From Paraphysomonas bandaiensis (Eukaryota; Protista; Chrysophyceae): a DNA stretch of 64,000 bases. A model generated the notes under the pieces. It had not been told where the DNA came from. It was given only the letters and a program-made list of their open reading frames with translations, and made no database searches. Where the stretch lies: positions 62,001 through 126,000 of the forward strand of contig CBFFRP010000433.1 of the NCBI GenBank assembly GCA_965644295.1. The letters run 5' to 3'. A program made the position numbers and the translations under genes. Shown piece after piece: positions 1 through 64,000 of this stretch (positions are counted from its first letter, which is position 1; the number at the start of each line of letters is the position of its first letter).

Positions 1-31
1 CAGACTCCCTACAAGGACGGACAGAGGATAC

Positions 32-2560
32 ATGTCCCCATATGAGTATGTCACGGGTCAGCCACCCAGTTTGAAATATTTTAGAGTATGGGGGTGCAAA
101 ACTTATATATTGACACCTAAGGCGGACAGGCGAAAGGACTGGGACGATAAATCAAAGATTGGATACCTAGTGGGATATTCGGAAGATAAAGTTGGATACC
201 AGGTGTATCTCCCAGCAACCGATAAGGTAATTACGTGTGTACACATACTCACAGATGAGAGTATACCTTCCCGCACCGAAGAATATTACGCAGAAATCGA
301 CGCTCTTCGAGTACGAACAGCACCTAGACCAAAGACGGTGAATGATTATCAGCATCTCGTGAAGACTTTTCACATAGACGATGAAGACGGGCTGTTGTAC
401 AAGACCACCAGAGTGGTAGAAAGAAAGGGTGTCATTGTTGGTTATCGGTCACTTGTAACTGCGGGGAGAACCCACATTGAGCAGAAGGTACCCATACATA
501 TAGAAGATGTTCAGGTAATGACAAGGAATACGCCTGGATACACGGGATATACGGGAACGAGGGACGCTTCTAGTACCACTGATGGACGGAGTACGTCCAC
601 TATCCCAGCACCTGAGAGCCATCAGGAGCAGCTAGTTAACCATGGTATTATTCAGGGAGCACCTGATGAAGATATGACTCAAGGAGTACTTGATGCAGAT
701 GCAGCTCAGGGAGAACCTGATCGAGCAGTAAAACAGGGAGTACCTGAATATACTGATACTATAAATTCTAACAGTACTAATACCCTACAGAGAGTATCTA
801 AAAGGGATGCAGAGAAACGTAAGCGTTTACGGAGGAGGCTAGCTAATGCTTCAGTGTTAGGAGAAATTAACATGATAGAGGTAATGGATGCCGATGTAAA
901 TGTCATGGATTCAGAGGAGAGTACTGAGAATAAACACGTCCATGAACCGAACAGTTTTCTAGAGGCGGAGAGGTCCCCTCAAGCGGAAGAATGGAGAACA
1001 GCCAGACGAATAGAGAAGAAAGCTCTTTTACGAAGAGGCGTTTTGAAGATAGTACGTCGACCATCTGGGGTCAAATTAATCAGATGTAAGTATGTTCACA
1101 AACTCAAGCGTGACATACTAGGCAACATACAGAAGTATAAAGCTCGACTAGTCGCACTAGGAAATCTTCAGGAGAAAACTGAGGAGGAGCCATCTACATT
1201 TGCACCGGTTGTCAAAGGGATAACTATCAGGCTCGTGATTGCAATTGCTTTTATGTTCCATATGCATGTACACCAGCTTGATGTCAGTTCTGCATTTTGT
1301 TATGCAAATTTAGATGAAGATGTCTACATGTACCCACCTCCAGATGAGGAGCTCAGCAATGGATGGTGTTTTAAACTCATCAAAGCACTATATGGTTTAC
1401 GAGCCTCACCGCGTCAGTGGAATCGCCACATCGATAAATTCATAAAGTCAATGCAGTTTAGATCATGCGTGTTAGATACCTGCTTATATTATCGTTGGCA
1501 CCAAGGCAAACTTACGTTATTACTCCTGTATGTAGATGACATCATAATCGCATCTGTGGATTTTGAATTCCTTGTTTTTGTCAAGAACAAGTTCTGCCAA
1601 ACGTTTGAAATGAGGGACATGGGAGAGTGCCAAAGTTTCCTAAATATTCGAATCACGAGAGGCGAAGACTGGTTCAAACTAGATCAATCACAGTATGCGG
1701 AGAAAGTGATTCAGAAATTCAACCATGTCATGGGAAACAGTAGAAAGAATAAGGAAGCTCCGTTGCCATCAAATGCACAAGAACTACTAGCTGCAGAACG
1801 GGAACTTACATCAGAACAGGAGGACTGGGTCTCAAAATTTCCGTATCGTAGTATTATTGGAGCAATCCTGTATCTCGCACTCCACACAAGACCAGATCTC
1901 GCCTATGCAATCGGATTACTATCGAGATACAGCAGTAATCCTACATACGCATCGTGTCGTTTAGCTATTCATTTATTGAAATATTTGAGAGGCACCACCA
2001 GCAAAGGAATCAAATTCAGTGGGAGTAAGTTTGATTTACATGTATTTAGTGATGCGGACTGGGCAGGTGATATACTAACGAGACGTTCAACTACCGGTTA
2101 TATTGTATTCTTATGTGCTGGAGCAATCGCATGGCAGTCCAAACTGCAGACTACAGTTGCAACTTCCAGTATGGAGTCCGAGTATATGGCTGAATATGCG
2201 GCCATGCAAGAACTGGTGTGGCTACGGGGGGTGTTACGAGAGCTAGGACTCGCATTGACGAAGCCAACCCCATTCTTCATGGACAGCAAGAGTGCAAAAG
2301 ATCTGTCAGAAAATCCAGTCTATCACAAAAGATCAAAACATATTCAGATAAAGTACCACTGGGTTCGGGAACACGTAAATGGAAGGTTTCCTACAGCCAG
2401 ATTGATTCATGTATCGACTAAGGATATGGCGGCCGACATATTTACAAAAGCGTTATCTACAAAGCTCTTTAAACTCCATGAAGAAACTATCACAGGGGAA
2501 AAGAGGAGCATTTCAAATGAAGTTGAGAAGAATCAGAAGAAGCGGTTCAAGAAAGGTTAA
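32..2560 (+). mobile_element. Ty1/copia LTR retrotransposon pol, 3' part (integrase C-terminus, reverse transcriptase, RNase H); continues off the left edge of the window
   Basis: Uninterrupted ORF with copia motifs: SPYE..G..P...F+VWGCK (end of integrase), GYLVGYS (SH3-like/GKGY), KYKARLVALG, TFAPVVK, HQLDVSSAF, LIKALYGLRASPRQW, LLYVDDII (RT active site), FSDADWAGD..RRSTTGY, SSMESEY, HKRSKHI, ADIFTKAL (RNase H). Domain order IN-RT-RH is diagnostic of copia. Confidence 0.97.
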
Positions 2561-2726
2561 GGGTGTGTTTTTAGTGGGTAAGAATCCCACATAACTGTGT
2601 TACAGCGAAGTGTGATGTTCACAGTATCTTTATGAAGATTTTCACATCCGTTTTATCCTAAGATGACTAGATGATATATATAGCTGCAGTATAATGACGA
2701 TTACTCGTTTCTACATTGAGGAGGAG

Positions 2727-3010
2727 TGTTGGAATACGTATGGTTCTCTAAGATAGTACTGTAGAATACGTTAAATACAATGTGAAAAACAGTAATACGT
2801 AGTCAATAGTCAAAAGGTGCTATATAGCTATAACTGTGAAACTGAAGTATTATATCATGACGATTCAAGATACGGAAGTTGAGCAGTGGTTAACATGAAC
2901 GAAATAATTTATCATGTTGTTGACATGTGTTACATGACAACACACACAATTGTGTATACAATCATAATAAAGTAATCTATCTAGTTTGACTAACTTAAAC
3001 TTCTCTTACA
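2727..3010 (+). repeat. 3' LTR of the copia element (right boundary approximate)
   Basis: Polypurine tract GAGGAGGAG (2718-2726) is immediately followed by TGTTGG at 2727. Candidate ...TTACA end at 3010; TATA-like TATATA near 2821; AATAAA near 2965. The 5' LTR lies outside the window, so the end cannot be confirmed. Confidence 0.7.
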
Positions 3011-3052
3011 ACGATCTTAATCATCTGAAAATGGTCTTTAGTCAATATAAAC

Positions 3053-3235
3053 GTCTTTTTATTTAGCAATAGGCGTTAGAAACCTGTACCAATATAGTGG
3101 TTAGTTGAATGCTAGTCATGCTAGTTAGACCTCTACCCATAACTAATCCGTACAAATTCCATTATCCTACTATTTAACGCTACAGAAGCTGCTTGTGCGT
3201 CGCCGCAAGCACCAAGGTGCAACCACTTCCGTTCT
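3053..3235 (-). mobile_element. Diverged copy of the non-LTR retrotransposon 3' UTR
   Basis: Aligns by eye to 44098-44279; 3186-3235 is identical to 44230-44279, and the left half is more diverged. No clear TSD. Confidence 0.9.
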
Positions 3236-3505
3236 AAAATACGATATACCATTGTAAGTAGTATGTTCTAGAAGTCAATGTACGAGTGTTTTTTGCGAAA
3301 ATAAATTATAACAACGGAGAGTTTGCAATTCTTCCAATGTATTTCTGGTTGATTGTTGATGTATGGACGTGCAGCGTGCAGCAAGTTTTAAAATATTTTT
3401 GCTCGACGAGGAAGAAGACTTCAAGAAGATAATGGCAGTGAGAGTCTAGTTCAGAATGACAGTAGCAGGCAATGGAAGCGAGCACGTCTTAATCAGCAAA
3501 CTCGT

Positions 3506-3655
3506 TGGCGCAACATGAAGCACTTGCATGCCACAACCAATAGGGTTGAAAGGTTGTTCAGTAGAGCTAAGATTGTTATGACTGCTATGCACAAGATTAT
3601 TACTTATGTTTTTACGCATGAACCGTCGCCTCTGGAATGAAGTGACAGTTGAGGT
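3506..3655 (+). pseudogene. hAT-like transposase C-terminal (dimerization-region) relic
   Basis: Translates as WRNMKHLHATTNRVERLFSRAKIVMT, then after a frameshift LLMFLRMNRRLWNEVTVE. Homologous to the relics at 14629-14830 and 38870-38980. Confidence 0.75.
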
Positions 3656-3837
3656 AGATATATTGGCCGCTAATGTAGTTTAGTACTAAATAATTGCAAA
3701 ATTAAAATAATTGCATCATATAGACTTGTAAAATTAATTTAGATATCATTACATCAATAATTGAACTTTGTATAGATAACACTAAACCATTATATATTGC
3801 TTCATGTAATGCGTATAATAACACAAAAATACTCACT

Positions 3838-6670
3838 CTAGCTTACATCCTTAATTCTCTTTTTCGACGCGCTTGTCGGCATGTTTCTCTCCACCATACT
3901 GCGTATAGCAGCGGGTGACAACCCAAGGGTAGATGGGGATCGACTAGGAGATATTGCACGTGATTGAGGACTAGATATCGGGGTTTGTGCAGAAGAAACA
4001 ATAGGGGAATTTTCCCGATCAGGAGAATGAGGGGATACTAATCCTGTTGTTTCCCTTTCATCAGAAGGGTGGACATCATTTCGATGTTGCTCCTCCTGAC
4101 GGAAGCTTTCACTGATGCTGGTGTCTGCTGGTGTCCTATTATCGGGCCTACTTCCAGTTGTCGTAGAAATAACTCGTACATCTTCCTGTCCTCTAAGTGA
4201 GGCCTGATTTTGGTCATAAACTTCTGCTGTCTCACTCCCATAATCATCCTCAGAGTAATCTTCATCATTGTCATCTTCATCATCTTGATCTCTCAAGCTC
4301 TCTAGCATCTCTCGGAGCTCTTCCAACTCTCTCCTCTGACTCAATAGGGCTTCCAGTCTTTCCTGAAGTTCCTCACATTCTCTTTTGGCCGCCTGGAGCT
4401 CTGCAAAACATGATGCATACTTCTCTTCAGCTTCCCTGCCTCGTCGTTGCAACTCTACTACCTCTGTCTCCCTCTCTGAAAGGCGGTCCAATAAATATCG
4501 GCGGGGCTGGTCAACAAGTGAGAGAGATCGCTCTGAGGCTTGTAGCTTCTCCTCTAAGTTAGCTCGTTCTTTGTCTAGTTCCTCGACTTTCACCTCTAAT
4601 TCTGCAATACGCGCCTCTTGCGCAGTAGCACGAGCAGCATTGCGCTCGGAGACATCAAGCAGATTTCGAAGACGACGAGGGTCTGAGGCTAGTACAGAAA
4701 CTGCTAGTTTAGGCCGATTACCATTGGTATCGTTTTCTTCACCAGTTATTCTATCACTCTCGCGACCTCTGACGTTATCACTTGATCCCTCCTCGGCTAA
4801 GAGAAGTTCATAGGCTCGTATGGTCTCATGAGCACGAGCAAGACTCTCCCGTAACATTACTTCCTTACTGTCAGCCTCAGCTTCCATGCGTAGAAGTGCT
4901 GACCTGTGAACGGATACTTCTTCTTTGAGAACGTCTAACTCCAGCTGGGTGGCTCTCAGTTGGCTTACTCGCTCTTCATAAGTAGCCCCCAGAGAAGTCG
5001 CCTCGAAACATTTCATTTTCAGCTCGGCTCGAAGGGAGGAGATTTCTGTGTCCTTGGATACACATGTCGAACTGAGCTCTCGTGAGAGTGTGTTAACCTC
5101 TTCCTCCTTCTCATTAATTCTCCGTCGCAAAGTTTCACACTCTTTCTCTAAACTTGTACGCACCTCTCTGAGGACTCTATTCTCCCTTTCTGCTATTTCA
5201 CGTGAAGATTCCTTCAGAGAAGCCATCTCTCGTTCATAGTCATCTCTGAGTCGCTTAACTTCACGCTCCATCCGATCATCAAATGCACTACGAGTACTCT
5301 GTTGAACTGCTACAAGTTGGTCGGTAAGTTCCGAAACCTTGGTATCTAAAGATTGTATTTTCTCCCGTTGGGCATCCACTACTCTAGCCTGCTCGTTGGC
5401 TTTGGTTACACTTTCTCCCAGCTCCTTCTGGAGGAATGCTTTGTCTAAAGACAACATTTCCTTGGCCCTGTTGCAATCTGAATAGAGATCTTTCAGTCGG
5501 CTTTCAGATGCAGAAAGCGACTGTAACACAGTACTTTGCTCCTCCAGAGTGCGTCGAAGAGTGTCCGCCTAGATTAATCAGTATTACTTCCAGAACTTAA
5601 AAATTAATAATACGCCACTACAAACTACGGAAATAGTAACAGCCAATGACCCTACCTCTTTGCGCAGTTCCTGTGCTTCTTTTTCTGCCCTCAAACATCT
5701 GTCCGCAGCATCCTCACACTCTCGCCGGCGTTGAGTTTCCTCTTCCAGCCTATTCGCTAGACGCCCAGCCCGCTCTTCGGCCGCCATCAAGTCCAGTCGA
5801 GAGGATTCTGCCGAAGTGGATGCCTGCTTACGGGCACGAGCAAGGCCCTCTTGTAGAGATTGTACAGTCGTACTGCTTACTTCTAAAGCCACCTGCGTCT
5901 CATCTAAGTCCCTCCGACATACGATCAATTCTTTTCGAAGTGGCATATATATCCGAGCAGCACTGCACACAGATAAAAACGTAAATACTTGTACAAATCC
6001 ATTAAATAGACGCAGACCTAAGAGATGCCACTTCCTTAACAGTCATTTCATCCCGTCGCATCTGACACAGTTTGCTGTATAGACCATCCCCGATGTCCTG
6101 AAATCTTGTCGGTTATATTAGTTTGCATACAACTTATTATTTACTCACCAGGTCCTCGACATCATCCTTAACACTAGAAAGAGCCTCTTTTAGACGAGTA
6201 ATCTCAAGGCGCAATTCTGTGGTTTCCTCTTTGGCAGTTCTGAGTTCTTCTCCAAGCACTTTCAATGCAGAGTGTCCCCGATTAGTAGAAACTTTTTCTG
6301 ATGTACTCAGTCTATCCAATACTTGTCGTTCCTGCTCTCCATTAGCATGAGCAATAAGAGATATTAATTTTCTAGCAGATGGACTATCTCCAATACTTGG
6401 TAGATTAATATCAGCAAGAAGATCATCATCATAGTTCATATCACCCATATATGAATCTGGAAATGATAATGAAGGAGTCCATGAAGATGAATCAGATATT
6501 ATAGACTTTAATGATGTTGATATGAATCCATCATCATAACATCTACTGTCATTATCTGAATTAGAGAAATCTAATGAATCTGAATGAGCTTTATAACTCT
6601 CAATATCAATCGAGTCTTCTAATGGATTGTTTGATGATTGTTCATGAGTATTTTCTTTTCTTTCATCCAT
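3838..6670 (-). CDS. PIBF1: PIBF1/CEP90-like centriolar coiled-coil protein (multi-exon; 3' end uncertain)
   Basis: Long coiled coil with PIBF1-like segments EMLSLDKAFL, SREIAERENRVLREVR, ELKMKCFE and DQPRRYLLDRLSERE. ORFs 6137-6670, 5584-5970 and 3838-5529 are separated by GT-AG introns (donor GTGAGT at 6148). A GTAAGC donor near 3846 could extend the gene. Confidence 0.7.
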
Positions 6671-7209
6671 ATTGAATTAATTAAATATACATGAGATGAA
6701 TGAGATGAGAGTGTGAGATACTGAATCTATAGATGGTAGTTTAAAGGAGTGGGTTCATATAGATGTGTATGTATGTGTATGTATGTGTATATCACAACAT
6801 GATTTTGAATTTTGGTTTTAGCAGTCCCACCTACAGCAGTGTACATACATACAATACAACATACGTACTGCTGTACATACCCTGTACATTGTACATACAC
6901 AGCAGCACACATGCACAGTACACATATACAGTACATATACTGCTGTATGTCTATGGAAATAGACATCTAGATATTGTATTACAGAAATCCGAAATTTTAA
7001 TACTACTAATCTACAGTTTTTTACTCAGTGGGAACTGAAAATATAGGATTTTTGTTCGATTCCATATGAAAATCGTGTAAATTACAATACATACATGTAT
7101 ACAGCAATTTATACCGTTACATGACTCTGGTAGTACAGAGTGGCAAACAACACTGCAGACACATGATTAACACATCTCTCCTTATATCCTCACACTGTGA
7201 TTATATTAA

Positions 7210-8046
7210 ATGGAAAATTTTACACCTCCTTCTTCAAAAGGACCAAGGACGCGTGTGTGTTATGTGTGTGGAAGGTCATATGGTGTAAATAGTTTTGAAA
7301 TTCACTTAAAACAATGCAAGGAATTATGGTTGGCAAGGGAAGCACAAAAACCTTTAAAAGAGCGAAAACCATTACCAAATGATCCATTTGCTTCAAGTGA
7401 CCCTTTACCCACCTCTAATTCATCGTCTCAAAATAGTACACGTCCTCTAGCCTCCACTGGAGGAGGCAAAATACCTTCACAAGCGGAGCTGGATGCTATG
7501 AATGCTGCAGCGACTGCGGCGTACAATACGGAAGCGCTCGATACCTGTGCATTTTGCGGCAGATCATTCTTACCAGAAAAATTGAAAATTCATAACAAAT
7601 CATGCACTGCCGAGAAGCCTGCTCGTCGAGTGGATGAAAAGGTGAAAAGGGGGACCGAGACTCCGAAAGTATCTGCTGTTGATGATGGCCCGAGTGCCTC
7701 CCCAATTCGCCCCAGTCGTCCGAAAACCTCAGGTAGTGGCATTCATCGTCCCAGCCGCGGTTCTGAGGAGCGAAATGGTCCAGTGATTGAGGAGATTGTT
7801 GACGGGGGTCGTAATACTCCTCCCCGCACACTGGCAGGACCCTTTGGTGGATCTTCTGGGAGAGAGATACGGCAACAATCTGCCGGGATAAGACAGGCCA
7901 CATCTGGGACTACAGATTCCCAAAAACTGGAAGCCTTGCTTGCTAAAGTGGATGAGATGGAACGCACTAGTATTTTTCTTTCACAAAGTATATCCGAGGT
8001 GAAGGCGGCCATCGTGGAGCTGCAGCACAACTCCTCGAGCAGATGA
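7210..8046 (+). CDS. C2HC zinc-finger protein (ZNF474/ZC2HC1-like, two fingers)
   Basis: CYVCGRSYGVNSFEIHLKQC and CAFCGRSFLPEKLKIHNKSC both match C-x2-C-x11-H-x3-C; single exon; C-terminal coiled coil. Confidence 0.88.
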   Translation: MENFTPPSSKGPRTRVCYVCGRSYGVNSFEIHLKQCKELWLAREAQKPLKERKPLPNDPFASSDPLPTSNSSSQNSTRPLASTGGGKIPSQAELDAMNAAATAAYNTEALDTCAFCGRSFLPEKLKIHNKSCTAEKPARRVDEKVKRGTETPKVSAVDDGPSASPIRPSRPKTSGSGIHRPSRGSEERNGPVIEEIVDGGRNTPPRTLAGPFGGSSGREIRQQSAGIRQATSGTTDSQKLEALLAKVDEMERTSIFLSQSISEVKAAIVELQHNSSSR

Positions 8047-8700
8047 TTTACTTGTATTAGAAACATAGTGATATGGATTGTACCTAAATAGAAAGCAGTG
8101 TACTGTGCTAGTGATTGGTACTTAAGTGATATATTTATGACCATAGGTATGAGGAAGATACACATCATATAGTAGAGCTAGTGTAGAATACTAGCTAGCC
8201 ATCTCGTGCAATAGAACTATCGTCATTCATATTTATAGTTAATATACTAAAGCAATTATGCTTTCGGTAGCGATATATTATATAGAGAATATGCTTGATG
8301 TTCCTACGTAGAAATCGAGGAGGATACATATCAGAAACTATTTTAACTAATATATGAAATATGGATGGTGTATATTAAATATTAAACAACTGAACTGTAA
8401 ACTTACTTAATAATCATCAATTGTGACCAACATCATTTATCATTCACTACTTACTATCTATGGGCTCAAAATTCATAATTTTCTTACTACTTACTGCATG
8501 GATCAATGAAGTAGCCACAGTACCCTGAAAAGTATGAACTAGAAATACGTAGTTTTGTGTGTTAGCAGAAACTCGTTTTAGTTATTATTTTTATGAAGTG
8601 ACCATCGTAGAAAATATATGACACACAGTATACATACATTGAAGAATTGCTTACACGCCACGAAATTACGTCTAGAATACACAGAGAGCACTCATTTTCA

Positions 8701-9384
8701 TCAGTATACCATTAATGCAAGGGGGTGAGTGACCTGTGGGGCGGGCTTCCTCTTATCATCACTTGAATTATGGGAATACGGTTTCGGATGAACATCCATA
8801 AAGTTAATTCCAGAGTCCACTGAATCAACTGACACTTGACTGTCTGTACTATCTCTGGATGATTGCCTCACATATTCCCGATTATGTGGTTGCTTGTGAA
8901 TAGGTTGTTGTGAGCTGGTACAACACTGCACAGGTTGATAAAGTGCATGAATAGCAGACTTTACTCCGTAATCAGAGAATTCAGACTGCTTCAGCAACTG
9001 CTGTACCTCTTCTTTGGCTGAAGACTTAAACTGTGTGTAGTCGCCAGAGCTCCACCAAAGGTCTTTGTCTAGTCCTCGCGAATAGTAGTCTTTACGTGAG
9101 GGTACTAGCACAACGCGAGAGACTTCACTGAAATGAACATGCGGCTTGCCATTATCTTCTTGGATACTGGCATTGGACAGATCACCTGTCGTACGACGTC
9201 TGGGGCAGCAATTCGGTATCTTTTTACTGCCAATACTTGGTGCTGAGGATCTCCGCAAGAACTTATCGTAGCTCGTAAGTGGATCATTGCGAGACAAGCT
9301 TTCGTGGTATCGTATTTGTGAACATTTCGCTCGTAATGATGTTTTATCACTCGCTCTCCTCCATCGCTGCTTATTAGTGAGCAT
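8701..9384 (-). CDS. Hypothetical protein with V-x-F (RVxF-like) motif followed by the LWWS..DY..FK block
   Basis: ATG-to-stop ORF of 227 aa containing KPHVHFSEVSRVVLVPSRKDY...LWWSSGDYTQFKSSAKEEV. Confidence 0.7.
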   Translation of the reverse strand: MLTNKQRWRRASDKTSLRAKCSQIRYHESLSRNDPLTSYDKFLRRSSAPSIGSKKIPNCCPRRRTTGDLSNASIQEDNGKPHVHFSEVSRVVLVPSRKDYYSRGLDKDLWWSSGDYTQFKSSAKEEVQQLLKQSEFSDYGVKSAIHALYQPVQCCTSSQQPIHKQPHNREYVRQSSRDSTDSQVSVDSVDSGINFMDVHPKPYSHNSSDDKRKPAPQVTHPLALMVY

Positions 9385-9972
9385 ACTGTAGTAAATAATG
9401 ATACAAATATATTATCTTTTGGATTAATTGCTGAATAATTCAGAGTTTTTTTTTCTTTGAATAGAATCCTTTAAATAACTTCTATACAATGAGATGATAT
9501 GATATGATGTATAGTGTATAACTATAGCAGACTGTGTATAATAAACTCAAGACTCAAGATATATTACAGTGCAAGATATATTATTCTCATTCCAATATCA
9601 ATGAAAGAAATCATTCCATCCCCTTGGACATAAGATTTCACAAGAATATAATAATAGTTGATATATTATGAAACAAGTGACAGAGCTCTTGACACCATCG
9701 TATGTATGGATGTATGTATATCATCAGAGCCTATGAGAGAGAGCGTATGATGAGAATGTATGTTCAATTCAACGTTACAGTTGGAGTGCTTCTTATTCCC
9801 TGCACACTGCAACCTTTCACCTATGAACATGTGTTTAGACGGGGTGAAATTTTTGATGGAGTAGCCGTAAACGGATGTTTGACTGGGTAAAGATCTGTAT
9901 CTATACTGTATATCAGGAATACTGGCAGTATACCATGCATCCTATATGTACTGCAGGAGGATATGGGTATGA

Positions 9973-10086
9973 TACGAGTACACTGTAGCAGTACGTCGCG
10001 ATATGGATATGATACTATACGAGTACACTGTAGCAGTACGTCGCGATATGGATATGATAATGTACGAGTACACTGTAGCAGTACGT
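9973..10086. repeat. 45-bp minisatellite, about 2.5 copies
   Basis: TACGAGTACACTGTAGCAGTACGT recurs at 9973, 10018 and 10063. Confidence 0.95.
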
Positions 10087-10289
10087 AGTCCACGTAATAA
10101 GTGTACTGGTCTACCATCGTATATGATAGCTGTGATAGAGGACAAAGTAACAACTGAGAAATATCTGGGAATATGCTCCTATTGATCCAATCCATCTATG
10201 AATATATCCTCCAATCTTATCATAACCATACTACTCCACATCCATTACATCATCCCTCATATCCACATATATCCTCATATATAATCTAA

Positions 10290-12149
10290 ATGGAGAATCA
10301 ATTATCATTTAATAGTGAACATCGTTTACGTTCAGAAAATTTAAGTTGGGATATTGATGTATGGTATCCTCTTGTATCTGAATATACATTTCAAACTATA
10401 TTCATTCCATTAACACGATCAGAAGCATATGCCATTAAAGCTTATCATGATATTTCATGGCGTAAAATACAAAAATCTTTTACAAAAAATGAAATCTTGA
10501 TATTAAAAAATCTTGAAATAAATATAAATAATACAATACAATCATATTTTAAACATGGAGCTTTTGTACGTCTATGTGGAAGGAGTCCTAAAGATGGGGA
10601 GCCACTACACAGGGAACATGTATTACCTGAATATGAATCTCATTTAGAAAGTTTGGTAAAATCAGGTATGGAGTTATCAAGTACTACAAAGATGATGGCT
10701 ATAGCAAGAACATCATGGTTGAAAGTTCATAGTGGTGCTGCGGTTATGTCCTTGTTACTTACATCGGAACGAGTATACGCAGACATTATCGACTGGTTAA
10801 GATTTGGAGAACCTGAGCAAGTGTGTCTCAGAGAGTTTGATAGCGATCTATCACTGGATAACGAATTCAGAGTGTTCATATGTGAGGACCGCATAACTGC
10901 AATATCTCAATATGACCACTATGCTCACTATCCTGGTCTTGAGGACAAAGTCTCCTTCTTGGCAACTGGTATTGAAAAGCTGTGGAAAGAAGTACACAAC
11001 AAAATAGGCGTGTCGAGTTACGTGATGGATGTGGGGTATCTACCTCGATCCGAAAAGTTTGTGGTTATAGAGTTCAGTCCATTTTTCCCGTGCACTGGAG
11101 CTGCGTTATTCAGCTGGAGCAAAGATGAAGATACTCTGTTGGGTCGCAAGCCTTTTGAATTTCGTATTAAAACCTCGACGTAAGTATAGCTACAAGTGAT
11201 ATATCACATTTTATGACACTTCACACATCTGCCAATGCAGTACTAAATACTTACCTGTTTATTTTATGGGTGCAGGGAAGTTCATCCTCAGTTAGACGAA
11301 TTAATTCAATGCAACTGGGAAGATAGATGGCGGACTCCGATTCCACGATATGATTCGCTATTCCTTCCAGGCTCTTCTATTTCCACTGAGTGGAGTGGTA
11401 CTATACGCAGACTATTGGCCCAAGTGCCAGCTTACGTGGGCCACTTTGTTCCACTTTCTTTCTCATTTGAAAATATATTCCAAAAAAATGCATCTGTGGT
11501 AAATAGTATTTCTTCTATATCTACTTTCGTGGCATCAATCGGCACCTGGGCATTTCACTACACATCATTGATCGGGCTTCGTGGTAAACTATACAACGAT
11601 CAGGGACATTTGCTATTCGTGTATGGCACACTAAAGAGAGGATTTCACTGGTCTGATAAGTATCTTCATCGAAGAGGAGAGGGCAGGGTAAACAATTTTA
11701 TTTCTCGAGCTGTCACCAGAGATATGCATCGACTGGTTGTAGGTAAATGTGGTGTGCCATATCTTTCTTTGGGCGTTGCCCAAGATGGAGTTTTTGGTTC
11801 TAGTGGAAATAGAGTTCGAGGCGAGCTGTGGTGTGTTTCATCTGAATGCTTACAAAATTTGGATGACTATGAAGGCATATCGAAGGACTACTACAGCAGG
11901 AAATCTATTTTCGTTTGTACTGAAGGGAAAGAAGAACCTGTAGAAGCGCAAGTTTACTGTATCAACTTTATTCCCTCTGAACTGTCATCAGAGCCATTTA
12001 TTGAAGAGTACACACTGGATATGCACAAAGAATTGTACAACCCCATTCAACATATTCAGGTAAAGCAATTAAGTTACATTCAAGCTCCATCTAGTTGGGG
12101 AAAGGTAAGATTCCCATCTGTTGTGGGAATGAATAACTCTATGACCTAG
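10290..12149 (+). CDS. Cdc123/R2K-type ATP-grasp domain fused to a gamma-glutamylcyclotransferase (GGACT/AIG2-like) domain; 2 exons (10290-11179, 11276-12149), about 587 aa
   Basis: Exon 1 has WYPL, FVRLCGRSPKD, LLLTSERV, EFRVFI, AISQY, VMDV and VIEFSPF..TGAALFSW (Cdc123/D123-like). Intron GTAAGT(11180)..TGCAG(11275) keeps the frame open into LFVYGTLKRG, GELW, LDDYEG and YSRK (GGCT fold). Confidence 0.88.
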
Positions 12150-12959
12150 ATTAGTGTGGGACTTTTTTGTTTAAGCTAATCCAATAAAAATGTTTACCAG
12201 TAGTTGCACTCATTTTTCATTCTGTACCCGAAATGAAATGCCTGATAGGCTGGAAGACGCCAACATATCACACTACTAATTGACGCACAAGCAAGCCTAC
12301 GGAATAACTCCTGAATACATGTATGTCGCATGTGGTAGTAAACTCACTAGAAGTATTATCTCAGGATTTCTGGTACATAACATAGGTACATGTGGCACCA
12401 TTGGCTTTGTGTTGATAGGTAACATGTTGTCCTTTTACACTTCTACTTTCAACTACCACTAGTTGTTTCAAATTTCAACATATTGGAGTCCTGAGGATCA
12501 AAGTAAATATTGTAGTTCATGGCGTTAAAACCAAACTATCAATTTTAAATAGAACCTGATATACATAGTATCTTACACTTGGAGAATAATGAGCATGGCA
12601 GTCGTGCGTTAGAGGAGATCATATCCTAGTGATATCAGACCTTTCAGATTTATGTTTAGTTAACCATCTGCTCGTTTCCTTGACAGTCATTTGCAGTACG
12701 CTTGAACGGGAATGATTTTAAGTAGATAATCCTTACTGAATAAAAATATTGCATAATATTATTAGATTATTCGTTGTTACTTGAAAGAAAGGTACTTCAA
12801 TGTGTGAAAAATACTGTATATGATAGAATATTCGATGCGCTATCTCTAAAACACTGTAATGATGTGATGAACTAACAAACGTGATTTTCAACACAATACG
12901 ATGCGTATGGCAGATGATTTATCACCAGCGACAGTTGTCTACTGGACTAAGATGATCTG

Positions 12960-13724
12960 TTACTTGTCATTTGACTGCTCCGTGTCGGATGACTTGTTTG
13001 CCATGTACGAAACAAATACATTCCAGAACAAAGCGGCCACATTAACCCATAGCACTTGGTACTGCACTGGAACATAAGCAAAGTTAACCATTTGGACAGG
13101 AGGCCAGAACATACAGTCCACCATAAAAGTGGGAAGAAAAATCTTGGATGTGTGCTCGCATGCCTCTTTCATGATGTGAGTCATGTTCTTTGAATTCTGC
13201 CCAGTCTCCATAGGAATCACTGTAGAACAAGTATGTCCAACATCACAAAGAGCTGATCTCCTGGAATTAAAAATTCGATACATATAGTGTTCAACATTAT
13301 CAGCCATGCCATATAGAAACCCATACGACACGAAGAAGGTTCCAAGATAAGCAGATCCGAACACAAACTGATCGAAAAATATCTTGGTGGCCAATACTTT
13401 CCCCTTACCGAATTTGGCCGTGTATTTGAATGAAGCTAATATCTTAGGAATTTTATCAACGGCATTATACCAACAATGAAATACCGGTCCACATAAAAAT
13501 GTCCCTAAGAGGAACATTACACCTGCCCTTTTAATATTAAATGGTGGGATAACATTCTTTTCAATCTTTGATACATATCTTTCAACTGATTGTGCAACAA
13601 TATCACCACATACAGCTAATGTTCCAGCTGTTAAACTTTTTGTTTTAATTGGATGAAGGCTTAAATATTTTGAATATGTATTACCAAAATGTGTAGCACC
13701 TTTTATAACTAATCTTAAAGGCAT
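12960..13724 (-). CDS. Mpv17/PMP22 family membrane protein
   Basis: HPIKTKSLTAG..GDIVAQ, GPVFHCWY, KIFFDQFVF, FWPPVQMVNFAYVP..YQVLWVN...FWN. First ATG at 13724; an upstream exon is possible. Confidence 0.93.
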   Translation of the reverse strand: MPLRLVIKGATHFGNTYSKYLSLHPIKTKSLTAGTLAVCGDIVAQSVERYVSKIEKNVIPPFNIKRAGVMFLLGTFLCGPVFHCWYNAVDKIPKILASFKYTAKFGKGKVLATKIFFDQFVFGSAYLGTFFVSYGFLYGMADNVEHYMYRIFNSRRSALCDVGHTCSTVIPMETGQNSKNMTHIMKEACEHTSKIFLPTFMVDCMFWPPVQMVNFAYVPVQYQVLWVNVAALFWNVFVSYMANKSSDTEQSNDK

Positions 13725-14602
13725 ACCTTTGGTGTCTATATGAATAAATAATATCACCTGATACAAATACAGGGAATATAGAGATTAGTAGTAGTTTCTT
13801 CTTCTTTTAATACTTAGTTTGATGTATAGATCTATATGGAAATAGAATATTGGCGAGTAGATGTATATATAGACTATAGAAATATCTGTATGTATATATA
13901 CATATAAAAACATCTGTTTTGTCCATTGGATGTGGACACTAAAAACATATGTATGTATATTCCAGATACGCTAAATGAATGGCAGATGTGACATAAAAGA
14001 TTCTGTTATAGAATATAGAAACTGAAAATTGATGGTAACCTCAACATTCATACGTACGATAATTCTGTCTGCGATCCAGCAGAATATGTCGATCCAGTAA
14101 AAAAATCCAGGCTTTTTTGATACATGTTGTTTTTTGACGAATATATTTCAGAGAAATAACGAAAAAAGGTCGATTTTTTTACTACGGAATTTTGATATCT
14201 ACCGTATGTAGTGTAGTTTCTAGAAATTGTCGTACGTATTGTATGACTAGAAAATTTGAATGGTGGTATGAAAACTCATGATTTTAATAAATAAAACTGT
14301 AGTTTTGTATTAATAAAACTATAAATCATGATTTTCATTCTTACAGACAGGTTCGCACTATGTACTGCTGTACACTAAGTGTCCATGAAGCGGTTGGATT
14401 TGCTTTGCAACATAATGGTGCAGTGTATTATCCATCTCATCCACCAGCAGTGCAATGCAATGCAGTGCAGTCGAGTGGGATCCTGTAGATATGACACATG
14501 AGAGATCTGACAGTATCTATAGAAAGACTATGATCTAACAATAATCTACTTACAATATAGGAAAAGATACTTTGCAGAAAAAATAGGGATAAGCATGCAC
14601 GT

Positions 14603-15631
14603 CAGGGCGGCGTAACAAATAATTGAAATTAAATAGCAAACACTTTCTTATTAGTAGCATTCCACAGAAGTCTGTTAAAGCGCAAGAACATAGGGGCCTC
14701 TAATCGATGAGGTGCCATAGATTGGCGCAGATTACTCAAGTTGATTTTTGCTCTACTGAAAAGCCTTTCTATACAATTACTACTGGAGTAAATATGCTTC
14801 AAGAAGCGATACTTAGTTGGTTTGGTAGTGCGTAGTCGCTTTTGTTCTTTGTTCGTTGAACTCATTGCCAAAATTGCACCTACCCAGGTCTCCTGCCAAC
14901 TCCAAAATCTTTGGAGCATGGTCAATATGGAACCCCATTGAGTGTTATTCCTCACAAAAGCATATGGCAAGTCATGTTTCCTCATGGTGTTTGTATTTTT
15001 CAGAGTGCGGAGCTGTTTACACAAGTTGGGTAAAAAACACCCTTGAAATGAATTCGGTTTTAAGTTGTCAGACACCTCTAGATTAATGATTCACACAATC
15101 TTGTAAATTATAGTGATGATATAACCGAGTATGAATATCTGAATATCCAGTTTTCCGACTGCAGAAAACAGTAAAAAGCCCTGATAATACCACGTCCATA
15201 CCGATGCACGTTCAATTCGTAGTGAACTTCAATCCTGAAGTATCCTGTAAGGCAGGATTGGCAAGAACGTAAGAATGTGATTGCCAAACTACTTTTTAGA
15301 TATATATATATCTTCTATATTCAAACTAGAAGGGCATTACGCATTACGCAAATACGCTATGAATCGAGCTAAACTTAGCCTTATAGCTCAAGGTCAAGAG
15401 GAAAGAAACGCAATTGACCGTTCAAACAAACAGTACCTCTCAAAATGTAAAGTAATTTATAATGAGAGGCCAACCTTCCCACCATTTTAATAGCCATAAT
15501 AATAGCCCTTAAGGGGGATGTCCTTATACTATAGAGTAAATAATTGTAATTTAATTACCAATGATATTAGCATTTAAATTTCAATTATTACGAATATTCC
15601 ATGCAATTCAATTACTAGTTACGCAGCCCTG
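14603..15631 (-). mobile_element. Non-autonomous/degenerate hAT DNA transposon with TIRs, 8-bp TSD and transposase remnant
   Basis: Left end CAGGGCGGCGTAACAAATAATTGAA; right end (reverse complement) CAGGGCTGCGTAACTAGTAATTGAA. Flanks are ATGCACGT (14595-14602) and ATGCACAT (15632-15639). The internal ORF 14629-15075 ends in SSNCIERLFSRAK...RQSMAPHRLEAPMFLRFNRLLW. Confidence 0.88.
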
Positions 15632-15888
15632 ATGCACATACTTATTGCCAGAGCTGTTGTAACAATGTTAATGAGCACATGCAGAAGCAAGGTCAATATT
15701 TAAGCTGGCATATAAAGGCAAATTTATACTAAAGTACAAATTCATTCCACTGCGTTAGAAGTATAAATGAAAATATTATGTTATCAACTATCTCACTATG
15801 ATCCATACTACTCGCACTGTTCAAACACTAGGTATTTAACACTGCTGCTGCAAATAAACAGTGATACTAAGCTTATACACGCAGCTGA

Positions 15889-18800
15889 TCAAAGTTTATA
15901 TGTTTGTCTAAGTTTCTGTGCTCGTTCATGATCTACATGGGCAGAAAGATGATCCACACAACTCCTCACACATGCCAAGTCTTCACCAGGAAGAATACTA
16001 AGTGTCATTTCAAACTTCGGAGTGGCCGCTAAACCCTCAAGAACAGTGAATGCTGATGCAGTGTTTGTACGCACCAAGTGATCACGCACAGATAGCAGCA
16101 TGGAGCTCAGCAAATCGGGCGAAACTGTTTCTTTGATAACCTTCTTAAAAGTGGATTTCTTAAATACAGTAAGGTACTCAGCAAACAGTTCTGAGCGGTT
16201 TTTGAGTCCCCTCCACACTCTCTCCAGTTCGTACACTGTTTTCGGGGGTTCAGTTGGCACTGTCGGGTTCTTGACGACAACTTTCTTGACAGGTTTTGGA
16301 GCGGATTTTGAAGAAGGTGATGGGCGTTCAGCAGGGGACACTTCTTCCACCGGAGGCGACTTGGGGCTAGCAGAAGAGGAAGAATCGGGAATTTTATCCG
16401 GAGTTTTCTCATTACCAGCAGACAACAACGACTTGTCTGGGCTCTTCATTTTCGTGGACCGAGCAACCATTCCGGTATTGTCAAGAGCTGGCGGTTCCGT
16501 CGCCTTTGTCACAGAAGCCGCAGCAGCAATCTTCTCTTTCTCCTCGTTCAACAACTTCGTCAAAATGGAGTGGACCTTGGTACGCTCAGCCTTGGCTTCT
16601 TTATTTGCTGGTTCGGCTGCAAGAATAGTATTTAGGTCCTCCAAAGCGGTCATTAAACTCTTTTTGTCGCCAAGACCCTTTCTGGCCATTGCACGACGAA
16701 ATAGAGCTTTCAAATTTGGCAGACGGGTACTTCTTTCAATAACAAAGCTGGAGTCCTTTTCGGCGTTGATATAGTCCGACATTTTCAAATAAGCCTGGGC
16801 CCGATTGTTGTAGAACAGAGTATTTGTAGGATCGAGATCGATCGCCTCCGAATACAGCTGAACAGCTAACGCGTAATTGTTGGCTTTCATCGCGTCGTTA
16901 CCAGCATTCTTCCTCACTAAACTCTCCGCAATTCCAGCTTCAGTCGCTTTTGACGGAGATCCCTCACTTTTACTATTAGCAGGTGTTGTATCTTGCTTCT
17001 TAGAGTCTACTCGGTCTTCATATTGTTGTATGGAATCCATCAATACGCGGGCTTCGCTATCGGTAGGATCCAGACGAAGAGCTGTAAGTCCCAATTCCTT
17101 CGCCTTCTCAATATTATTCTATAGAAAAAACATCATGTCATCACCAGAAAGAAACTATTCGTAGAAAAAGTGAAGCGTGAACAACATTTTAAAATAACGC
17201 ACTATCACAACACAAGCATACCATTCGAAGATAAATATCACCGCATCGAATAATTGCTTTGAAGTTATTTTTATCTAGTGTGAGAATCGAATGAAGAGTA
17301 TCCAAGGCCTTCTGCTGCTGATCTAGTGCGGTATACGCTGCTGCAAGCAGATGCTGTAAAGCGACTACTTTGTCTTGGTCCATATTAGTGCATTCACGTA
17401 ACTCAAGAGCTTTGAGTAAAGTACTAACTGCCTTCTCATATTTCCCGTTTTCAAGGAGGGATAGAGCTTCGTTGCGGTAGACTTCGACTGTCCATGCAGA
17501 AGGGGGGTCATCAGCTTGTACCGAGGTCGGTGTGACGTTGGCACTGTCATCGGCGGTAGCACTTGCCTCATCAAAAGACATCTCTTTCACATCTTCCTTC
17601 GGGGACCACTGCAATTCCAACAACAGCCGTTCTTGTGATTTTAAAGCCATTTCATTGGTTGGATCCAAAGCTAGCACACGCTTTATATCAGTCAATGCAC
17701 GCTCAAAGTCTTTGAGGGCTTCATATGCCATGGAACGACGGTACAAAGCCTTCAAGTTCGAGGGATCACGAACCAAAACCATGCCTGTATCAGCAATTGC
17801 ATCGGGATAATTCTAAAATTGATCATGTCAGTGTATGAAACTATGGAAATTATTATCCAATCGTCAATACTAATACAATTACACATACATATAAGACAAC
17901 CGGTACACAATTTTCACCTGTAACTTGATATGGGCTAACGCTCTATTAGAGTGAACTGCAGTTGACACTTGTCCAGCAGGACTGAGCCTCAACGATTCAT
18001 TGTAGGCCCCCAAAGCACCTAATACATCACCTTTTTGCATTAATAAGTTGCCCCGATCCTTCTCTGCAAGAGACTTCACTTCATCATCGTACTCTCTTTG
18101 ACTGTCTTCCTGCTCTTCAGCATCAGAACTTTCCTCGGCATCCGAATCCATGCTAATAGCAATTCGTGTAAATGTTTCTTCCTTCGGGTCAGAGGAGGCA
18201 GAGCCTTCGTTGGGTTCGGATGAATCATTCTCGTCATCATCGTCATCGCTCATTTCAATAGCTATTCGGGTAAACCCTGTGTCACCGGGTGCATCTCCCT
18301 TTGCTTCTTCGTCATCGCTTTCGTCTTCACTGTCGCTCTCAGCAATTTGAATTCTGGTATACTGCTGTTCTTCTTCATGCTGACCAACTTGAACAAGAAT
18401 ACCTTCTTGCTGTATAGTATACGCTTCCCTCGGCAGCAGTAACTGGTTCTGGGAGCTCACTGTTTTATAGGGTACAAAAATCTCAGACGCTTCATTTGAA
18501 GTTACTCTCGTCTCGCCATAATGCCGTCCTTCGACTTCAAAAAATTTGTCCTTGGCCTTCTTCAAAAGTTGAGACAACTCGGCGTTTTGTGGCTTCAATT
18601 CTAAGGCCTTCTGAAAGTCTTCAATGGCCTACAACCAGTCAGAGTTAATTTGAATAAACTCATATCGCATAAAATCGAAAATGTAATGCAGGTGATTGAA
18701 ACAACAGATAGCATTATACTAAAACGTTTGACAGCTCCAAGCAGATATATCATCAATTATTGCAGACTCAAATATAAGTTTTCATTAACTTACAAGTCCA

Positions 18801-19886
18801 GTTTTCCCCAATTTAAACCGTGCCAATCCTCGACGGGAGAGTGCTTTCACGTATGTCGGATCCAACTGCAGCGCCCGATCCGCATCTTCTTCTGCAGATT
18901 CGAGCTTGTTCAGTCGAATGCCAACCACTGCTCGATTAGCATACACTACTGCAGAGGCTGGAGAAGTGTTGTCCAGTGCGAGACTGCGGGAGTAAAAGAC
19001 ATAGGCCTCTTCATTCTCCCCTGCACGAAAGGATTCATTGCCCTTTTGCTTTTCACGGCCTATTGGAATTCTCAATTAGTCTAGAGTGTGCGCCATGCTA
19101 AGAAACCTACCTGCCATTGTTTGTCTCTGGAGTGTGGTCATATCCTGAGCTTTCATCTCTTCTCTAAATACATTGAGCTCTTCATGATGTCTTTGAGCGC
19201 GCTTACGGGCCGCCTCTTCGGCCTTCCTACGCCCTTCTTCACGGGCCAAACGTTTTTCTCTCTCAGCGGCAGTTTCCTCTTCTTCAAGCTTCTTCAGCTC
19301 AGCGTCCACATCGAACTTTTCCCACGCTGGAAAGTCATACCCTGATAAACGGGGTGCAGATTCCTTTTTCTGCTTGTCATCAGTGTCAGTAGAAGTCCTT
19401 TTCCCTTGTTGAGAAGGCATATCTAATTTCTCCACTTTAGTTCCACGAATTGGAGGTAGTGTTGACTTCTTCTTTGTCGAAACATTTTTTTCTTTTGATC
19501 GTAATTCTGCATCCATCTTTTGAATTTCACCTTCCCATTCATCAAGATCATGTCCAGCTTCAGCAATTTCTGTAGGTGTTACTTGTTGTTTCATACGTAA
19601 TATTCTTTTCTTTTCTTTTTCTGGTAATATTGATAATAATTTTTGTTCAGCTTTATCAGTTAACTGTGTATATATATATGTATAGTTAGAGTTAGTTATA
19701 TGTGTGTTGTTATATATAAAATCTTACATCTGGATAATGTCCTTCACGTCCTGATTGTAATACTTGTACAATAGCTTTGAGTTTTTCAATATCACTGCAT
19801 TTCTCTATATATGTATAGTCTAACATATCAATATCAACATGAACTTTTGATTCATTTGATATAAAAAATTCTCCTAATTCTGCCAT
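15889..19886 (-). CDS. SPAG1: SPAG1/RPAP3-like TPR co-chaperone (dynein arm assembly factor-like), multi-exon
   Basis: Exon 1 (19886-19728) LDYTYIEKCSDIEKLKAIVQVLQSGREGHYP resembles the SPAG1 N-terminus. Also has YDFPAWEKFDVDAE, several TPR triplets (EKQKGNESF, YANRA, YVKALSRRG, KALFRRAMA) and a C-terminal RPAP3_C-like domain (PPKTVYELERVWRGLK...PKFEMTLSIL). Confidence 0.85.
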
Positions 19887-20656
19887 GATATTATGAATTG
19901 AGATATCAATGTAAATATATAGTAAAGGAGGGTGATATGTATGGAGCTTATGGCATATATATATATATGTATGTATATCCATAAACAACAACATGATATG
20001 CATACATACATAGTACTGCTGCTGTATAGTGTATGTAAGTGTGTAGGTATACCTGGTATAGTATATACTGCTGTACGATGTACCGTGTAGGTGTAACTTC
20101 TCAAGTACCAACAGCAGCAGTATATACTTCTTGTATACATTGTATAATATGCTATTTTATGAAGGTTAAAAATTGATTTTCCCTACTTTTGAGTTTTTAT
20201 TTGAATGAAATTATGGATATTTACACGAAACAAAATAAATTGTATAAAGTAATACAGAAACAGAGCTGTCGAGTGTTGATGGATGACTGCTGTATATACA
20301 TACATGTACTGATGTACATGTACATGTATATATGGACAATATATACATACAGTACTGTACCTATGTACCTGTAGGGTGCGAATAGGCTATATAGATGTAC
20401 CTGCAGAGTGTTAATGGACGAGACATACAGACTACATGTACTGCTGTACATATATATGGACAATGGACAATGCAGCACCTATCTGTATACAGACATATAC
20501 ATATACATATACATATACATGTACCTGTAGAGTGTTAATGGACGAGGAGGCTACAGGAGTATCATATAAGACCATCCGCATATATATACATCCATCCATC
20601 TCACATATTAACCTACCATACAATCCACATACATAACTTGATATAATATCATTACA

Positions 20657-24238
<3,582 letters not shown>

Positions 24239-24723
24239 AGTGGGCATGTAGTCTAAGCTTGTTACAAAAAGGTAGACACGAATATTTGAAATAGATATTT
24301 TAGCCTTCTTTGCGAAGGTGTCTAGTGTGTAATAGTTTTGATTATATAATAACTCGTTGTAGTTCAGTTTTGAACTGTTTTGTTATAAATTTGCTAGCTA
24401 CCAGCGATTGTGAAAGAACTACTTGGTATGTATCGTGAGGTTCTATCGACTGTTGGAATATTATTTTACTGGATATTGTCTATTGTGATGTATTGATGTT
24501 TGTGTCCATGCTATGACTATCGCCCGCGAACTACATGTTACTTTCCAATAGCTTATAACATAAGTTAGAACTGATGCTGACGCCCAAATATATTATAGAA
24601 TTCATAGCACTTTGCATCACTATATATTACTATAATAATTCTATAAAACGTAAGCACATCAATCTATTCTGTTCCTCGATTAATCAATTACATCTATAAA
24701 ACGGCATTTCTGGATCTATGCTG

Positions 24724-26482
24724 TTACACCGTACGTGTAACAGGGTTGACGCAGCACGAATCCAACAGGGATTTCTTTCTCTCTCTACTGCTACGGGAAT
24801 AGCTAAGAATATTCTGCGCATTTTCACACCCACCGTGATCCCTCAAGTACCATTTATCAATTGATTTGAAGTTCTTCACCTGCGTTAGCAGAATGAGATA
24901 TTCATATGAAACACATAAACACATAGTACATCATACATCAGAAGGCGAGCGGTACCTTGTCTACGCTATTGGAAGTCCAACACATGTGAAATACGTATGG
25001 CTTAATTGCATGTGCCCTCAATTTCGCCATGTACCCTTTGCTGTGGTGAAACATCTTTCCAGATGGAAACTCAGTTGGGTCTAATATTTTAACGCTAAGT
25101 CCTACACTGTGGTGCGCTTCAGTTAAATATTTTGTCAGCGTACCCTGATGCGAATGAGTGTAATCAATTTCTGATGTGGAGTACAGCATTCTCTCCATGA
25201 GATAGAGAGTTTTCATATTGTATGTGAGGAAGTAGAAGCCTGAGTTTGCATAGAAGGGACTGAACCGAGGACTTCTAGCCCCATCATCCATGAAGGCTAC
25301 GTCATACGAGAGAGTATGGAGATAAGACATAGGGTCCCGAAACCAAACCAAGTCAGTGTCTTGAAACAAAACATTGAATCCTGCGGATAGGGCGATGTAA
25401 ACGGCGGTTACCTAAGAGTTACAAGTTTAGTCACAACAAAAAATAGTGAATCCACATAATAAATAGCTTGTCATGCAGATCGACGAACCTTTAGCCACAT
25501 CATTCTTCCAAATACTTTGTCTCCATATGACCCAGCGACTTTATTAGGCATTCTTGCTGCATCAGGTAAAAACATTGGAACTGCCCCCAGACTCTCTATA
25601 AGATCTACGTGCTCTCTCTGTCCCACAAATACGACTACAGATTTCAAATCGATCCCTTCCGCTGCACAGGAACATATGAAATTTAAAAGAAGATTTAGAA
25701 CACCTTCGTTGGCCACCATAATAGTGAGCGATCGTCGACCATTGGGATGAGTAAGTGTATGTGTATGGTTCATAGGGTCTCCAATTCGAGAAACGAATTC
25801 TGCTATAACCTTTTGACGATTTCTTAAGAAAGGATACAAATATTCTTCATCAGCAATGCGATTACTTTTGCGGGTATAGTCATTGATGAATTGGTTCGTT
25901 TTTCCTGAGGCAGTAGTTACATAATGTATCGCCACATAAGATACTATTAGAGCATACAATAATAGCAGAGAAGATATATATACATATCTCTACTTAGATA
26001 CACATATACCTAACTATACATTATCAAGCTCCAAGAAGACACATACCTGCAGTAACCCCCATTCGATGACTATGAAACCATGGACTCTGTTGTGATTCAT
26101 TTACCGATACAATAGCAACACATTTAGATGGTTGATTAGTACGTGAACCTGTACGTGTATGATATATTTCATTACAATAGATGGTATGATCAGATATATT
26201 ATTCCATTGATTTAAATGACTTAATATAAACTCTTGTTTAGTTATAGATGCAGGATGATATATATTAGAAAACACTTGTTCAACTATAGGAATATATGAG
26301 TTTAAATGATATTGATATGATTGAAACTGTTTATGAATTTGAGAAGATGACTGTGATAGTGTGGTATGATGACAAGAGTTTTGATATGATTGATGAGTGA
26401 AACCAATGATAAAACTAATTAAGAATGTAAAGAAACCTAATAGTATTTTTAATATGAATGATAAGGTGTATTTATATCCCAT
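24724..26482 (-). CDS. Type II membrane glycosyltransferase, nucleotide-diphospho-sugar transferase (GT77-like), multi-exon
   Basis: N-terminal transmembrane helix (ILKILLGFFTFLISFIIGF), LLLNFICSC, F..MMWLK, LFQDTDLVWFRDP (DxD motif), ANSGFYFL, FPSG, HMCWT. Confidence 0.88.
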
Positions 26483-26690
26483 TCTAGTGATATGATCAAT
26501 GGGTTCTAGTGAGAGATGGTTAATGAGAGATTATGTATGGTAGATTGAGGGGTATGTAGAGGGTGAAGAGAGTGGAGGGTGATTAGAGTCATAGGAGGGT
26601 TAGTAGGATGAGAGAGAAAGCAAAGAGGACTGCTGTTGCAGTTGATTGGTAGACATACTGACCTGTGCACACTTCATACTTACACACTTG

Positions 26691-27159
26691 CATACATACA
26701 TACATACATACATACATACATACATACATACATACATACATACATACATACATACATACATACATACATACATACATACATACATACATACATACATACA
26801 TACATACATACATACATACATACATACATACATACATACATACATACATACATACATACATACATACATACATACATACATACATACATACATACATACA
26901 TACATACATACATACATACATACATACATACATACATACATACATACATACATACATACATACATACATACATACATACATACATACATACATACATACA
27001 TACATACATACATACATACATACATACATACATACATACATACATACATACATACATACATACATACATACATACATACATACATACATACATACATACA
27101 TACATACATACATACATACATACATACATACATACATACATACATACATACATACATAC
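26691..27159. repeat. Perfect (CATA)n microsatellite, about 117 units
   Basis: Uninterrupted CATA repeat between the divergently transcribed GT and Myb-like genes. Confidence 0.99.
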
Positions 27160-27296
27160 GGTATCTGAGTACAGCAGTATAGGTACACAGGCATCTGGTT
27201 TCTCTTTCATCTCTATTAAGATAACTTCATCTCATATACATACATATACCACACATCTACCTTAACACCCTACTCATATTCCTCATCTCATATACT

Positions 27297-29932
27297 ATGG
27301 AACATATCAATTCATCTAATACACCACCATCTATACAACATCTTCCTACATATAATGAAGATGATGTCGAATCTGATGTATTAGAATCAGATGACAATGA
27401 TGGAAACTTATCAGATTCTAATGATGAATATGATCGAAAAAATAATGTTTCTATTAATAATGATGATAAAAAACATGAGATTTCTACAGATAATAATAAA
27501 TATGATCATGATAATGATGAATATATGAGTTTTATACGTTCAGTATTTTTTGATGAGAATGATAAAAGTGGTACTGATGGTGATGAAGATGAAGATTATA
27601 ATCCTGATACTGAAATACATGTGAAAGAGGATGATATAGAGAGTGATGATGAGTATTATCATGTTACTCGTAAAGAAGTTCATGATCTGGTTGATGGAAC
27701 AGTACAGACTTTAGCCAAAAATCCTGAAAAGGCTGTTGTAGCATCTTCTACGTCGCCTAGTGAGGGAACATCTTCCCGACCAACAGAAATTGATCCTCAT
27801 CGTAGTCTGATTCACCGCAGTGGGGCTCTTGCTGGAGATGTAGACTACGCCGGGGTGGAATTGATTCAAAAGAAGAATCGCCTAATATCTGCCCTCGTCT
27901 CTAAAATGTTTGCCGGGAGTGGTGAAGAGGATATTGTTGTGGATGACATGCCGATGAATAATATCCGTAAATTGGTTGCCAGGCAAATGAGCATGGCCTT
28001 ACAATTAATGATGCAAATGCTGTTGATGAGCGATGATATGTCTGGGTGTGATAAGAAATGTTCGTCATTCTTGATGGAGCTTAGTAATATGCGTGATGGT
28101 AAGTGTCACAGAATATGTCTAATGAATATTAGTTTTATATGTCATGTTATATGAGTAAATTGTTATTGCGTTATATTTTGCTTAATGTACTGTTTATGAA
28201 TGATGTGTTCTCGACAGCTGGAGTAAGAAAGACTGCTCTTATACGACAGCACATGGAGTCTGTTCGTGCTTATAGTTCCTCGTCATCTACTACTACCACA
28301 CCTGGTGGCCCTTTGGCGTGTATGGACAGGCTTTATGATGGTAGTAGTGATGAAGATGACGGCAAACAGCCTAAGGAAATTTTAACTCGTCGTCGGGCAC
28401 TAGCGAAGCCTTCATCTTCTTCCTCTACTATATTTGATGTCCCTGTGCTGAGTAGAGTGGACGACTTACTAAAAATCATCGATGAGTGCCGAAAGGAAAA
28501 ACGACGCCTTATGAAAGAATGGTGTGATCAGCGGAATGTAATGAGCGGGTCTGCCTCGGAGGAGCAGTGTGAGAGCAGTGGTAACAAGATGGGCATGGCG
28601 TCGCATGATTATCGCTCTCGCCTACTGGAGGTGGTATCAGGTCTTCTCGAACAGCGAGTGGCACCAGAGTTTTGTGTGCGTCTATGGCGTTGCCTGGAAC
28701 CCACTGGAGACTACCCACTTTCAAGGGAGTTTGCCAGTACAGTAGACCCTACTTCACTGCACCAAAGATCTGTGTACACTCCTGCCGAGGACGATCTTCT
28801 CCTACGAGGACTGGTGATGACTTCTGCAGAAGGATACGGCGGCAATAGTAGTGGAAGTGCGGGGGGTGGAGATGCGACATGGGATGAAATACATCGACGC
28901 TATCTTCCATCAAAGGAAAAACAATCTCTTCAGTATAGGGAGCTCCAGCTAACATCTGGAGAACGGGAATCGAAATTTCAAAAGTATAGAATGTTAGAGG
29001 CTGAGAGCAAAATGCATAATCGTAAATGGACTCCCGAAGAAGAATTATCCCTACTCAAAGGGTTTCAGGTTTTTGGTAGCAAATGGCACATGGTGAAGCT
29101 GTATTTCCTTCCACATAAAACGCGCAATGAGATCAAACTGAGGTGTGTATGGAAGTGTTGCATCGATCTCATGTCATCGCCTGATCTGTTTTGTAGATGG
29201 GTATACCTTCTGAAGATGCGGGAAAAGTCATCTGAGGCGGCAATGATACCTCCAGTGCGTCACGACGGCTCTTTATCGAAGCATATAAAACATTTTCTTA
29301 CCGCTCTGCAGTCTGACACAGTACAGCAGCAGCAAAAGGCACATCAGCAGCAGTCGGCTGCTAATGTTTCAGCACCTACTCCGGTTGGCGCTGCTGCTAG
29401 AGGTGCTTCTGGGGCTGGAGTAGCAGTTGCTTCCGCAAGTTTGGGACGTTCCTGGAGTAGTCTTGATGTTAAACCTGGGGCCAGTAGAGGGCCTATTCAA
29501 CTATCTGGTAATAAACCTGTTAATGAAGGTGCACAACTATCTACCATTGCGATGGGTATAGAGTCACTTCCTGAGATGGAGCCTAAGGTATGTGTGAGTG
29601 GCGAAGAAGTTGAGGAAGACGTCATGAGTGATAGTGGTGATGGCACTCAAGTAGACGCACAGGCGCACGCCTCTGAATTAGCACCCAGTACAACAACCTC
29701 AATTATGGATCCATTAATCTCCAGTAGGTTGACCCCGAGCAAGCGTCTATGTCCTCAACCTTTAGATGGTAATTTATTAGGAGATGGTAGCTTATTAGGA
29801 GATGGCAAGCGTGTGAAGTTCGCCCCAACAGATGAATTACACACATCTGGCGGAGTAGATCAGCGGATGACCACGGAGAGTAGTTTATACGCAAGTGTAA
29901 TGAAGCAAGTGAATAGCCAAAGAAATTGGTAA
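27297..29932 (+). CDS. Myb/SANT-domain nuclear protein, GON4L/DUO3-like; multi-exon
   Basis: Acidic N-terminus with DEYMSFIRSVF, DEDEDYNP and VTRKEVHDLV (GON-4-like). Two Myb-like repeats: YTPAEDDLLLRGL...WDEIHRRYLPSK and WTPEEELSLLKGFQVFGSKWHMVKLYFLPHKTRNEIKLRW. Introns near 28099-28217 and 29143-29197. Confidence 0.78.
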
Positions 29933-30403
29933 TATTATTGCACAGACCATATACCTGAAATTGATGCGTACTGTTGGTTTTGATATTTATTGTATGATAT
30001 ATTATTTTAAACTTTTAATCGATACTATATGTGATGTCGATCGTACTGACTTAATGTAACAAAGACGGTAACATCCAACCTGTTTAGTGTAGATGTTAGT
30101 TAAGATACAAAAAAATTGAAGTACTGTATCTTAGTTCTTCAAGGGAACTACACGACTTATATGTCTGTATTTGACTGTTACATCGAATAGTATAATTACG
30201 GAACACTAATTTCATGTGAATCTTTACACTAATTTTCATAAAATAAAACACATACAGAAAGTGCGGTAGATAGTCGGAATGCTGTAGCTTCATTCTAGAC
30301 AAGGCGCATATGATATTCATTCAATTGAGGTCTTCTTATTGGTAAGCAATTAAATGCTGCATTTCTAAGTTCTTGAAGAAATGTGCTTACAGGTAGTACA
30401 ATA

Positions 30404-30502
30404 CAGGACCTGGTAACCATTAATGGTAATGGCATTAATGGCCATTATATTTTCCGGGAACTGGACTACCATTAATGGGCCATTAATTGTTACCAGGCCC
30501 TG
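30404..30502. mobile_element. 99-bp hAT-type MITE
   Basis: 23-bp TIRs CAGGACCTGGTAACCATTAATGG and CAGGGCCTGGTAACAATTAATGG (reverse complement). Flanks GTACAATA and GTATAATA (7/8 TSD). Confidence 0.88.
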
Positions 30503-30524
30503 GTATAATATAGATTCCCTGAAG

Positions 30525-30623
30525 CAGGGCTAGGAAACAATATATTGAATTGCAATATATTGTAAAATATATTGTTTGGTCGACCGGCCAAAAATTGTTT
30601 CTGTTAAAGTAGCTCACAATATT
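30525..30623. mobile_element. Left end of a CAGGGC-terminal MITE family (copy 1)
   Basis: CAGGGCTAGGAAACAATATATTGAATTGCAATATATT... is similar to 31000-31124. Confidence 0.6.
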
Positions 30624-30802
30624 ATGATAGTCATATAAGAAAAGATTCTCAACTGTAGGGTGCAAAATGGATATAAATACCCGGTAAAATAATAAAAAAG
30701 CCTATTTATGCTATTATTTTCTATTTTTTATGTATCGCCAGCTGAAACAGTACTCTACACATGTATGTCTAGTCTCCCTGAAGTAGCTTCCCTCAACAAA
30801 GG

Positions 30803-30930
30803 CGGACTCGCACCTTTTTTCGTGGTGCTATGGGGGATAAGTACAGGAAATATTTCTCTGGAAAACTAACGTGAGTCGCAAATATAGTCATCAGGTATAT
30901 AGCCAAATATAAACAGGTGCAAGGGACACT
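30803..30930 (-). mobile_element. Second copy of the SINE-like head module
   Basis: Shares CGGACTCGCACC..TTTCGTGGTG..GGGGATAAGTAC..ATAGCCAAA..GGT[AG]CAAGGGACACT with 43221-43318 and carries an insertion of about 30 bp. Confidence 0.65.
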
Positions 30931-30999
30931 TGTATAATACTAAGCTAGCAATCCATTGTAATATATCAATCACGCGAATGAATATGAACCGAGGAATGG

Positions 31000-31124
31000 C
31001 AGGGCTCGGTAAAAACAATATATTGAATAGCAATATATATTAAAATATATTGATTGGTGGTTCATCTTAAAGTATTGTATTGATTCTTAAAGTAACTCAC
31101 GATATATTCTTGTTCCCTAGTCGT
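31000..31124. mobile_element. CAGGGC-terminal MITE (copy 2) with degenerate right TIR
   Basis: Starts CAGGGCTCGGTAAAAACAATATATTGAATAGCAATATAT and ends ATATATTCTTGTTCCCTAGTCGTG, a degenerate inverse of the left end of copy 1. Confidence 0.6.
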
Positions 31125-31994
31125 GGTACCTGGTACATGCTGATTAGTATACAAGAACTAATATGAATTCGTGGGGTGTTATCCGTTATCCGAAACGGGA
31201 TCAAGGTAATGACCTCGCACTTAATCCCTTAATCCTGGAAATCAAACGGACCAAAATACAATAATAAGTAGTATTATTGGGTCAGACGAGGTCAGAGGTC
31301 AGAGAGCAACGCGTAGATTTGGATGACATGGCCTGTCCAATGGATGCAACGAGACTGTTTCATGTGAGGACTGACGAACATATAGAGGACATATTGACTA
31401 TTGACAAAACACTGAAGTGTAACATCATACGTGATGCGCAGGAAAGGATGCTATGGATTATGGATATTGGACTACGACAATATACAATGTACTTATGTTG
31501 CAAGTCATATAGAATTGGACAATACCATTTAGAGGGCATACGATTTAAGATATTCACCGATATCTCTGGATGAGGCATTTCTGCTATTATCAAAAGCACA
31601 TAGATATAATCACCACTATTTTTGATATTAATCGAGGATAAGTAAAGCACATACCATTTTAATACCATATATTTTATATATTTACTTTATGAAACAAGTG
31701 ATGAACATTATGTGTATACTGTAATACTGTTGGTACTACGTTCAGTTTATCAAAATTAAATATGAATCCTGCAGAGACAAAACAGTAATCAACGAGCAAT
31801 TCCAACCGCAGTTGCTGAATGCGGTGATATATGTCACACCAACGGCAATACTGCTGAAGCATACAATACAAGAGGAATTTCTGTCCTTCCCGATGATTTA
31901 GAGAAATATGTGTCATGCATGCGCAGACCATTCTGGCATCTAACTTTTGACCACAAACATAAAGAGAGCAACTATACACACAGACAATTAGACC

Positions 31995-33378
31995 TCACTC
32001 TGGTAGCATCTCTTCCGCTGCGACGGAAGTAAATGTCCTTGAGACTGAAAAGTCAGACGGGTGCTTGTGCTTATTAGGTAGCACCGAAAATTGCGCAGAA
32101 GTAAAGCTGTATTCCCGAAGAGTTTCCTGAACTACGGTGGGGATATCATGGAAGTTGACCTTTTCGTTGCAATCCCTCGAGTCGTAAATATGAGACTTCT
32201 GAGCATGTGCGAATAGTATATTATCTCTTGCCAATGCAATATCTATACCTAAGGGGGAGTCAGCCTCTCGTCGCATCACACTCTCCCAAGACGCCCCTAT
32301 GATGTCAAAGAATGGATGTTCTTTTAACGCTTTGTAATTTTGTTCCCCGGCCCCCAGGCGTTGGGGAATGCGTACATCAAGCAAGCCGTGTATGACGGAG
32401 ACAAACTCGTCAGAGACATGTAAACCAAATGGAGTTGATGTAGGTACTCGTATTTTTAAGGAGTCAGGAAGATCATCCACACTGGCTGAACAGCGGGTTA
32501 TGGATGCAGCCAGGGCATTATCAGATAGTGTACTGGAACTGTCAGAAGACTTGGTGTTATATGTAGCGAACTGGTCGTCGTATTTCTCATCTGTCCATAG
32601 GTCTGAATAAACCGCATCAACGAAACGTACGAACTCTTTCGGGCAGTGCTTGTGAAAAGCACGGTCAAGGAAAAGCAGCTCATACATTACAATGCCCAAA
32701 CTCCAGAAATCGCTCTCCACGCTGTGCTTGTGGGAATGGGTCAATACTTCGGGTGCCAGATAACGCAGGGTGCCACTTGACAAAGAGCAGACCATTCCAC
32801 CAGCACCACGCTCACTGGAGGAACAGCAATGAGACACACCAAAATCAGTTAGTCGTGGATATCCTTGTTTGTCTAAGACAATGTTCTCGGGTTTCACATC
32901 TACACGCAAGACACGTTTTTAGAAAAATGATGAGCAATAGAATCGTCAACAAACCTCTATGAATTACACCACGGCGATGAATATGGTGCAACGCCGATGC
33001 CATGCAGGAGGCGATAAATGCTACTTTTTGCTCAGTGAAATGTACACGAGAGGCTACATGATATCGTAAGTCACCACCTTCTAAGAGGTCCATCACTAAG
33101 TAACAATGCGTATAATCATGAAATGCAAAATGTAAATTAGAAATAAATGGATGATATGTTGATCGTTTTAATGCCATTAATTCTCCACGTAAAATATTTG
33201 CCCCTCCTGTTCTTGCTAAACATTTACTTATATTGATAATCTTTGATGCAAACTCTGAATTGTCTGGTATATATATGGTTTTTTTAATAGTAGCAAATCC
33301 ACCTTGTCCAATAACTGCTCCCATAACAAAATTAGCATTACGAGCAGCTTTAAAATGTTTTGATGCACCACACCCCAT
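31995..33378 (-). CDS. AGC-group Ser/Thr protein kinase (STK32/YANK-like) with N-terminal acylation motif; exons 33378-32955 and 32899-31995
   Basis: MGCGASK start; IGQGGFA, FASK, HPFISNLHFAF, LVMDLLEGGDLRYH. HRDVKPEN is reconstituted across a 55-nt intron; LTDFG, GTLRYLAPE, DFWSLG, RLG, LKEHPFF follow. Confidence 0.95.
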
Positions 33379-34067
33379 TGTCTAATCAGTAGATATGGTC
33401 TAGTAATATGAAACGATGTCTATTTATATATGAATCATAAAAGATATTATCATCCCATCCAATGAATATAGTCACGTAATACAACACAGTGACTTGATCT
33501 AATGGAATAACTTTATAATGTCTATATATGTGTATAGTAACCCAAATGGATGTGTATATATATGAGTGTAGAGTATGAAGATTATCGAATTCAACCAAAT
33601 TTCTATCCGACTTCATCCAAAAACATACACTCCATTGAGGTATTTGATTTGGTTATGCTGACGTTTTCCCTTCCAACCCTTCTCATAATATATCTATGAA
33701 TAAACTGCTGATGATGATGTTGTGAAATAGATTTTCTAAAATAGATGTGTGGTGGTGTGTAAATCTCTGCTGATGATGGTGTCGTGTGACATGACCTACT
33801 GACTTTTTGGTGTCTGGATTTCAAATATCCCTAAGATTTATATAAAAACAATGTCTGAAAATCAAAATCTCTGCTTTTCCTGAATTTTTTCTAATGTGTG
33901 TGCTCTGTACGTGACGGTGTATGTATTTATGTGAGGAAATTTCTTTTTTTTTGTCTTGTCCCATAAGGATATATGATGTACAGGATATGAACTCACCTCA
34001 TTATTTTGCAGTGTATTAACACTCTATCAGTCTCATAATATGATATGTTCTTCCTCTCATCATCTCT

Positions 34068-34640
34068 ATGATCCCACCTACAGCTGTCCTTCCTGTGAGA
34101 AAAACTTGTAAGAGATTTCACGATATTGCTGCTGCGATGAATTTACAGTCACTTGTACATCAATGTTGTACTGATATTTTTGGGAATTGTAAGAGATGTG
34201 GACCAGACGCTGATAAGAGGAGAATACAGGCACGTGCAAGTCACTATTGTATGACAAACTCAATGGTCTCAAGGGCTCTGTCTATGGGCATGCCACATGT
34301 CGAGCAAATGAATGCATGTGCACTCCACGGCAGACTACAGCGAATGATACACGTACACAACACATACAGGACCCCACATACATATAGGGTGAAAGATGTG
34401 CGCATGAATCTACAGAAAATGCTGCTAGAAGCAAGTGGACGCTTGGAGGTACTTCAGTGGCTTCGTTCACAGAACCCTCCATGTCCCTGGGGTAAGCGGA
34501 CTTGTTTTGCTGCTGCTGAGGGTGGACACTTGGAGGTACTTCAGTGACTTTTTTCAAAGGACCGTCAATTTCCCTGTGATGAATGGACTTGCACTGATGC
34601 TGCTATGGGTGGACACTTGGATATATGTAAACGGCTTCGA
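34068..34640 (+). pseudogene. F-box-like plus ankyrin-repeat protein, apparently disrupted
   Basis: LPVRKTCKRFHD (F-box-like end), then GRLEVLQWLRSQNPPCPWGKRTCFAAAEGGHLEVLQ-stop, then PCDEWTCTDAAMGGHLDI in the downstream sequence. TGA replaces the conserved Trp codon at 34545-34547. Confidence 0.7.
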
Positions 34641-34756
34641 ATAGAGAAATGATGTCAAGATCTGAAATTGTAATATATTTTGATTTAACATTTTAGCAGG
34701 TTAAATGTAATTTACTGAACTCTGAACTAAAATCAATATTTAATTCATTTAAATTT

Positions 34757-35003
34757 TGATAAACACACCTTATCACTCCTTGTCATTCACCTAATCTATA
34801 TCATCTCTACTACCAACCATATTATCAAGAATTAGGTAGACAAGACCAGATACAGGCATAGTATTATATGAACGAATGATATAATAGTATATATATGAGT
34901 GAAAGTGTATATGTAACCACTACTGTATTCTTACAGTAACGGTTGTAATTCAAATACTTTAAAATACAGCTTTTAATTACTTACAAATGTGCACAACTTA
35001 ACA
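34757..35003 (-). repeat. Putative 3' LTR of a second copia-like element relic (internal remnant to about 35650)
   Basis: On the minus strand CATTGAGAGGGAG|TGTTAA closely mirrors the PPT/LTR junction of the first element (CATTGAGGAGGAG|TGTT). Candidate end ...TTATCA at 34757. No second LTR or pol is seen. Confidence 0.55.
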
Positions 35004-36245
35004 CTCCCTCTCAATGCACAGATGTGCATATATGCCTAATTCCGAGAGCGTGCCCTACTAAAGTGCTAGTGTTGATTAAGCTAATAACGTATAGATGGTT
35101 AATAAATTCTCAGCGTATTCTTTGTGTGTCGCCACCAAGCGAGCTCTTGGGATAGCCTATATGGGATTACGAGAAACCCCGCGCATTCTAGGGGGAAATG
35201 GGGGCCGGCCAATGTCACGCTAGGCCTATACTGAGTCATGCATGGTCACGAGAAGCTCTGCGTAATCTTTGTTAGGTAATGGGAAGGTACACATGGTCCT
35301 ACAGAATCTGCGCGAAGTACATATATAAAAGTCATGCAAAGTTGTGAGAAATCTCGCGTAATCTTAGGAAAGGTGGAGGGGCGGTAGGCTACGTTGGTAC
35401 ACGGGTAGGCGGGTGGTAGAATTGGTGCTACATCTCAGTGTTATAGTTTGTGTTATAGGTGGTATACCAGCGAGCCTACACTATGGTCACGCTTTCGGAA
35501 TGGAATGGTTCATTGCAGTCGAGGCATGTGTCATGGTAACAATGACAGTAGATAATGTTGACATACTCCATTTCAATGATAGTGTGTATGTCTCTGATTG
35601 TATTAGTGTCTGTCATCATGAGTTAGTTGTGTTCTAATGTTGCTATTGATGTCATGTATATCTACAGGCAAACATGCATCTAGACATGATACGCACACAG
35701 AGATATATATCGTAGTTAAGTTTCTTCTTTAAAAAGCAAACCCTAAAAAACCTGTTTTTACACTCAAAGTAATCCAATTTTCTTCATTTATTTACACTTT
35801 TCATAAAGTAAAACACTTAAAAACTATACATTTTGCATTATTTAAACAACTTTGAAACAAAAAACGATACTTTTATACATTTTTTTGTCCTATTGTACAA
35901 TCGTGTCTGTATATTATGCAGTAACTCTACCTGTATTGATCGTATTGTCATCCTTTGTATATTTTTGTTCTAAGATGCCTCTAATATTGAGACAACAATT
36001 ATCTGTATTCCAGCCGTAGTTGTTATTCACTAATATAGACGATTTTTGATTCAATTTATTCCCGAATGTATTCAATGTATTGAGGCAGTTGGGATCCGTA
36101 GGGTATCCCCAGAGGCCGGTAGGTACAGCCAGGCAGTAGATGGTCCGACAGCAGTCTAGAATATATTAGTATTAATGTCATATATGAATAAATATGTATT
36201 AAGAATCTATGTGCTGTTGTTTCTAAGTGTTACTTGTATTGCAGT

Positions 36246-37173
36246 ATGATCTGCCGATTAATGATTATTGCTTCAATTGCATTTTTATTCTTAGCTGAAG
36301 CAGTTACAGCTAATAATGCTGCTGGTGAAGTCCACCATATATATAATGAATCACTTCATCATAATGGAATGTTACGCGGATCTATTTCATCTGCAAATTC
36401 CAATGAAGAAAAATCAACTGTCACAAATACATTGAATCTGTTTAGTACGATAAGACATAGCCGTGTATTTATCGCCAGCAAAAGCCAGTCTACAACAGAA
36501 ACTCAGGTATGACTTCTTATATGAATATGTTCGCAGTTTACTGATAACCTTTAGATTGTGGAACTTACTCTGTTTTTTTTTGTTGTTGTTTTATCGTTTG
36601 GCATTGTTGTCGGTAAGTGCTGCTCTGTCGATTGTATAAATCCATCACGATAATGTAGGTTGTGTGCTATGTGCGATTCCACACTTCCCTCCTCTAAAAA
36701 AATTAGTAGCTTCGTTATTTGTTGATAGTGCCGCCGAGGTAGGCCAGAGTGCGCGCATTTAGTTCATGTTTCTGAGTTCTGTCTCCAGCAGGATATTTCC
36801 GGCCATTCTAGTCATGACCTCCTTCCTCGAAGTACGAAACAGAGTCAGATCCCGACACATCATAGTCATGATACTCCTACTAGATCAGGTAAGATAATCA
36901 TAACGCTTATCCAGTAATAATATTGGGGTAGTCCCAGAAATTGCGCTTCGGCCTCGCCCGTTGCAGCCGCCCACCCAGAGTCCAGTAGCTCCACAATCTT
37001 CTACGCTACTGGCGGTACCCGCAGAGAAGCTTAGGATGCAGCTCCCTAAGCCTGGCTCACAGCCCATTCAAAAGTACCCGACATCAGGTGTGTGATGCCT
37101 GACCCATTCTGCTGATGTGGTAACCGGTGTGCATATAGGACTTCAAATAAAAAAGAAGTCTAGAGCAAAATAA
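36246..37173 (+). CDS. Small single-pass membrane protein (signal peptide, TM, Pro-rich tail), multi-exon
   Basis: MICRLMIIASIAFLFLAEAVTA signal-like start; GT-AG introns; hydrophobic exon IVELTLFFFVVVLSFGIVV; Pro-rich exon 36930-37088. The exon chain is approximate. Confidence 0.5.
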
Positions 37174-38512
37174 TATCGCACTTCTGTGTTTTATTATTGC
37201 AGACTAGATTTTATGTGTTGCGTCTAGTTGGTGGATAGCATACATTAGTTATTATCGCGTTACTCCTACACGGCACTTGTAACAAATGTGTATCGTTAAT
37301 ATCCCACACTCTCAAGTTTTTTTATTTTCTAACTCGCTATAATTCAGAATGTTGTGGTATCGATATTATTGAATGTTCTGTAATTATGTAGTGACTTGTA
37401 GAGATAAAGGAATGATTGTTGGTGCTAACTAACCCAATGTATTTATATTTAACCATGACTTTAAGGGTTCACAATTTTGATTACGAAAGCCCGAGTTTTA
37501 TAGTTCAAACCGGGAACGTTACTCCTAGGCTAAGTTGTCGCTTATCGTCATGATGTTGAAAACCTAATATATCAAGAACCTATGGCTCTTTTAGCTTACT
37601 TACTGTAAAAGGGTACAGCTGTTCTCCGTGAATGGTGTATTAAAAACTAATGAAATATCAAGTATTGTTTCAATCAATGATATCTACGTATCTACAATCT
37701 ACATCAGGGTGTGGCAGCTATGCTAAAGCAATAAATAATAGCTGAAACAACTATCCCCTTATACCGCAAGAAAAGGACTTGTCGAAGCAATTCTGATGAA
37801 CAAGTTGAATAGCACCGCACTTAATCTCTTTCAGCTCTAATTGTGACATATAAATTCTGCAGCAAATACTTGAAGTGCTGTTGCAAAGTTCTAGTTGCAA
37901 AAATAGATCATCAATTACAGTGACAGCAGAATACATTACCATGAAGAGTTCAATAATATGTTTTTGAAAGTTGTAACGTAATATTGAATTACTTTTAAAT
38001 GACTGTCAATATTATAATTCTGGTTCTATTCATTAATTCATTCAAATATTCTCATATTAGTAGTACAAATAGTATGAACGTTGTGTTGAGTACATTTCAG
38101 GTTAAAAATAATTTCTGATACAATGGGGAGATCAGTAATATCTATGGAGTATTTCAAACTTTAACTCAAGTTTGGATTGCACAGAACTAGCAATACACAC
38201 ACATCACGACGACAATATATATGCGAACTCTACTAGAACATTTTCTAAAGATGACAATTATAATACAAGTGCTGTTGTTCTGTGACAAGAGTGCTTATTG
38301 ACCGTGAATGAGAACTATGGTGGTACGTACTCTTAGTACGTAGATTTATCTTAAGTTTGTAATGATTAACTTAAGTAGTACATTAGTGTAAAAGCACATG
38401 CATTAACTGTTTTTAAGCGGTTTTGGCGGAATATCACCAAACTCATCTAAATATATTTGGCAATCAGTTTTGATTTTCACATTACTGCTGATGGTTGCAC
38501 TACCTCTATGGA

Positions 38513-39121
38513 CAGGCTTGAGCTACAATTATTATTTTAATTTATTGGCAATAATTTAAATTTACTTATTATTGTTGGTAAATGTTGCCAGGCTTAATTC
38601 TTTATAGCATCTTAAATTGTATAGCTACTGATCATAACCCATTATCTGTTAGCATAGAAGCTTAGATGTATGTGCACTGCCACTTTAGCATTTCCTTGGT
38701 AATAATTGTTTGTGACAGTATAAAGGTCAGTATACACTTTAATCTCAGCATTCAGGAGAAATGAGAAATATAACATGTTCGTTAGTAAAGAACAAACTGA
38801 GCACCTCCACGACGATCTTCGCGATACAGAGCATAAGGTATATTCAAGAGCTTTGAAATATTCAAGTATAGTTGTTTAGCAGAGCTAAGATTGTTATGAC
38901 TGATTTTTGCATGCGAATGACACCTAGACACCTTGAAATGTTGATGTTTCTTGTGTGCTAATTGGAATCTTTGGGAGATTATAGTTCAGAAAGTTATTCT
39001 AAAATCTAGCAACAGAGTTGAAGGCAATTAATTGCAATGCCAATAATTAGATGCTTGATTAATATTTGCTATTATTGTTGTTGGATATCTGTTACCGATT
39101 AATTGTTACTAAGTAAGCCTG
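38513..39121 (+). mobile_element. Old hAT-type element with transposase remnant
   Basis: Ends CAGGCTT..ACAATTA and TAATTGT..AAGCCTG; flanks TCTATGGA and TCTATCTG. Internal 38870-38960 reads LFSRAKIVMTDFCMRMTPRHLEMLMFL. Confidence 0.6.
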
Positions 39122-40377
39122 TCTATCTGTCTATGGCAGTATTATATATTATATAGGCAAAACAAACTTTTTATCACGCAGGAGCCTCATACATTAATTA
39201 TTAAATGATGAGTATTTAATTACTTTACTAATGCTACTACCCGTGGGAAGTTTTTCTTCTAACTAACCGGTACTGCGTGATATGATTTTTCAATTGCGGC
39301 GGACTTGCCATATCTCAGGTCCGCCTACGTCCGCCCTCGTCATCACCTTCATCGCAGGAGTCCTGTGGCAGTGAAACAGCACCAATGGGCCCTGTCATAT
39401 TAAGTTATATCGAATTGTGGCATTTAGTCGAATATGATACCGGTATATAAGGCCATTGGAACAGATTCATCCGCAGAAAAATTAATTGTCACCTAAAATA
39501 GTATATGACTTTATCATATAATATATAACAAATACGCACAATGGGTCTGACAAAAGTTTTTGGAAGACGAGCGGCGTTACCCACACCTCTTCTATAATAA
39601 TAAAGAATTCCTCTAAGCTTTGATCAATCGCATAGATATGAATTTACCTCATTCTGCATGCTGAAAATACAGACTTTGATGTCTTTGAAACACTTCTCCA
39701 CATTATCAAAAATATTTCAAGTTAATATAATAAGAAAATGTTTTCAAATTAAGATGAATTCGAATGCTTTTATCTTGATATATATATACTGTATATATAC
39801 TGTACATATGCAGTGTGTTTGGTGATGTTGCATGTATATAAGCAATTGCTGTATGTCAGAAGTACCCACCACTCACTTGGGCCTTAGAAATCCCTTATTT
39901 TCTACTGTTTCGTAAAAATATGTAGTTTTTTCATACATCATCCAAAACACACACTGCATATAGCAGAAGAATAAGAAGAATACCGCCTAGAAAGCAGAGT
40001 TTTTGGTGTATATTTTGGTGAAAAAACGATTTTTTGTCCTCAGACTGTAATTCCAGTCTATTCTTTTCAGAACTTTCGGTGAACCACCCATCACTGCCTA
40101 CCGTTCTAACCATATATACTCTACCTATACAGGGTCACCCTCAAAGGAAACCAAAATCTTGAGTGTTTTTGGTGGTGGAAAATACACTATGAAAAACTGA
40201 ACCCTTATACTAACTTCGACGTCATCATAAGATAAAGTCCAGCTTAGTCGAGGGGGGTGTGTATATATATATATATACATAGTAAGAGTGTGGTATAATA
40301 TACTTAGAGAAGTTTTCTTATTATTATATAGTTTTATTTTTGTTATTTGTATCTCTGTGTTATATTGTGTTTTTACG

Positions 40378-42269
40378 ATGAGTCGTAGTAGTAATTCTGC
40401 GGGCCCTCCGCCTGTAAGAACTGGACTAAGTGTACAGGTCTATATATATACATACATACATGAATAGAGTTCATTATAATATTTATAGGAATTAAAACAA
40501 ATGACAGCTATGAGAATGGCTCAAACACAAGACACTAGAAGTCGACCAAGTAAAGAGAGCTCATCCCATCCTCCAAGAAACCCTATACCTGCATCAGCTC
40601 CTCACCAGCAGCAGCTCCGGCAGAATGGTCTGTCGAATACACCAAGACAGCAGTATCATCCTATGAAGGATAATGATAAACCTAAAGGAAAATCTGAGTC
40701 GCCGAGCTTTAAAGGTACTCCCCCAAGGAGCTCATCGTCAAGCCCCGGTCCCAAGTTAAAAGGGTCTTCCCGAAGTAAGCCGACACAACCCGATCAAGGG
40801 CTTGCAAATAACAATGGGACTATGCCTCATGGACTTACGGTACAAGAGTTGAAGGAGCTGACCCGTATGCGTCTTGCTCGAGAAGCAGTTGGTGGGTTCT
40901 CGCCTGAGGTATCTGAAGTGTCCGAGAGACGCTCCGGGCGACTTAGCGGAGGGTCCGGATCTGGTGATCTCGAGTCATACAGCGATAGTATACACCGCTC
41001 TGCCCGGAGCGGGTCATCATCTCCTATTTCGAATGCAGACTCAGACAGTGTAGACGATGTGTTTTCTCGACAGTACCCTTACAACTTACCCCGACAGCAA
41101 CCACAATCCCAAGATGAGGCTCATGTTCCCTTGTATGGGAAGGGGTCGGCCTCATCTAGTGGTGGTGGAGGAGGGGCAGCTCCACTCCCTTTGCCTCCTG
41201 CACCTGGGTTTAATGCTCCGGTGTCGTCTAAGTACGTTACGGGCATACACCCAGGACTACATGCCCAGCTTCTACGTCTTGAGCAGGAGCAGCAGCAGGG
41301 ACGCCAGGTACCGACACACAATGCATCTGAGCAGTTCAGGGTAGCGGATTATAAGCCGTCGTCTGCATCGGTTGCAGCGCCTGTGCCATCACTGACGCTC
41401 TCTTTGCCAAACGAGTCGGATGTGAGACACGACCGCAATCAGGCAACCTCAGCATCAGGTCATCTCCCCCCTCCTACTGGTGGGCAACAGACCTTTGCTC
41501 GACCACTGGCCGTAGGAACTCAGGAAAAAGATGGAGTTGTCACAAACAGCCCCGCCAATACACTAAGAAAGCTGGTGCGTACTTCTTACATGCGGTGATA
41601 TTGTGTGTAATGGTGTATATGTTTTAGGCCCTCAGTAATTCTATGAATACCATCGACGGTGTAGGCATTATGGACGGGATACTTAGCTCAGATGGAGGGA
41701 CAAATCAGGCTTCTCCCGGTAGCCCACAGCGCAGCCTTCGTAATAAAAAGAAGTTGTCTATTGATTGCCCTGCACCAGTTCGGCACCGCTCCCTCTCAGA
41801 CTGCAATGACCTTGCATTCGAGGTTGGAATATTTGTTTCTTCGCATTCTTTTTATACTTTGATTTACTTACGTATGCAGATGGCTGAAGCAGTGTTGCTT
41901 TCCCCAGCCCAGAACTCACCCGCCCCTAACTCTCCTGCTGGAGGCCCAGCCGGAAGGAAGTCTCACTTCTTCTCAGATCCCCCGTCAAGACGTAACTCTA
42001 TCGGAGACAACCCACCTTCCCGACGCTCGTCAGATGCTTCTAACGCCTTCTCAGCTCCTGGAGAAAACAACCGATCAACAGCAATAGACGGTGACCCGTG
42101 GTCTGCGGATAAAGACGCAGACACTCCGAACTATTTCGGTTCTCTCTCTTCGAACGGTCCGATGCCTATACTCTTTGGAAGAGTAAGTCCTGTTTCCATG
42201 TCCGAAGGAGCCGGAACAGAGCCCGAATCTGGGCGTGACTCTGGTACACGTGAGAGCAGCAACCTGTAG
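40378..42269 (+). CDS. Low-complexity Ser/Pro/Gln-rich protein with a duplicated GLxVQELKxxTxMRxA motif; multi-exon
   Basis: Exon 1 40378-40437 splices in frame to 40489, giving GLSVQ|ELKQMTAMRMAQ. A second copy GLTVQELKELTRMRLARE lies at 40831-40884. Further introns near 41575-41627 and 41823-41879. Confidence 0.75.
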
Positions 42270-42628
42270 CCATATAGTGGGTGGCCTTTTATCGTAGTAA
42301 CTTGTTGTCATTGCTTGTGCGCAGGCAGCATAAGTGCAACGCTCTGTATCACTTTTCAAACCTATATTCTAGTGCTATTAGACTTGCTGTCATCTGTAGT
42401 AATTGTTATCTGTAGTTAGTATAACATGTTGTAAGTTTCTACATTTCGCGCTTATATATGGATATGCGACATATTAGAGTGTCACAGTTGTCGAAGTGTA
42501 AATTGCAGTTATATTGTTATCCATGTAGTGGCGTTTATTCGTTGCGAGTAGATAGTATGGTAATTAAGCAATGTTGACTGATAGTTTTTCTGTACTGTGA
42601 AAAAAGAGTCTTGGCCGTGTCTAAGGAT

Positions 42629-42679
42629 CAGGGCCTGGTAACCATTAATGTCATTACTATTAACGGTTAACAGGTCCTG
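42629..42679. mobile_element. 51-bp hAT-type micro-MITE, same family as 30404-30502
   Basis: CAGGGCCTGGTAACCATTAAT...ATTAACGGTTAACAGGTCCTG; flanks CTAAGGAT and CTAAGAGT. Confidence 0.78.
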
Positions 42680-42817
42680 CTAAGAGTGACCACAGAAAGA
42701 GCAGTGAATGGGCAGTGTTTTTTGAAACTGGCATCAAGAATTTGTATACCGCGGCCCAACAATGTCTTGACATATTATTCTGCCAGCGAAATTTACAGCA
42801 GCATATATGTTATGATA

Positions 42818-42994
42818 GTGAATGTCTGATTATTTAGCAATAGGCGTTGAGACCTTGCATCAATTAGTGGCTAGAAGAATGCTAGTCATACTAGTTAGAC
42901 CACTACCCGTAACTAATCAATACAAACTCTTTTATCCTACTATTTAACGCTACGAAAGCTGCTTGTGCGTCGCCGCAAGCACCAAGGTGCAACC
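42818..42994 (-). mobile_element. 177-bp 5'-truncated retroposed copy of the LINE 3' end with 14-bp TSD
   Basis: Nearly identical to 44092-44268 (two differences seen). TATATGTTATGATA occurs at 42804-42817 and 42995-43008. Confidence 0.95.
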
Positions 42995-43021
42995 TATATG
43001 TTATGATAAATGCTTCTGGTC

Positions 43022-43318
43022 AGTAGTGAATGTCTTATTATTAGGAGTAGTCGCGTAAGAGTCAGAACCAATTCAGTATTGCAATTAAACTAACTAGTGC
43101 TTCAAACTGATCCTAATATTTAGCACTACGAAAGCTCCAAGGTGAAACCACTTCCGCTCTATTCCGCTCTATCACTAAAAACAACAAATGCCTGTTTATT
43201 CGTCAGACCCTCAGCTTAGTCGGACTCGCACCATTTCGTGGTGTTCTGGGGATAAGTACCGGAGATAACTTTCTGCCTACTCATAGCCAAAAAAGCTCTT
43301 TTGGTACAAGGGACACTA
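43022..43318 (-). mobile_element. Candidate SINE: head with A/B-box-like motifs plus a tail related to the LINE 3' UTR
   Basis: The tail shares GTAGTGAATGTCT.ATTATT, CTACGAAAGCT and CCAAGGTG.AACCACTTCCG.TCT with the LINE 3' UTR. The minus-strand head has TGGCTATGAGTAGG (43289-43276) and GGTGCGAGTCC (43232-43222). The head is repeated at 30803-30930. Confidence 0.55.
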
Positions 43319-44088
43319 GTAAATATCATTTGTGTAGAATAAACAGACATCCGGGATATTGGGCTGTCTGCTTAAGTCAAGCATCCGGGATGAGTTCACC
43401 TTAAAGACTCAAAACTCCTGAAGCCAGCAGACGTCATGGACATCGACATTCTGCTTGCTCTCTGCGTTTGCTTTGAGTGATTAATGCCGACTATAAGTTA
43501 ACATTACTGGCATCTGTGAGTGGCCAATGGCAAAAATGTGAATAGACCTGTTATGTCTTCCCACATGTCTACTGCCTAGTCTTGGTTTATCCTGATCCAC
43601 CAGGTTATTGAGATATTATGAAGGCTCTGGTACTGTTCTCCAAGCAATGTCAGGTATATTTATGGTGTTTTTATGCTATTATTGCATATAGTAGGTTTTC
43701 ATTGAGCGGAGGTGCATGTCAGGACCTCCTCTACTCTTCAGACTACCAGACACCACCTTGAAGGCCCTAAAGATCTGCTGCGTATATACAGGAGACTTAT
43801 ATATTATATGTCGAAAAGACACGGACCGCAATATTTTAGTGTTAGAACAAGTAGATTGGGCAGGAGCGTATGATCCAGCCTGAACACGCAACTCGTTGTA
43901 TGCACATCCATGTAGGTAACTATCGTAAAGGTATAGTTGTATAGTTGAGCAGATACATGCAATATAGTAACTAGATGAGAGTCATGTTTGTTAGTAGGTT
44001 GGTAACGCACAAAACTACACACTTCTTAAAAACCAGATACTCAATATCTATAGGTCAAGACTATATAGATTGTACAAAGCCACAAGGA

Positions 44089-47000
44089 GTAGTGAATGTC
44101 TGATTATTTAGCAATAGGCGTTGAGACCTTGCAGCAATTAGTGGCTAGAAGAATGCTAGTCATACTAGTTAGACCACTACCCGTAACTAATCAATACAAA
44201 CTCTTTTATCCTACTATTTAACGCTACGAAAGCTGCTTGTGCGTCGCCGCAAGCACCAAGGTGCAACCACTTCCGTTCTTTTGTGTGATATGAAATTCGC
44301 CTTTATCGTGTGTCCGTGGACTCACCGGCGCTATTGATCTGGGGGTCTCCCTTTGGGATGGGTCTCCATTGGTGTTGGAGGGGGCTCAGCGTTCTGGATT
44401 AGGGTCCTGAGTGCACCTAGTTCCAGATGTGTGGGTTGAGAGTGGTGGGGATTGTTGGGAGGAGGAGTTGGGTTTGTAGTCTGTGTTACTGTGCTCCTGT
44501 GGGGCCGCGGGTGTAGATAGAGTTGTCGAAGCCGTCGGCGTTGTGGAGGTCTGGGCAGTCCAGTGCTCTGTCGGGTAGGACCTGTGAGGTGTGCACGTGT
44601 GTCTGGAGTCGGGGACGCTGTGGGGGGTCTTCGTTGGACCCCTAGTAGTCGAAGTACTCTCGGACGTTGTCTTGACTGACTGCGTTTCGGACGGGGTCTC
44701 GGGAGTAGCCTGGGCGGCCTTTTGGACATGGTGATATAGCGACAACCGCGATCCTGTAGCATAAGCTTCGCTGCAGTGTAAAGCGGTTGCAGGAGATTAA
44801 TAACCGCTGTTTCTAGGTTCCGTAGACTGTGTGCCGTCAGGTGGTTGTGTATGGCATCTTCGAAGACCGTTTCCAGTTGGGCTGCTGTGATGGTTCCAGT
44901 CCAGTATCTCTCGACCTGTGGGATGGAGGGATTCCAGGCTCTGCTGGAGAGTCTCCGTAGTGCAGATGTGATCCAGTTGGGTAAGGTCTGAGTTCTCTGT
45001 ATTTCGTGGAGCACATTTTTATGCGATTGAAATGCAGTTTCCCTTATTTGGGTGATGGATTCATGTGTGCAGTCGAGGCACATATGTTTTAGGGAATCTA
45101 GTCGAAACCCGCAGTCAGAGCATGCGGCTTTGGTCAGGTCAAGCCCCTGTTTGGTTTTGGCCCGGTTCCTCCCTATGCAGAAAGATTTGTCCCATGTCAG
45201 TGCCGTGTTGAGTATTCTTTGGCGTAGATTTGAGCTGAGTTTGTCTTTGGATGCACTGCCATCCGCTTGAGCTAGTTTGCGCGGGAGGTGTACTCCGCTA
45301 TTGGTCCAGTAGCCAGGCGCTCGATCAGGATTGTGTCCGTAGCGTTGATCTCTGGTTGAAGTGTAGTTCTCAAGTGTCCTTAGGTCGCAGAGATCCTGGA
45401 AATTAGTAAGGAGTGGGCTAGAGTAGTATGGCCGTCTTGTACTGTGCATACGCCAGTGCCATAATCCAGCAGTTAGTAAGCGTTCGATGGCACTGTCAAT
45501 CGCAATTGTGCAGACAGTGTAGTTATTTTTTCCAAGGATGCGATCGACTTCATGCCAGTCTTCACCCGCAACTGCGTCCGCAATATAGATGCCCTTGTCC
45601 TCAAACGTCCACTCCGTTTCATCTGTGGTACGTCGTTCGGGATGAGACCTCACCCAGGTCACCTGTCGTTTGCAATCTCTGCTGGCTGCGATGCTTTCGA
45701 GTAGTACCCCTTTTGCACGGTGACCGAGAGCTCTGCGTCTTGTGGAGAGTGCTTCCTCAGTGCGGGTGCACACTGCCTGACAGTCTGTGTGGCTTCTTAT
45801 GTGTTCGGGAATACGTGTTGAGAGTATAAGCCCCATGGCTGTGCCTATGAGTTCATATGCGTATGAGTCCAAACCGGGCACGTCACGAAAGGGTGTATCT
45901 AGTCGTAGTATTGTGGTTGTACCATCTTCCCAGGCATTTTCTGGGGGTAAGTAGACGACCGCTGCACCTCCTCGGTGTGTCCATCGGGTTCGCGGATTGA
46001 CATGAGTGAGGCGACGAGTGGAGAGCGCACTGGCTGTGTATGATCCATCTGTGAAGATAGCCTTGAAAGTATCTGGTTGGACACTATTAAGGCCGAGTTC
46101 TTGTTTTAGGTTGGTCAGCATGTGTTCATCCTGTGGTTCGGGGGGCTCAGGTTCCTGAAGGGTAAGGCCCAATTCCGTTCCCCATTCCCTGAGGCTGAGA
46201 ACATAGTGGTGGTATTGGGGCTGTGGCTCTGTTGTCTGAGTGAGTAGAAAATGTGCTGCTTGACCTGCTTCTCCTCCGAGGGTTATTGCGCGCTGTAGAG
46301 ATCCCCATTTTTGCTCCTGCGCTGAGTCTGAGAAACGTTTCATACCTAATCCGTTGTGCTTGAGTGAGAGGTAGATCAGTTCCGTGGGGTATCCAGGGCC
46401 TAGACTGAGGGCCTTTCTGTAGAGGGTTGCGCAAGCAGCGTCAATTTCTCTGTACCAGTGTAGCGGCCATGAGGCTTTGGTGGCTCTATAGAGCAAAGTC
46501 GGTATGATTTGGGTCTCGATAACCATGACTATACAGCCGGCTGAGGCCTGTTTGATCCCTAGGTGTGTGGTCACGACTTTCAGGTATTTTAGACACCAGT
46601 CATGGGAGGCCTTGTCTGTGATTGTGAGAGGAAGGTCTGCTCCGAGGTAATGTATCGACTCTAGTGATGTTTGGATAGGGACTGGGTGTGGGCGCCATGA
46701 CCAGTCGTAGAGAATGATGTAGCCAATGGGGTCGGAGGCCTTGTTGGAATCCTGTAGGATCGGAAACACTGTGCAAACTACTTTGGGGATAGAGAGTTCC
46801 ATTCCCGAAAGTACGCAGAACGCAGATATTTGTTGGGCAATGAGTTGGGCAGCGTGTATGGATTTAGCTATTGTGTTAAGATCATCCGCGAAGGAGATCT
46901 TTATTTCGCCTGTAGTCGGAGTCGTGAGTTGAATAGTTGGTAACGTTGGACTCGTTGTTGACAGTTCAATGTCCAGCCACGTGAGAAGGATGTCGTAGAG

Positions 47001-50000
47001 TGCCACCCAGGCGCATGTGGATTCTGTGCCCCCTTGGGTGATACCCCTTTCGGCTTCGAAACCCAGACTGAATAGTGCAATGAAGTGGCCGTCTGCGGAC
47101 AGGAGGTCAAGGAGAGAACGTGGCTCTATGTTGTTTGCCATGAATGGTGTCCAGGGAAATGTTAGACCTCCGGCATCTAAGTTGCCAAACCAGTCAACTA
47201 CATCGTCCGGAACGCCCAGTCGTGCCCACGCGAGACGCATGAGGTTAGGCGCAATTGAGTCGAAGGCCTTCTTGAAGTCCCAGAGTGTACATATATGCTG
47301 GTCGCCTTTTCGTCTTGCTTCTTCTGCAGCCGCGAGTACCCGTAGTATCGCTGTGTCCGTCCCGTTCCTCCAGCGATAACCATGCTGGGACGGATGCAAA
47401 ACTTTCTGTTCCTCCCATACGGTAAGAATTCTATGAGTGATTATCCTTGTTAATATTTTCCTACTGACTTCAAGCAGACCAATCGGTCGGAGATTAGTGA
47501 GGGAGGATTCTCCTGGTTTCTTGAGAATGGGAGACATTACCCTGTCTCTCCACCAAATGGGCACATGTTTATGTTTCCAGAGAGATCTGGTGAGGATGTA
47601 AGCCTCTCGCTGAACTACCGGTGGCCAGGATTTGACCATGTTGGAGGAGACCATTGAGGGTCCAGGCGCGCGGTTGAAGGAGAGAGAGTGAAGTGTGCAA
47701 TAGAATTCATCCTGGGTGATGTCTTTTGCAAGAGTAGATTTGAGTGTGGCTGCCATGGCCGGAGTGGTCTTGGTACAAAGGGCCCGTCGTAACCCCAGTT
47801 GCAGGGGAAGAGGAATTTTCGAGCGGGGGTGGAGTGGTTCCTGGCATGTCGCTGAGCCCGGATCAAGAAGTGATTTCCACCATGTAGGGTCATCCTGGAG
47901 CTGTTGTGCTACAGGGTCAAGTCCAGGAGGTTTGGCATGATGCTCACGGAAGTGCGCATTAATGCCTTCATGAATGTCTTGCGGCGTTGTGAGGATGTGT
48001 CCGTCCGTTGTTTTCACCGTGGTAAGTCGGAGTAGTGTTTTGACCTTGAGACCAATTTTCTGAAGAATTGCTTGAAGTCTTTTCTGCTGTAGCAGTGCCT
48101 CCATCTGCTTGGTGCGAGCCGTGAGTCTAGTCCGCATTTCTGTCCTGGCTCTTCCATGAAGAAGTCCTCTCAGTCGCAAGGCAATTCGGAGAAGGTTTTT
48201 CTTGGTGGCTTGCTTTGCGTTCCAACCCAGGATTACTCGTGGGTCCGCGTTGCGGTGGCTGCACCAGAAGTTGATGTCCGATATGCCTTTGATGTGACCC
48301 TGAGAACTCCTGAGATAGGAGTCCCATCGGGCGAACCATGCAGTGATGATTTCGTGGGTGGGGGTGGTTGCCGGGGGGCCGCGCCATCCATGCCGTTTGT
48401 ATCCAGCAGAATTGAACATCTTTTGGATAATCCGCAAAACCATGAGCATTCCTTCCTGTATTACTCTCATTTCCGGGGAAAAGCCATTCTTGAACTTTGA
48501 GCGTGTGCGCTGACAACGTTCGTGTAGGCGTGTGCTATGTGTACATGCAGGACGCTTCGCCTCAAGCGAAGCCTGGAGGGTTATGTGATGGATGGCCGCT
48601 AGTCTGTTGGCTGCCACCTCAGGAGGGAGTATGGCAGTCGATCCGTTGTCTAAATGTGGTAGTTGTGCATGAAGTTGGAGGAGTCTTGCGGTGTATGCCT
48701 GTACTTCCTTGGAGTCCTTCGGGTTTACATTGAGACGGGGGGGGATTCGGAGGTGCGACTCCGGTGGTCGAGGGTCAAGATTGACTGGTACGGTGAAACC
48801 GACCCAGACCGGTCGATGATCGAAGGCTGCTGCGAGTAATGAGGAGGAGTCAAGGCAGCCAGTGTCCGTAACAGACATGTTCGGAGGTAACGGCGTGTGT
48901 AGAATATGATCGATCCGCGATATTCCTTTGTCTAATCTGTGGAAGGTATGATATGTTTTCCTGGGTAGGAGAAGCTCATGGAGTGGTGCAGCCAGTTGGA
49001 GTTTGTCGGCAAGTGGTCGTATGTCTCTGCCTTTAGGATTTGTCTCCATGGAGCCATTGAAGTCGCCGGCGACAATGACAGTATGGTCCTTGGCTCTGGC
49101 TTTAGTGACCCATTTCGTAAGGATGTTGCATAGGAGCTTGTAGGGGTCAGCAGTACAGATACCACGGGACGCTCTCCCTAGCTTGGTCAATTTGCTCCAT
49201 AATGTGCAAGTGCCTGGCGTGGATGGCTTCGGGGGTAGATAGACGCTTATTAGTACTAGGGTGTGCGCCACCGACGTTTTGAACTCTAGTCGGCTCACTA
49301 AACCAAGTCCCGTAAAGTCAGCCTTTGTGAAGGCGAGACGGCGCTTCCAGTATTCGCTGATTATGACTACTGTACCCCCCATTAGTGGGTCTCTTGAAGT
49401 CAGTTTTGGCTGCTTGCTGAGGAAGAGGCATATTCTTGTTCCCTGGAGTGCATCTTCGATGATACGCGTGAAGAAGTTGGCCTGAGTTTCTGTTAGACGG
49501 ACATCCTGTAATAGGAGCACGTCCAATTTTTGCCGCTTAAAGTGTCGGATGATAGCTTGGGCTTTACCTGTGTGTGATGCCGGATTGCCATTTGTGTTCC
49601 ATGTGGAGAGTCGGAGTCCCATGGCTGCTCCCGAGGGATCCTTGGGGATGCTGCTGGAGGTCTCTGTAGGAGTTCCACTCTTGTCTGCAAGGAGTCTGTC
49701 CCATACTGCTATATTGGCACCGCCTATGTCGCTGTCGTACGCAGCCCTGGCTTGGATTAATATCCCAAGTGGCCAGCGTTGATCACACCAATAATGATGT
49801 CCGTAGTTGATGAGAAGTTCTTCATCCTTAGCAATGGAACGTATTGTACGGACATAGAGGCGTTTATTTTTCGTGACAAACTTGACATTAGCCATGTTTG
49901 TGGCTAGGGGGTCATTAATATACCCAGCTTCGCATGTTACACATTGTCGGACTTGGTCAAAGCCATCTATTGCGAAGGTACCAGTACTGTCTTGAACTAT

Positions 50001-52788
50001 GTAATCAGAACGCCTTGTAGACTGACTCATCTTTGTTAGTGGATAGCGTTTGCCTTTGTACTCAGCAATGATGACGTCTGCTGGGAATGTGTTCTTCGCA
50101 TAAAGGGATAGTCCTTTGGCAGTGTTATCGGCGTACGCAATGTAGAACTTTCTTGACCAGTCCCTGTCCCAGCCGGTGGTATCTAGTGCTGGAGTTGGTC
50201 TGATCGTTCGTGTGGTCGTGGTTGGGTGTGAGTTGTGAAGGTTCGTTGGTTGGTCACTTTCATCATAATTTACGACCTTTTTGGCTTTCCGGGTTGGCTG
50301 GCATCGACTTGTCAACGCAGTTTGGGCGTGTTTCAACTGCATCTTCTTGTGCGATGGTAGTGCTCCAGGGGTTGAAGCCTGCAGAATCTGTCGATTTGTT
50401 CGTGCTAACTTGGTGCTGCTTGACGAGGTTGTTCTGGTGCTGGTCATCTTTGATGTCCTATTGTTGTTCGTGATTGAGTCCGCGGGAAGTGTAGGTGGAG
50501 CGATGGGGTCAGCCGTTGAGAGTATACTGGTGGCCAAGGTGTTTTCAAGAGATAGTAGGGCGTTGTCTAGGGCAGTAGAAAGACCGGCAGGGTCTAAGAG
50601 GAAGTAGTGAGCATCTTGTAGTATGACATGGTAGTAGTTATCACGAATAGCGTCCCTAAGTTCGTCCACCTTCCATGCGATGTTATAAGCTACTTTGTCA
50701 GTAGGGATGCCTACAATGCTGAGGTAATTACCATTTTGCGCCCACGTCGTGCAGGGGTTGATAGTAGAGGCTAAAAGGTGGACCTCTCGCACTGAGAGCC
50801 AGTGAGTTATGTCGTCTTCCGTAGTGTATGTTGTTTTGGTAGGTATTAAAAGTGCGGCCTGTGCGTGATCTAACTTATGTCGTAGTGGCTGAAGTGTGTG
50901 ATGGGCCATGCACTCCCGTTGCATTATGTCGAACGCTTGGGTGCCTAATGTATTTATGAAAGATGCTAGCGTGTGACGGTCCTTGCGTTGTTTGAGGTCT
51001 AATTTCAGACAGGAGCGAGTGTGTCGCCTGCTTGAAGCAAGAATGTGCAGATGATAGAGTGTGCTGTATGCGCAGTACCCATCACTAGGGATATGTTGTT
51101 GTGTGCGAAGGGCTGAGGGTCTGAGGGTGAGGCGGTAGACTCTGCTCATGTCGCACATATGGAGCCTGAGTTGTCGACGGTCCGTGGGGTTCATCTGTCG
51201 TAGTTGACGTCGAGCTCTCGGTGACAAGGAGACTGCAATTACTTCCCTCTGTTCCTGTTGCTCTCTGTGCTCATGTATCATAGGTGGTACAGTTGACGGC
51301 TCAGAAGTCCAGAGGATGTTGGTGCTCTGTCTGGAGGTCTGGTGTTGTAGAAAACAGGATAGCCGCTCCTGAGTCCGTGTTAGAGCGTGCATGATGCAGG
51401 TGGGGATATTTGTTGCATTGAGTATGTGAAACCCATGCTGGCTGCGTATGATGTCATGGGTTACCACAGTGTTGGTAGAAGCGTGCACTGTTAGTGCCTG
51501 TCTGGAGAATGGTGACAGCTGTGCCCAACCAGGCGCCAGGTGCGGTTGAACAGCGTCCCATAGTCTGTATGGTATGGAGAGAAGATCGAGTAGCAGTTGG
51601 AAATCCTCCGTGTCTAGATGTAGTCCTGTGTGTGGAGTCGAGGATTCATATTGCATGAGTGTCTTACGGAGACTAACAGTGGCTGTTGAGGGAATACCCT
51701 TTGTCAGGCAAAGGGTCCGCACATGCCTAGATACAACATGAGTGGAGTCTGCCCAGGGTTTGTTGCCATTCGCGAGATGCTGGGCAACTAGTAGGGCGCT
51801 GTGCGTGGTATCCAATTTGTGCTCTGGTAGCGTGAATGATATCATGAGATCATAGTTGTCCGTCCTGGAAGCCTTGGCTATGAATCCTTCCCATATGTCT
51901 GTACAGGCAGGGGATAGCATGTGTGCATATATTTCTTTTAAAAGGTTTCCCTGTGGGGAGGCAGCAATGGTTTGGGTTTCATCATATCTAACCCAGTTGT
52001 TCAGCAGATCGGAGTGAAAGGGCGTGTGACCCCAGCCCTCTGTGTAGTGTCGGGGGTGTGTGGCAATGTCCTTGGGCAGTGCATCCGGCCTGATGTCAGG
52101 AGTGGTAGTGGAGTGTGAGGATGGGCCGTCTGGGGCTAATGCTGGAGTTCCCATGGTGTTCAGTTGAGTAGGGTTGGTGGTAGGTGGCCTCCGTTTGACT
52201 GGGAAATAGTCAAATAGAGTTGCATACGGTGTGGTGGCATCCTTAGTGGGTAAGGGTAATGTGTGGGTGGATTTGCTGGGTCCGTCACCGCTGTTATCGG
52301 AAGAGAATTCCTTCCCCTGAAGGGCGTGGGAGGGATGGTTGATGGACCTGGCACGATGGACTCCTTGCATTCCCTTGGAATGATATTGCAACACATTTTG
52401 GAGACGCATGATGACGAGGTCAGGAATTCTCTCGAGTAGCGCGTGTAGTTCCAACTCCACCGGGTATTTGGTGTCCAGGAAGAAGTGGTCGTTGGAGCAA
52501 AACACATCATAAGATGGAAGGGATTGAGTTTGTGGAAGGAAGGAGGAATGGTGGGTAGACCAGTACGCCCAGTTGTGGCCAAGGTCCACTGGTGAATCTT
52601 GCCAGATACGAATTCGTATACTCAGGGTTTCTGCCAGGAGGGCTATGATGTCTGTGTAGCCCCATTGCTCTGGGGGTATTCCGACAGCAGTTGGTCGTTT
52701 GCGGCGTAGTGCTTTGTTGTACGTTGTTAGCTGCTGTCGGAGCTTCTTCCGGATGAATGCAAAGTTCAGCATCTTGGCTTCAGCGAGC
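44089..52788 (-). mobile_element. Non-LTR retrotransposon (APE-RT-RNase H type), 5'-truncated, 8.7 kb, 12-bp TSD
   Basis: AAGCCACAAGGA occurs at 44077-44088 and 52789-52800. There is a sharp GC-content shift at the boundaries. The 242-nt 3' UTR ends ...CAGACATTCACTAC. Confidence 0.96.
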
Positions 52789-52790
52789 AA
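44331..52790 (-). CDS. Retrotransposon polyprotein (>2800 aa, N-terminus truncated): OTU-like repeats - SET - APE endonuclease - RT - RNase H - CCHC knuckle
   Basis: OTU-like IPSDGYC..W..E..LLA..DAHYF (~51110-50590). SET: KGLSLYAK..IIAEYKG..DG..GYINDP..NVKF..IAKDEELLINYG..YW (~50150-49788). APE: STWNTNG, LLLQD, SVYLPP, AGDFN, SRIDHI, FDHRPV (~49615-48790). RT: LRPIGLLE, QHGYR, DFKKAFDSI, GITQG, FADDL, YLG (~47680-46620). RNase H: FTDGS, AYELIG, HTDCQ, WVRSH, IADAVA (~46065-45560). CSDC-x8-H-x4-C (~45123-45068). Confidence 0.95.
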   Translation of the reverse strand: MLAEAKMLNFAFIRKKLRQQLTTYNKALRRKRPTAVGIPPEQWGYTDIIALLAETLSIRIRIWQDSPVDLGHNWAYWSTHHSSFLPQTQSLPSYDVFCSNDHFFLDTKYPVELELHALLERIPDLVIMRLQNVLQYHSKGMQGVHRARSINHPSHALQGKEFSSDNSGDGPSKSTHTLPLPTKDATTPYATLFDYFPVKRRPPTTNPTQLNTMGTPALAPDGPSSHSTTTPDIRPDALPKDIATHPRHYTEGWGHTPFHSDLLNNWVRYDETQTIAASPQGNLLKEIYAHMLSPACTDIWEGFIAKASRTDNYDLMISFTLPEHKLDTTHSALLVAQHLANGNKPWADSTHVVSRHVRTLCLTKGIPSTATVSLRKTLMQYESSTPHTGLHLDTEDFQLLLDLLSIPYRLWDAVQPHLAPGWAQLSPFSRQALTVHASTNTVVTHDIIRSQHGFHILNATNIPTCIMHALTRTQERLSCFLQHQTSRQSTNILWTSEPSTVPPMIHEHREQQEQREVIAVSLSPRARRQLRQMNPTDRRQLRLHMCDMSRVYRLTLRPSALRTQQHIPSDGYCAYSTLYHLHILASSRRHTRSCLKLDLKQRKDRHTLASFINTLGTQAFDIMQRECMAHHTLQPLRHKLDHAQAALLIPTKTTYTTEDDITHWLSVREVHLLASTINPCTTWAQNGNYLSIVGIPTDKVAYNIAWKVDELRDAIRDNYYHVILQDAHYFLLDPAGLSTALDNALLSLENTLATSILSTADPIAPPTLPADSITNNNRTSKMTSTRTTSSSSTKLARTNRQILQASTPGALPSHKKMQLKHAQTALTSRCQPTRKAKKVVNYDESDQPTNLHNSHPTTTTRTIRPTPALDTTGWDRDWSRKFYIAYADNTAKGLSLYAKNTFPADVIIAEYKGKRYPLTKMSQSTRRSDYIVQDSTGTFAIDGFDQVRQCVTCEAGYINDPLATNMANVKFVTKNKRLYVRTIRSIAKDEELLINYGHHYWCDQRWPLGILIQARAAYDSDIGGANIAVWDRLLADKSGTPTETSSSIPKDPSGAAMGLRLSTWNTNGNPASHTGKAQAIIRHFKRQKLDVLLLQDVRLTETQANFFTRIIEDALQGTRICLFLSKQPKLTSRDPLMGGTVVIISEYWKRRLAFTKADFTGLGLVSRLEFKTSVAHTLVLISVYLPPKPSTPGTCTLWSKLTKLGRASRGICTADPYKLLCNILTKWVTKARAKDHTVIVAGDFNGSMETNPKGRDIRPLADKLQLAAPLHELLLPRKTYHTFHRLDKGISRIDHILHTPLPPNMSVTDTGCLDSSSLLAAAFDHRPVWVGFTVPVNLDPRPPESHLRIPPRLNVNPKDSKEVQAYTARLLQLHAQLPHLDNGSTAILPPEVAANRLAAIHHITLQASLEAKRPACTHSTRLHERCQRTRSKFKNGFSPEMRVIQEGMLMVLRIIQKMFNSAGYKRHGWRGPPATTPTHEIITAWFARWDSYLRSSQGHIKGISDINFWCSHRNADPRVILGWNAKQATKKNLLRIALRLRGLLHGRARTEMRTRLTARTKQMEALLQQKRLQAILQKIGLKVKTLLRLTTVKTTDGHILTTPQDIHEGINAHFREHHAKPPGLDPVAQQLQDDPTWWKSLLDPGSATCQEPLHPRSKIPLPLQLGLRRALCTKTTPAMAATLKSTLAKDITQDEFYCTLHSLSFNRAPGPSMVSSNMVKSWPPVVQREAYILTRSLWKHKHVPIWWRDRVMSPILKKPGESSLTNLRPIGLLEVSRKILTRIITHRILTVWEEQKVLHPSQHGYRWRNGTDTAILRVLAAAEEARRKGDQHICTLWDFKKAFDSIAPNLMRLAWARLGVPDDVVDWFGNLDAGGLTFPWTPFMANNIEPRSLLDLLSADGHFIALFSLGFEAERGITQGGTESTCAWVALYDILLTWLDIELSTTSPTLPTIQLTTPTTGEIKISFADDLNTIAKSIHAAQLIAQQISAFCVLSGMELSIPKVVCTVFPILQDSNKASDPIGYIILYDWSWRPHPVPIQTSLESIHYLGADLPLTITDKASHDWCLKYLKVVTTHLGIKQASAGCIVMVIETQIIPTLLYRATKASWPLHWYREIDAACATLYRKALSLGPGYPTELIYLSLKHNGLGMKRFSDSAQEQKWGSLQRAITLGGEAGQAAHFLLTQTTEPQPQYHHYVLSLREWGTELGLTLQEPEPPEPQDEHMLTNLKQELGLNSVQPDTFKAIFTDGSYTASALSTRRLTHVNPRTRWTHRGGAAVVYLPPENAWEDGTTTILRLDTPFRDVPGLDSYAYELIGTAMGLILSTRIPEHIRSHTDCQAVCTRTEEALSTRRRALGHRAKGVLLESIAASRDCKRQVTWVRSHPERRTTDETEWTFEDKGIYIADAVAGEDWHEVDRILGKNNYTVCTIAIDSAIERLLTAGLWHWRMHSTRRPYYSSPLLTNFQDLCDLRTLENYTSTRDQRYGHNPDRAPGYWTNSGVHLPRKLAQADGSASKDKLSSNLRQRILNTALTWDKSFCIGRNRAKTKQGLDLTKAACSDCGFRLDSLKHMCLDCTHESITQIRETAFQSHKNVLHEIQRTQTLPNWITSALRRLSSRAWNPSIPQVERYWTGTITAAQLETVFEDAIHNHLTAHSLRNLETAVINLLQPLYTAAKLMLQDRGCRYITMSKRPPRLLPRPRPKRSQSRQRPRVLRLLGVQRRPPTASPTPDTRAHLTGPTRQSTGLPRPPQRRRLRQLYLHPRPHRSTVTQTTNPTPPPNNPHHSQPTHLELGALRTLIQNAEPPPTPMETHPKGRPPDQ

Positions 52791-53135
52791 GCCACAAGGA
52801 TATTAAACCAAGACAATAAGTCGAGGTAATACCAAAACCTGGTGAAATGTATGAAATCTAGTGAAATTTTTGATGATGGTTGGAAAAGGGTATAACTATG
52901 AATAATAAATATATATCAGCCCCCAAGCAATATCTAATAATATGAATTATTTCTTTGCATGTATGAATTTGACAACTACTATTCAATTCTCTGAAAGACG
53001 ATGCCTCACAGCTGACACGGTGAAGTTTCCATATATCACATATTCCTTTTCTCTATCTGGAGGAAGAGAGGGTACTGCCATGTAGATATGATACTATTAC
53101 GATACCGCAATAGTTATGGAGTTGCTGACACTTAC

Positions 53136-53168
53136 ACGCCTATTGCTAATAATCAGACATTCAGTACT
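53136..53168 (+). repeat. Short fragment of the LINE-family 3' terminus in the opposite orientation
   Basis: CACGCCTATTGCTAATAATCAGACATTCAGTAC matches the reverse complement of 44089-44121 with few changes. Confidence 0.7.
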
Positions 53169-53491
53169 AGTTGTGGAGTAGTATACTGTTGTACTGTTTT
53201 AGCGTACAGACAATTCAGTTTGTTGGTACAGTATAATGAGGAAGGTATATGAAAATGTGTGTTATTTATAACCTATACTGTTTCAGGCTGTGTAGCAGTT
53301 GTTGCATAAGTTTATTGAACAAGCTCGCATGCTAAAACCTCATCAGCACAAAGAGAATACAATTGTGACCAACTGTAGCATGCAGAAATGTAGAACTACA
53401 AGCAACCCTTCACAGTAAAATTACTATCTCGAATTACAAACCAACTATACGCAAACAATATTGACTATATGACAAATGTTGGGACAGCACA

Positions 53492-56400
53492 TCACTTAGT
53501 CTTTCCGTGTCTTCCCTTCGCCTTCCCTGTCTTTTTAGAAGACACGGAAGATTTACGTGTCTTCGTCAACCCCTTCCTGCTGCCTTTCTTTTTGTATGTC
53601 TTCGTCTTTTTCGAAGAAGAACGGGTTGAAATTTTTTTAGATTGTGAGTCCGATTTCTTATTATTTAAGGAAGGGTTAGAAAGTTTGGATTGTCGATGTT
53701 TTTTCTTCCTTTTATCAGACATTGAGGCCTTTGATGCTGTTGGATACAGCGTGGGCAGAGAACCAGGCAACGGTGATGTCGGAAAAACAGTGGGGGAGTA
53801 CGAAGGAACAGAAGAAAAAACAGTCGAGGGGGCTGTGCTCGGCAAATTTAGAGCGGGAATCGTCGGCCGTAAACTTGGAGAAACATTCGGCTGGAGAATT
53901 GGCCCAGGGCGATGTGATCTTTTCTTTCTAAAATCTTTTCTACGTTTCCAAGCCTTTCCTTTCTTCTTTCGAGGTCTTGAAGTTCGATAACGTTTCTTTC
54001 TTGTTGACGCCAAAGTAGGTTGTGATACAGCAGCACTTGGGTTCAAACTTGGAAATTGACTCGGAATATCTAAAAACGGAAGTGTAGGGCGAAATGTAGA
54101 AGGTACCAATGACGACGGTGAAAGTGTCGGAACTGTTGAGGGTATTGAAGTGGGTAGCGATGTCGGGATTGAGGTTGGAAGAGATGTCGGGATTACAGTG
54201 GGTAGAGATGTGGGTAGAGATGTCGGGAATGACGTTGGTACGGACGTAGGATTCGATGTTGGAATGGAAGTAGGATTCGATGTCGGAGGGCTAGTAGGTA
54301 TCGAAGTGGGTAGCGATGTGGGGATTACGGTGGGAAGAGATGTGGGTAGAGAAGTTGGTATCGATGTGGGTAGCGATGTTGGAATTGATGTCGGTACGGT
54401 GGTAGGATTCGATGTCGGGAATGAGGTGGGAAGAGATGTGGGTAGAGAAGTTGGTATCGATGTGGGTACAGATGTCGGAAATGAAGTAGGAAAAGATGTC
54501 GGTAAGCTGGTTGGCACCGATGTAGGTAGAGATGTCGGGATAGAGGTGGGAGGAGACGTAGGGAGACTGGTAGGTATTGAAGTGGGTAGCGATGTCGGAA
54601 TTGAGGTTGGAAGAGATGTCGGGATTACAGTGGGAAGAGTTGTGGGTAGAGATGTCGGGATTGACGTTGGTACGGACGAAGGATTCGATGTTGGAATGGA
54701 AGTAGGATTCGATGTCGGAGTGCTAGTAGGTATTGAGGTGGGTATCGTTGTCGAAATTGATGTGGGAAGAGATGTCGGGAATGAGGTAGGCAGAGATGTG
54801 GGTAGAGATGTCGGGATTGACGTTGGTACGGACGTAGGATTCGATGTCGGAGGGCTAGTAGGTATCGAAGTGGGTAGCGATGTGGGCATTACGGTGGGAA
54901 GAGATGTGGGTAGAGAAGTTGGTATCGATGTGGGTACAGATGTCGGAAATGAAGTGGGAAGAGATGTCGGTAAGCTGGTTGGCACCGATGTAGGTAGAGA
55001 TGTCGGGATAGAGGTGGGAGGAGATGTAGGGAGACTGGTAGGTATTGAAGTGGGTAGCGATGTCGGAATTGAGGTTGGAAGAGATGTCGGGATTACAGTG
55101 GGTAGAGATGTGGGAAAAGATGTCGGGATTACAGTGGGTAGAGACGTGGGAAGAGATGTGGGAAGCGATATCGGGATTACAGTGGGTAGAGATGTGGGTA
55201 GAGATGTCGGAAATGACGTTGGTACGGACGTAGGATTCGATGTTGGAATGGAAGTAGGATTCGATGTCGGAGGGCTAGTAGGTATCGAAGTGGGTAGAGG
55301 TGTGGGGATTACGGTGGGAAGAGATGTGGGTAGAGAAGTTGGTATCGATGTGGGAAGCGATGTTGGAAATGAAGTGGGTAGAGATGTCGGTAAGCTGGTT
55401 GGTACCGATGTAGGTAGAGATTTCGGGATAGAGGTGGGAGGAGACGTAGGAAGACTGGTAGGTATTGAAGTGGGTAGCGATGTCGGAATTGAGGTTGGAA
55501 GAGATGTCGGGATTACAGTAGGTAGAGATGTGGGTAGAGATGTCGGGAATGACGTTGGTACGGACGTAGGATTCGATGTCGGAGGGCTAGTAGGTATCGA
55601 AGTGGGTAGCGATGTGGGGATTACGGTGGGAAGAGATGTGGGTAGAGAAGTTGGTATCGATGTTGGAATTGATGTCGGTACGGTGGTAGGATTCAATGTC
55701 GGGAATGAGGTGGGAAGAGATGTGGGTAGAGAAGTTGGTATCGATGTGGGTACAGATGTCGGAAATGAAGTGGGAAGAGATGTCGGTAAGCTGGTTGGTA
55801 CCGATGTAGGTAGAGATGTCGGGATAGAGGTGGGAGGAGATGTAGGGAGACTGGTAGGTATTGAAGTGGGTAGCGATGTCGGGATTGATGTGGGAAGAGA
55901 TGTCGGGATTACAGTGGGTAGAGATGTGGGTAGAGATGTCGGGATTGACGTTGGTACGGACGTAGGATTCGATGTTGGAATGGAAGTAGGATTCGATGTC
56001 GGAGGGCTAGTAGGTATCGAAGTGGGTAGCGATGTGGGGATTACGGTGGGAAGAGATGTGGGTAGAGAAGTTGGTATCAATGTGGGAAGCGATGTTGGAA
56101 TTGATGTCGGTACGGTGGTAGGATTCGATGTCGGGAATGAGGTGGGAAGAGATGTGGGTAGAGAAGTTGGTATCGATGTGGGTACAGATGTCGGAAATGA
56201 AGTGGGAAGAGATATCGGTAAGCTGGTTGGTACCGATGTAGGTAGAGATGTCGGGATAGAGGTGGGAGGAGATGTAGGGAGACTGGTAGGTATTGAAGTG
56301 GGTAGCGATGTCGGAATTGAGGTTGGAAGAGATGTCGGGATTACAGTGGGTAGAGATGTGGGTAGAGATGTCGGGATTGACGTTGGTACGGACGTAGGAT

Positions 56401-59400
56401 TCGATGTTGGAATGGAAGTAGGATTCGATGTCGGAGAGCTAGTAGGTATCGAAGTGGGTAGCGATGTGGGGATTACGGTGGGAAGAGATGTGGGTAGAGA
56501 AGTTGGTATCGATGTGGGAAGCGATGTTGGAATTGATGTCGGTACGGTGGTAGGGTTCGATGTCGGGAATGAGGTGGGAAGAGATGTGGGTAGAGAAGTT
56601 GGTATCGATGAGGGTACAGATGTCGGAAATGAAGTGGGAAGAGATGTCGGTAAGCTGGTTGGTACCGATGTAGGTAGAGATGTCGGGATAGAGGTGGGAG
56701 GAGACGTAGGGAGACTGGTAGGTCTTGAAGTGGGTAGCGATGTCGGAATTGAGGTTGGAAGAGATGTCGGGATTACAGTAGGTAGAGATGTGGGAAGAGA
56801 TGACGGGATTACAGTGGGTAGAGATGTCGGGATTGACGTCAGTACGGACGTAGGATTCGATGTCGGGAATGAGGTGGGAAGAGATGTGGGTAGAGAAGTT
56901 GGTATCGATGTGGGTACAGATGTCGGAAATGAAGTGGGAAGAGATGTCGGTAAGCTGGTTGGTACCGATGTAGGTAGAGATGTCGGGATAGAGGTGGGAG
57001 GAGATGTAGGGAGACTGGTAGGTATTGAAGTGGGTAGCGATGTCGGAATTGAGGTTGGAAGAGATGTCGGGATTACAGTGGGTAGAGATGTCGGGATTGA
57101 CGTCGGTACGGACGTAGGATTCGATGTTGGAATGGAAGTAGGATTCGATGTCGGAGGGCTAGTAGGTATCGAAGTGGGTAGCGATGTGGGGATTACGGTG
57201 GGAAGAGATGTGGGTAGAGAAGTTGGTATCGATGTGGGAAGCGATGTTGGAATTGATGTCGGTACGGTGGTAGGATTCGATGTCGGGAATGAGGTGGGAA
57301 GAGATGTGGGTAGAGAAGTTGGTATCGATGTGGGTACAGATGTCGGAAATGAAGTGGGAAGAGATGTCGGTAAGCTGGTTGGCACCGATGTAGGTAGAGA
57401 TGTCGGGATAGAGGTGGGAGGAGACGTAGGGAGACTGGTAGGTCTTGAAGTGGGTAGCGATGTCGGAATTGAGGTTGGAAGAGATGTCGGGATTACAGTG
57501 GGTAGAGATGTCGGGATTGACGTCGGTACGGACGTAGGATTCGATGTCGGGAATGAGGTGGGAAGAGATGTGGGTAGAGAAGTTGGTATCGATGTGGGTA
57601 CAGATGTCGGAAATGAAGTGGGAAGAGATGTCGGTAAGCTGGTTGGTACCGATGTAGGTAGAGATGTCGGGATAGAGGTGGGAGGAGATGTAGGGAGACT
57701 GGTAGGTATTGAAGTGGGTAGCGATGTCGGGATTGATGTGGGAAGAGATGTCGGGATTACAGTGGGTAGAGATGTGGGTAGAGATGTCGGGATTGACGTT
57801 GGTACGGACGTAGGATTCGATGTTGGAATGGAAGTAGGATTCGATGTCGGAGGGCTAGTAGGTATCGAAGTGGGTAGCGATGTGGGGATTACGGTGGGAA
57901 GAGATGTGGGTAGAGAAGTTGGTATCGATGTGGGAAGCGATGTTGGAATTGATGTCGGTACGGTGGTAGGATTCGATGTCGGGAATGAGGTGGGAAGAGA
58001 TGTGGGTAGAGAAGTTGGTATCGATGTGGGTACAGATGTCGGAAATGAAGTGGGAAGAGATGTCGGTAAGCTGGTTGGTACCGATGTAGGTAGAGATGTC
58101 GGGATAGAGGTGGGAGGAGATGTAGGGAGACTGGTAGGTATTGAAGTGGGTAGCGATGTCGGGATTGATGTGGGAAGAGATGTCGGGATTACAGTGGGTA
58201 GAGATGTGGGTAGAGATGTCGGGATTGACGTTGGTACGGACGTAGGATTCGATGTTGGAATGGAAGTAGGATTCGATGTCGGAGGGCTAGTAGGTATCGA
58301 AGTGGGTAGCGATGTGGGGATTACGGTGGGAAGAGATGTGGGTAGAGAAGTTGGTATCGATGTGGGAAGCGATGTTGGAATTGATGTCGGTACGGTGGTA
58401 GGATTCGATGTCGGGAATGAGGTGGGAAGAGATGTGGGTAGAGAAGTTGGTATCGATGTGGGTACAGATGTCGGAAATGAAGTGGGAAGAGATGTCGGTA
58501 AGCTGGTTGGCACCGATGTAGGTAGAGATGTCGGGATAGAGGTGGGAGGAGACGTAGGGAGACTGGTAGGTCTTGAAGTGGGTAGCGATGTCGGAATTGA
58601 GGTTGGAAGAGATGTCGGGATTACAGTGGGTAGAGATGTCGGGATTGACGTCGGTACGGACGTAGGATTCGATGTCGGGAATGAGGTGGGAAGAGATGTG
58701 GGTAGAGAAGTTGGTATCGATGTGGGTACAGATGTCGGAAATGAAGTGGGAAGAGATGTCGGTAAGCTGGTTGGTACCGATGTAGGTAGAGATGTCGGGA
58801 TAGAGGTTGGAGGAGACGTAGGGAGACTGGTAGGTATTGAAGTGGGTAGCGATGTCGGGATTACAGTAGGTAGAGATGTGGGAAGAGATGTCGGGATTGA
58901 CGTCGGTACAGACGTAGGATTCGATGTCGGGAATGAGGTGGGAAGAGATGTGGGTAGAGAAGTAGGTATCGATGTGGGAAGCGATGTTGGAATTAATGTC
59001 GGTACAGACGTAGGATTCGATGTCGGGAATGAGGTGGGAAGAGATGTGGGTAGAGAAGTTGGTATCGATGTGGGTACAGATGTCGGAAATGAAGTGGGAA
59101 GAGATGTCGGTAAGCTGGTTGGTACCGATGTAGGTAGAGATGTCGGGATAGAGGTTGGAGGAGATGTAGGGAGACTGGTAGGTATTGAAGTGGGTAGCGA
59201 TGTCGGAATTGAGGTTGGAAGAGATGTCGGGATTACAGTAGGTAGAGATGTGGGAAGAGATGTCGGGATTGACGTCGGTACAGACGTAGGATTCGATGTC
59301 GGGAATGAGGTGGGAAGAGATGTGGGTAGAGAAGTTGGTATCGATGTGGGTACAGATGTCGGAAATGAAGTGGGAAGAGATGTCGGTAAGCTGGTTGGTA

Positions 59401-62400
59401 CCGATGTAGGTAGAGATGTCGGGATAGAGGTGGGAGGAGATGTAGGGAGACTGGTAGGTATTGAAGTGGGTAGCGATGTCGGGATTGATGTGGGAAGAGA
59501 TGTCGGGATTACGGTGGGTAGAGATGTGGGTAGAGATGTCGGGATTGACGTCGGTACAGACGTAGGATTCGATGTCGGGAATGAGGTGGGAAGAGATGTG
59601 GGTAGAGAAGTTGGTATCGATGTGGGTACAGATGTCGGAAATGAAGTGGGAAGAGATGTCGGTAAACTGGTTGGTACCGATGTAGGTAGAGATGTCGGGA
59701 TAGAGGTGGGAGGAGATGTAGGGAGACTGGTAGGTATTGAAGTGGGTAGCGATGTCGGAATTGAGGTTGGAAGAGATGTCGGGATTACAGTAGGTAGAGA
59801 TGTGGGAAGAGATGTCGGGATTGACGTCGGTAAATATGTCGGGATTGACGTCGGTACAGACGTAGGATTCGATGTCGGGAATGAGGTGGGAAGAGATGTG
59901 GGTAGAGAAGTTGGTATCGATGTGGGTACAGATGTCGGAAATGAAGTGGGAAGAGATGTCGGTAAACTGGTTGGTACCGATGTAGGTAGAGATGTCGGGA
60001 TAGAGGTTGGAGGAGATGTAGGGAGACTGGTAGGTATTGAAGTGGGTAGCGATGTCGGAATTGAGGTTGGAAGAGATGTCGGGATTACAGTAGGTAGAGA
60101 TGTGGGAAGAGATGTCGGGATTGACGTCGGTAAAGATGTCGGGATTGACGTCGGTACAGACGTAGGATTCGATGTCGGGAATGAGGTGGGAAGAGATGTG
60201 GGTAGAGAAGTTGGTATCGATGTGGGTACAGATGTCGGAAATGAAGTGGGAAGAGATGTCGGTAAGCTGGTTGGTACCGATGTAGGTAGAGATGTCGGGA
60301 TAGAGGTTGGAGGAGATGTAGGGAGACTGGTAGGTATTGAAGTGGGTAGCGATGTCGGGATTGATGTGGGAAGAGATGTCGGGATTACAGTGGGTAGAGA
60401 TGTGGGTAGAGATGTCGGGATTGACGTTGGTACGGACGTAGGATTCGATGTTGGAATGGAAGTAGGATTCGATGTCGGAGGGCTAGTAGGTATCAAAGTG
60501 GGTAGCGATGTGGGGATTACGGTGGGAAGAGATGTGGGTAGAGAAGTTGGTATCGATGTGGGAAGCGATGTTGGAATTGATGTCGGTACGGTGGTAGGAT
60601 TCGATGTCGGGAATGAGGTGGGAAGAGATGTGGGTAGAGAAGTTGGTATCGATGTGGGTACAGATGTCGGAAATGAAGTGGGAAGAGATGTCGGTAAGCT
60701 GGTTGGCACCGATGTAGGTAGAGATGTCGGGATAGAGGTTGGAGGAGATGTAGGGAGACTGGTAGGTATTGAAGTAGGTAGCGATGTCGGAATTGAGGTT
60801 GGAAAAGAAGTCGGGATTACAGTAGGTAGAGACGTGGGAAGAGATGTGGGAAGAGATGTCGGGATTACAGTGGGTAGAGATGTGGGTAGAGATGTCGGGA
60901 TTGACGTTGGTACGGACGTAGGATTCGATGTTGGAATGGAAGTAGGATTCGATGTCGGAGGGCTAGTAGGTATCGAAGTGGGTAGCGATGTCGGGATTAC
61001 GGTGGGAAGAGATGTGGGTAGAGAAGTTGGTATCGATGTTGGAATTGATGTCGGTACGGTGGTAGGATTCAATGTCGGGAATGAGGTGGGAAGAGATGTG
61101 GGTAGAGATGTCGGGATTGACGTTGGTACGGACGTTGGATTCGATGTTGGAATGGAAGTAGGATTCGATGTCGGAGGGCTAGTAGGTATCGAAGTGGGTA
61201 GCGATGTGGGGATTACGGTGGGAAGAGATGTGGGTAGAGAAGTTGGTATCGATGTTGGAATAGATGTCGGTACGGTGGTAGGATTCAATGTCGGGAATGA
61301 GGTGGGTAGAGAAGTTGGTATCGATGTGGGAAGCGATGTCGGTACGGTGGTAGGATTCGATGTCGGGAATGAGGTGGGAAGAGATGTGGGTACAGATGTC
61401 GGAAATGAAGTGGGAAGAGATGTCGGTAAGCTGGTTGGCACCGATGTAGGTAGGGATGTCGGGATAGAGGTGGGAGGAGATGTAGGGAGACTGGTAGGTA
61501 TTGAAGTGGGTAGCGATGTCGGAATTGAGGTTGGAAGAGATGTCGGGATTACAGTGGGTAGAGATGTCGGGATTGACGTCGGTACGGACGTAGGATTCGA
61601 TGTCGGAGGGCTAGTAGGTATCGAAGTGGGTAGCGATGTGGGGATTACGGTGGAATGAGATGTGGGTAGATATGTTGGAAATGAAGTGGAAAGAGATGTC
61701 GGGAATGAGGTGGGAGGCGATGCAGGGAGACTGGTAGGTATCGATGAGGGTTGTAATGTTTTGATTGACGTTGGTGCGGAGGTAGGATTTGATGTTGGAA
61801 TGGAGGATGGTGAGGATGTAGGAGTGTATGTTGGGAGTAAAGTTGGCACCCTTGTTGGAACTTCAAGTAATGGCACTGGTGGTCTCGAGGTAGGAAGGAG
61901 AGTACTCTCAGGTCTAGATGGCTTCGGAGTTCGTTGTTTTTTCTTCTTAGTTGGACTTGGCGTATTTACATTGCTTGGTGTTAGAGTTGGAGTTGAAATA
62001 GGTAGAAGGGTCGGAACTTCAAGGGCAGGTACAGAAGGGCAAGGAGTTGAAGTTGGTTTGTATGTGCGATGCTGCATTGGTGGTTGCTTTTTCCGAGGGG
62101 GTAGCCTCTTCTTCCTTGGCGGAGATCTCCTCTTCCTTGGTGGAGATCTCTTCTTTCTTGGTGGAAACCTCTTCTTCCTTGGTGGAAGCCTCTTCTTCCT
62201 ATGAGCCGGTAAACGTTTCTTTTTTCGTTCCAGCACATGCAAAGTTCTGAGATCCCCACTGTCAGTATCATCCCTCCCCAAAGTGACAATTCGACTAGGA
62301 TGTTTGGTATAATCTGAAGACAATATCAGATCTGGATTGTCATTATGAATGGAGTGCATGAGATGATGTGACTTGGTTTTTCTTACTGCGAGATCGGCTC

Positions 62401-62443
62401 CTACTAAACAGCCCAAAATTACAAAGACCTTGAAACCTATCAT
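53492..62443 (-). CDS. Giant secreted mucin-like PT-repeat protein (about 2983 aa) with Lys/Arg-rich termini
   Basis: ATG at 62443 gives the signal-peptide-like [19 protein letters not shown], followed by RKKRxPP heptads, about 7.6 kb of PT[S/V/T][L/I/F/N/V/P] tetrapeptides and an S/K/R-rich C-terminus. No introns or stops. Confidence 0.88.
54140..61810. repeat. Coding 12-bp-unit tandem array with higher-order repeats
   Basis: Units such as GATGTGGGTAGA and GATGTCGGGATT. Identical 60-nt lines at 59581, 59881 and 60181 give a 300-bp period; a 432-bp offset is seen between 57721 and 58153. Confidence 0.97.
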
Positions 62444-64000
62444 GGTCACTATGATATTTAACAACAAAAACAGATGAAACAGACTTTTAAAACATATACA
62501 ATTATGAAACCTGATATCACAATGATATTTACTATGGATATAATATATATTATAATGTATCATCGAACAAATCAAAAGAGTATTTGACTTATTCAATGAT
62601 GCCCTGATAGCTCTTGTATATTGTTATGAGTTACAATACCCCTTATATCCATTGATACATCTTGATAGCTTTAACAATATCCATAAGCTTAACAGCTAAA
62701 CATATATATGATCCCTATCAGTCCTCTCTATTATTAACTTACAAATATATGAGATATATAGATAAGGTTTGTTAAGGTACACTACATACATTATGATACA
62801 TCTACTATACCGTATCGGCAGTCAGCATCTTATTTTTTCGGTAATAAAATGAAGCAAATATACTCTATATAACTGCAGTATATATATGGCTGTAATACAC
62901 ATAATTGTTATCTCAATATTAGAGGCATCTTTGAAGGATGCCGATACGACTGCTGTGCTGATTTGCTGATATATGAGCCAAAAATCTTGGAATTTTGACC
63001 AATTCTATAGGAATTGGGATTTTGAGTGTATTTATCTAAATTTACATCCGGCAACGTACTGGAATTTGGACATTTTTTTCGGGGTTTTGGCATTGATAAA
63101 TAGCCTATTTTTATGTGATTTCAAAAGTTGTCAGTACAAGGTGTTGATCTTAACACTCTGCCAATGGATGCACGTAGATATCAACCGTCTGGAATATGTA
63201 AATGTATAAATTGGAATGCGAGCTATGTTGTAACGAGATCATTTCACGTGAATTGTTCGTTGTTCGATATTGGATGTTTACACATGGGTACACTCTGGTT
63301 TTGGAATGTGATACTACTACAGACGATACGGAGCTTTGACCTGAACACAATAGCCTGCTCTCTACACTTTCTAATCAACTTTTCCTGCTGAAATTTGGAA
63401 TGACGTTTTAGAAATGAAGTGCTGCTGTGACATACTCGAGCTCTTCTGTGCAACACAGAGTAAATATCGGATGACCGCAGATAATGGAGCACGGGACTCT
63501 CCCAACAGTCGTAAGGATTGTAACACAAGTAATTAAGCATTTTGAATAGTTTATTTGTAGTGATAGGAAGTTCCGGAGTGGAGCTGGCTTGCACTCTTGC
63601 TTTTTTACTATTTTATTTAAGATCATCGCAACATATTGCGTGAAGTTTATAACGTTGTTACTTCGTAATATTATATTGTATCTTAATCTTACAGTAGTTA
63701 CAGTCTTAAAAAGGGATAGAGTTTAGTATTTAATTAGAAGAGACCCTTAGATGTACGATGTAGTATATCATTATCATTGTTACTTCGGTGGGAAACTAAA
63801 TTTCAGTGTGCACAAGAAATCTTATCCCACTCACTCAGGAGAGAAAGGCGTTGAATCGATTGGTGTCGTAGAAGTTACACATCTATTAAGTGTAATTTAT
63901 TATTTCTCTCCTGTTAAGCTGGCGGTGATTGGATTGTGTTATCGCTCGAAACTGGCGAGAGATACAGTAATGATGACGAAAGTAATCTATTTAAAAATAA

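Follow-up and report, generated by a model that had tools for sequence, protein, structure and literature searches.

We observed that a segment of the genome of the marine protist Paraphysomonas bandaiensis (Chrysophyceae), which appears as two reading frames on an ORF track, forms a single gene interrupted by one intron of 96 nt, and that its mRNA encodes a single protein of 587 amino acids in which a Cdc123/R2K.1-type ATP-grasp domain is joined to a GGACT-type cyclotransferase domain. The gene occupies positions 10290 to 12149 on the forward strand of the window, by which we mean the whole 64,000-nt stretch that was analysed (assembly GCA_965644295.1, contig CBFFRP010000433.1, positions 62,001 to 126,000 of the forward strand). 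The fusion defines a conserved family of single origin that is present in several protist lineages. With regard to function, the reading that we prefer, and to which we assign a probability of roughly 40%, is that both halves act on the same gamma-glutamyl-amine linkage, which would be made by ligation and then removed by the cyclotransferase.

The two raw ORFs extend from 10290 to 11183 and from 11415 to 12149. A preliminary description of the sequence had proposed that a canonical intron at 11180-11275 joins them in frame, and had named RNA spanning 11179/11276 as the appropriate check. Both the intron and the joint were found as proposed: the sole joint in RNA-derived contigs connects 11179 to 11276, skips 96 nt with GT..AG borders, and is present in all 4 runs from four studies, one of which is a poly(A) metatranscriptome, the evidence in each case being assembled contigs. 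The intron begins with GTAAGT and ends with CAG, is in phase 2 and lies at the domain boundary; a contig from a relative has a GT at that site, in the same phase. Splicing removes an in-frame TAA stop at 11181-11183 and keeps the frame (ACG, Thr297), to give a 1764-nt ORF with no internal stop. Exon 1 (coding part 10290-11179) supplies amino acids 1-296 and two bases of codon 297, and exon 2 (coding part 11276-12149) supplies the last base of that codon and amino acids 298-587, ending with a TAG stop at 12147-12149. The transcribed span is 10251-12199, represented by contigs that run from 10251 or 10274 to 11179 and then from 11276 to 12199, with a 5' UTR of at least 39 nt and a 3' UTR of about 50 nt; the sequence AATAAA at 12183-12188, 11 nt upstream of the contig ends, is likely to be the polyadenylation signal. 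The RNA contigs are unbroken between the two halves of the gene and distinct from the adjacent transcripts, of which one stops near 9655 and the other begins near 12745. Also, the first in-frame ATG of exon 2 encodes M447, downstream of the YGTLKRG motif discussed below, and translation from an ATG of its own therefore cannot yield an intact cyclotransferase domain from this exon.

The identities that had been suggested for the two domains were upheld by profile and structure comparisons. In exon 1, the Pfam D123 profile matched with 66.1 bits (cut-off 24, E 3.8e-18), the match being confined to profile positions 109-254 of 300. Structure models were made of the two halves separately, and that of the N-terminal half was predicted with a pLDDT of 95.4 and a pTM of 0.90. 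All ten of its best PDB matches by Foldseek were Cdc123 structures (4ZGP/8PHD, E 2e-15, TM 0.62-0.72, with 4ZGN among the top), and D-Ala-D-Ala ligases and RimK ranked after them. These observations establish the N-terminal half as a Cdc123/R2K.1-type ATP-grasp domain.

The resemblance to CDC123/D123 (4ZGN, 4ZGP, 8PHD) extends beyond fold and profile match to the active site. The loop R94-L-C96-G-R98-S-P-K101-D102 (10569-10595), which carries a clade-specific Cys96, is the putative equivalent of K104...R111 of human CDC123, where K104 is the conserved Lys of RAGNYA strand 2 and R111 a second basic residue in the loop after it; the two basic residues have the same spacing of 7 but are swapped (R94/K101 versus K104/R111), the equivalence being defined by the motif F-x-[KR]-L-x3-[SA]-P-[KR]-D and not by structural superposition. 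Of the human residues, K104 has been described in PMC4431377, and A109 and R111 have been placed in the ATP pocket (PMC12860950). Arg94 is found in 38/39 fused proteins and in most stand-alone relatives. The sequence E192-F-R194 (10863-10871), which aligns with human EFR and is invariant in the family, is the ExR motif of peptide-type ATP-grasp ligases, a motif that puts the domain among the amide-forming ATP-grasp ligases (PMC4431377, section 6). The strand-4 acidic residue is kept as the invariant D247 (human D233), and E261 corresponds to human D246, the acidic residue of the last motif. That motif, E261-F-S263 (11070-11078), is nevertheless a variant of the ATP-grasp ExN metal motif: E261 is invariant, but the Asn of the human D246xN248 is replaced by Ser263. 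Serine occupies position 263 in 47/49 rows of the fused clade, as against asparagine in 42/42 stand-alone relatives, and the change from ExN to ExS is a derived feature that unites the fused clade. Residues R94, R98, K101, D102, E192xR194, D247 and E261 are invariant or almost so among fused proteins, and the active-site changes that set the fused clade apart from its stand-alone relatives are C96, W169, D209 and S263. Because the fused clade has Ser for the ExN Asn and Arg for the strand-2 Lys, ordinary ATP-grasp catalysis is not assured.

The fusion protein also differs from CDC123 in its relatively distant sequence (17-20% identity to the solved Cdc123 proteins) and in its C-terminal GGACT domain, which is absent from Cdc123. 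Moreover, it is not the genome's single Cdc123 orthologue, a candidate identity that we rejected upon locating an end-to-end canonical copy elsewhere: a distinct gene (G000:C234:41544-42539) matches D123 profile positions 1-298 across its exons, with a best piece of 100 bits over positions 1-128. A third D123 copy, at C280, is a stand-alone and divergent paralogue. The N-terminal half of the fusion gene is thus a paralogue of the eIF2 assembly factor and not its orthologue.

In exon 2, the Pfam GGACT profile (PF06094) matched with 54.4 bits (cut-off 22.8, E 2.3e-14). The GGACT-type gamma-glutamyl(amine) cyclotransferase domain, delimited by Pfam, by alignment to 3JUB and by fold match, spans amino acids 406-565 (11601-12080) and includes a conserved C-terminal helix; the model of this half has a pLDDT of >90 across most of the domain. 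Human and mouse GGACT (3JUB, 1VKB) match it with a TM of 0.81 and 28-30% identity, and GGACT (A2LD1; 3JUB, 3JUC, 1VKB) is the best match by both sequence and fold. Two cyclotransferase motifs pointed out in the preliminary description were located as described. The first, Y413-G-T-L-K-R-G419 (11622-11642), is the substrate-binding motif found N-terminally in the GGCT fold; among 39 fused proteins, its residues are conserved as Y in 35, G in 35, T in 35, L in 39 and K in 34. The second is E496 in LDDYEG (11871-11873), the equivalent of the catalytic Glu82 of human GGACT, with which it aligns; the E82Q mutant 3JUD has Q in that column, and 35/39 fused proteins have E. As judged from sequence and model together, this half is a GGACT-type domain that has a full catalytic set. 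In animals the enzyme stands alone and has ~150 amino acids, in contrast to the present domain, which is the C-terminal part of a 587-residue protein, and the fused clade further differs from it by a GFHW motif after YGTLKRG and by the conserved C-terminal helix, ..Y.PI.HIQVKQ..Y. GGACT enzymes convert a gamma-glutamyl-amine to 5-oxoproline and the amine.

Between the two domains, a conserved segment that follows the ATP-grasp domain (amino acids 298-325, 11277-11360; ..P..L...NW..RW.....PY) is predicted to be helical and is aligned in most fused homologues. It is followed by a variable linker (amino acids 326-405, 11361-11600) that is unconserved and modelled with low confidence. The linker holds two moderately hydrophobic stretches, at amino acids 343-361 and 369-397, and it had been suggested that it might anchor the protein to a membrane. 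We found no support for a transmembrane anchor in the P. bandaiensis protein: the highest 19-residue Kyte-Doolittle mean in the linker is 1.2, below the transmembrane threshold of 1.6, and no segment anywhere in the 587 residues reaches 1.6. The protein is apparently cytosolic. Across fused homologues, linker length ranges from 58 to 211 residues, and in 15/44 homologues the linker contains a strongly hydrophobic stretch (Kyte-Doolittle 1.6-3.1), often with a second one next to it.

A predicted complex of the two domains gave a median score of 0.57 versus 0.00 for the best control, with one of the three runs at 0.00; contact agreement between the runs was at least 0% and partner pLDDT at least 65, and no interface was returned. 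The mark used for docking is reached by 51/78 solved complexes and 2/108 mismatched pairs, and scores of 0.60 or less include only 5 of the 78 solved complexes, yet all 4 of the mismatches that passed. We consider these predictions to be weak support for docking of the two domains.

The fusion is not a peculiarity of P. bandaiensis. Both halves are present, in identical order, in 61 of the homologues fetched. In a search with the full-length homologue P0044 (55% identical; the halves of the P. bandaiensis protein were searched apart), 110 of the 120 matches listed carry both PF07065 and PF06094. Diatoms, a raphidophyte, Amoebozoa and Heterolobosea together account for at least 110 database clusters with both domains, which include complete MMETSP transcripts and proteins of Seminavis, Heterosigma, Planoprotostelium, Acrasis and Balamuthia. 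In the tree, the fused proteins all group in a single clade (49 rows, SH-aLRT 99). Databases name these proteins 'gamma-glutamylcyclotransferase', 'AIG2-like family' or GGCT/AIG2-like, with both Pfam domains precomputed. A protein atlas holds one eukaryotic cluster of 216 members under the name 'hypothetical protein', with D123 in 99% of members and GGACT in 13%, and an NCBIfam search with the protein returned nothing useful. One homologue, P0026, is encoded on a 423-kb contig packed with short ORFs that lack Pfam matches; when P0026 and P0058 were compared with viral contigs, by a method that detects close relatives only, no relatives emerged that would link the family to giant viruses.

The fused family recalls the 'second set' of R2K.1 proteins, which are fast-evolving and belong to amoeboid eukaryotes, Legionella and giant viruses (Burroughs, Zhang and Aravind 2015, PMC4431377). 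In both, non-canonical Cdc123-like paralogues, often multicopy, are found in Amoebozoa and Heterolobosea: the fused family is represented in Balamuthia, Planoprotostelium and Acrasis, and P. bandaiensis has a stand-alone paralogue as well. Unlike the second set, the fused family extends to non-amoeboid algae (diatoms and a raphidophyte). A GGACT, AIG2 or cyclotransferase fusion is mentioned nowhere in that paper (0 occurrences), and our literature search on fusions of Cdc123 with a cyclotransferase, or of an ATP-grasp domain with a gamma-glutamylcyclotransferase, found no description or test of the architecture. The novelty suggested for the fusion in the preliminary description has to be reduced, as the architecture is present in >100 public sequence clusters across several eukaryotic supergroups and is Pfam-annotated. 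The fusion is machine-annotated, and named only by its C-terminal half, yet no paper on it was found.

In the reading that we prefer, a carboxylate, in the simplest case the gamma-carboxyl of glutamate, would be activated by the ATP-grasp half at the cost of ATP and linked to an amine, which could be a small amine or a lysine of a protein. Intramolecular cyclisation in the GGACT half would then remove the gamma-glutamyl group, with release of 5-oxoproline and the free amine. One polypeptide could in this way control a reversible gamma-glutamyl mark, or the group could serve as a transient protecting group. The latter has a counterpart in butirosin biosynthesis, in which the ATP-grasp enzyme BtrJ adds a gamma-glutamyl protecting group and the GGCT-like enzyme BtrG removes it as 5-oxoproline. 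The analogy would be one of enzyme-class pairing, an ATP-grasp ligase with a cyclotransferase-fold enzyme; to our knowledge, BtrJ is outside the R2K clade. BtrJ and BtrG are two separate bacterial proteins encoded in a gene cluster with a carrier protein, whereas here there is one eukaryotic polypeptide without biosynthetic neighbours. Opposing activities in one chain are known to give switch-like control in PFK-2/FBPase-2, RelA/SpoT-type synthetase-hydrolases and GlnE; the present protein may resemble these in carrying activities that make and remove the same group, although its folds and chemistry are unrelated to theirs. The gene names BtrJ and BtrG appear in PMC13707489.

Several of our observations favour such a coupled action of ligase and cyclotransferase: the single mRNA and ORF, the conservation of the fusion, the constraint on both active sites and, from the models, the weak support for docking. 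The chemistry of GGACT enzymes and the BtrJ/BtrG precedent point in the same direction, as does the presence of the ExR motif of amide-forming ligases (PMC4431377). Against it, a ligase product has been demonstrated for no member of the R2K/Cdc123 family, and the fused clade has the changes of ExN Asn to Ser and strand-2 Lys to Arg. Also, an enzyme that makes and breaks the same bond would run a futile cycle, barring regulation or a step in between that takes place elsewhere. Gene context points to no partner or substrate. The neighbours of the fusion gene, an Mpv17/PMP22 gene and an ORF without a Pfam match, are on the other strand and separately transcribed, and a biosynthetic context (carrier protein, tailoring enzymes) is absent among them. 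By HMM search, no R2K-like ORF was found within 6 kb of the GGACT loci in the 80 bacterial and archaeal relatives that matched best (30-41% identity; Opitutaceae, Planctomycetota and others).

A more specific form of this reading takes the fusion as a Rosetta-stone clue that the Cdc123/R2K.1 clade works on gamma-glutamyl amide bonds, the fusion protein setting and clearing a gamma-glutamyl mark on a lysine or other amine of some cellular target; this we regard as unlikely. The writer-eraser or protect/deprotect cycle of the preliminary description is weakened by two points: CDC123 is known only as an ATPase and chaperone, and the ExN Asn is replaced by Ser in the fused clade. In published work, canonical CDC123 is a protein that binds and hydrolyses ATP and acts as a chaperone in the assembly of eIF2, with a ligase product unreported (PMC12860950, PMC8844851).

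These properties of CDC123 lead to a different proposal, that the ATP-grasp half is no ligase and instead is a Cdc123-style adaptor or chaperone that binds and hydrolyses ATP and that recognises a client or senses ATP, and thereby positions or gates the cyclotransferase. We hold this to be somewhat doubtful, and with it, to the same degree, the companion idea that the cyclotransferase is the only bond-changing activity and frees the client, or small amines, of gamma-glutamyl groups such as that of epsilon-(gamma-glutamyl)lysine. CDC123 hydrolyses ATP and assembles eIF2 through domain 3 of eIF2-gamma, and ligation by it is unreported (PMC12860950, PMC8844851); the top fold matches of the N-terminal half are the Cdc123 structures 8PHD and 4ZGN, the ExN Asn is lost in the fused clade (S263 in 47/49 versus N in 42/42), and the catalytic set is complete in the cyclotransferase half. 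However, almost all other ATP-grasp catalytic positions, including ExR, are invariant, which exceeds the usual need of nucleotide binding, and no client is indicated. In addition, since canonical Cdc123 is kept separately in the genome, the fused paralogue need not work likewise.

We consider quite improbable a further proposal in which the two domains form one composite, ATP-driven active site that reverses the cyclotransferase or opens the lactam, such that the ATP-grasp half uses ATP to activate GGACT-bound 5-oxoproline, which becomes glutamate or a gamma-glutamyl-amine. GGACT does bind 5-oxoproline, and PDB entry 3JUC is among the best fold matches; the coordinated changes C96, W169, D209 and S263 suggest a chemistry unlike that of stand-alone relatives, and the weak predicted docking (0.57 versus 0.00 for the best control) would be in keeping with such a site. 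Against this, a canonical 5-oxoprolinase-type gene is already present in the genome (Hydantoinase_B/oxoprolinase-type matches along G000:C129), and we rejected the fusion as a stand-in for a missing 5-oxoprolinase on the basis of these Hydantoinase_B matches. The linker is long and variable, with hydrophobic hairpins in some homologues, and so does not suggest a rigid composite site, and we know of no precedent for an ATP-driven reverse cyclotransferase site of this kind.

Finally, we give next to no credence to a mis-joined reading in which the two ORFs yield separate proteins and the in-frame intron is coincidental, which has on its side the raw ORF track and the compatibility of the contigs with a minor intron-retaining isoform that would encode a 297-aa ATP-grasp-only product, but which is contradicted by the assembly of the spliced form, continuous across both halves and with a single joint, in 4 runs from four studies, by the lack of an ATG ahead of the N-terminal catalytic motif of the second ORF, and by >100 homologous clusters, including complete transcripts of other species, that have the identical fused order.

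A prediction made in 2015 cast the members of the Cdc123/R2K clade as amide-bond ligases (PMC4431377), and the conserved fusion, which links an R2K domain to an enzyme whose reaction is well defined, offers a concrete and testable guess at what R2K chemistry may be, in a soluble eukaryotic protein with which the gamma-glutamyl guess could be tested. If the halves do not oppose each other, there is still a correctly joined gene model, where ORF-based callers break the locus into two pieces. If they do, diatoms, raphidophytes, amoebae and heteroloboseans would possess a reversible modification system of a new type, or else a device for gamma-glutamyl protection. Should the protein prove to write and erase a gamma-glutamyl group, a ligase chemistry would for the first time have been demonstrated in the Cdc123/R2K.1 clade, and this would hint at what to seek with Cdc123 itself and with its amoebal, Legionella and giant-virus paralogues.

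Two ORFs are called on the plus strand, one of 297 aa at 10290-11183 and one of 244 aa with a TTG start at 11415-12149 in a different frame. The preliminary description had proposed that a canonical 96-nt intron joins the two ORFs in frame, and both the sequence and RNA contigs from four studies confirmed this. The intron (11180-11275, plus strand) opens with GTAAGT at 11180 and closes with CAG ending at 11275; joining 11179 to 11276 yields a single frame in which codon 297 is split as AC/G (a phase 2 intron), and the spliced coding sequence of 1764 nt specifies 587 aa with no internal stops. In a genomic contig of a relative, a GT stands at the matching codon and in the matching phase. Public sequencing runs containing the fused gene are marine plankton samples; 20 of the 23 runs listed contained the stretch or part of it, 10 of these 20 being recorded as RNA. 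We checked RNA over 9400-13000 in four runs, each of a different study (two metatranscriptomes, one marine and poly(A)-selected and one random-primed, and two assemblies labelled with the organism), and observed contigs that skip exactly 11180-11275 (GT..AG) in 4/4 runs, with no joint other than 11179>11276 in the contigs of these runs. Because this evidence consists of contigs, for which depth is uninformative, a minor intron-retaining isoform may also occur. The contigs of the fused gene start at 10251 or 10274 and end at 12199, an AATAAA lying at 12183-12188 (plus strand), and the flanking transcripts, one ending near 9655 and the other starting near 12745, are separate from it. Exon 2 has no in-frame ATG upstream of M447, which is itself downstream of the YGTLKRG motif, and therefore the cyclotransferase half has no intact start from an ATG of its own.

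The neighbours of the fused gene, each with its own separate RNA contig, are a downstream Mpv17/PMP22-family gene (12963-13766, minus strand) and an upstream 227-aa ORF without a Pfam match (8704-9384, minus strand). No R2K neighbour was found for the nearest bacterial GGACT genes, and gene context is uninformative on mechanism. A 45-nt tandem repeat (2.6 copies, 97% match) at 9972-10086 precedes the fused-gene transcript start by about 170-280 nt, within the untranscribed spacer separating two divergent transcripts. Elsewhere, the segment 54001-62000, a long repetitive ORF, has an extreme GC skew of about 0.69-0.71 over 8 kb.

The domain identities assigned earlier, Cdc123/R2K-type ATP-grasp followed by GGACT with its catalytic motifs, were borne out. 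Exon 1 scored 66.1 bits against Pfam D123 (cut-off 24), with weaker matches to R2K_2 and R2K_3. A model of this half, built on an alignment of 90 relatives (pLDDT 95.4, pTM 0.90), gave Cdc123 as all of its top ten PDB matches (E about 1e-15 to 1e-13, TM 0.6-0.7), followed by D-Ala-D-Ala ligases and RimK. Exon 2 scored 54.4 bits against Pfam GGACT (cut-off 22.8); human and mouse GGACT are its best solved relatives by sequence and match it by fold at TM 0.81 with 28-30% identity. YGTLKRG occupies aa 413-419, and E496 is aligned to the catalytic E82 of human GGACT, the E82Q crystal form having Q in the same column. The cyclotransferase active site is retained: among 39 fused proteins, the Y, G, T, L and K residues are conserved in 34-39 and E496 in 35.

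Measured against the template of catalytic residues given by Burroughs et al. (PMC4431377), the ATP-grasp half appears to retain most positions, with changes. Two basic residues, R94 and K101, keep the CDC123-family spacing of 7 (K104 and R111 in human CDC123, of which R111, with A109, lines the ATP pocket; PMC12860950). E192xR194 is invariant, and D247 and E261 correspond to human D233 and D246. In the ExN metal motif, Asn is replaced by Ser263; this position is S in 47/49 rows of the fused clade and N in 42/42 stand-alone relatives. The other clean differences between the two groups are C96 vs S, D209 vs N and W169 vs A. All four residues lie in or near the active site; a conserved Cys (C96) in the phosphate-binding loop is unusual. 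The domain is thus under strong constraint, but with an active site altered in step with fusion.

The fused proteins form a conserved family. When exon 1 was used as query in an exhaustive HMMER search, 1951 representatives scored E<=1e-3, 117 of them E<=1e-30, and the close full-length matches were nearly all of 500-790 aa with the ATP-grasp domain N-terminal. Re-scoring with three parts of the 587-aa protein identified 61 retrieved proteins that have the two domains in this order, in agreement with Pfam scans of a sample. With the 586-aa homologue P0044 as query, 182 clusters were found at E<=1e-10, and at least 110 (110 of the 120 listed) carry both PF07065 and PF06094. By source name, members include a diatom (Seminavis robusta), a raphidophyte (Heterosigma akashiwo), Amoebozoa (Planoprotostelium fungivorum, Balamuthia mandrillaris), a heterolobosean (Acrasis kona) and several MMETSP and EukProt transcriptomes, complete transcripts included. 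One member is surrounded by ordinary eukaryotic genes. Another member, P0026, lies at 8001-9419 of a 423-kb ENA metagenome contig (L013), amid dense short ORFs almost devoid of Pfam matches; this contig could derive from an unusual protist or from a giant virus, and scans of viral contigs, sensitive to close relatives, found none.

Maximum-likelihood analysis of 91 ATP-grasp domains placed all 40 fused rows within a single clade of 49 (SH-aLRT 99) and the 42 remaining stand-alone relatives all outside it, a distribution that, in a tree read without a root and hence without a direction of change, fits a single origin of the fusion. Among the nine other rows of the clade, the two longest have a weak GGACT domain and the seven shorter (300-370 aa) resemble truncated predictions, for instance ORFs that cover exon 1 alone, a status confirmed only for the protein P0043.

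The host genome (62.6 Mb, 669 contigs) holds three D123-type loci: the fused gene, a canonical Cdc123 (contig C234, 41544-42539) that matches the D123 profile end to end and is split over several exons, and a 375-aa stand-alone ATP-grasp paralogue on contig C280 (minus strand, 1336-2460 of the extracted locus L004), 29% identical over the whole domain. The fused gene is thus distinct from Cdc123 itself. The C280 paralogue, which is among the stand-alone relatives in the tree and has the canonical K and ExN, stops where exon 1 stops; the intron therefore coincides with the border between the domains, and this genome also encodes the ATP-grasp unit in unfused form. Of its four GGACT-type loci, the three besides the fused gene are unfused. 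A 272-aa GGCT-like protein on contig C360 (ORF 1084-1902, minus strand, of locus L010), with YGSN, LDRFEG and a C-terminal extension, is unrelated to the fusion.

The ATP-grasp domain is followed by a conserved segment of about 28 residues (aa 298-325) and then by a poorly conserved linker of low model confidence (aa 326-405). The suggestion that a moderately hydrophobic linker might anchor the protein to a membrane was not upheld here, because every 19-residue segment of this protein stays below a Kyte-Doolittle mean of 1.6, with a linker maximum of 1.2 (aa 343-361 and 369-397). Linker stretches of 1.6-3.1, often two in succession, occur in 15/44 fused homologues (for example, P0046 aa 400-463, P0048 aa 345-398, P0063 aa 381-434 and P0089 aa 273-319), and none in homologues with short linkers (58-70 aa), so membrane attachment appears to be limited to some members. 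Paired stretches would fit a helical hairpin holding both domains on the same membrane side. Our protein has only weak remnants where about a third of homologues have such stretches.

In GGACT-fold enzymes, the glutamyl alpha-amine attacks the gamma-glutamyl amide, and the amine is set free as 5-oxoproline forms. Those ATP-grasp ligases that carry the ExR signature form amide bonds via an acyl-phosphate (PMC4431377). From the architecture and its conservation, both established here, we infer a mode of action. In the simplest joint reading (probability about 0.4), the two halves act on one and the same gamma-glutamyl-amine: the ATP-grasp half would make it, spending ATP, and the GGACT half would remove the gamma-glutamyl group. 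The outcome could be a reversible mark on lysine or a small amine; alternatively, the group could give transient protection, as in BtrJ/BtrG. The chief rival reading, somewhat less probable, is that the ATP-grasp half only binds a client or senses ATP, so steering the cyclotransferase; it is favoured by the present evidence (PMC12860950, PMC8844851) that canonical CDC123 is an ATPase and assembly chaperone and not a ligase. A composite, ATP-driven site for 5-oxoproline is improbable, and is not required, since a normal oxoprolinase-type gene is present in the genome. Docking of the two domains is weakly supported by prediction: the score was 0.57 (best control 0.00), a mark reached by 51/78 solved complexes and 2/108 mismatched pairs, and in a range (<=0.60) holding only 5 of those 78 complexes and all 4 passing mismatches; agreement between runs was at least 0% of contacts, with partner pLDDT of at least 65.

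The preliminary description knew of no characterised case of this architecture. Public sequences already carried automatic annotation of both domains, mostly with names that refer to the cyclotransferase alone, and therefore the architecture was not discovered in this window. What stands is that the R2K-defining paper (PMC4431377) makes no mention of the fusion, and that no description of it or experiment on it was found in the literature searched, most subscription journals lying outside that coverage. This is, then, a real and conserved two-enzyme fusion for which we found no study, and it is useful chiefly as a way into the chemistry of Cdc123-like ATP-grasp proteins.

Follow-up and report, generated by a model that had tools for sequence, protein, structure and literature searches.

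We identified, in a 64,000-nucleotide stretch of DNA from Paraphysomonas bandaiensis (the window, to which all positions refer), a copy of an APE-type non-LTR (LINE) retrotransposon whose single giant ORF places Cys/His repeats and a SET domain in front of the endonuclease and reverse transcriptase (RT). The copy is assigned at the level of APE-type LINEs and not to a named clade. With a probability of about 0.8, it represents an autonomous LINE family of a marine protist in which one polyprotein runs from the Cys/His repeats through SET, APE, RT and an RNase H-like domain to a CCHC knuckle. The features of the element are:

44089..52788, minus strand: whole retrotransposon copy, probably 5′-truncated; 8,700 bp with an exact 12-nt TSD at both ends
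52789..52800, no strand: TSD on the 5′ side of the element, AAGCCACAAGGA on the plus strand, read directly
44077..44088, no strand: TSD on the 3′ side, AAGCCACAAGGA, read directly, abutting the element end
44331..52790, minus strand: single uninterrupted ORF of 2,819 codons, open up to the 5′ junction
52446..52790, minus strand: repeat 1, C-terminal half only (residues 1-115), with W and NDHFF (His at residue 102); cysteine half missing
51366..51998, minus strand: repeat 2 (residues 265-475), with Q-G-N-L-L at the cysteine motif and the His motif QHGFH
50556..51125, minus strand: repeat 3, intact (residues 556-745), IPSDGYCAYSTLYHL ... DAHYFLLD; OTU-like by motif only
49671..50165, minus strand: predicted SET/PR-type lysine methyltransferase domain with a conserved C-terminal helical extension (residues 876-1040)
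48891..49604, minus strand: APE endonuclease (residues 1063-1300), Pfam Exo_endo_phos, E 1e-9
46641..47522, minus strand: reverse transcriptase (residues 1757-2050) with FADD motif, Pfam RVT_1, E 1e-14
45471..46073, minus strand: probable RNase H-like domain (residues 2240-2440), motif support
45069..45122, minus strand: CCHC zinc knuckle (residues 2557-2574), C-x2-C-x8-H-x4-C
44089..44330, minus strand: 3′ UTR, terminus ...CAGACATTCACTAC, without poly(A)

An exact 12-nt TSD is expected by chance about 1e-4 times within 50 nt of each end (our estimate), and no terminal repeats (LTR or TIR) were found for the element. The first ATG of the ORF is codon 7, at 52772. Since the ORF remains open to the 5′ junction, repeat 1 lacks its cysteine half and the relatives carry some 400-500 extra residues N-terminal of SET (1,240-1,385 compared with 875), the window copy is probably 5′-truncated inside repeat 1, with its ORF nevertheless intact. 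No full-length copy of the exact subfamily was recovered. The original prediction, a non-LTR retrotransposon bounded by a TSD and encoding more than 2,800 amino acids in one unbroken ORF, is borne out by the TSD, the APE and RT domains and the 5′-truncated copies described below; its treatment of the copy as complete is not, given the open 5′ end and the halved repeat.

The 3′ terminus of the element, ...AATAATCAGACATTCACTAC, is common to four further 5′-truncated fragments in the window, one of which has its own TSD:

42816..42994, minus strand: separate, heavily 5′-truncated family copy, 179 nt, 99.4% identical to the 3′ end; own TSD of roughly 12 nt, TCATAACATATA
43022..43230, minus strand: 3′-end fragment of a more divergent member with the same terminus
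53100..53167, plus strand: short 3′-end fragment in the opposite orientation, last 33 nt 94% identical
3050..3235, minus strand: 3′-end fragment, 88% identical over 187 nt

A 12-bp TSD together with 5′-truncated copies that share one 3′ end is the pattern left by target-primed reverse transcription. Copies were also found beyond the window: L001 carries two stop codons, L003 is cut short at residue 74 and also shows an internal deletion, and P0139, which represents 22 member sequences, is 99% identical over residues 1718-2819. Mobility is indicated by the TSDs and by the copies that are truncated or carry stops, and the family has been recently active.

Pfam matches for SET, APE and RVT_1 were counted above the curated cut-offs, and the predicted order of APE and RT after SET was recovered in this way. 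The best PDB sequence match of the RT was human LINE-1 ORF2p (E 2e-7). For the RNase H-like region, D..E..D..H are invariant in an alignment with six relatives, and the relative P0135 matches Pfam RNase_H at E 8e-4, below the cut-off; the window piece gave no Pfam or PDB match. The predicted RNase H is thus upheld by its motif residues and not by a domain match. The CCHC knuckle, also part of the original prediction, has motif support only; its residues C117, C120, H129 and C134 (alignment numbering) are invariant among five relatives. In the same five-relative alignment no PD-(D/E)xK endonuclease is conserved after the knuckle, where only R, P and W are invariant, in agreement with the earlier view that the element is not a typical Dualen.

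The SET domain was detected in the window ORF by Pfam at residues 893-997 (E 2e-8; score 34.8 bits, cut-off 22.4). An AlphaFold model of the region reached a pLDDT of 87.5, and its best Foldseek matches were SET7/9, MLL3/4, PRDM1 and SETD8 (E about 3e-8, probability 1.0). From this model the region is predicted to have a SET fold, and the SET assignment of the original prediction stands. To assess selection, we compared the window element with L011, a 71% identical subfamily, and obtained pN/pS values of 0.20/0.70 for SET, 0.18/0.77 for APE and 0.14/0.75 for RT. By these values, purifying selection constrains SET as strongly as it does APE.

N-terminal to SET, the window ORF contains three tandem repeats of a type marked by the motif I-P-x-x-G-Y-C-A-Y, followed about 160-180 residues on by H-F/Y. 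A profile built from repeat 2 matches repeat 1 at residues 48-89 (iE 1e-11), so that the two are homologous; the Cys of repeat 2 has apparently been lost. Over residues 350-556, the repeat 2 region, P0003 is 50% identical to the window ORF. Repeat 3 is homologous to P0004/L009 (about 45% identity) and to repeat 3 of the relative P0133. In P0133 all three repeats are complete: their G-Y-C motifs lie at residues 291, 670 and 999, and the corresponding His motifs at 473, 844 and 1164. W and H are invariant in an alignment of eight repeats. Of the six repeats present in full, five have both the Cys and the His motif: repeat 3 of the window, the one in L009 and all three of P0133. Between these three lineages, identity is 20-45%. 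No G-Y-C motif was found in P0136. OTU proteases show a Cys-loop (D/x-G-x-C-aromatic) and, about 120-180 residues later, a His-loop (H-Y/F); the order of Cys and His in the repeats fits OTU or papain-like proteases. With Pfam, no OTU or other protease match to the repeats was obtained for the window ORF at E up to 1, and no OTU match for P0133 and P0136 at E up to 0.1. NCBIfam and PHROGs gave no match to the repeats, and a PDB profile search with them found no OTU. An AlphaFold model of the repeat from a three-sequence alignment had a pLDDT of 43.6 and is unusable, which makes Foldseek matches on it meaningless. The predicted tandem OTU-like repeats are therefore present as three repeats with Cys/His motifs, while their assignment to OTU is unconfirmed by profile or fold methods.

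Because SET and cysteine-protease-like modules are fused to the endonuclease and RT, it seems that the element brings along protein-modifying enzymes of its own. The SET domain would travel with the retrotransposition complex and methylate a lysine residue; its substrate would be a nucleosomal histone at the insertion site or close to it, or else a protein of the host or the element. As putative papain-fold (OTU-motif) cysteine proteases, the Cys/His repeats would divide the polyprotein of roughly 3,000 residues into its functional units or strip ubiquitin-like modifiers. That this protist LINE clade possesses a built-in working lysine methyltransferase and ubiquitin-type cysteine proteases which modify chromatin or host proteins at the integration site is a tentative reading, with the odds against it. 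It is purely speculative that ubiquitin removal and lysine methylation might serve to license insertion or to evade silencing, as was originally proposed. If true, the element would mark, protect or hide its new copies with a retrotransposon-encoded 'writer plus eraser' pair, in parallel to retrotransposons that carry a DNA methyltransferase.

There is a substantial chance, if short of even, that the Cys/His repeats are leader-type proteases which cut the polyprotein downstream of themselves, rather than deubiquitinases acting on host chromatin or defence. Arteriviruses have tandem papain-like leader proteases of this self-processing kind. The ORFs of 2,800-3,400 residues with up to three tandem copies N-terminal to the enzymes speak for such a role, as does the fast divergence of the repeats, which keep only Cys, W and His. 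In addition, P0137, a distant LINE-like protein, begins with a ubiquitin domain; host hydrolases would cleave after ubiquitin, which hints at N-terminal processing. On the other hand, neither cleavage sites nor a protease fold were identified. Self-processing and deubiquitination are not mutually exclusive, since viral OTU-type proteases often do both.

It seems rather unlikely that the repeats are non-enzymatic, forming a fast-evolving binding or scaffold region that, for example, stands in for the absent ORF1-type RNA chaperone, while Cys and His play structural roles. The lack of HMM, PDB or fold support, the lost Cys in repeat 2 of the window and the absence of a recognisable G-Y-C motif in P0136 would be in line with this. 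However, the constant spacing of the motif in five of six full repeats from three such divergent lineages argues against a scaffold, and the order of Cys and His and the flanking residues match the Cys-loop/His-loop pattern of OTU proteases.

With regard to the methyltransferase part of the proposed function, all members of the element SET family have I-N-D where classical SET enzymes have the N-H cofactor-binding motif, and activity is therefore not assured. In Pfam, PRDM2_PR also matches the SET region of the window (E 3e-4), and several PR domains are without clear activity. The domain might accordingly be a pseudo-enzyme that binds or targets, for instance by docking on histone tails, and writes no methylation. 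We find this doubtful, as GxG, YxG and the Tyr of E-E-L..Y-G are kept in the family, the modelled SET fold is complete with SET7/9 and MLL as nearest structures, and purifying selection equals that on APE.

The domain arrangement itself recurs outside the window. On an independent contig, L001 is 98.7% identical and collinear through repeat 3, SET, APE and RT, and SET lies directly N-terminal to APE in eight relatives of 31-71% identity: P0144/L011 (71%), P0133/L006 and P0136/L007 (both about 34%, full length), P0009/L004 (33%, one frame from SET through RT), P0005, P0021, P0025 and P0060. Taken together, the alignments indicate that SET belongs integrally to the polyprotein and has been conserved by purifying selection in relatives down to about 31% identity, and that the upstream Cys/His repeats are likewise integral, conserved parts of the polyprotein. 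The original claim that the extra domains belong to the element and not to a neighbouring host gene was confirmed by the collinear contig, the relatives and the selection on SET; a one-off chimera or misassembly is ruled out, as the SET region is kept in L001 and in all eight divergent relatives. A once-captured host gene fragment, an assembly artefact or a domesticated, immobile host gene comprising the whole ORF is thus highly improbable: a full-length search with the N-terminal region gave no match and related sequences are mostly short metagenome fragments, but the collinear contig, the SET-APE junction shared by the relatives, the selection on SET and the marks of mobility contradict all three.

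Histone methylation and ubiquitin-dependent silencing are normally directed against mobile elements. The finding that a LINE lineage retains SET under selection equal to that on its endonuclease, and does so down to about 31% identity, suggests that proteins are modified by the element itself in the course of insertion or afterwards. The family offers a defined system open to testing, since its SET domain is compact, its Cys/His module is conserved and some of its copies were active recently, and it opens the question of whether retrotransposons manipulate chromatin from inside, as has been proposed for those carrying DNA methyltransferases.

Compared with known APE-type LINEs that have an RNase H and a C-terminal knuckle (L1, I and Tad1-like), the window element has the same order of APE, RT, RNase H-like domain and knuckle; TSD length (about 12 bp), the conserved 3′ end and the frequent loss of 5′ sequence are shared as well. 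In contrast to these LINEs, no separate ORF1 was seen in its family, whose single ORF spans about 3,000 residues and carries about 900-1,400 residues, SET and Cys/His repeats, before APE; the window element also lacks a poly(A) tail. Dualen/RandI elements are outlined as LINEs of protists and algae whose single giant ORF encodes APE, RT, RNase H and a knuckle (Kojima and Fujiwara 2005, as cited in PMC9977147). In its giant single ORF with these four domains the window element resembles them. Dualen/RandI also carry a cysteine protease; a SET domain is not known from Dualen. Membership in Dualen was rejected because the second, restriction-like PD-(D/E)xK endonuclease is absent, none being conserved after the knuckle.

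NeSL LINEs carry an Ulp1 protease. In Ginger1 transposases, a ubiquitin/SUMO-type cysteine protease (OTU or Ulp1) is fused to the transposition enzyme (PMC2836005). Both contain a single HMM-recognisable protease, whereas the window family has up to three divergent repeats that are recognised by no HMM. A literature search, with Repbase outside its scope, found no published account of a LINE that carries SET. A survey of 172 genomes counted TE-SET fusion gene models (bioRxiv 10.1101/2021.11.30.470311), and the text consulted describes no LINE family with a conserved SET-APE-RT layout.

The combination of SET and an OTU-like protease is known from Helentrons and the proto-Helentron of Phytophthora, which have a SET-domain gene, OTU-like cysteine protease genes and an APE-type endonuclease (PMC4067079). 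There, as in the window family with its putative protease repeats, such an accessory pair travels with a mobile element. Helentrons, however, are rolling-circle DNA transposons with Rep/helicase and separate SET and OTU ORFs, whereas the window element has an in-frame fusion to RT; with no Rep/helicase domain found in the window ORF by Pfam, membership was rejected. Ulp1-SET proteins were also found in our analysis. That SET and a cysteine protease are likewise paired in mobile elements unrelated to the window family (Helentrons and the Ulp1-SET proteins) hints at a functional cassette that recurs. Finally, DNMT has been described in retrotransposons of dinoflagellates and charophytes (PMC5890265) and MBD in arthropod Copia (PMC6673714). 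These retrotransposons differ from the window family in domain and element class, but share with it a host-type epigenetic module held under selection.

The open reading frame (ORF) of the element, 2,819 codons without interruption, cannot be a chance product at about 50% G+C. An exact 12-nt direct repeat (AAGCCACAAGGA) directly abuts both ends, and the element therefore spans 44089-52788 (8,700 bp). Its 3′ UTR comprises 242 nt and terminates in ...AATAATCAGACATTCACTAC without a poly(A) tail; no terminal repeats, direct or inverted, were found in the element. The Pfam matches to the lysine-methyltransferase (SET), endonuclease (APE) and reverse transcriptase (RT) domains were all above the curated cut-offs.

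Features of the element. Residue numbers refer to the ORF.
44331-52790, minus strand: element ORF
44077-44088 and 52789-52800: direct repeat, target-site duplication (TSD)
Residues 893-997: SET, Pfam E 2e-8; the PR-domain model matches more weakly
Residues 1063-1300: Exo_endo_phos (APE), Pfam E 1e-9
Residues 1757-2050: RVT_1 (RT), Pfam E 1e-14
Residues 2557-2574: CCHC knuckle, C-x2-C-x8-H-x4-C, invariant

SET belongs to the element, as the original prediction had concluded from its position inside the TSD and in one intron-free frame with APE and RT. Four lines of evidence were obtained: a collinear contig, a sister subfamily, distant relatives and selection. L001, an independent contig from ENA, aligns collinearly with window positions 50947-47113 (98.7% identity, zero indels) and covers the third of the tandem Cys/His repeats upstream of SET as well as SET, APE and RT. 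The order SET, APE, RT is unchanged in a sister subfamily with 71% protein identity (P0144 on contig L011), and SET still lies immediately ahead of APE in relatives at about 31-34% identity. Two near full-length relatives, P0133 on contig L006 (3,392 residues) and P0136 on contig L007 (2,472 residues and another 696 in a shifted frame), carry SET, APE and RT by Pfam. On contig L004 a single frame runs from SET through RT, and the SET-APE junction is also spanned by the proteins P0005, P0021, P0025 and P0060. In P0150, a more distant LINE (24% identity), no SET match was observed within 284 residues ahead of APE. In the comparison of the window copy with L011, pS has reached saturation (0.70-0.79) and pN is low, with values of 0.20 for SET, 0.18 for APE, 0.18 for the APE-RT linker and 0.14 for RT. 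SET is therefore under purifying selection, with a constraint similar in strength to that on APE. From the near-identical L001 the window copy differs synonymously at 26 codons and non-synonymously at 24 (pN/pS 0.29), and L001 contains two stop codons, which is the picture of diverging LINE copies. A chimera or misassembly was rejected because L001 is collinear and divergent relatives share the SET-APE order, and a domesticated host gene because of the TSDs, the truncated copies and the stop-bearing L001. The finding is real, and the structural interpretation first given to it is mostly right.

Among solved structures, human LINE-1 ORF2p was the top match to the RT region. Downstream of RT, D..E..D..H is invariant in an alignment of the window ORF with five relatives. 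Pfam RNase_H matched the relative P0135 with an E of 8e-4, under the cut-off, and the RNase H-like region of the window ORF gave no Pfam match and no PDB profile match; RNase H is for these reasons probable in the element, not proven. In its core enzymes the element corresponds to the APE-type LINEs that have RNase H and a knuckle. After the knuckle, no PD-(D/E)xK-like endonuclease motif is conserved. Dualen elements are defined by a second, restriction-like endonuclease (as cited in PMC9977147). Membership in this group was rejected since the defining feature is absent after the knuckle, in agreement with the earlier view that the element is not a typical Dualen.

The tandem repeats upstream of SET are real. 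They were missed by blastp self-comparison and detected by iterated profiles, a profile from repeat 2 matching repeat 1 with an iE of 1e-11. P0133 carries three complete repeats, with P-x-K-G-Y-C at its residues 291, 670 and 999 and H-F/Y at 473, 844 and 1164. In the window ORF, repeat 3 is intact (IPSDGYCAYSTLYHL at 571, DAHYFLLD at 728), repeat 2 has Q-G-N-L-L at the expected cysteine position and repeat 1 consists of the C-terminal half only. Contig L009 (about 45% identical) carries IPANGYCAYGTLYRLH and the HYF motif, and one W and the His are invariant among eight aligned repeat halves. In OTU proteases the Cys-loop comes first and the His-loop later, whereas in Ulp1 the His is ahead of the Cys. 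In the repeats the Cys is followed by the His 160-180 residues on; this order and the residues flanking the Cys appear to fit the OTU loop pattern, not Ulp1. No OTU or other match for the repeats was found in Pfam, NCBIfam and PHROGs gave zero matches with four N-terminal regions, and a PDB profile search with the repeats gave no match. The AlphaFold model of repeat 3 from a 3-sequence alignment reached a pLDDT of 43.6, and the fold search was uninformative. With the N-terminal 1,040 residues of the ORF as query no full-length homologue was found, and two metagenome scans with repeat 3 alignments returned pattern matches, with zero confirmed relatives. Thus, of the tandem OTU-like repeats originally described, the repeats are present and the OTU identity, absent from Pfam, NCBIfam, PHROGs and PDB profiles, is unconfirmed; 'Cys/His repeats, OTU-like by motif' is the description we use. 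We propose that they act as cysteine proteases that would process the giant polyprotein or strip ubiquitin-like modifiers. That they process the polyprotein, with no part in deubiquitination, is a tentative alternative at somewhat less than even odds, and it is unlikely that they are non-enzymatic.

The AlphaFold model of SET, built from an 88-sequence alignment, was confident (pLDDT 87.5, pTM 0.81). A Foldseek search with this model against the PDB returned SET7/9, MLL3/MLL4, PRDM1, SETD8 and PRDM3 (E about 3e-8, probability 1.0). The SET family conserves GxG, YxG and E-E-L..Y-G..Y-W as well as a helical extension (R-W..I-L..A..A-Y). At the position of N-H in classical SET enzymes it carries I-N-D, and because of this replacement catalytic competence is likely but not assured. 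SET would accompany the retrotransposition complex and methylate a lysine of chromatin or of a protein partner; that it is a binding module only seems doubtful. The OTU label and the functions proposed for SET and the repeats are hypotheses. The same SET family is fused to Ulp1 (Peptidase_C48) in the metagenome proteins P0046 (L008:381-4409), P0096 and P0113, a second cysteine-protease and SET pairing in another context. P0046 has three matched Ulp1 stretches, and downstream in L008 there is neither APE nor RT. P0027 and P0067, related proteins that share 47% identity, have SET after a segment that resembles RNase H and is homologous to ORF residues 2313-2574, the opposite order to the window element. 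A tree of 75 SET domains was weakly resolved and does not separate a single from multiple origins of LINE-linked SETs.

The element family is mobile, and recently so. Four further 3′-end fragments lie in the window, all with the same terminus.

3′-end fragments in the window.
42816-42994: 179 nt at 99.4% identity; a separate TSD of roughly 12 nt (TCATAACATATA)
43022-43230: fragment
3050-3235: 88% identical
53136-53167: on the strand opposite to the element

The protein P0139, which represents 22 member sequences, is 99% identical over residues 1718-2819. Short TSDs and 5′-truncated copies with one common 3′ end are the pattern left by target-primed reverse transcription. Target sequences are similar at two independent 3′ ends (44073-44108 and 53148-53183), reading CCACAAGGA|GTAGTG and CCACAACTA|GTACTG on the plus strand. 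This may reflect a target-site preference or, with two cases only, chance.

The window copy, originally treated as complete, is probably not, because its ORF is open to the TSD (the first ATG is codon 7), repeat 1 is without its cysteine half and relatives are longer before SET (1,240-1,385 residues vs 875). Truncation at the 5′ end is common in the family: the first residue present is 74 in L003, which also shows an internal deletion with 12-nt microhomology, and 350 in P0003, where the preceding sequence looks non-coding; L011 begins shortly ahead of SET. The L003 copy (783-1377; JGI sample 3300018983) has been reduced by deletion to about 0.6 kb: it lacks window 52270 to 44436, with a 12-nt junction overlap, and keeps the 3′ end; over its last 134 nt the contig matches window 42861-42994 at 100% identity. 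In the full-length relative on L006 (2-659) the annotated start is preceded by 103 open codons in frame, and a same-frame ORF (2-349) lies beyond a single stop; the start may be further upstream, or there may be a separate upstream ORF.

The window genes around the element are compact and ordinary eukaryotic ones (a kinase, a Myb protein, D123, an RPAP3-like protein and a Copia-type RT), and Rfam gave no matches in the window. One window ORF occurs in a protein collection with JGI/IMG, MMETSP and EukProt as sources, which identifies the host as a marine protist, not human. The Copia-type retrotransposon ORF lies near the left window end (32-2560, plus strand; RVT_2 E 4e-53, retroviral SH3-like domain). 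Adjoining the element is a 3,034-codon ORF (53492-62596, minus strand) with a signal-peptide-like start, roughly 600 tandem x-P-T-S tetrapeptides (array 54141-61678, 12-nt period, plus-strand GC skew about 0.7) and K/R-rich termini with motifs such as RLPPRKKR. Its predicted product resembles a secreted protein of giant size, of mucin-like or cell-wall type, and the opposite strand, open for 2,502 codons, is a by-product of the repeat. A (CATA)n microsatellite (26675-27159, about 121 units, 98% purity) produces artefactual ORFs across both strands. Among relatives, P0140 (780 residues, APE and RT) shows 49% identity to ORF residues 1196-1941. Its NCBI label is 'MAG: Nitrospiraceae bacterium'; the sequence almost certainly comes from a eukaryotic LINE contig that was assigned to a bacterial genome by a binning error. 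P0137 (2,326 aa; from NCBI and JGI) is distantly related through its RT (25% identity). It starts with a ubiquitin domain, linking a retroelement to the ubiquitin system, and has an unusual layout with RNase H (1275-1427) ahead of RT (1519-1738).

Searches of the published literature found no paper on a SET-APE-RT LINE. A survey of 172 genomes included a count of SET-TE fusion gene models, and its available text describes no such LINE family (bioRxiv 10.1101/2021.11.30.470311). A SET-bearing LINE is of interest to transposon and chromatin biologists. Ginger1 transposases are fused to OTU or Ulp1 domains (PMC2836005). The closest precedent for the pair of SET and protease is provided by Helentrons and the Phytophthora proto-Helentron, in which, however, the SET gene and the OTU-like protease genes are separate ORFs (PMC4067079). 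Retrotransposons that carry a DNMT (PMC5890265) or an MBD (PMC6673714) are conceptual parallels to the SET-bearing LINE.

Follow-up and report, generated by a model that had tools for sequence, protein, structure and literature searches.

A predicted SET domain in the polyprotein of a young APE-type LINE retrotransposon from the protist Paraphysomonas bandaiensis

Retrotransposons are usually regarded as passive targets of silencing by histone methylation. Several DNA transposons, namely Helentron, HarbingerS, MuDR and Plavaka elements, carry SET genes, with proto-Helentron, HarbingerS and MuDR as the SET-bearing elements in Phytophthora and Plavaka PAG2 in the red alga Bostrychia, and these genes have been interpreted as a means of countering epigenetic silencing (PMC4067079; PMC12730594; bioRxiv 10.1101/2025.02.11.637652). 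The known transposon-borne SETs have all been interpreted as histone methyltransferases (PMC12730594). In Helentrons, OTU-like proteases co-occur with the SET. Two Ty3/gypsy cases offer a parallel among retroelements, the chromodomain in the integrases of chromoviruses and the ALKBH domain of orchid elements. In each, an additional domain of chromatin or epigenetic type has become fixed in the polyprotein and is credited with helping in targeting or in evading control by the host (PMC2864245; PMC9289625). A full-text literature search found no report of a SET domain in a retrotransposon polyprotein.

The SET domain described here lies in the LINE polyprotein of a marine protist and is new in that respect, earlier reports concerning only separate accessory genes of DNA transposons; the known transposon-borne epigenetic enzymes are thereby extended from DNA transposons to retrotransposons. 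As in the DNA transposons, a mobile element carries its own gene of SET histone-methyltransferase type, and the LINE SET may work like theirs, yet it stands outside those families. Their SETs are separate accessory ORFs, whereas here a retrotransposon polyprotein includes the SET in frame, both in the LINE and in Ty3/gypsy elements of the same genome, and while the Helentron SET has been described as Clr4-like, that of the LINE falls in an N-D-P, PR-like subfamily. Moreover, the chromodomain is a reader and the ALKBH domain an RNA demethylase, whereas the LINE domain is predicted to have a lysine-methyltransferase fold.

The window analysed is a stretch of 64,000 nucleotides of P. bandaiensis (GenBank assembly GCA_965644295.1, contig CBFFRP010000433.1, positions 62,001 to 126,000). 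Searches of the genome found genes for silicon transporters, no LHC matches and only 3 SH2 matches, a pattern that speaks against a typical photosynthetic diatom as well as a choanoflagellate. A sequence-only reading of it had placed a minimal SET domain at 49788-50150, beside an endonuclease. These coordinates are right, but it is the minus strand that carries the frame, the plus strand being stop-rich there. The segment encodes aa 881-1001 of a single intact ORF with no internal stop, in the order N-terminal region, SET, APE, RT and C-terminal region (Table 1; residues are numbered from the TTG). From the YW of the SET to the APE start there are about 57-62 aa, in keeping with the 'about 55 aa' first given.

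Table 1. Features of the SET-bearing LINE, in positions of the window
Feature	Position	Strand	Basis or remark
Non-LTR (LINE) retrotransposon, family A, full-length	44088..52788	-	Flanking direct repeat; 3' terminus common to other copies
Target-site duplication, 5' copy, (T)CCTTGTGGCTT	52789..52800	-	Read directly; first T may belong to the element's end
Target-site duplication, 3' copy, (T)CCTTGTGGCTT	44077..44088	-	Read directly
Polyprotein ORF, 2819 aa	44331..52790	-	TTG at 52790, first ATG at 52772
N-terminal region of polyprotein, with DGYC...H[YF] pattern	50451..52790	-	No Pfam match at E<=1
Whole folded SET module, aa 877-1038	49677..50162	-	AF2 model mfa28a1b96baf
SET core, aa 893-997	49800..50114	-	Pfam PF00856, 34.8 bits
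APE-type endonuclease (Exo_endo_phos), aa 1063-1300	48891..49604	-	Pfam PF03372, 38.6 bits
Reverse transcriptase (RVT_1), aa 1757-2050	46641..47522	-	Pfam PF00078, 55 bits

The element is an APE-type LINE, with APE followed by RT in one ORF, a target-site duplication and many 5'-truncated copies. It is bordered on both sides by a direct repeat of 11-12 bp and lacks a poly(A) tail, ending in ...CATTCACTACT; the same 3' terminus was found in further copies with unrelated flanks. Site-specific insertion was rejected, since five 3' junctions had unrelated flanks, and no target-site preference was seen among these five. Other copies are 97.8-99.8% identical over 3.5 kb, and contigs from two polyA metatranscriptome runs overlap the element, among other places at 49950-50221 in the SET; such contigs are no proof of transcription, as DNA carry-over is possible. 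The LINE is thus young, multi-copy and present in RNA libraries, and was read as active on the strength of its near-identical copies, target-site duplication, intact ORF and metatranscriptome contigs. A search of the genome gave 93 SET-domain matches, against 2512 first-look candidates for the LINE 3' end.

The Pfam SET model scored well above its gathering cut-off of 22.4 bits in this copy (E 2.4e-8), and reached 44-55 bits in the sister LINE families and gypsy copies. Word-index protein searches, with the SET either within the full ORF or alone, returned nothing at E<=1e-3, and relatives were recovered only by exhaustive profile search. The AF2 model built on 68 relatives had a pLDDT of 90.1 and a pTM of 0.84 (an earlier run on just 6 sequences, with a pLDDT of 58.7, was set aside) and comprises a strand in the N-flank, the SET core and, on the C-terminal side, a pair of flanking helices at aa 1008-1018 and 1024-1038 (model residues 148-158 and 164-178). 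Foldseek matched the model to many SET and PR chains with probability 1.0, and VIA-align gave Z scores of 13-14.3 to solved SET domains. The best matches were SET7/9 (SETD7; Z 14.3), on whose residues 204-366 model residues 10-163 were placed, and SET8 (SETD8/KMT5A; Z 14.2, rmsd 2.6 over 126 residues), which was covered through residue 352. The confident fold prediction, Z scores of about 14 and 93 genome matches together argue that this is a genuine SET fold and more than a chance match, so that the initial call of a SET domain is borne out by both the Pfam score and the model.

No Cys cluster was found in the SET flanks of the ORF translation and, together with the two best fold matches, this agrees with the minimal SET type that had been proposed, without Cys-rich pre- or post-SET regions; the model suggests that a C-flanking helix closes the site. 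SET7/9 and SET8 share with the LINE SET this lack of Cys-rich flanks, the C-flanking helix and the EL...YG motif. However, their identity to it is just 17-22%, they have N-H-S where it has N-D-P and a Gly where it has Ser at the second position of GxG, and they are host enzymes, whereas it forms part of a retroelement polyprotein. Of the likeness to vSET and SETD8 that had been put forward, the SET8 part was upheld, and kinship with vSET proper is weak. Close kinship to vSET (Chlorella virus PBCV-1 A612L) was rejected, as the phmmer match (E 0.055) spanned the C-terminal 33 residues only. The Legionella effector LegAS4 was among the top fold matches (Z 13.0-13.2). vSET and LegAS4 are small SET enzymes deployed by a genetic parasite on host chromatin, as the LINE domain may be, but they are free viral or bacterial proteins and not parts of a polyprotein.

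The motifs quoted in the sequence-only reading (EYKG, KGLS, GYINDP, the Tyr of ELxxxYG and YW) are all present in the translation, within KGLSLYA (aa 892-898), EYKG (910-913), GYINDPL (957-963) and EELLINYGHHYW (990-1001). Mapping from alignments to KMT2D and PRDM9 gave G893, S895, Y911, G913, Y930, N959-D960-P961, N968, E991, Y996 and G997 as the key SET residues. Y996, the Tyr of EELLINYG, aligned with the motif Tyr of both proteins and occupies the catalytic-Tyr position, with Y1000-W1001 just downstream of the core. Two motifs depart from the canonical form. The GxG cofactor motif has become G-L-S in families A and B, S895 standing for the second Gly, and G-N-A in family C; in N-H-(S/C) the Asn is kept and the His is replaced by Asp.

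These departures differ in their distribution. At least 90% of the 68 relatives share N-D-P in place of N-H-S, an extra invariant Asn and YGxxYW. The second Gly of GxG is likewise present in at least 90% of the subfamily, gypsy-borne copies included. In every LINE lineage of this genome it is replaced, by Ser in families A and B and by Ala in family C. Among the motif variants, the GxG change alone is peculiar to these LINEs. The motifs had both been called altered, and for GxG this holds as a lineage-specific change, while N-D-P is not specific to the copy; it marks out a separate subfamily of PR-like SET domains and is no sign of decay. The subfamily so defined is compact, at ~160 aa when its flanks are counted.

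By profile, the closest solved relatives were PRDM12 (4.6e-18) and PRDM9 (1.2e-15). Their PR domains have likewise lost the His after the conserved Asn, and share an Asn about 8 residues on and EL(L/F)VxYG; PRDM9 has N-C at the His position, and its extra Asn also aligned. In contrast to the PR domains of PRDM proteins, the LINE SET has no zinc-finger array and carries YW after YGxx. The PR/SET model PF21549 gave 20.8 bits for this copy, below the cut-off of 27, and 40.8 bits for family C. The domain resembles PR domains, yet it is not classed as one.

The same subfamily was found in other contexts. In Ty3/gypsy pol, both of this genome and of metagenomes, the SET lies between RNase H and integrase. 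Metagenomic fragments showed the SET-APE arrangement, and in a metagenomic LINE ORF of 3923 aa the SET is C-terminal to RT, together with OTU and Ulp1. Other members are fused to DOT1 and PRMT5 (histone and arginine methyltransferases). Three retroelement architectures thus retain the domain.

Selection on the SET was assessed between LINE subfamilies, where pS was saturated (0.68-0.79), and pN against pS is therefore reported instead of dN/dS. The pN of the SET was 0.18 between families A and B and 0.14 between C1 and C2, equal to that of APE (0.165 and 0.134) and close to that of RT (0.169 and 0.098), with flanking linkers at 0.27-0.40; within-family comparisons held too few changes to inform on selection. 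Since synonymous sites are saturated and the SET evolves at a rate no higher than that of APE or RT, it is under strong purifying selection. This bears on the idea that the domain is a neutral passenger or relic, a captured fragment of a host gene that does nothing for the element. Host sequence can be transduced or fused by LINEs, and the motifs do depart from the textbook SET consensus. However, the low pN holds across four LINE lineages, the SET frame is open in nearly all of ~35 young copies, and the domain is kept across the three retroelement architectures, so that this explanation is strongly disfavoured and very improbable.

The reading that we put forward, and hold to be evenly poised between right and wrong, is that the domain is a functional minimal PR/SET7-9/SET8-like lysine methyltransferase module, in frame in a young active APE-type LINE and tethered to the target site, which methylates a chromatin lysine to the element's benefit. 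Since the SET is tethered to both APE and RT, it would arrive at the target site alongside the enzymes that nick and reverse-transcribe. Using SAM, it would there methylate a lysine on a chromatin protein, with a histone tail the most plausible candidate, and so might set the chromatin state of the new copy and counter host silencing; alternatively, integration might be eased or biased. The LINE may thus carry its own chromatin-marking enzyme to new insertion sites. Consistent with a methyltransferase, the first Gly of GxG, the Tyr of EY-G, the Asn of NH(S/C) and the Tyr of EL...YG are retained and align with known catalytic or SAM-contacting positions, and purifying selection and the recurrence in Ty3/gypsy elements and metagenomic LINEs point the same way. 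PDB entries list PRDM9, which likewise lacks the His, as a histone-lysine methyltransferase. The fusions to DOT1 and PRMT5 speak for a role on chromatin. A co-fold of the SET with SAM and host H3 residues 1-45 scored 0.00 and was given no weight on binding either way.

Activity is weak or lacking in several PR domains, and PR domains are the nearest solved sequence relatives of the LINE SET. A Cys in place of the Tyr of EY-G in subfamily C2 tells against catalysis. So does the kinship to PR domains, with the loss of the second Gly of GxG and Asp for the His of N-H-S, and these suggest instead a pseudo-enzyme or tether, whose SET fold would bind a histone tail or nucleosome and guide or anchor the endonuclease/RT, or the gypsy integrase, without methyl transfer. 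The domain adjoins a DNA-cutting or DNA-joining module in two retroelement classes, and a binding role would predict purifying selection equally. However, the positions relevant to catalysis rather than to the fold are the best conserved among the 68 relatives (the catalytic-position Tyr in 68/68, the Asn of N-D-P and the Tyr of EY-G in at least 90%), gypsy-borne members have a canonical GxG, relatives are fused to bona fide methyltransferase domains, and the five junctions gave no evident insertion-site preference. A tether is thus judged quite unlikely. Such a tether would act much as the chromodomain does in the integrases of chromoviruses.

SET7/9 and SET8 methylate many non-histone proteins. 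As the best structural matches of the LINE SET, with PDB titles that include SET7/9 complexes with TAF10, ER and DNMT1 peptides, they lend some weight to an active methyltransferase whose substrate is the polyprotein or RNP of the element itself, or a host factor in replication, repair or silencing. In metagenomic LINEs the SET travels with the OTU and Ulp1 protease domains, which act on protein modifiers; it is distant there from the endonuclease, so that closeness to the nick is not a requirement. In contrast, the DOT1 and PRMT5 fusions suggest chromatin, as does the uniform interpretation, mentioned above, of transposon-borne SETs as histone methyltransferases (PMC12730594). A non-histone substrate is accordingly considered rather unlikely.

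On the reading of a chromatin lysine methyltransferase, a broader proposal can be made, tentatively and as one that we doubt somewhat more than we believe: at least two unrelated retrotransposon classes, LINE and Ty3/gypsy, would have independently fixed the same kind of SET, in some cases with OTU and Ulp1 de-modifying proteases, as an epigenetic effector encoded by the element, one that places a histone mark at or for the new insertion and so evades or redirects silencing by the host. If true, viral vSET and the bacterial SET effectors would have a counterpart among retroelements. A SET that is in frame, under purifying selection, physically linked to the integration machinery and found repeatedly in LINE and LTR elements would mean that some retroelements carry their own chromatin writer, and it raises the question of whether mobile elements can determine the epigenetic state at the places where they insert, or select those places.

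With regard to the N-terminal region of the polyprotein, an OTU domain was not confirmed: a Pfam search gave no match of any kind at E<=1, and the sole phmmer match to the PDB, to a lectin-repeat protein, was judged spurious. Its Atlas features were weak, with OTU at rank 8 (score 0.90).

The interval 49788-50150, described in the sequence-only reading as a minimal SET domain adjoining an endonuclease, was found to lie within an intact, uninterrupted minus-strand ORF in which Pfam placed SET, Exo_endo_phos and RVT_1 in that order; the plus strand there was closed. The motifs quoted from it (KGLSLYA, EYKG, GYINDPL and EELLINYGHHYW) were all present in the ORF translation, no Cys cluster lay beside the SET domain, and ~60 residues separated the YW from the APE domain. 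The open frame, Pfam domains, motifs, flanks and spacing thus confirmed that observation. The element holding the ORF, a LINE designated family A, is bounded by a direct repeat of 11-12 bp, (T)CCTTGTGGCTT, and its 3' terminus, ...CATTCACTACT, is without poly(A) and common to other copies, whose flanks are unrelated.

Coordinates of family A features (window positions; aa of the polyprotein) and of SET-bearing LTR elements (loci, L, and contigs, C, of genome assembly G000)
Feature	Position	Strand	Remarks
Polyprotein ORF	44331-52790	minus	2819 aa, uninterrupted; numbered from TTG at 52790; first ATG at 52772
SET (PF00856)	aa 893-997	minus	Pfam, 34.8 bits vs cut-off 22.4
Exo_endo_phos (APE endonuclease)	aa 1063-1300	minus	Pfam
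RVT_1	aa 1757-2050	minus	Pfam
3' UTR	44088-44330	minus	~245 nt; no poly(A) or simple repeat at its end
SET-bearing Ty3/gypsy LTR elements	L020:3217-8499	minus	also L021, L022, L023; C476, C661, C654, C339

The region upstream of the SET domain, 50451-52790(-), contains a DGYC...H[YF] pattern, and gave no Pfam match at E<=1 and no OTU match by PDB phmmer. Between families A and C (below) its identity was 15-38% over most of its length and 47-53% around aa 661-780.

The SET segment had 93 matches in the 62.5-Mb genome; ~35 of them showed identity of 94% or more, nearly all with an open frame. Of the 12 copies compared, 11 shared 97.8-99.8% identity with the window across 2.1-3.5 kb, and the remaining copy 98.9%. 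First-look candidates for the 3' UTR numbered 2512, and each of the 40 scored was 99-100% identical; as the candidates far outnumber the ~93 SET matches, most copies are strongly 5'-truncated, the pattern typical of LINEs. Between 46 and 87% of the element's sampled words were present in marine metagenomes and two polyA metatranscriptome runs, and contigs from the RNA runs overlapped it, among other places at 49950-50221 and 50022-50218 within SET, though such contigs may reflect DNA carry-over and do not by themselves prove transcription. Family A is young, abundant and probably expressed.

Three further LINE lineages of the genome share this architecture: family B, with an intact ORF of 2795 aa and a SET 68% identical to that of family A, and C1 and C2, whose SETs are 49% identical to it. 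Along the aligned polyproteins SET was conserved to the same degree as APE, and more than the N-terminal region and linkers. Nei-Gojobori counts between A and B gave saturated pS (0.64-0.79; SET 0.68), with pN of 0.181 for SET, 0.165 for APE, 0.169 for RT and 0.27-0.40 for linkers; between C1 and C2, pS was again saturated (0.66-0.77; SET 0.77) and pN was 0.144, 0.134, 0.098 and ~0.30, respectively. Since SET pN lies near APE pN with pS saturated, SET was under purifying selection as strong as the endonuclease during lineage divergence. This rules out a neutral passenger, and makes it highly improbable that the domain is a relic, altered though its motifs are.

The family C ORF (contig C644) is at least 3333 aa long (open frame 3731 aa) and carries near its N-terminus, at aa 218-355 (L016:653-1066(+)), a second, degenerate SET-like domain (iE 1.4e-7; 1e-10 on the excised segment), which lacks GxG and N-D-P and retains EEILLDYG.

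An exhaustive profile search with the SET domain returned 8321 proteins at E<=1e-3 and only 5 at E<=1e-30; close relatives were thus confined to this genome. When 68 of the best hits were aligned, Tyr996 was invariant, and G893, the Gly of GxG at 895, Y911, G913, Y930, N959, D960, N968, I986, E991, G997, Y1000 and W1001 were at least 90% conserved. On account of this conservation, a distinct SET subfamily is defined by N-D(-P) where others have N-H-S, by the additional Asn and by YGxxYW. Against solved structures the profile matched PR domains best (PRDM12, 4.6e-18; PRDM9, 1.2e-15), which likewise are without the His (N-C in PRDM9) and have the downstream Asn. Alignment with KMT2D placed G-L-S on G-L-G, Y-I-N-D on Y-I-N-H and the Tyr of NYG on the motif Tyr. 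The second Gly of GxG is replaced by Ser in families A and B and by Ala in family C, whereas gypsy-borne SETs of this genome read GRGLFA or GEGLFA. Thus, the motifs are variant, as had been proposed, but N-D-P is a conserved subfamily signature, and the Ser/Ala substitution is the sole change peculiar to these LINEs. In C2 (L018, L019; contigs C426, C32) the Tyr of EY-G is Cys (SECTG), which may represent a specificity or activity variant.

While a structure model from six sequences was poor, that from the 68 relatives reached pLDDT 90.1 and pTM 0.84. All its Foldseek matches were SET or PR domains, with probability 1.0 (PRDM3, LegAS4, SET8, PRDM1, MLL3, SET7/9 and G9a). VIA-align ranked SET7/9 first (Z 14.3, 145 residues, reaching the C-terminal segment at residue 366) and SET8 next (Z 14.2, rmsd 2.6 over 126 residues). 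In these two minimal SETs a C-flanking helix takes the closing role of a Cys-rich post-SET, and helices modelled at aa 1008-1018 and 1024-1038 match that helix. These matches and helices support the earlier comparison with SETD8-type enzymes; the likeness to vSET, also suggested, amounted to a weak link (E 0.055 over 33 residues), the minimal SET type itself being upheld.

The genome's weaker SET matches, at 25-31% identity, sit in Ty3/gypsy pol, in the order RT - RNase H - SET - integrase, and the SETs of L020-L023 belong to the N-D-P subfamily with canonical GxG. Architectures were read among the top 150 database hits by domain-by-domain phmmer and Pfam; those named here all come from metagenomic contigs. 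They included SET-APE fragments (P0004, P0010, P0037), gypsy pols in which SET lies between RNase H and integrase (P0017, P0070, P0019, P0032, P0147 and others), and a pair of long LINE ORFs with SET after RT. One of the pair, P0076 (3923 aa, 11 cluster members), has the order RNase H - APE - RT - SET - OTU - Ulp1, a third way of combining SET with a retroelement. They also included multi-methyltransferase proteins (SET-PRMT5-DOT1-SET, PRMT5-SET, SET-SET-DOT1 and SET-SET-kinase). In the SET tree the four LINE SETs of this genome formed one clade (100/98). A second clade (100/98) united gypsy SETs of metagenomes with those of this genome, and LINE-associated SETs of both architectures grouped weakly (80/79).

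At the P0076 locus (L057:1454-13225, an ENA metagenome contig) a 498-aa ORF precedes, and Ulp1 is Peptidase_C48. Large proteins joining the SET subfamily to PRMT5, DOT1 or a protein kinase include P0034, P0027, P0020 and P0009; the SET-PRMT5-DOT1-SET protein spans 2700 aa. The N-terminal part of P0017 (L058:1172-8725; gypsy-type pol with RT, RNase H, SET and integrase) also matches Exo_endo_phos, perhaps because the call is chimeric or a LINE is nested there.

SETs in mobile elements are already known: a proto-Helentron of Phytophthora carries SET and OTU ORFs (PMC4067079), SET genes are attributed to HarbingerS and MuDR of Phytophthora in work cited by PMC12730594, and Plavaka PAG2 of a red alga has a SET gene (bioRxiv 10.1101/2025.02.11.637652). 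Those are accessory ORFs of DNA transposons, in contrast to the LINE polyprotein domain described here. Full-text literature searches, which reached only a minority of subscription journals and not Repbase Reports, found no LINE or LTR polyprotein reported to contain SET; this arrangement appears new, although such absence is not proof.

Family A is an active LINE in which a SET fold, under selection and with residues kept at the catalytic positions, is physically joined to APE and RT. The domain is probably an active methyltransferase, and the chances that its substrate is chromatin or histone seem about even. SET would ride with the RNP to the target site and there methylate a chromatin lysine. 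This reading is favoured by the position of SET, which in LINE and gypsy elements alike adjoins the module that cuts or joins DNA, by the fusion of its relatives to DOT1 and PRMT5, and by the precedent of SET-bearing DNA transposons; viral and bacterial SET effectors are further precedents. An active enzyme with a non-histone substrate is a less likely, secondary candidate. The Gly-to-Ser and His-to-Asp changes, the PR-like kinship and the Tyr-to-Cys change in C2 call for caution on activity, and an inactive binding module is conceivable, if rather unlikely.

The sequencing runs containing the element are marine. Several silicon-transporter (PF03842) genes and only three SH2 matches were found in the genome, with no match to chlorophyll a/b-binding protein (LHC); these findings suggest a marine protist that uses silicon and apparently does not photosynthesise. 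Next to the element, a 3034-aa ORF at 53492-62596(-) is made up almost wholly of short PT(S/V/I/L)-type repeats, with basic ends. GC skew is ~0.7 across this region, and the repeat most likely accounts for the long ORF on the opposite strand at 54150-61658(+).
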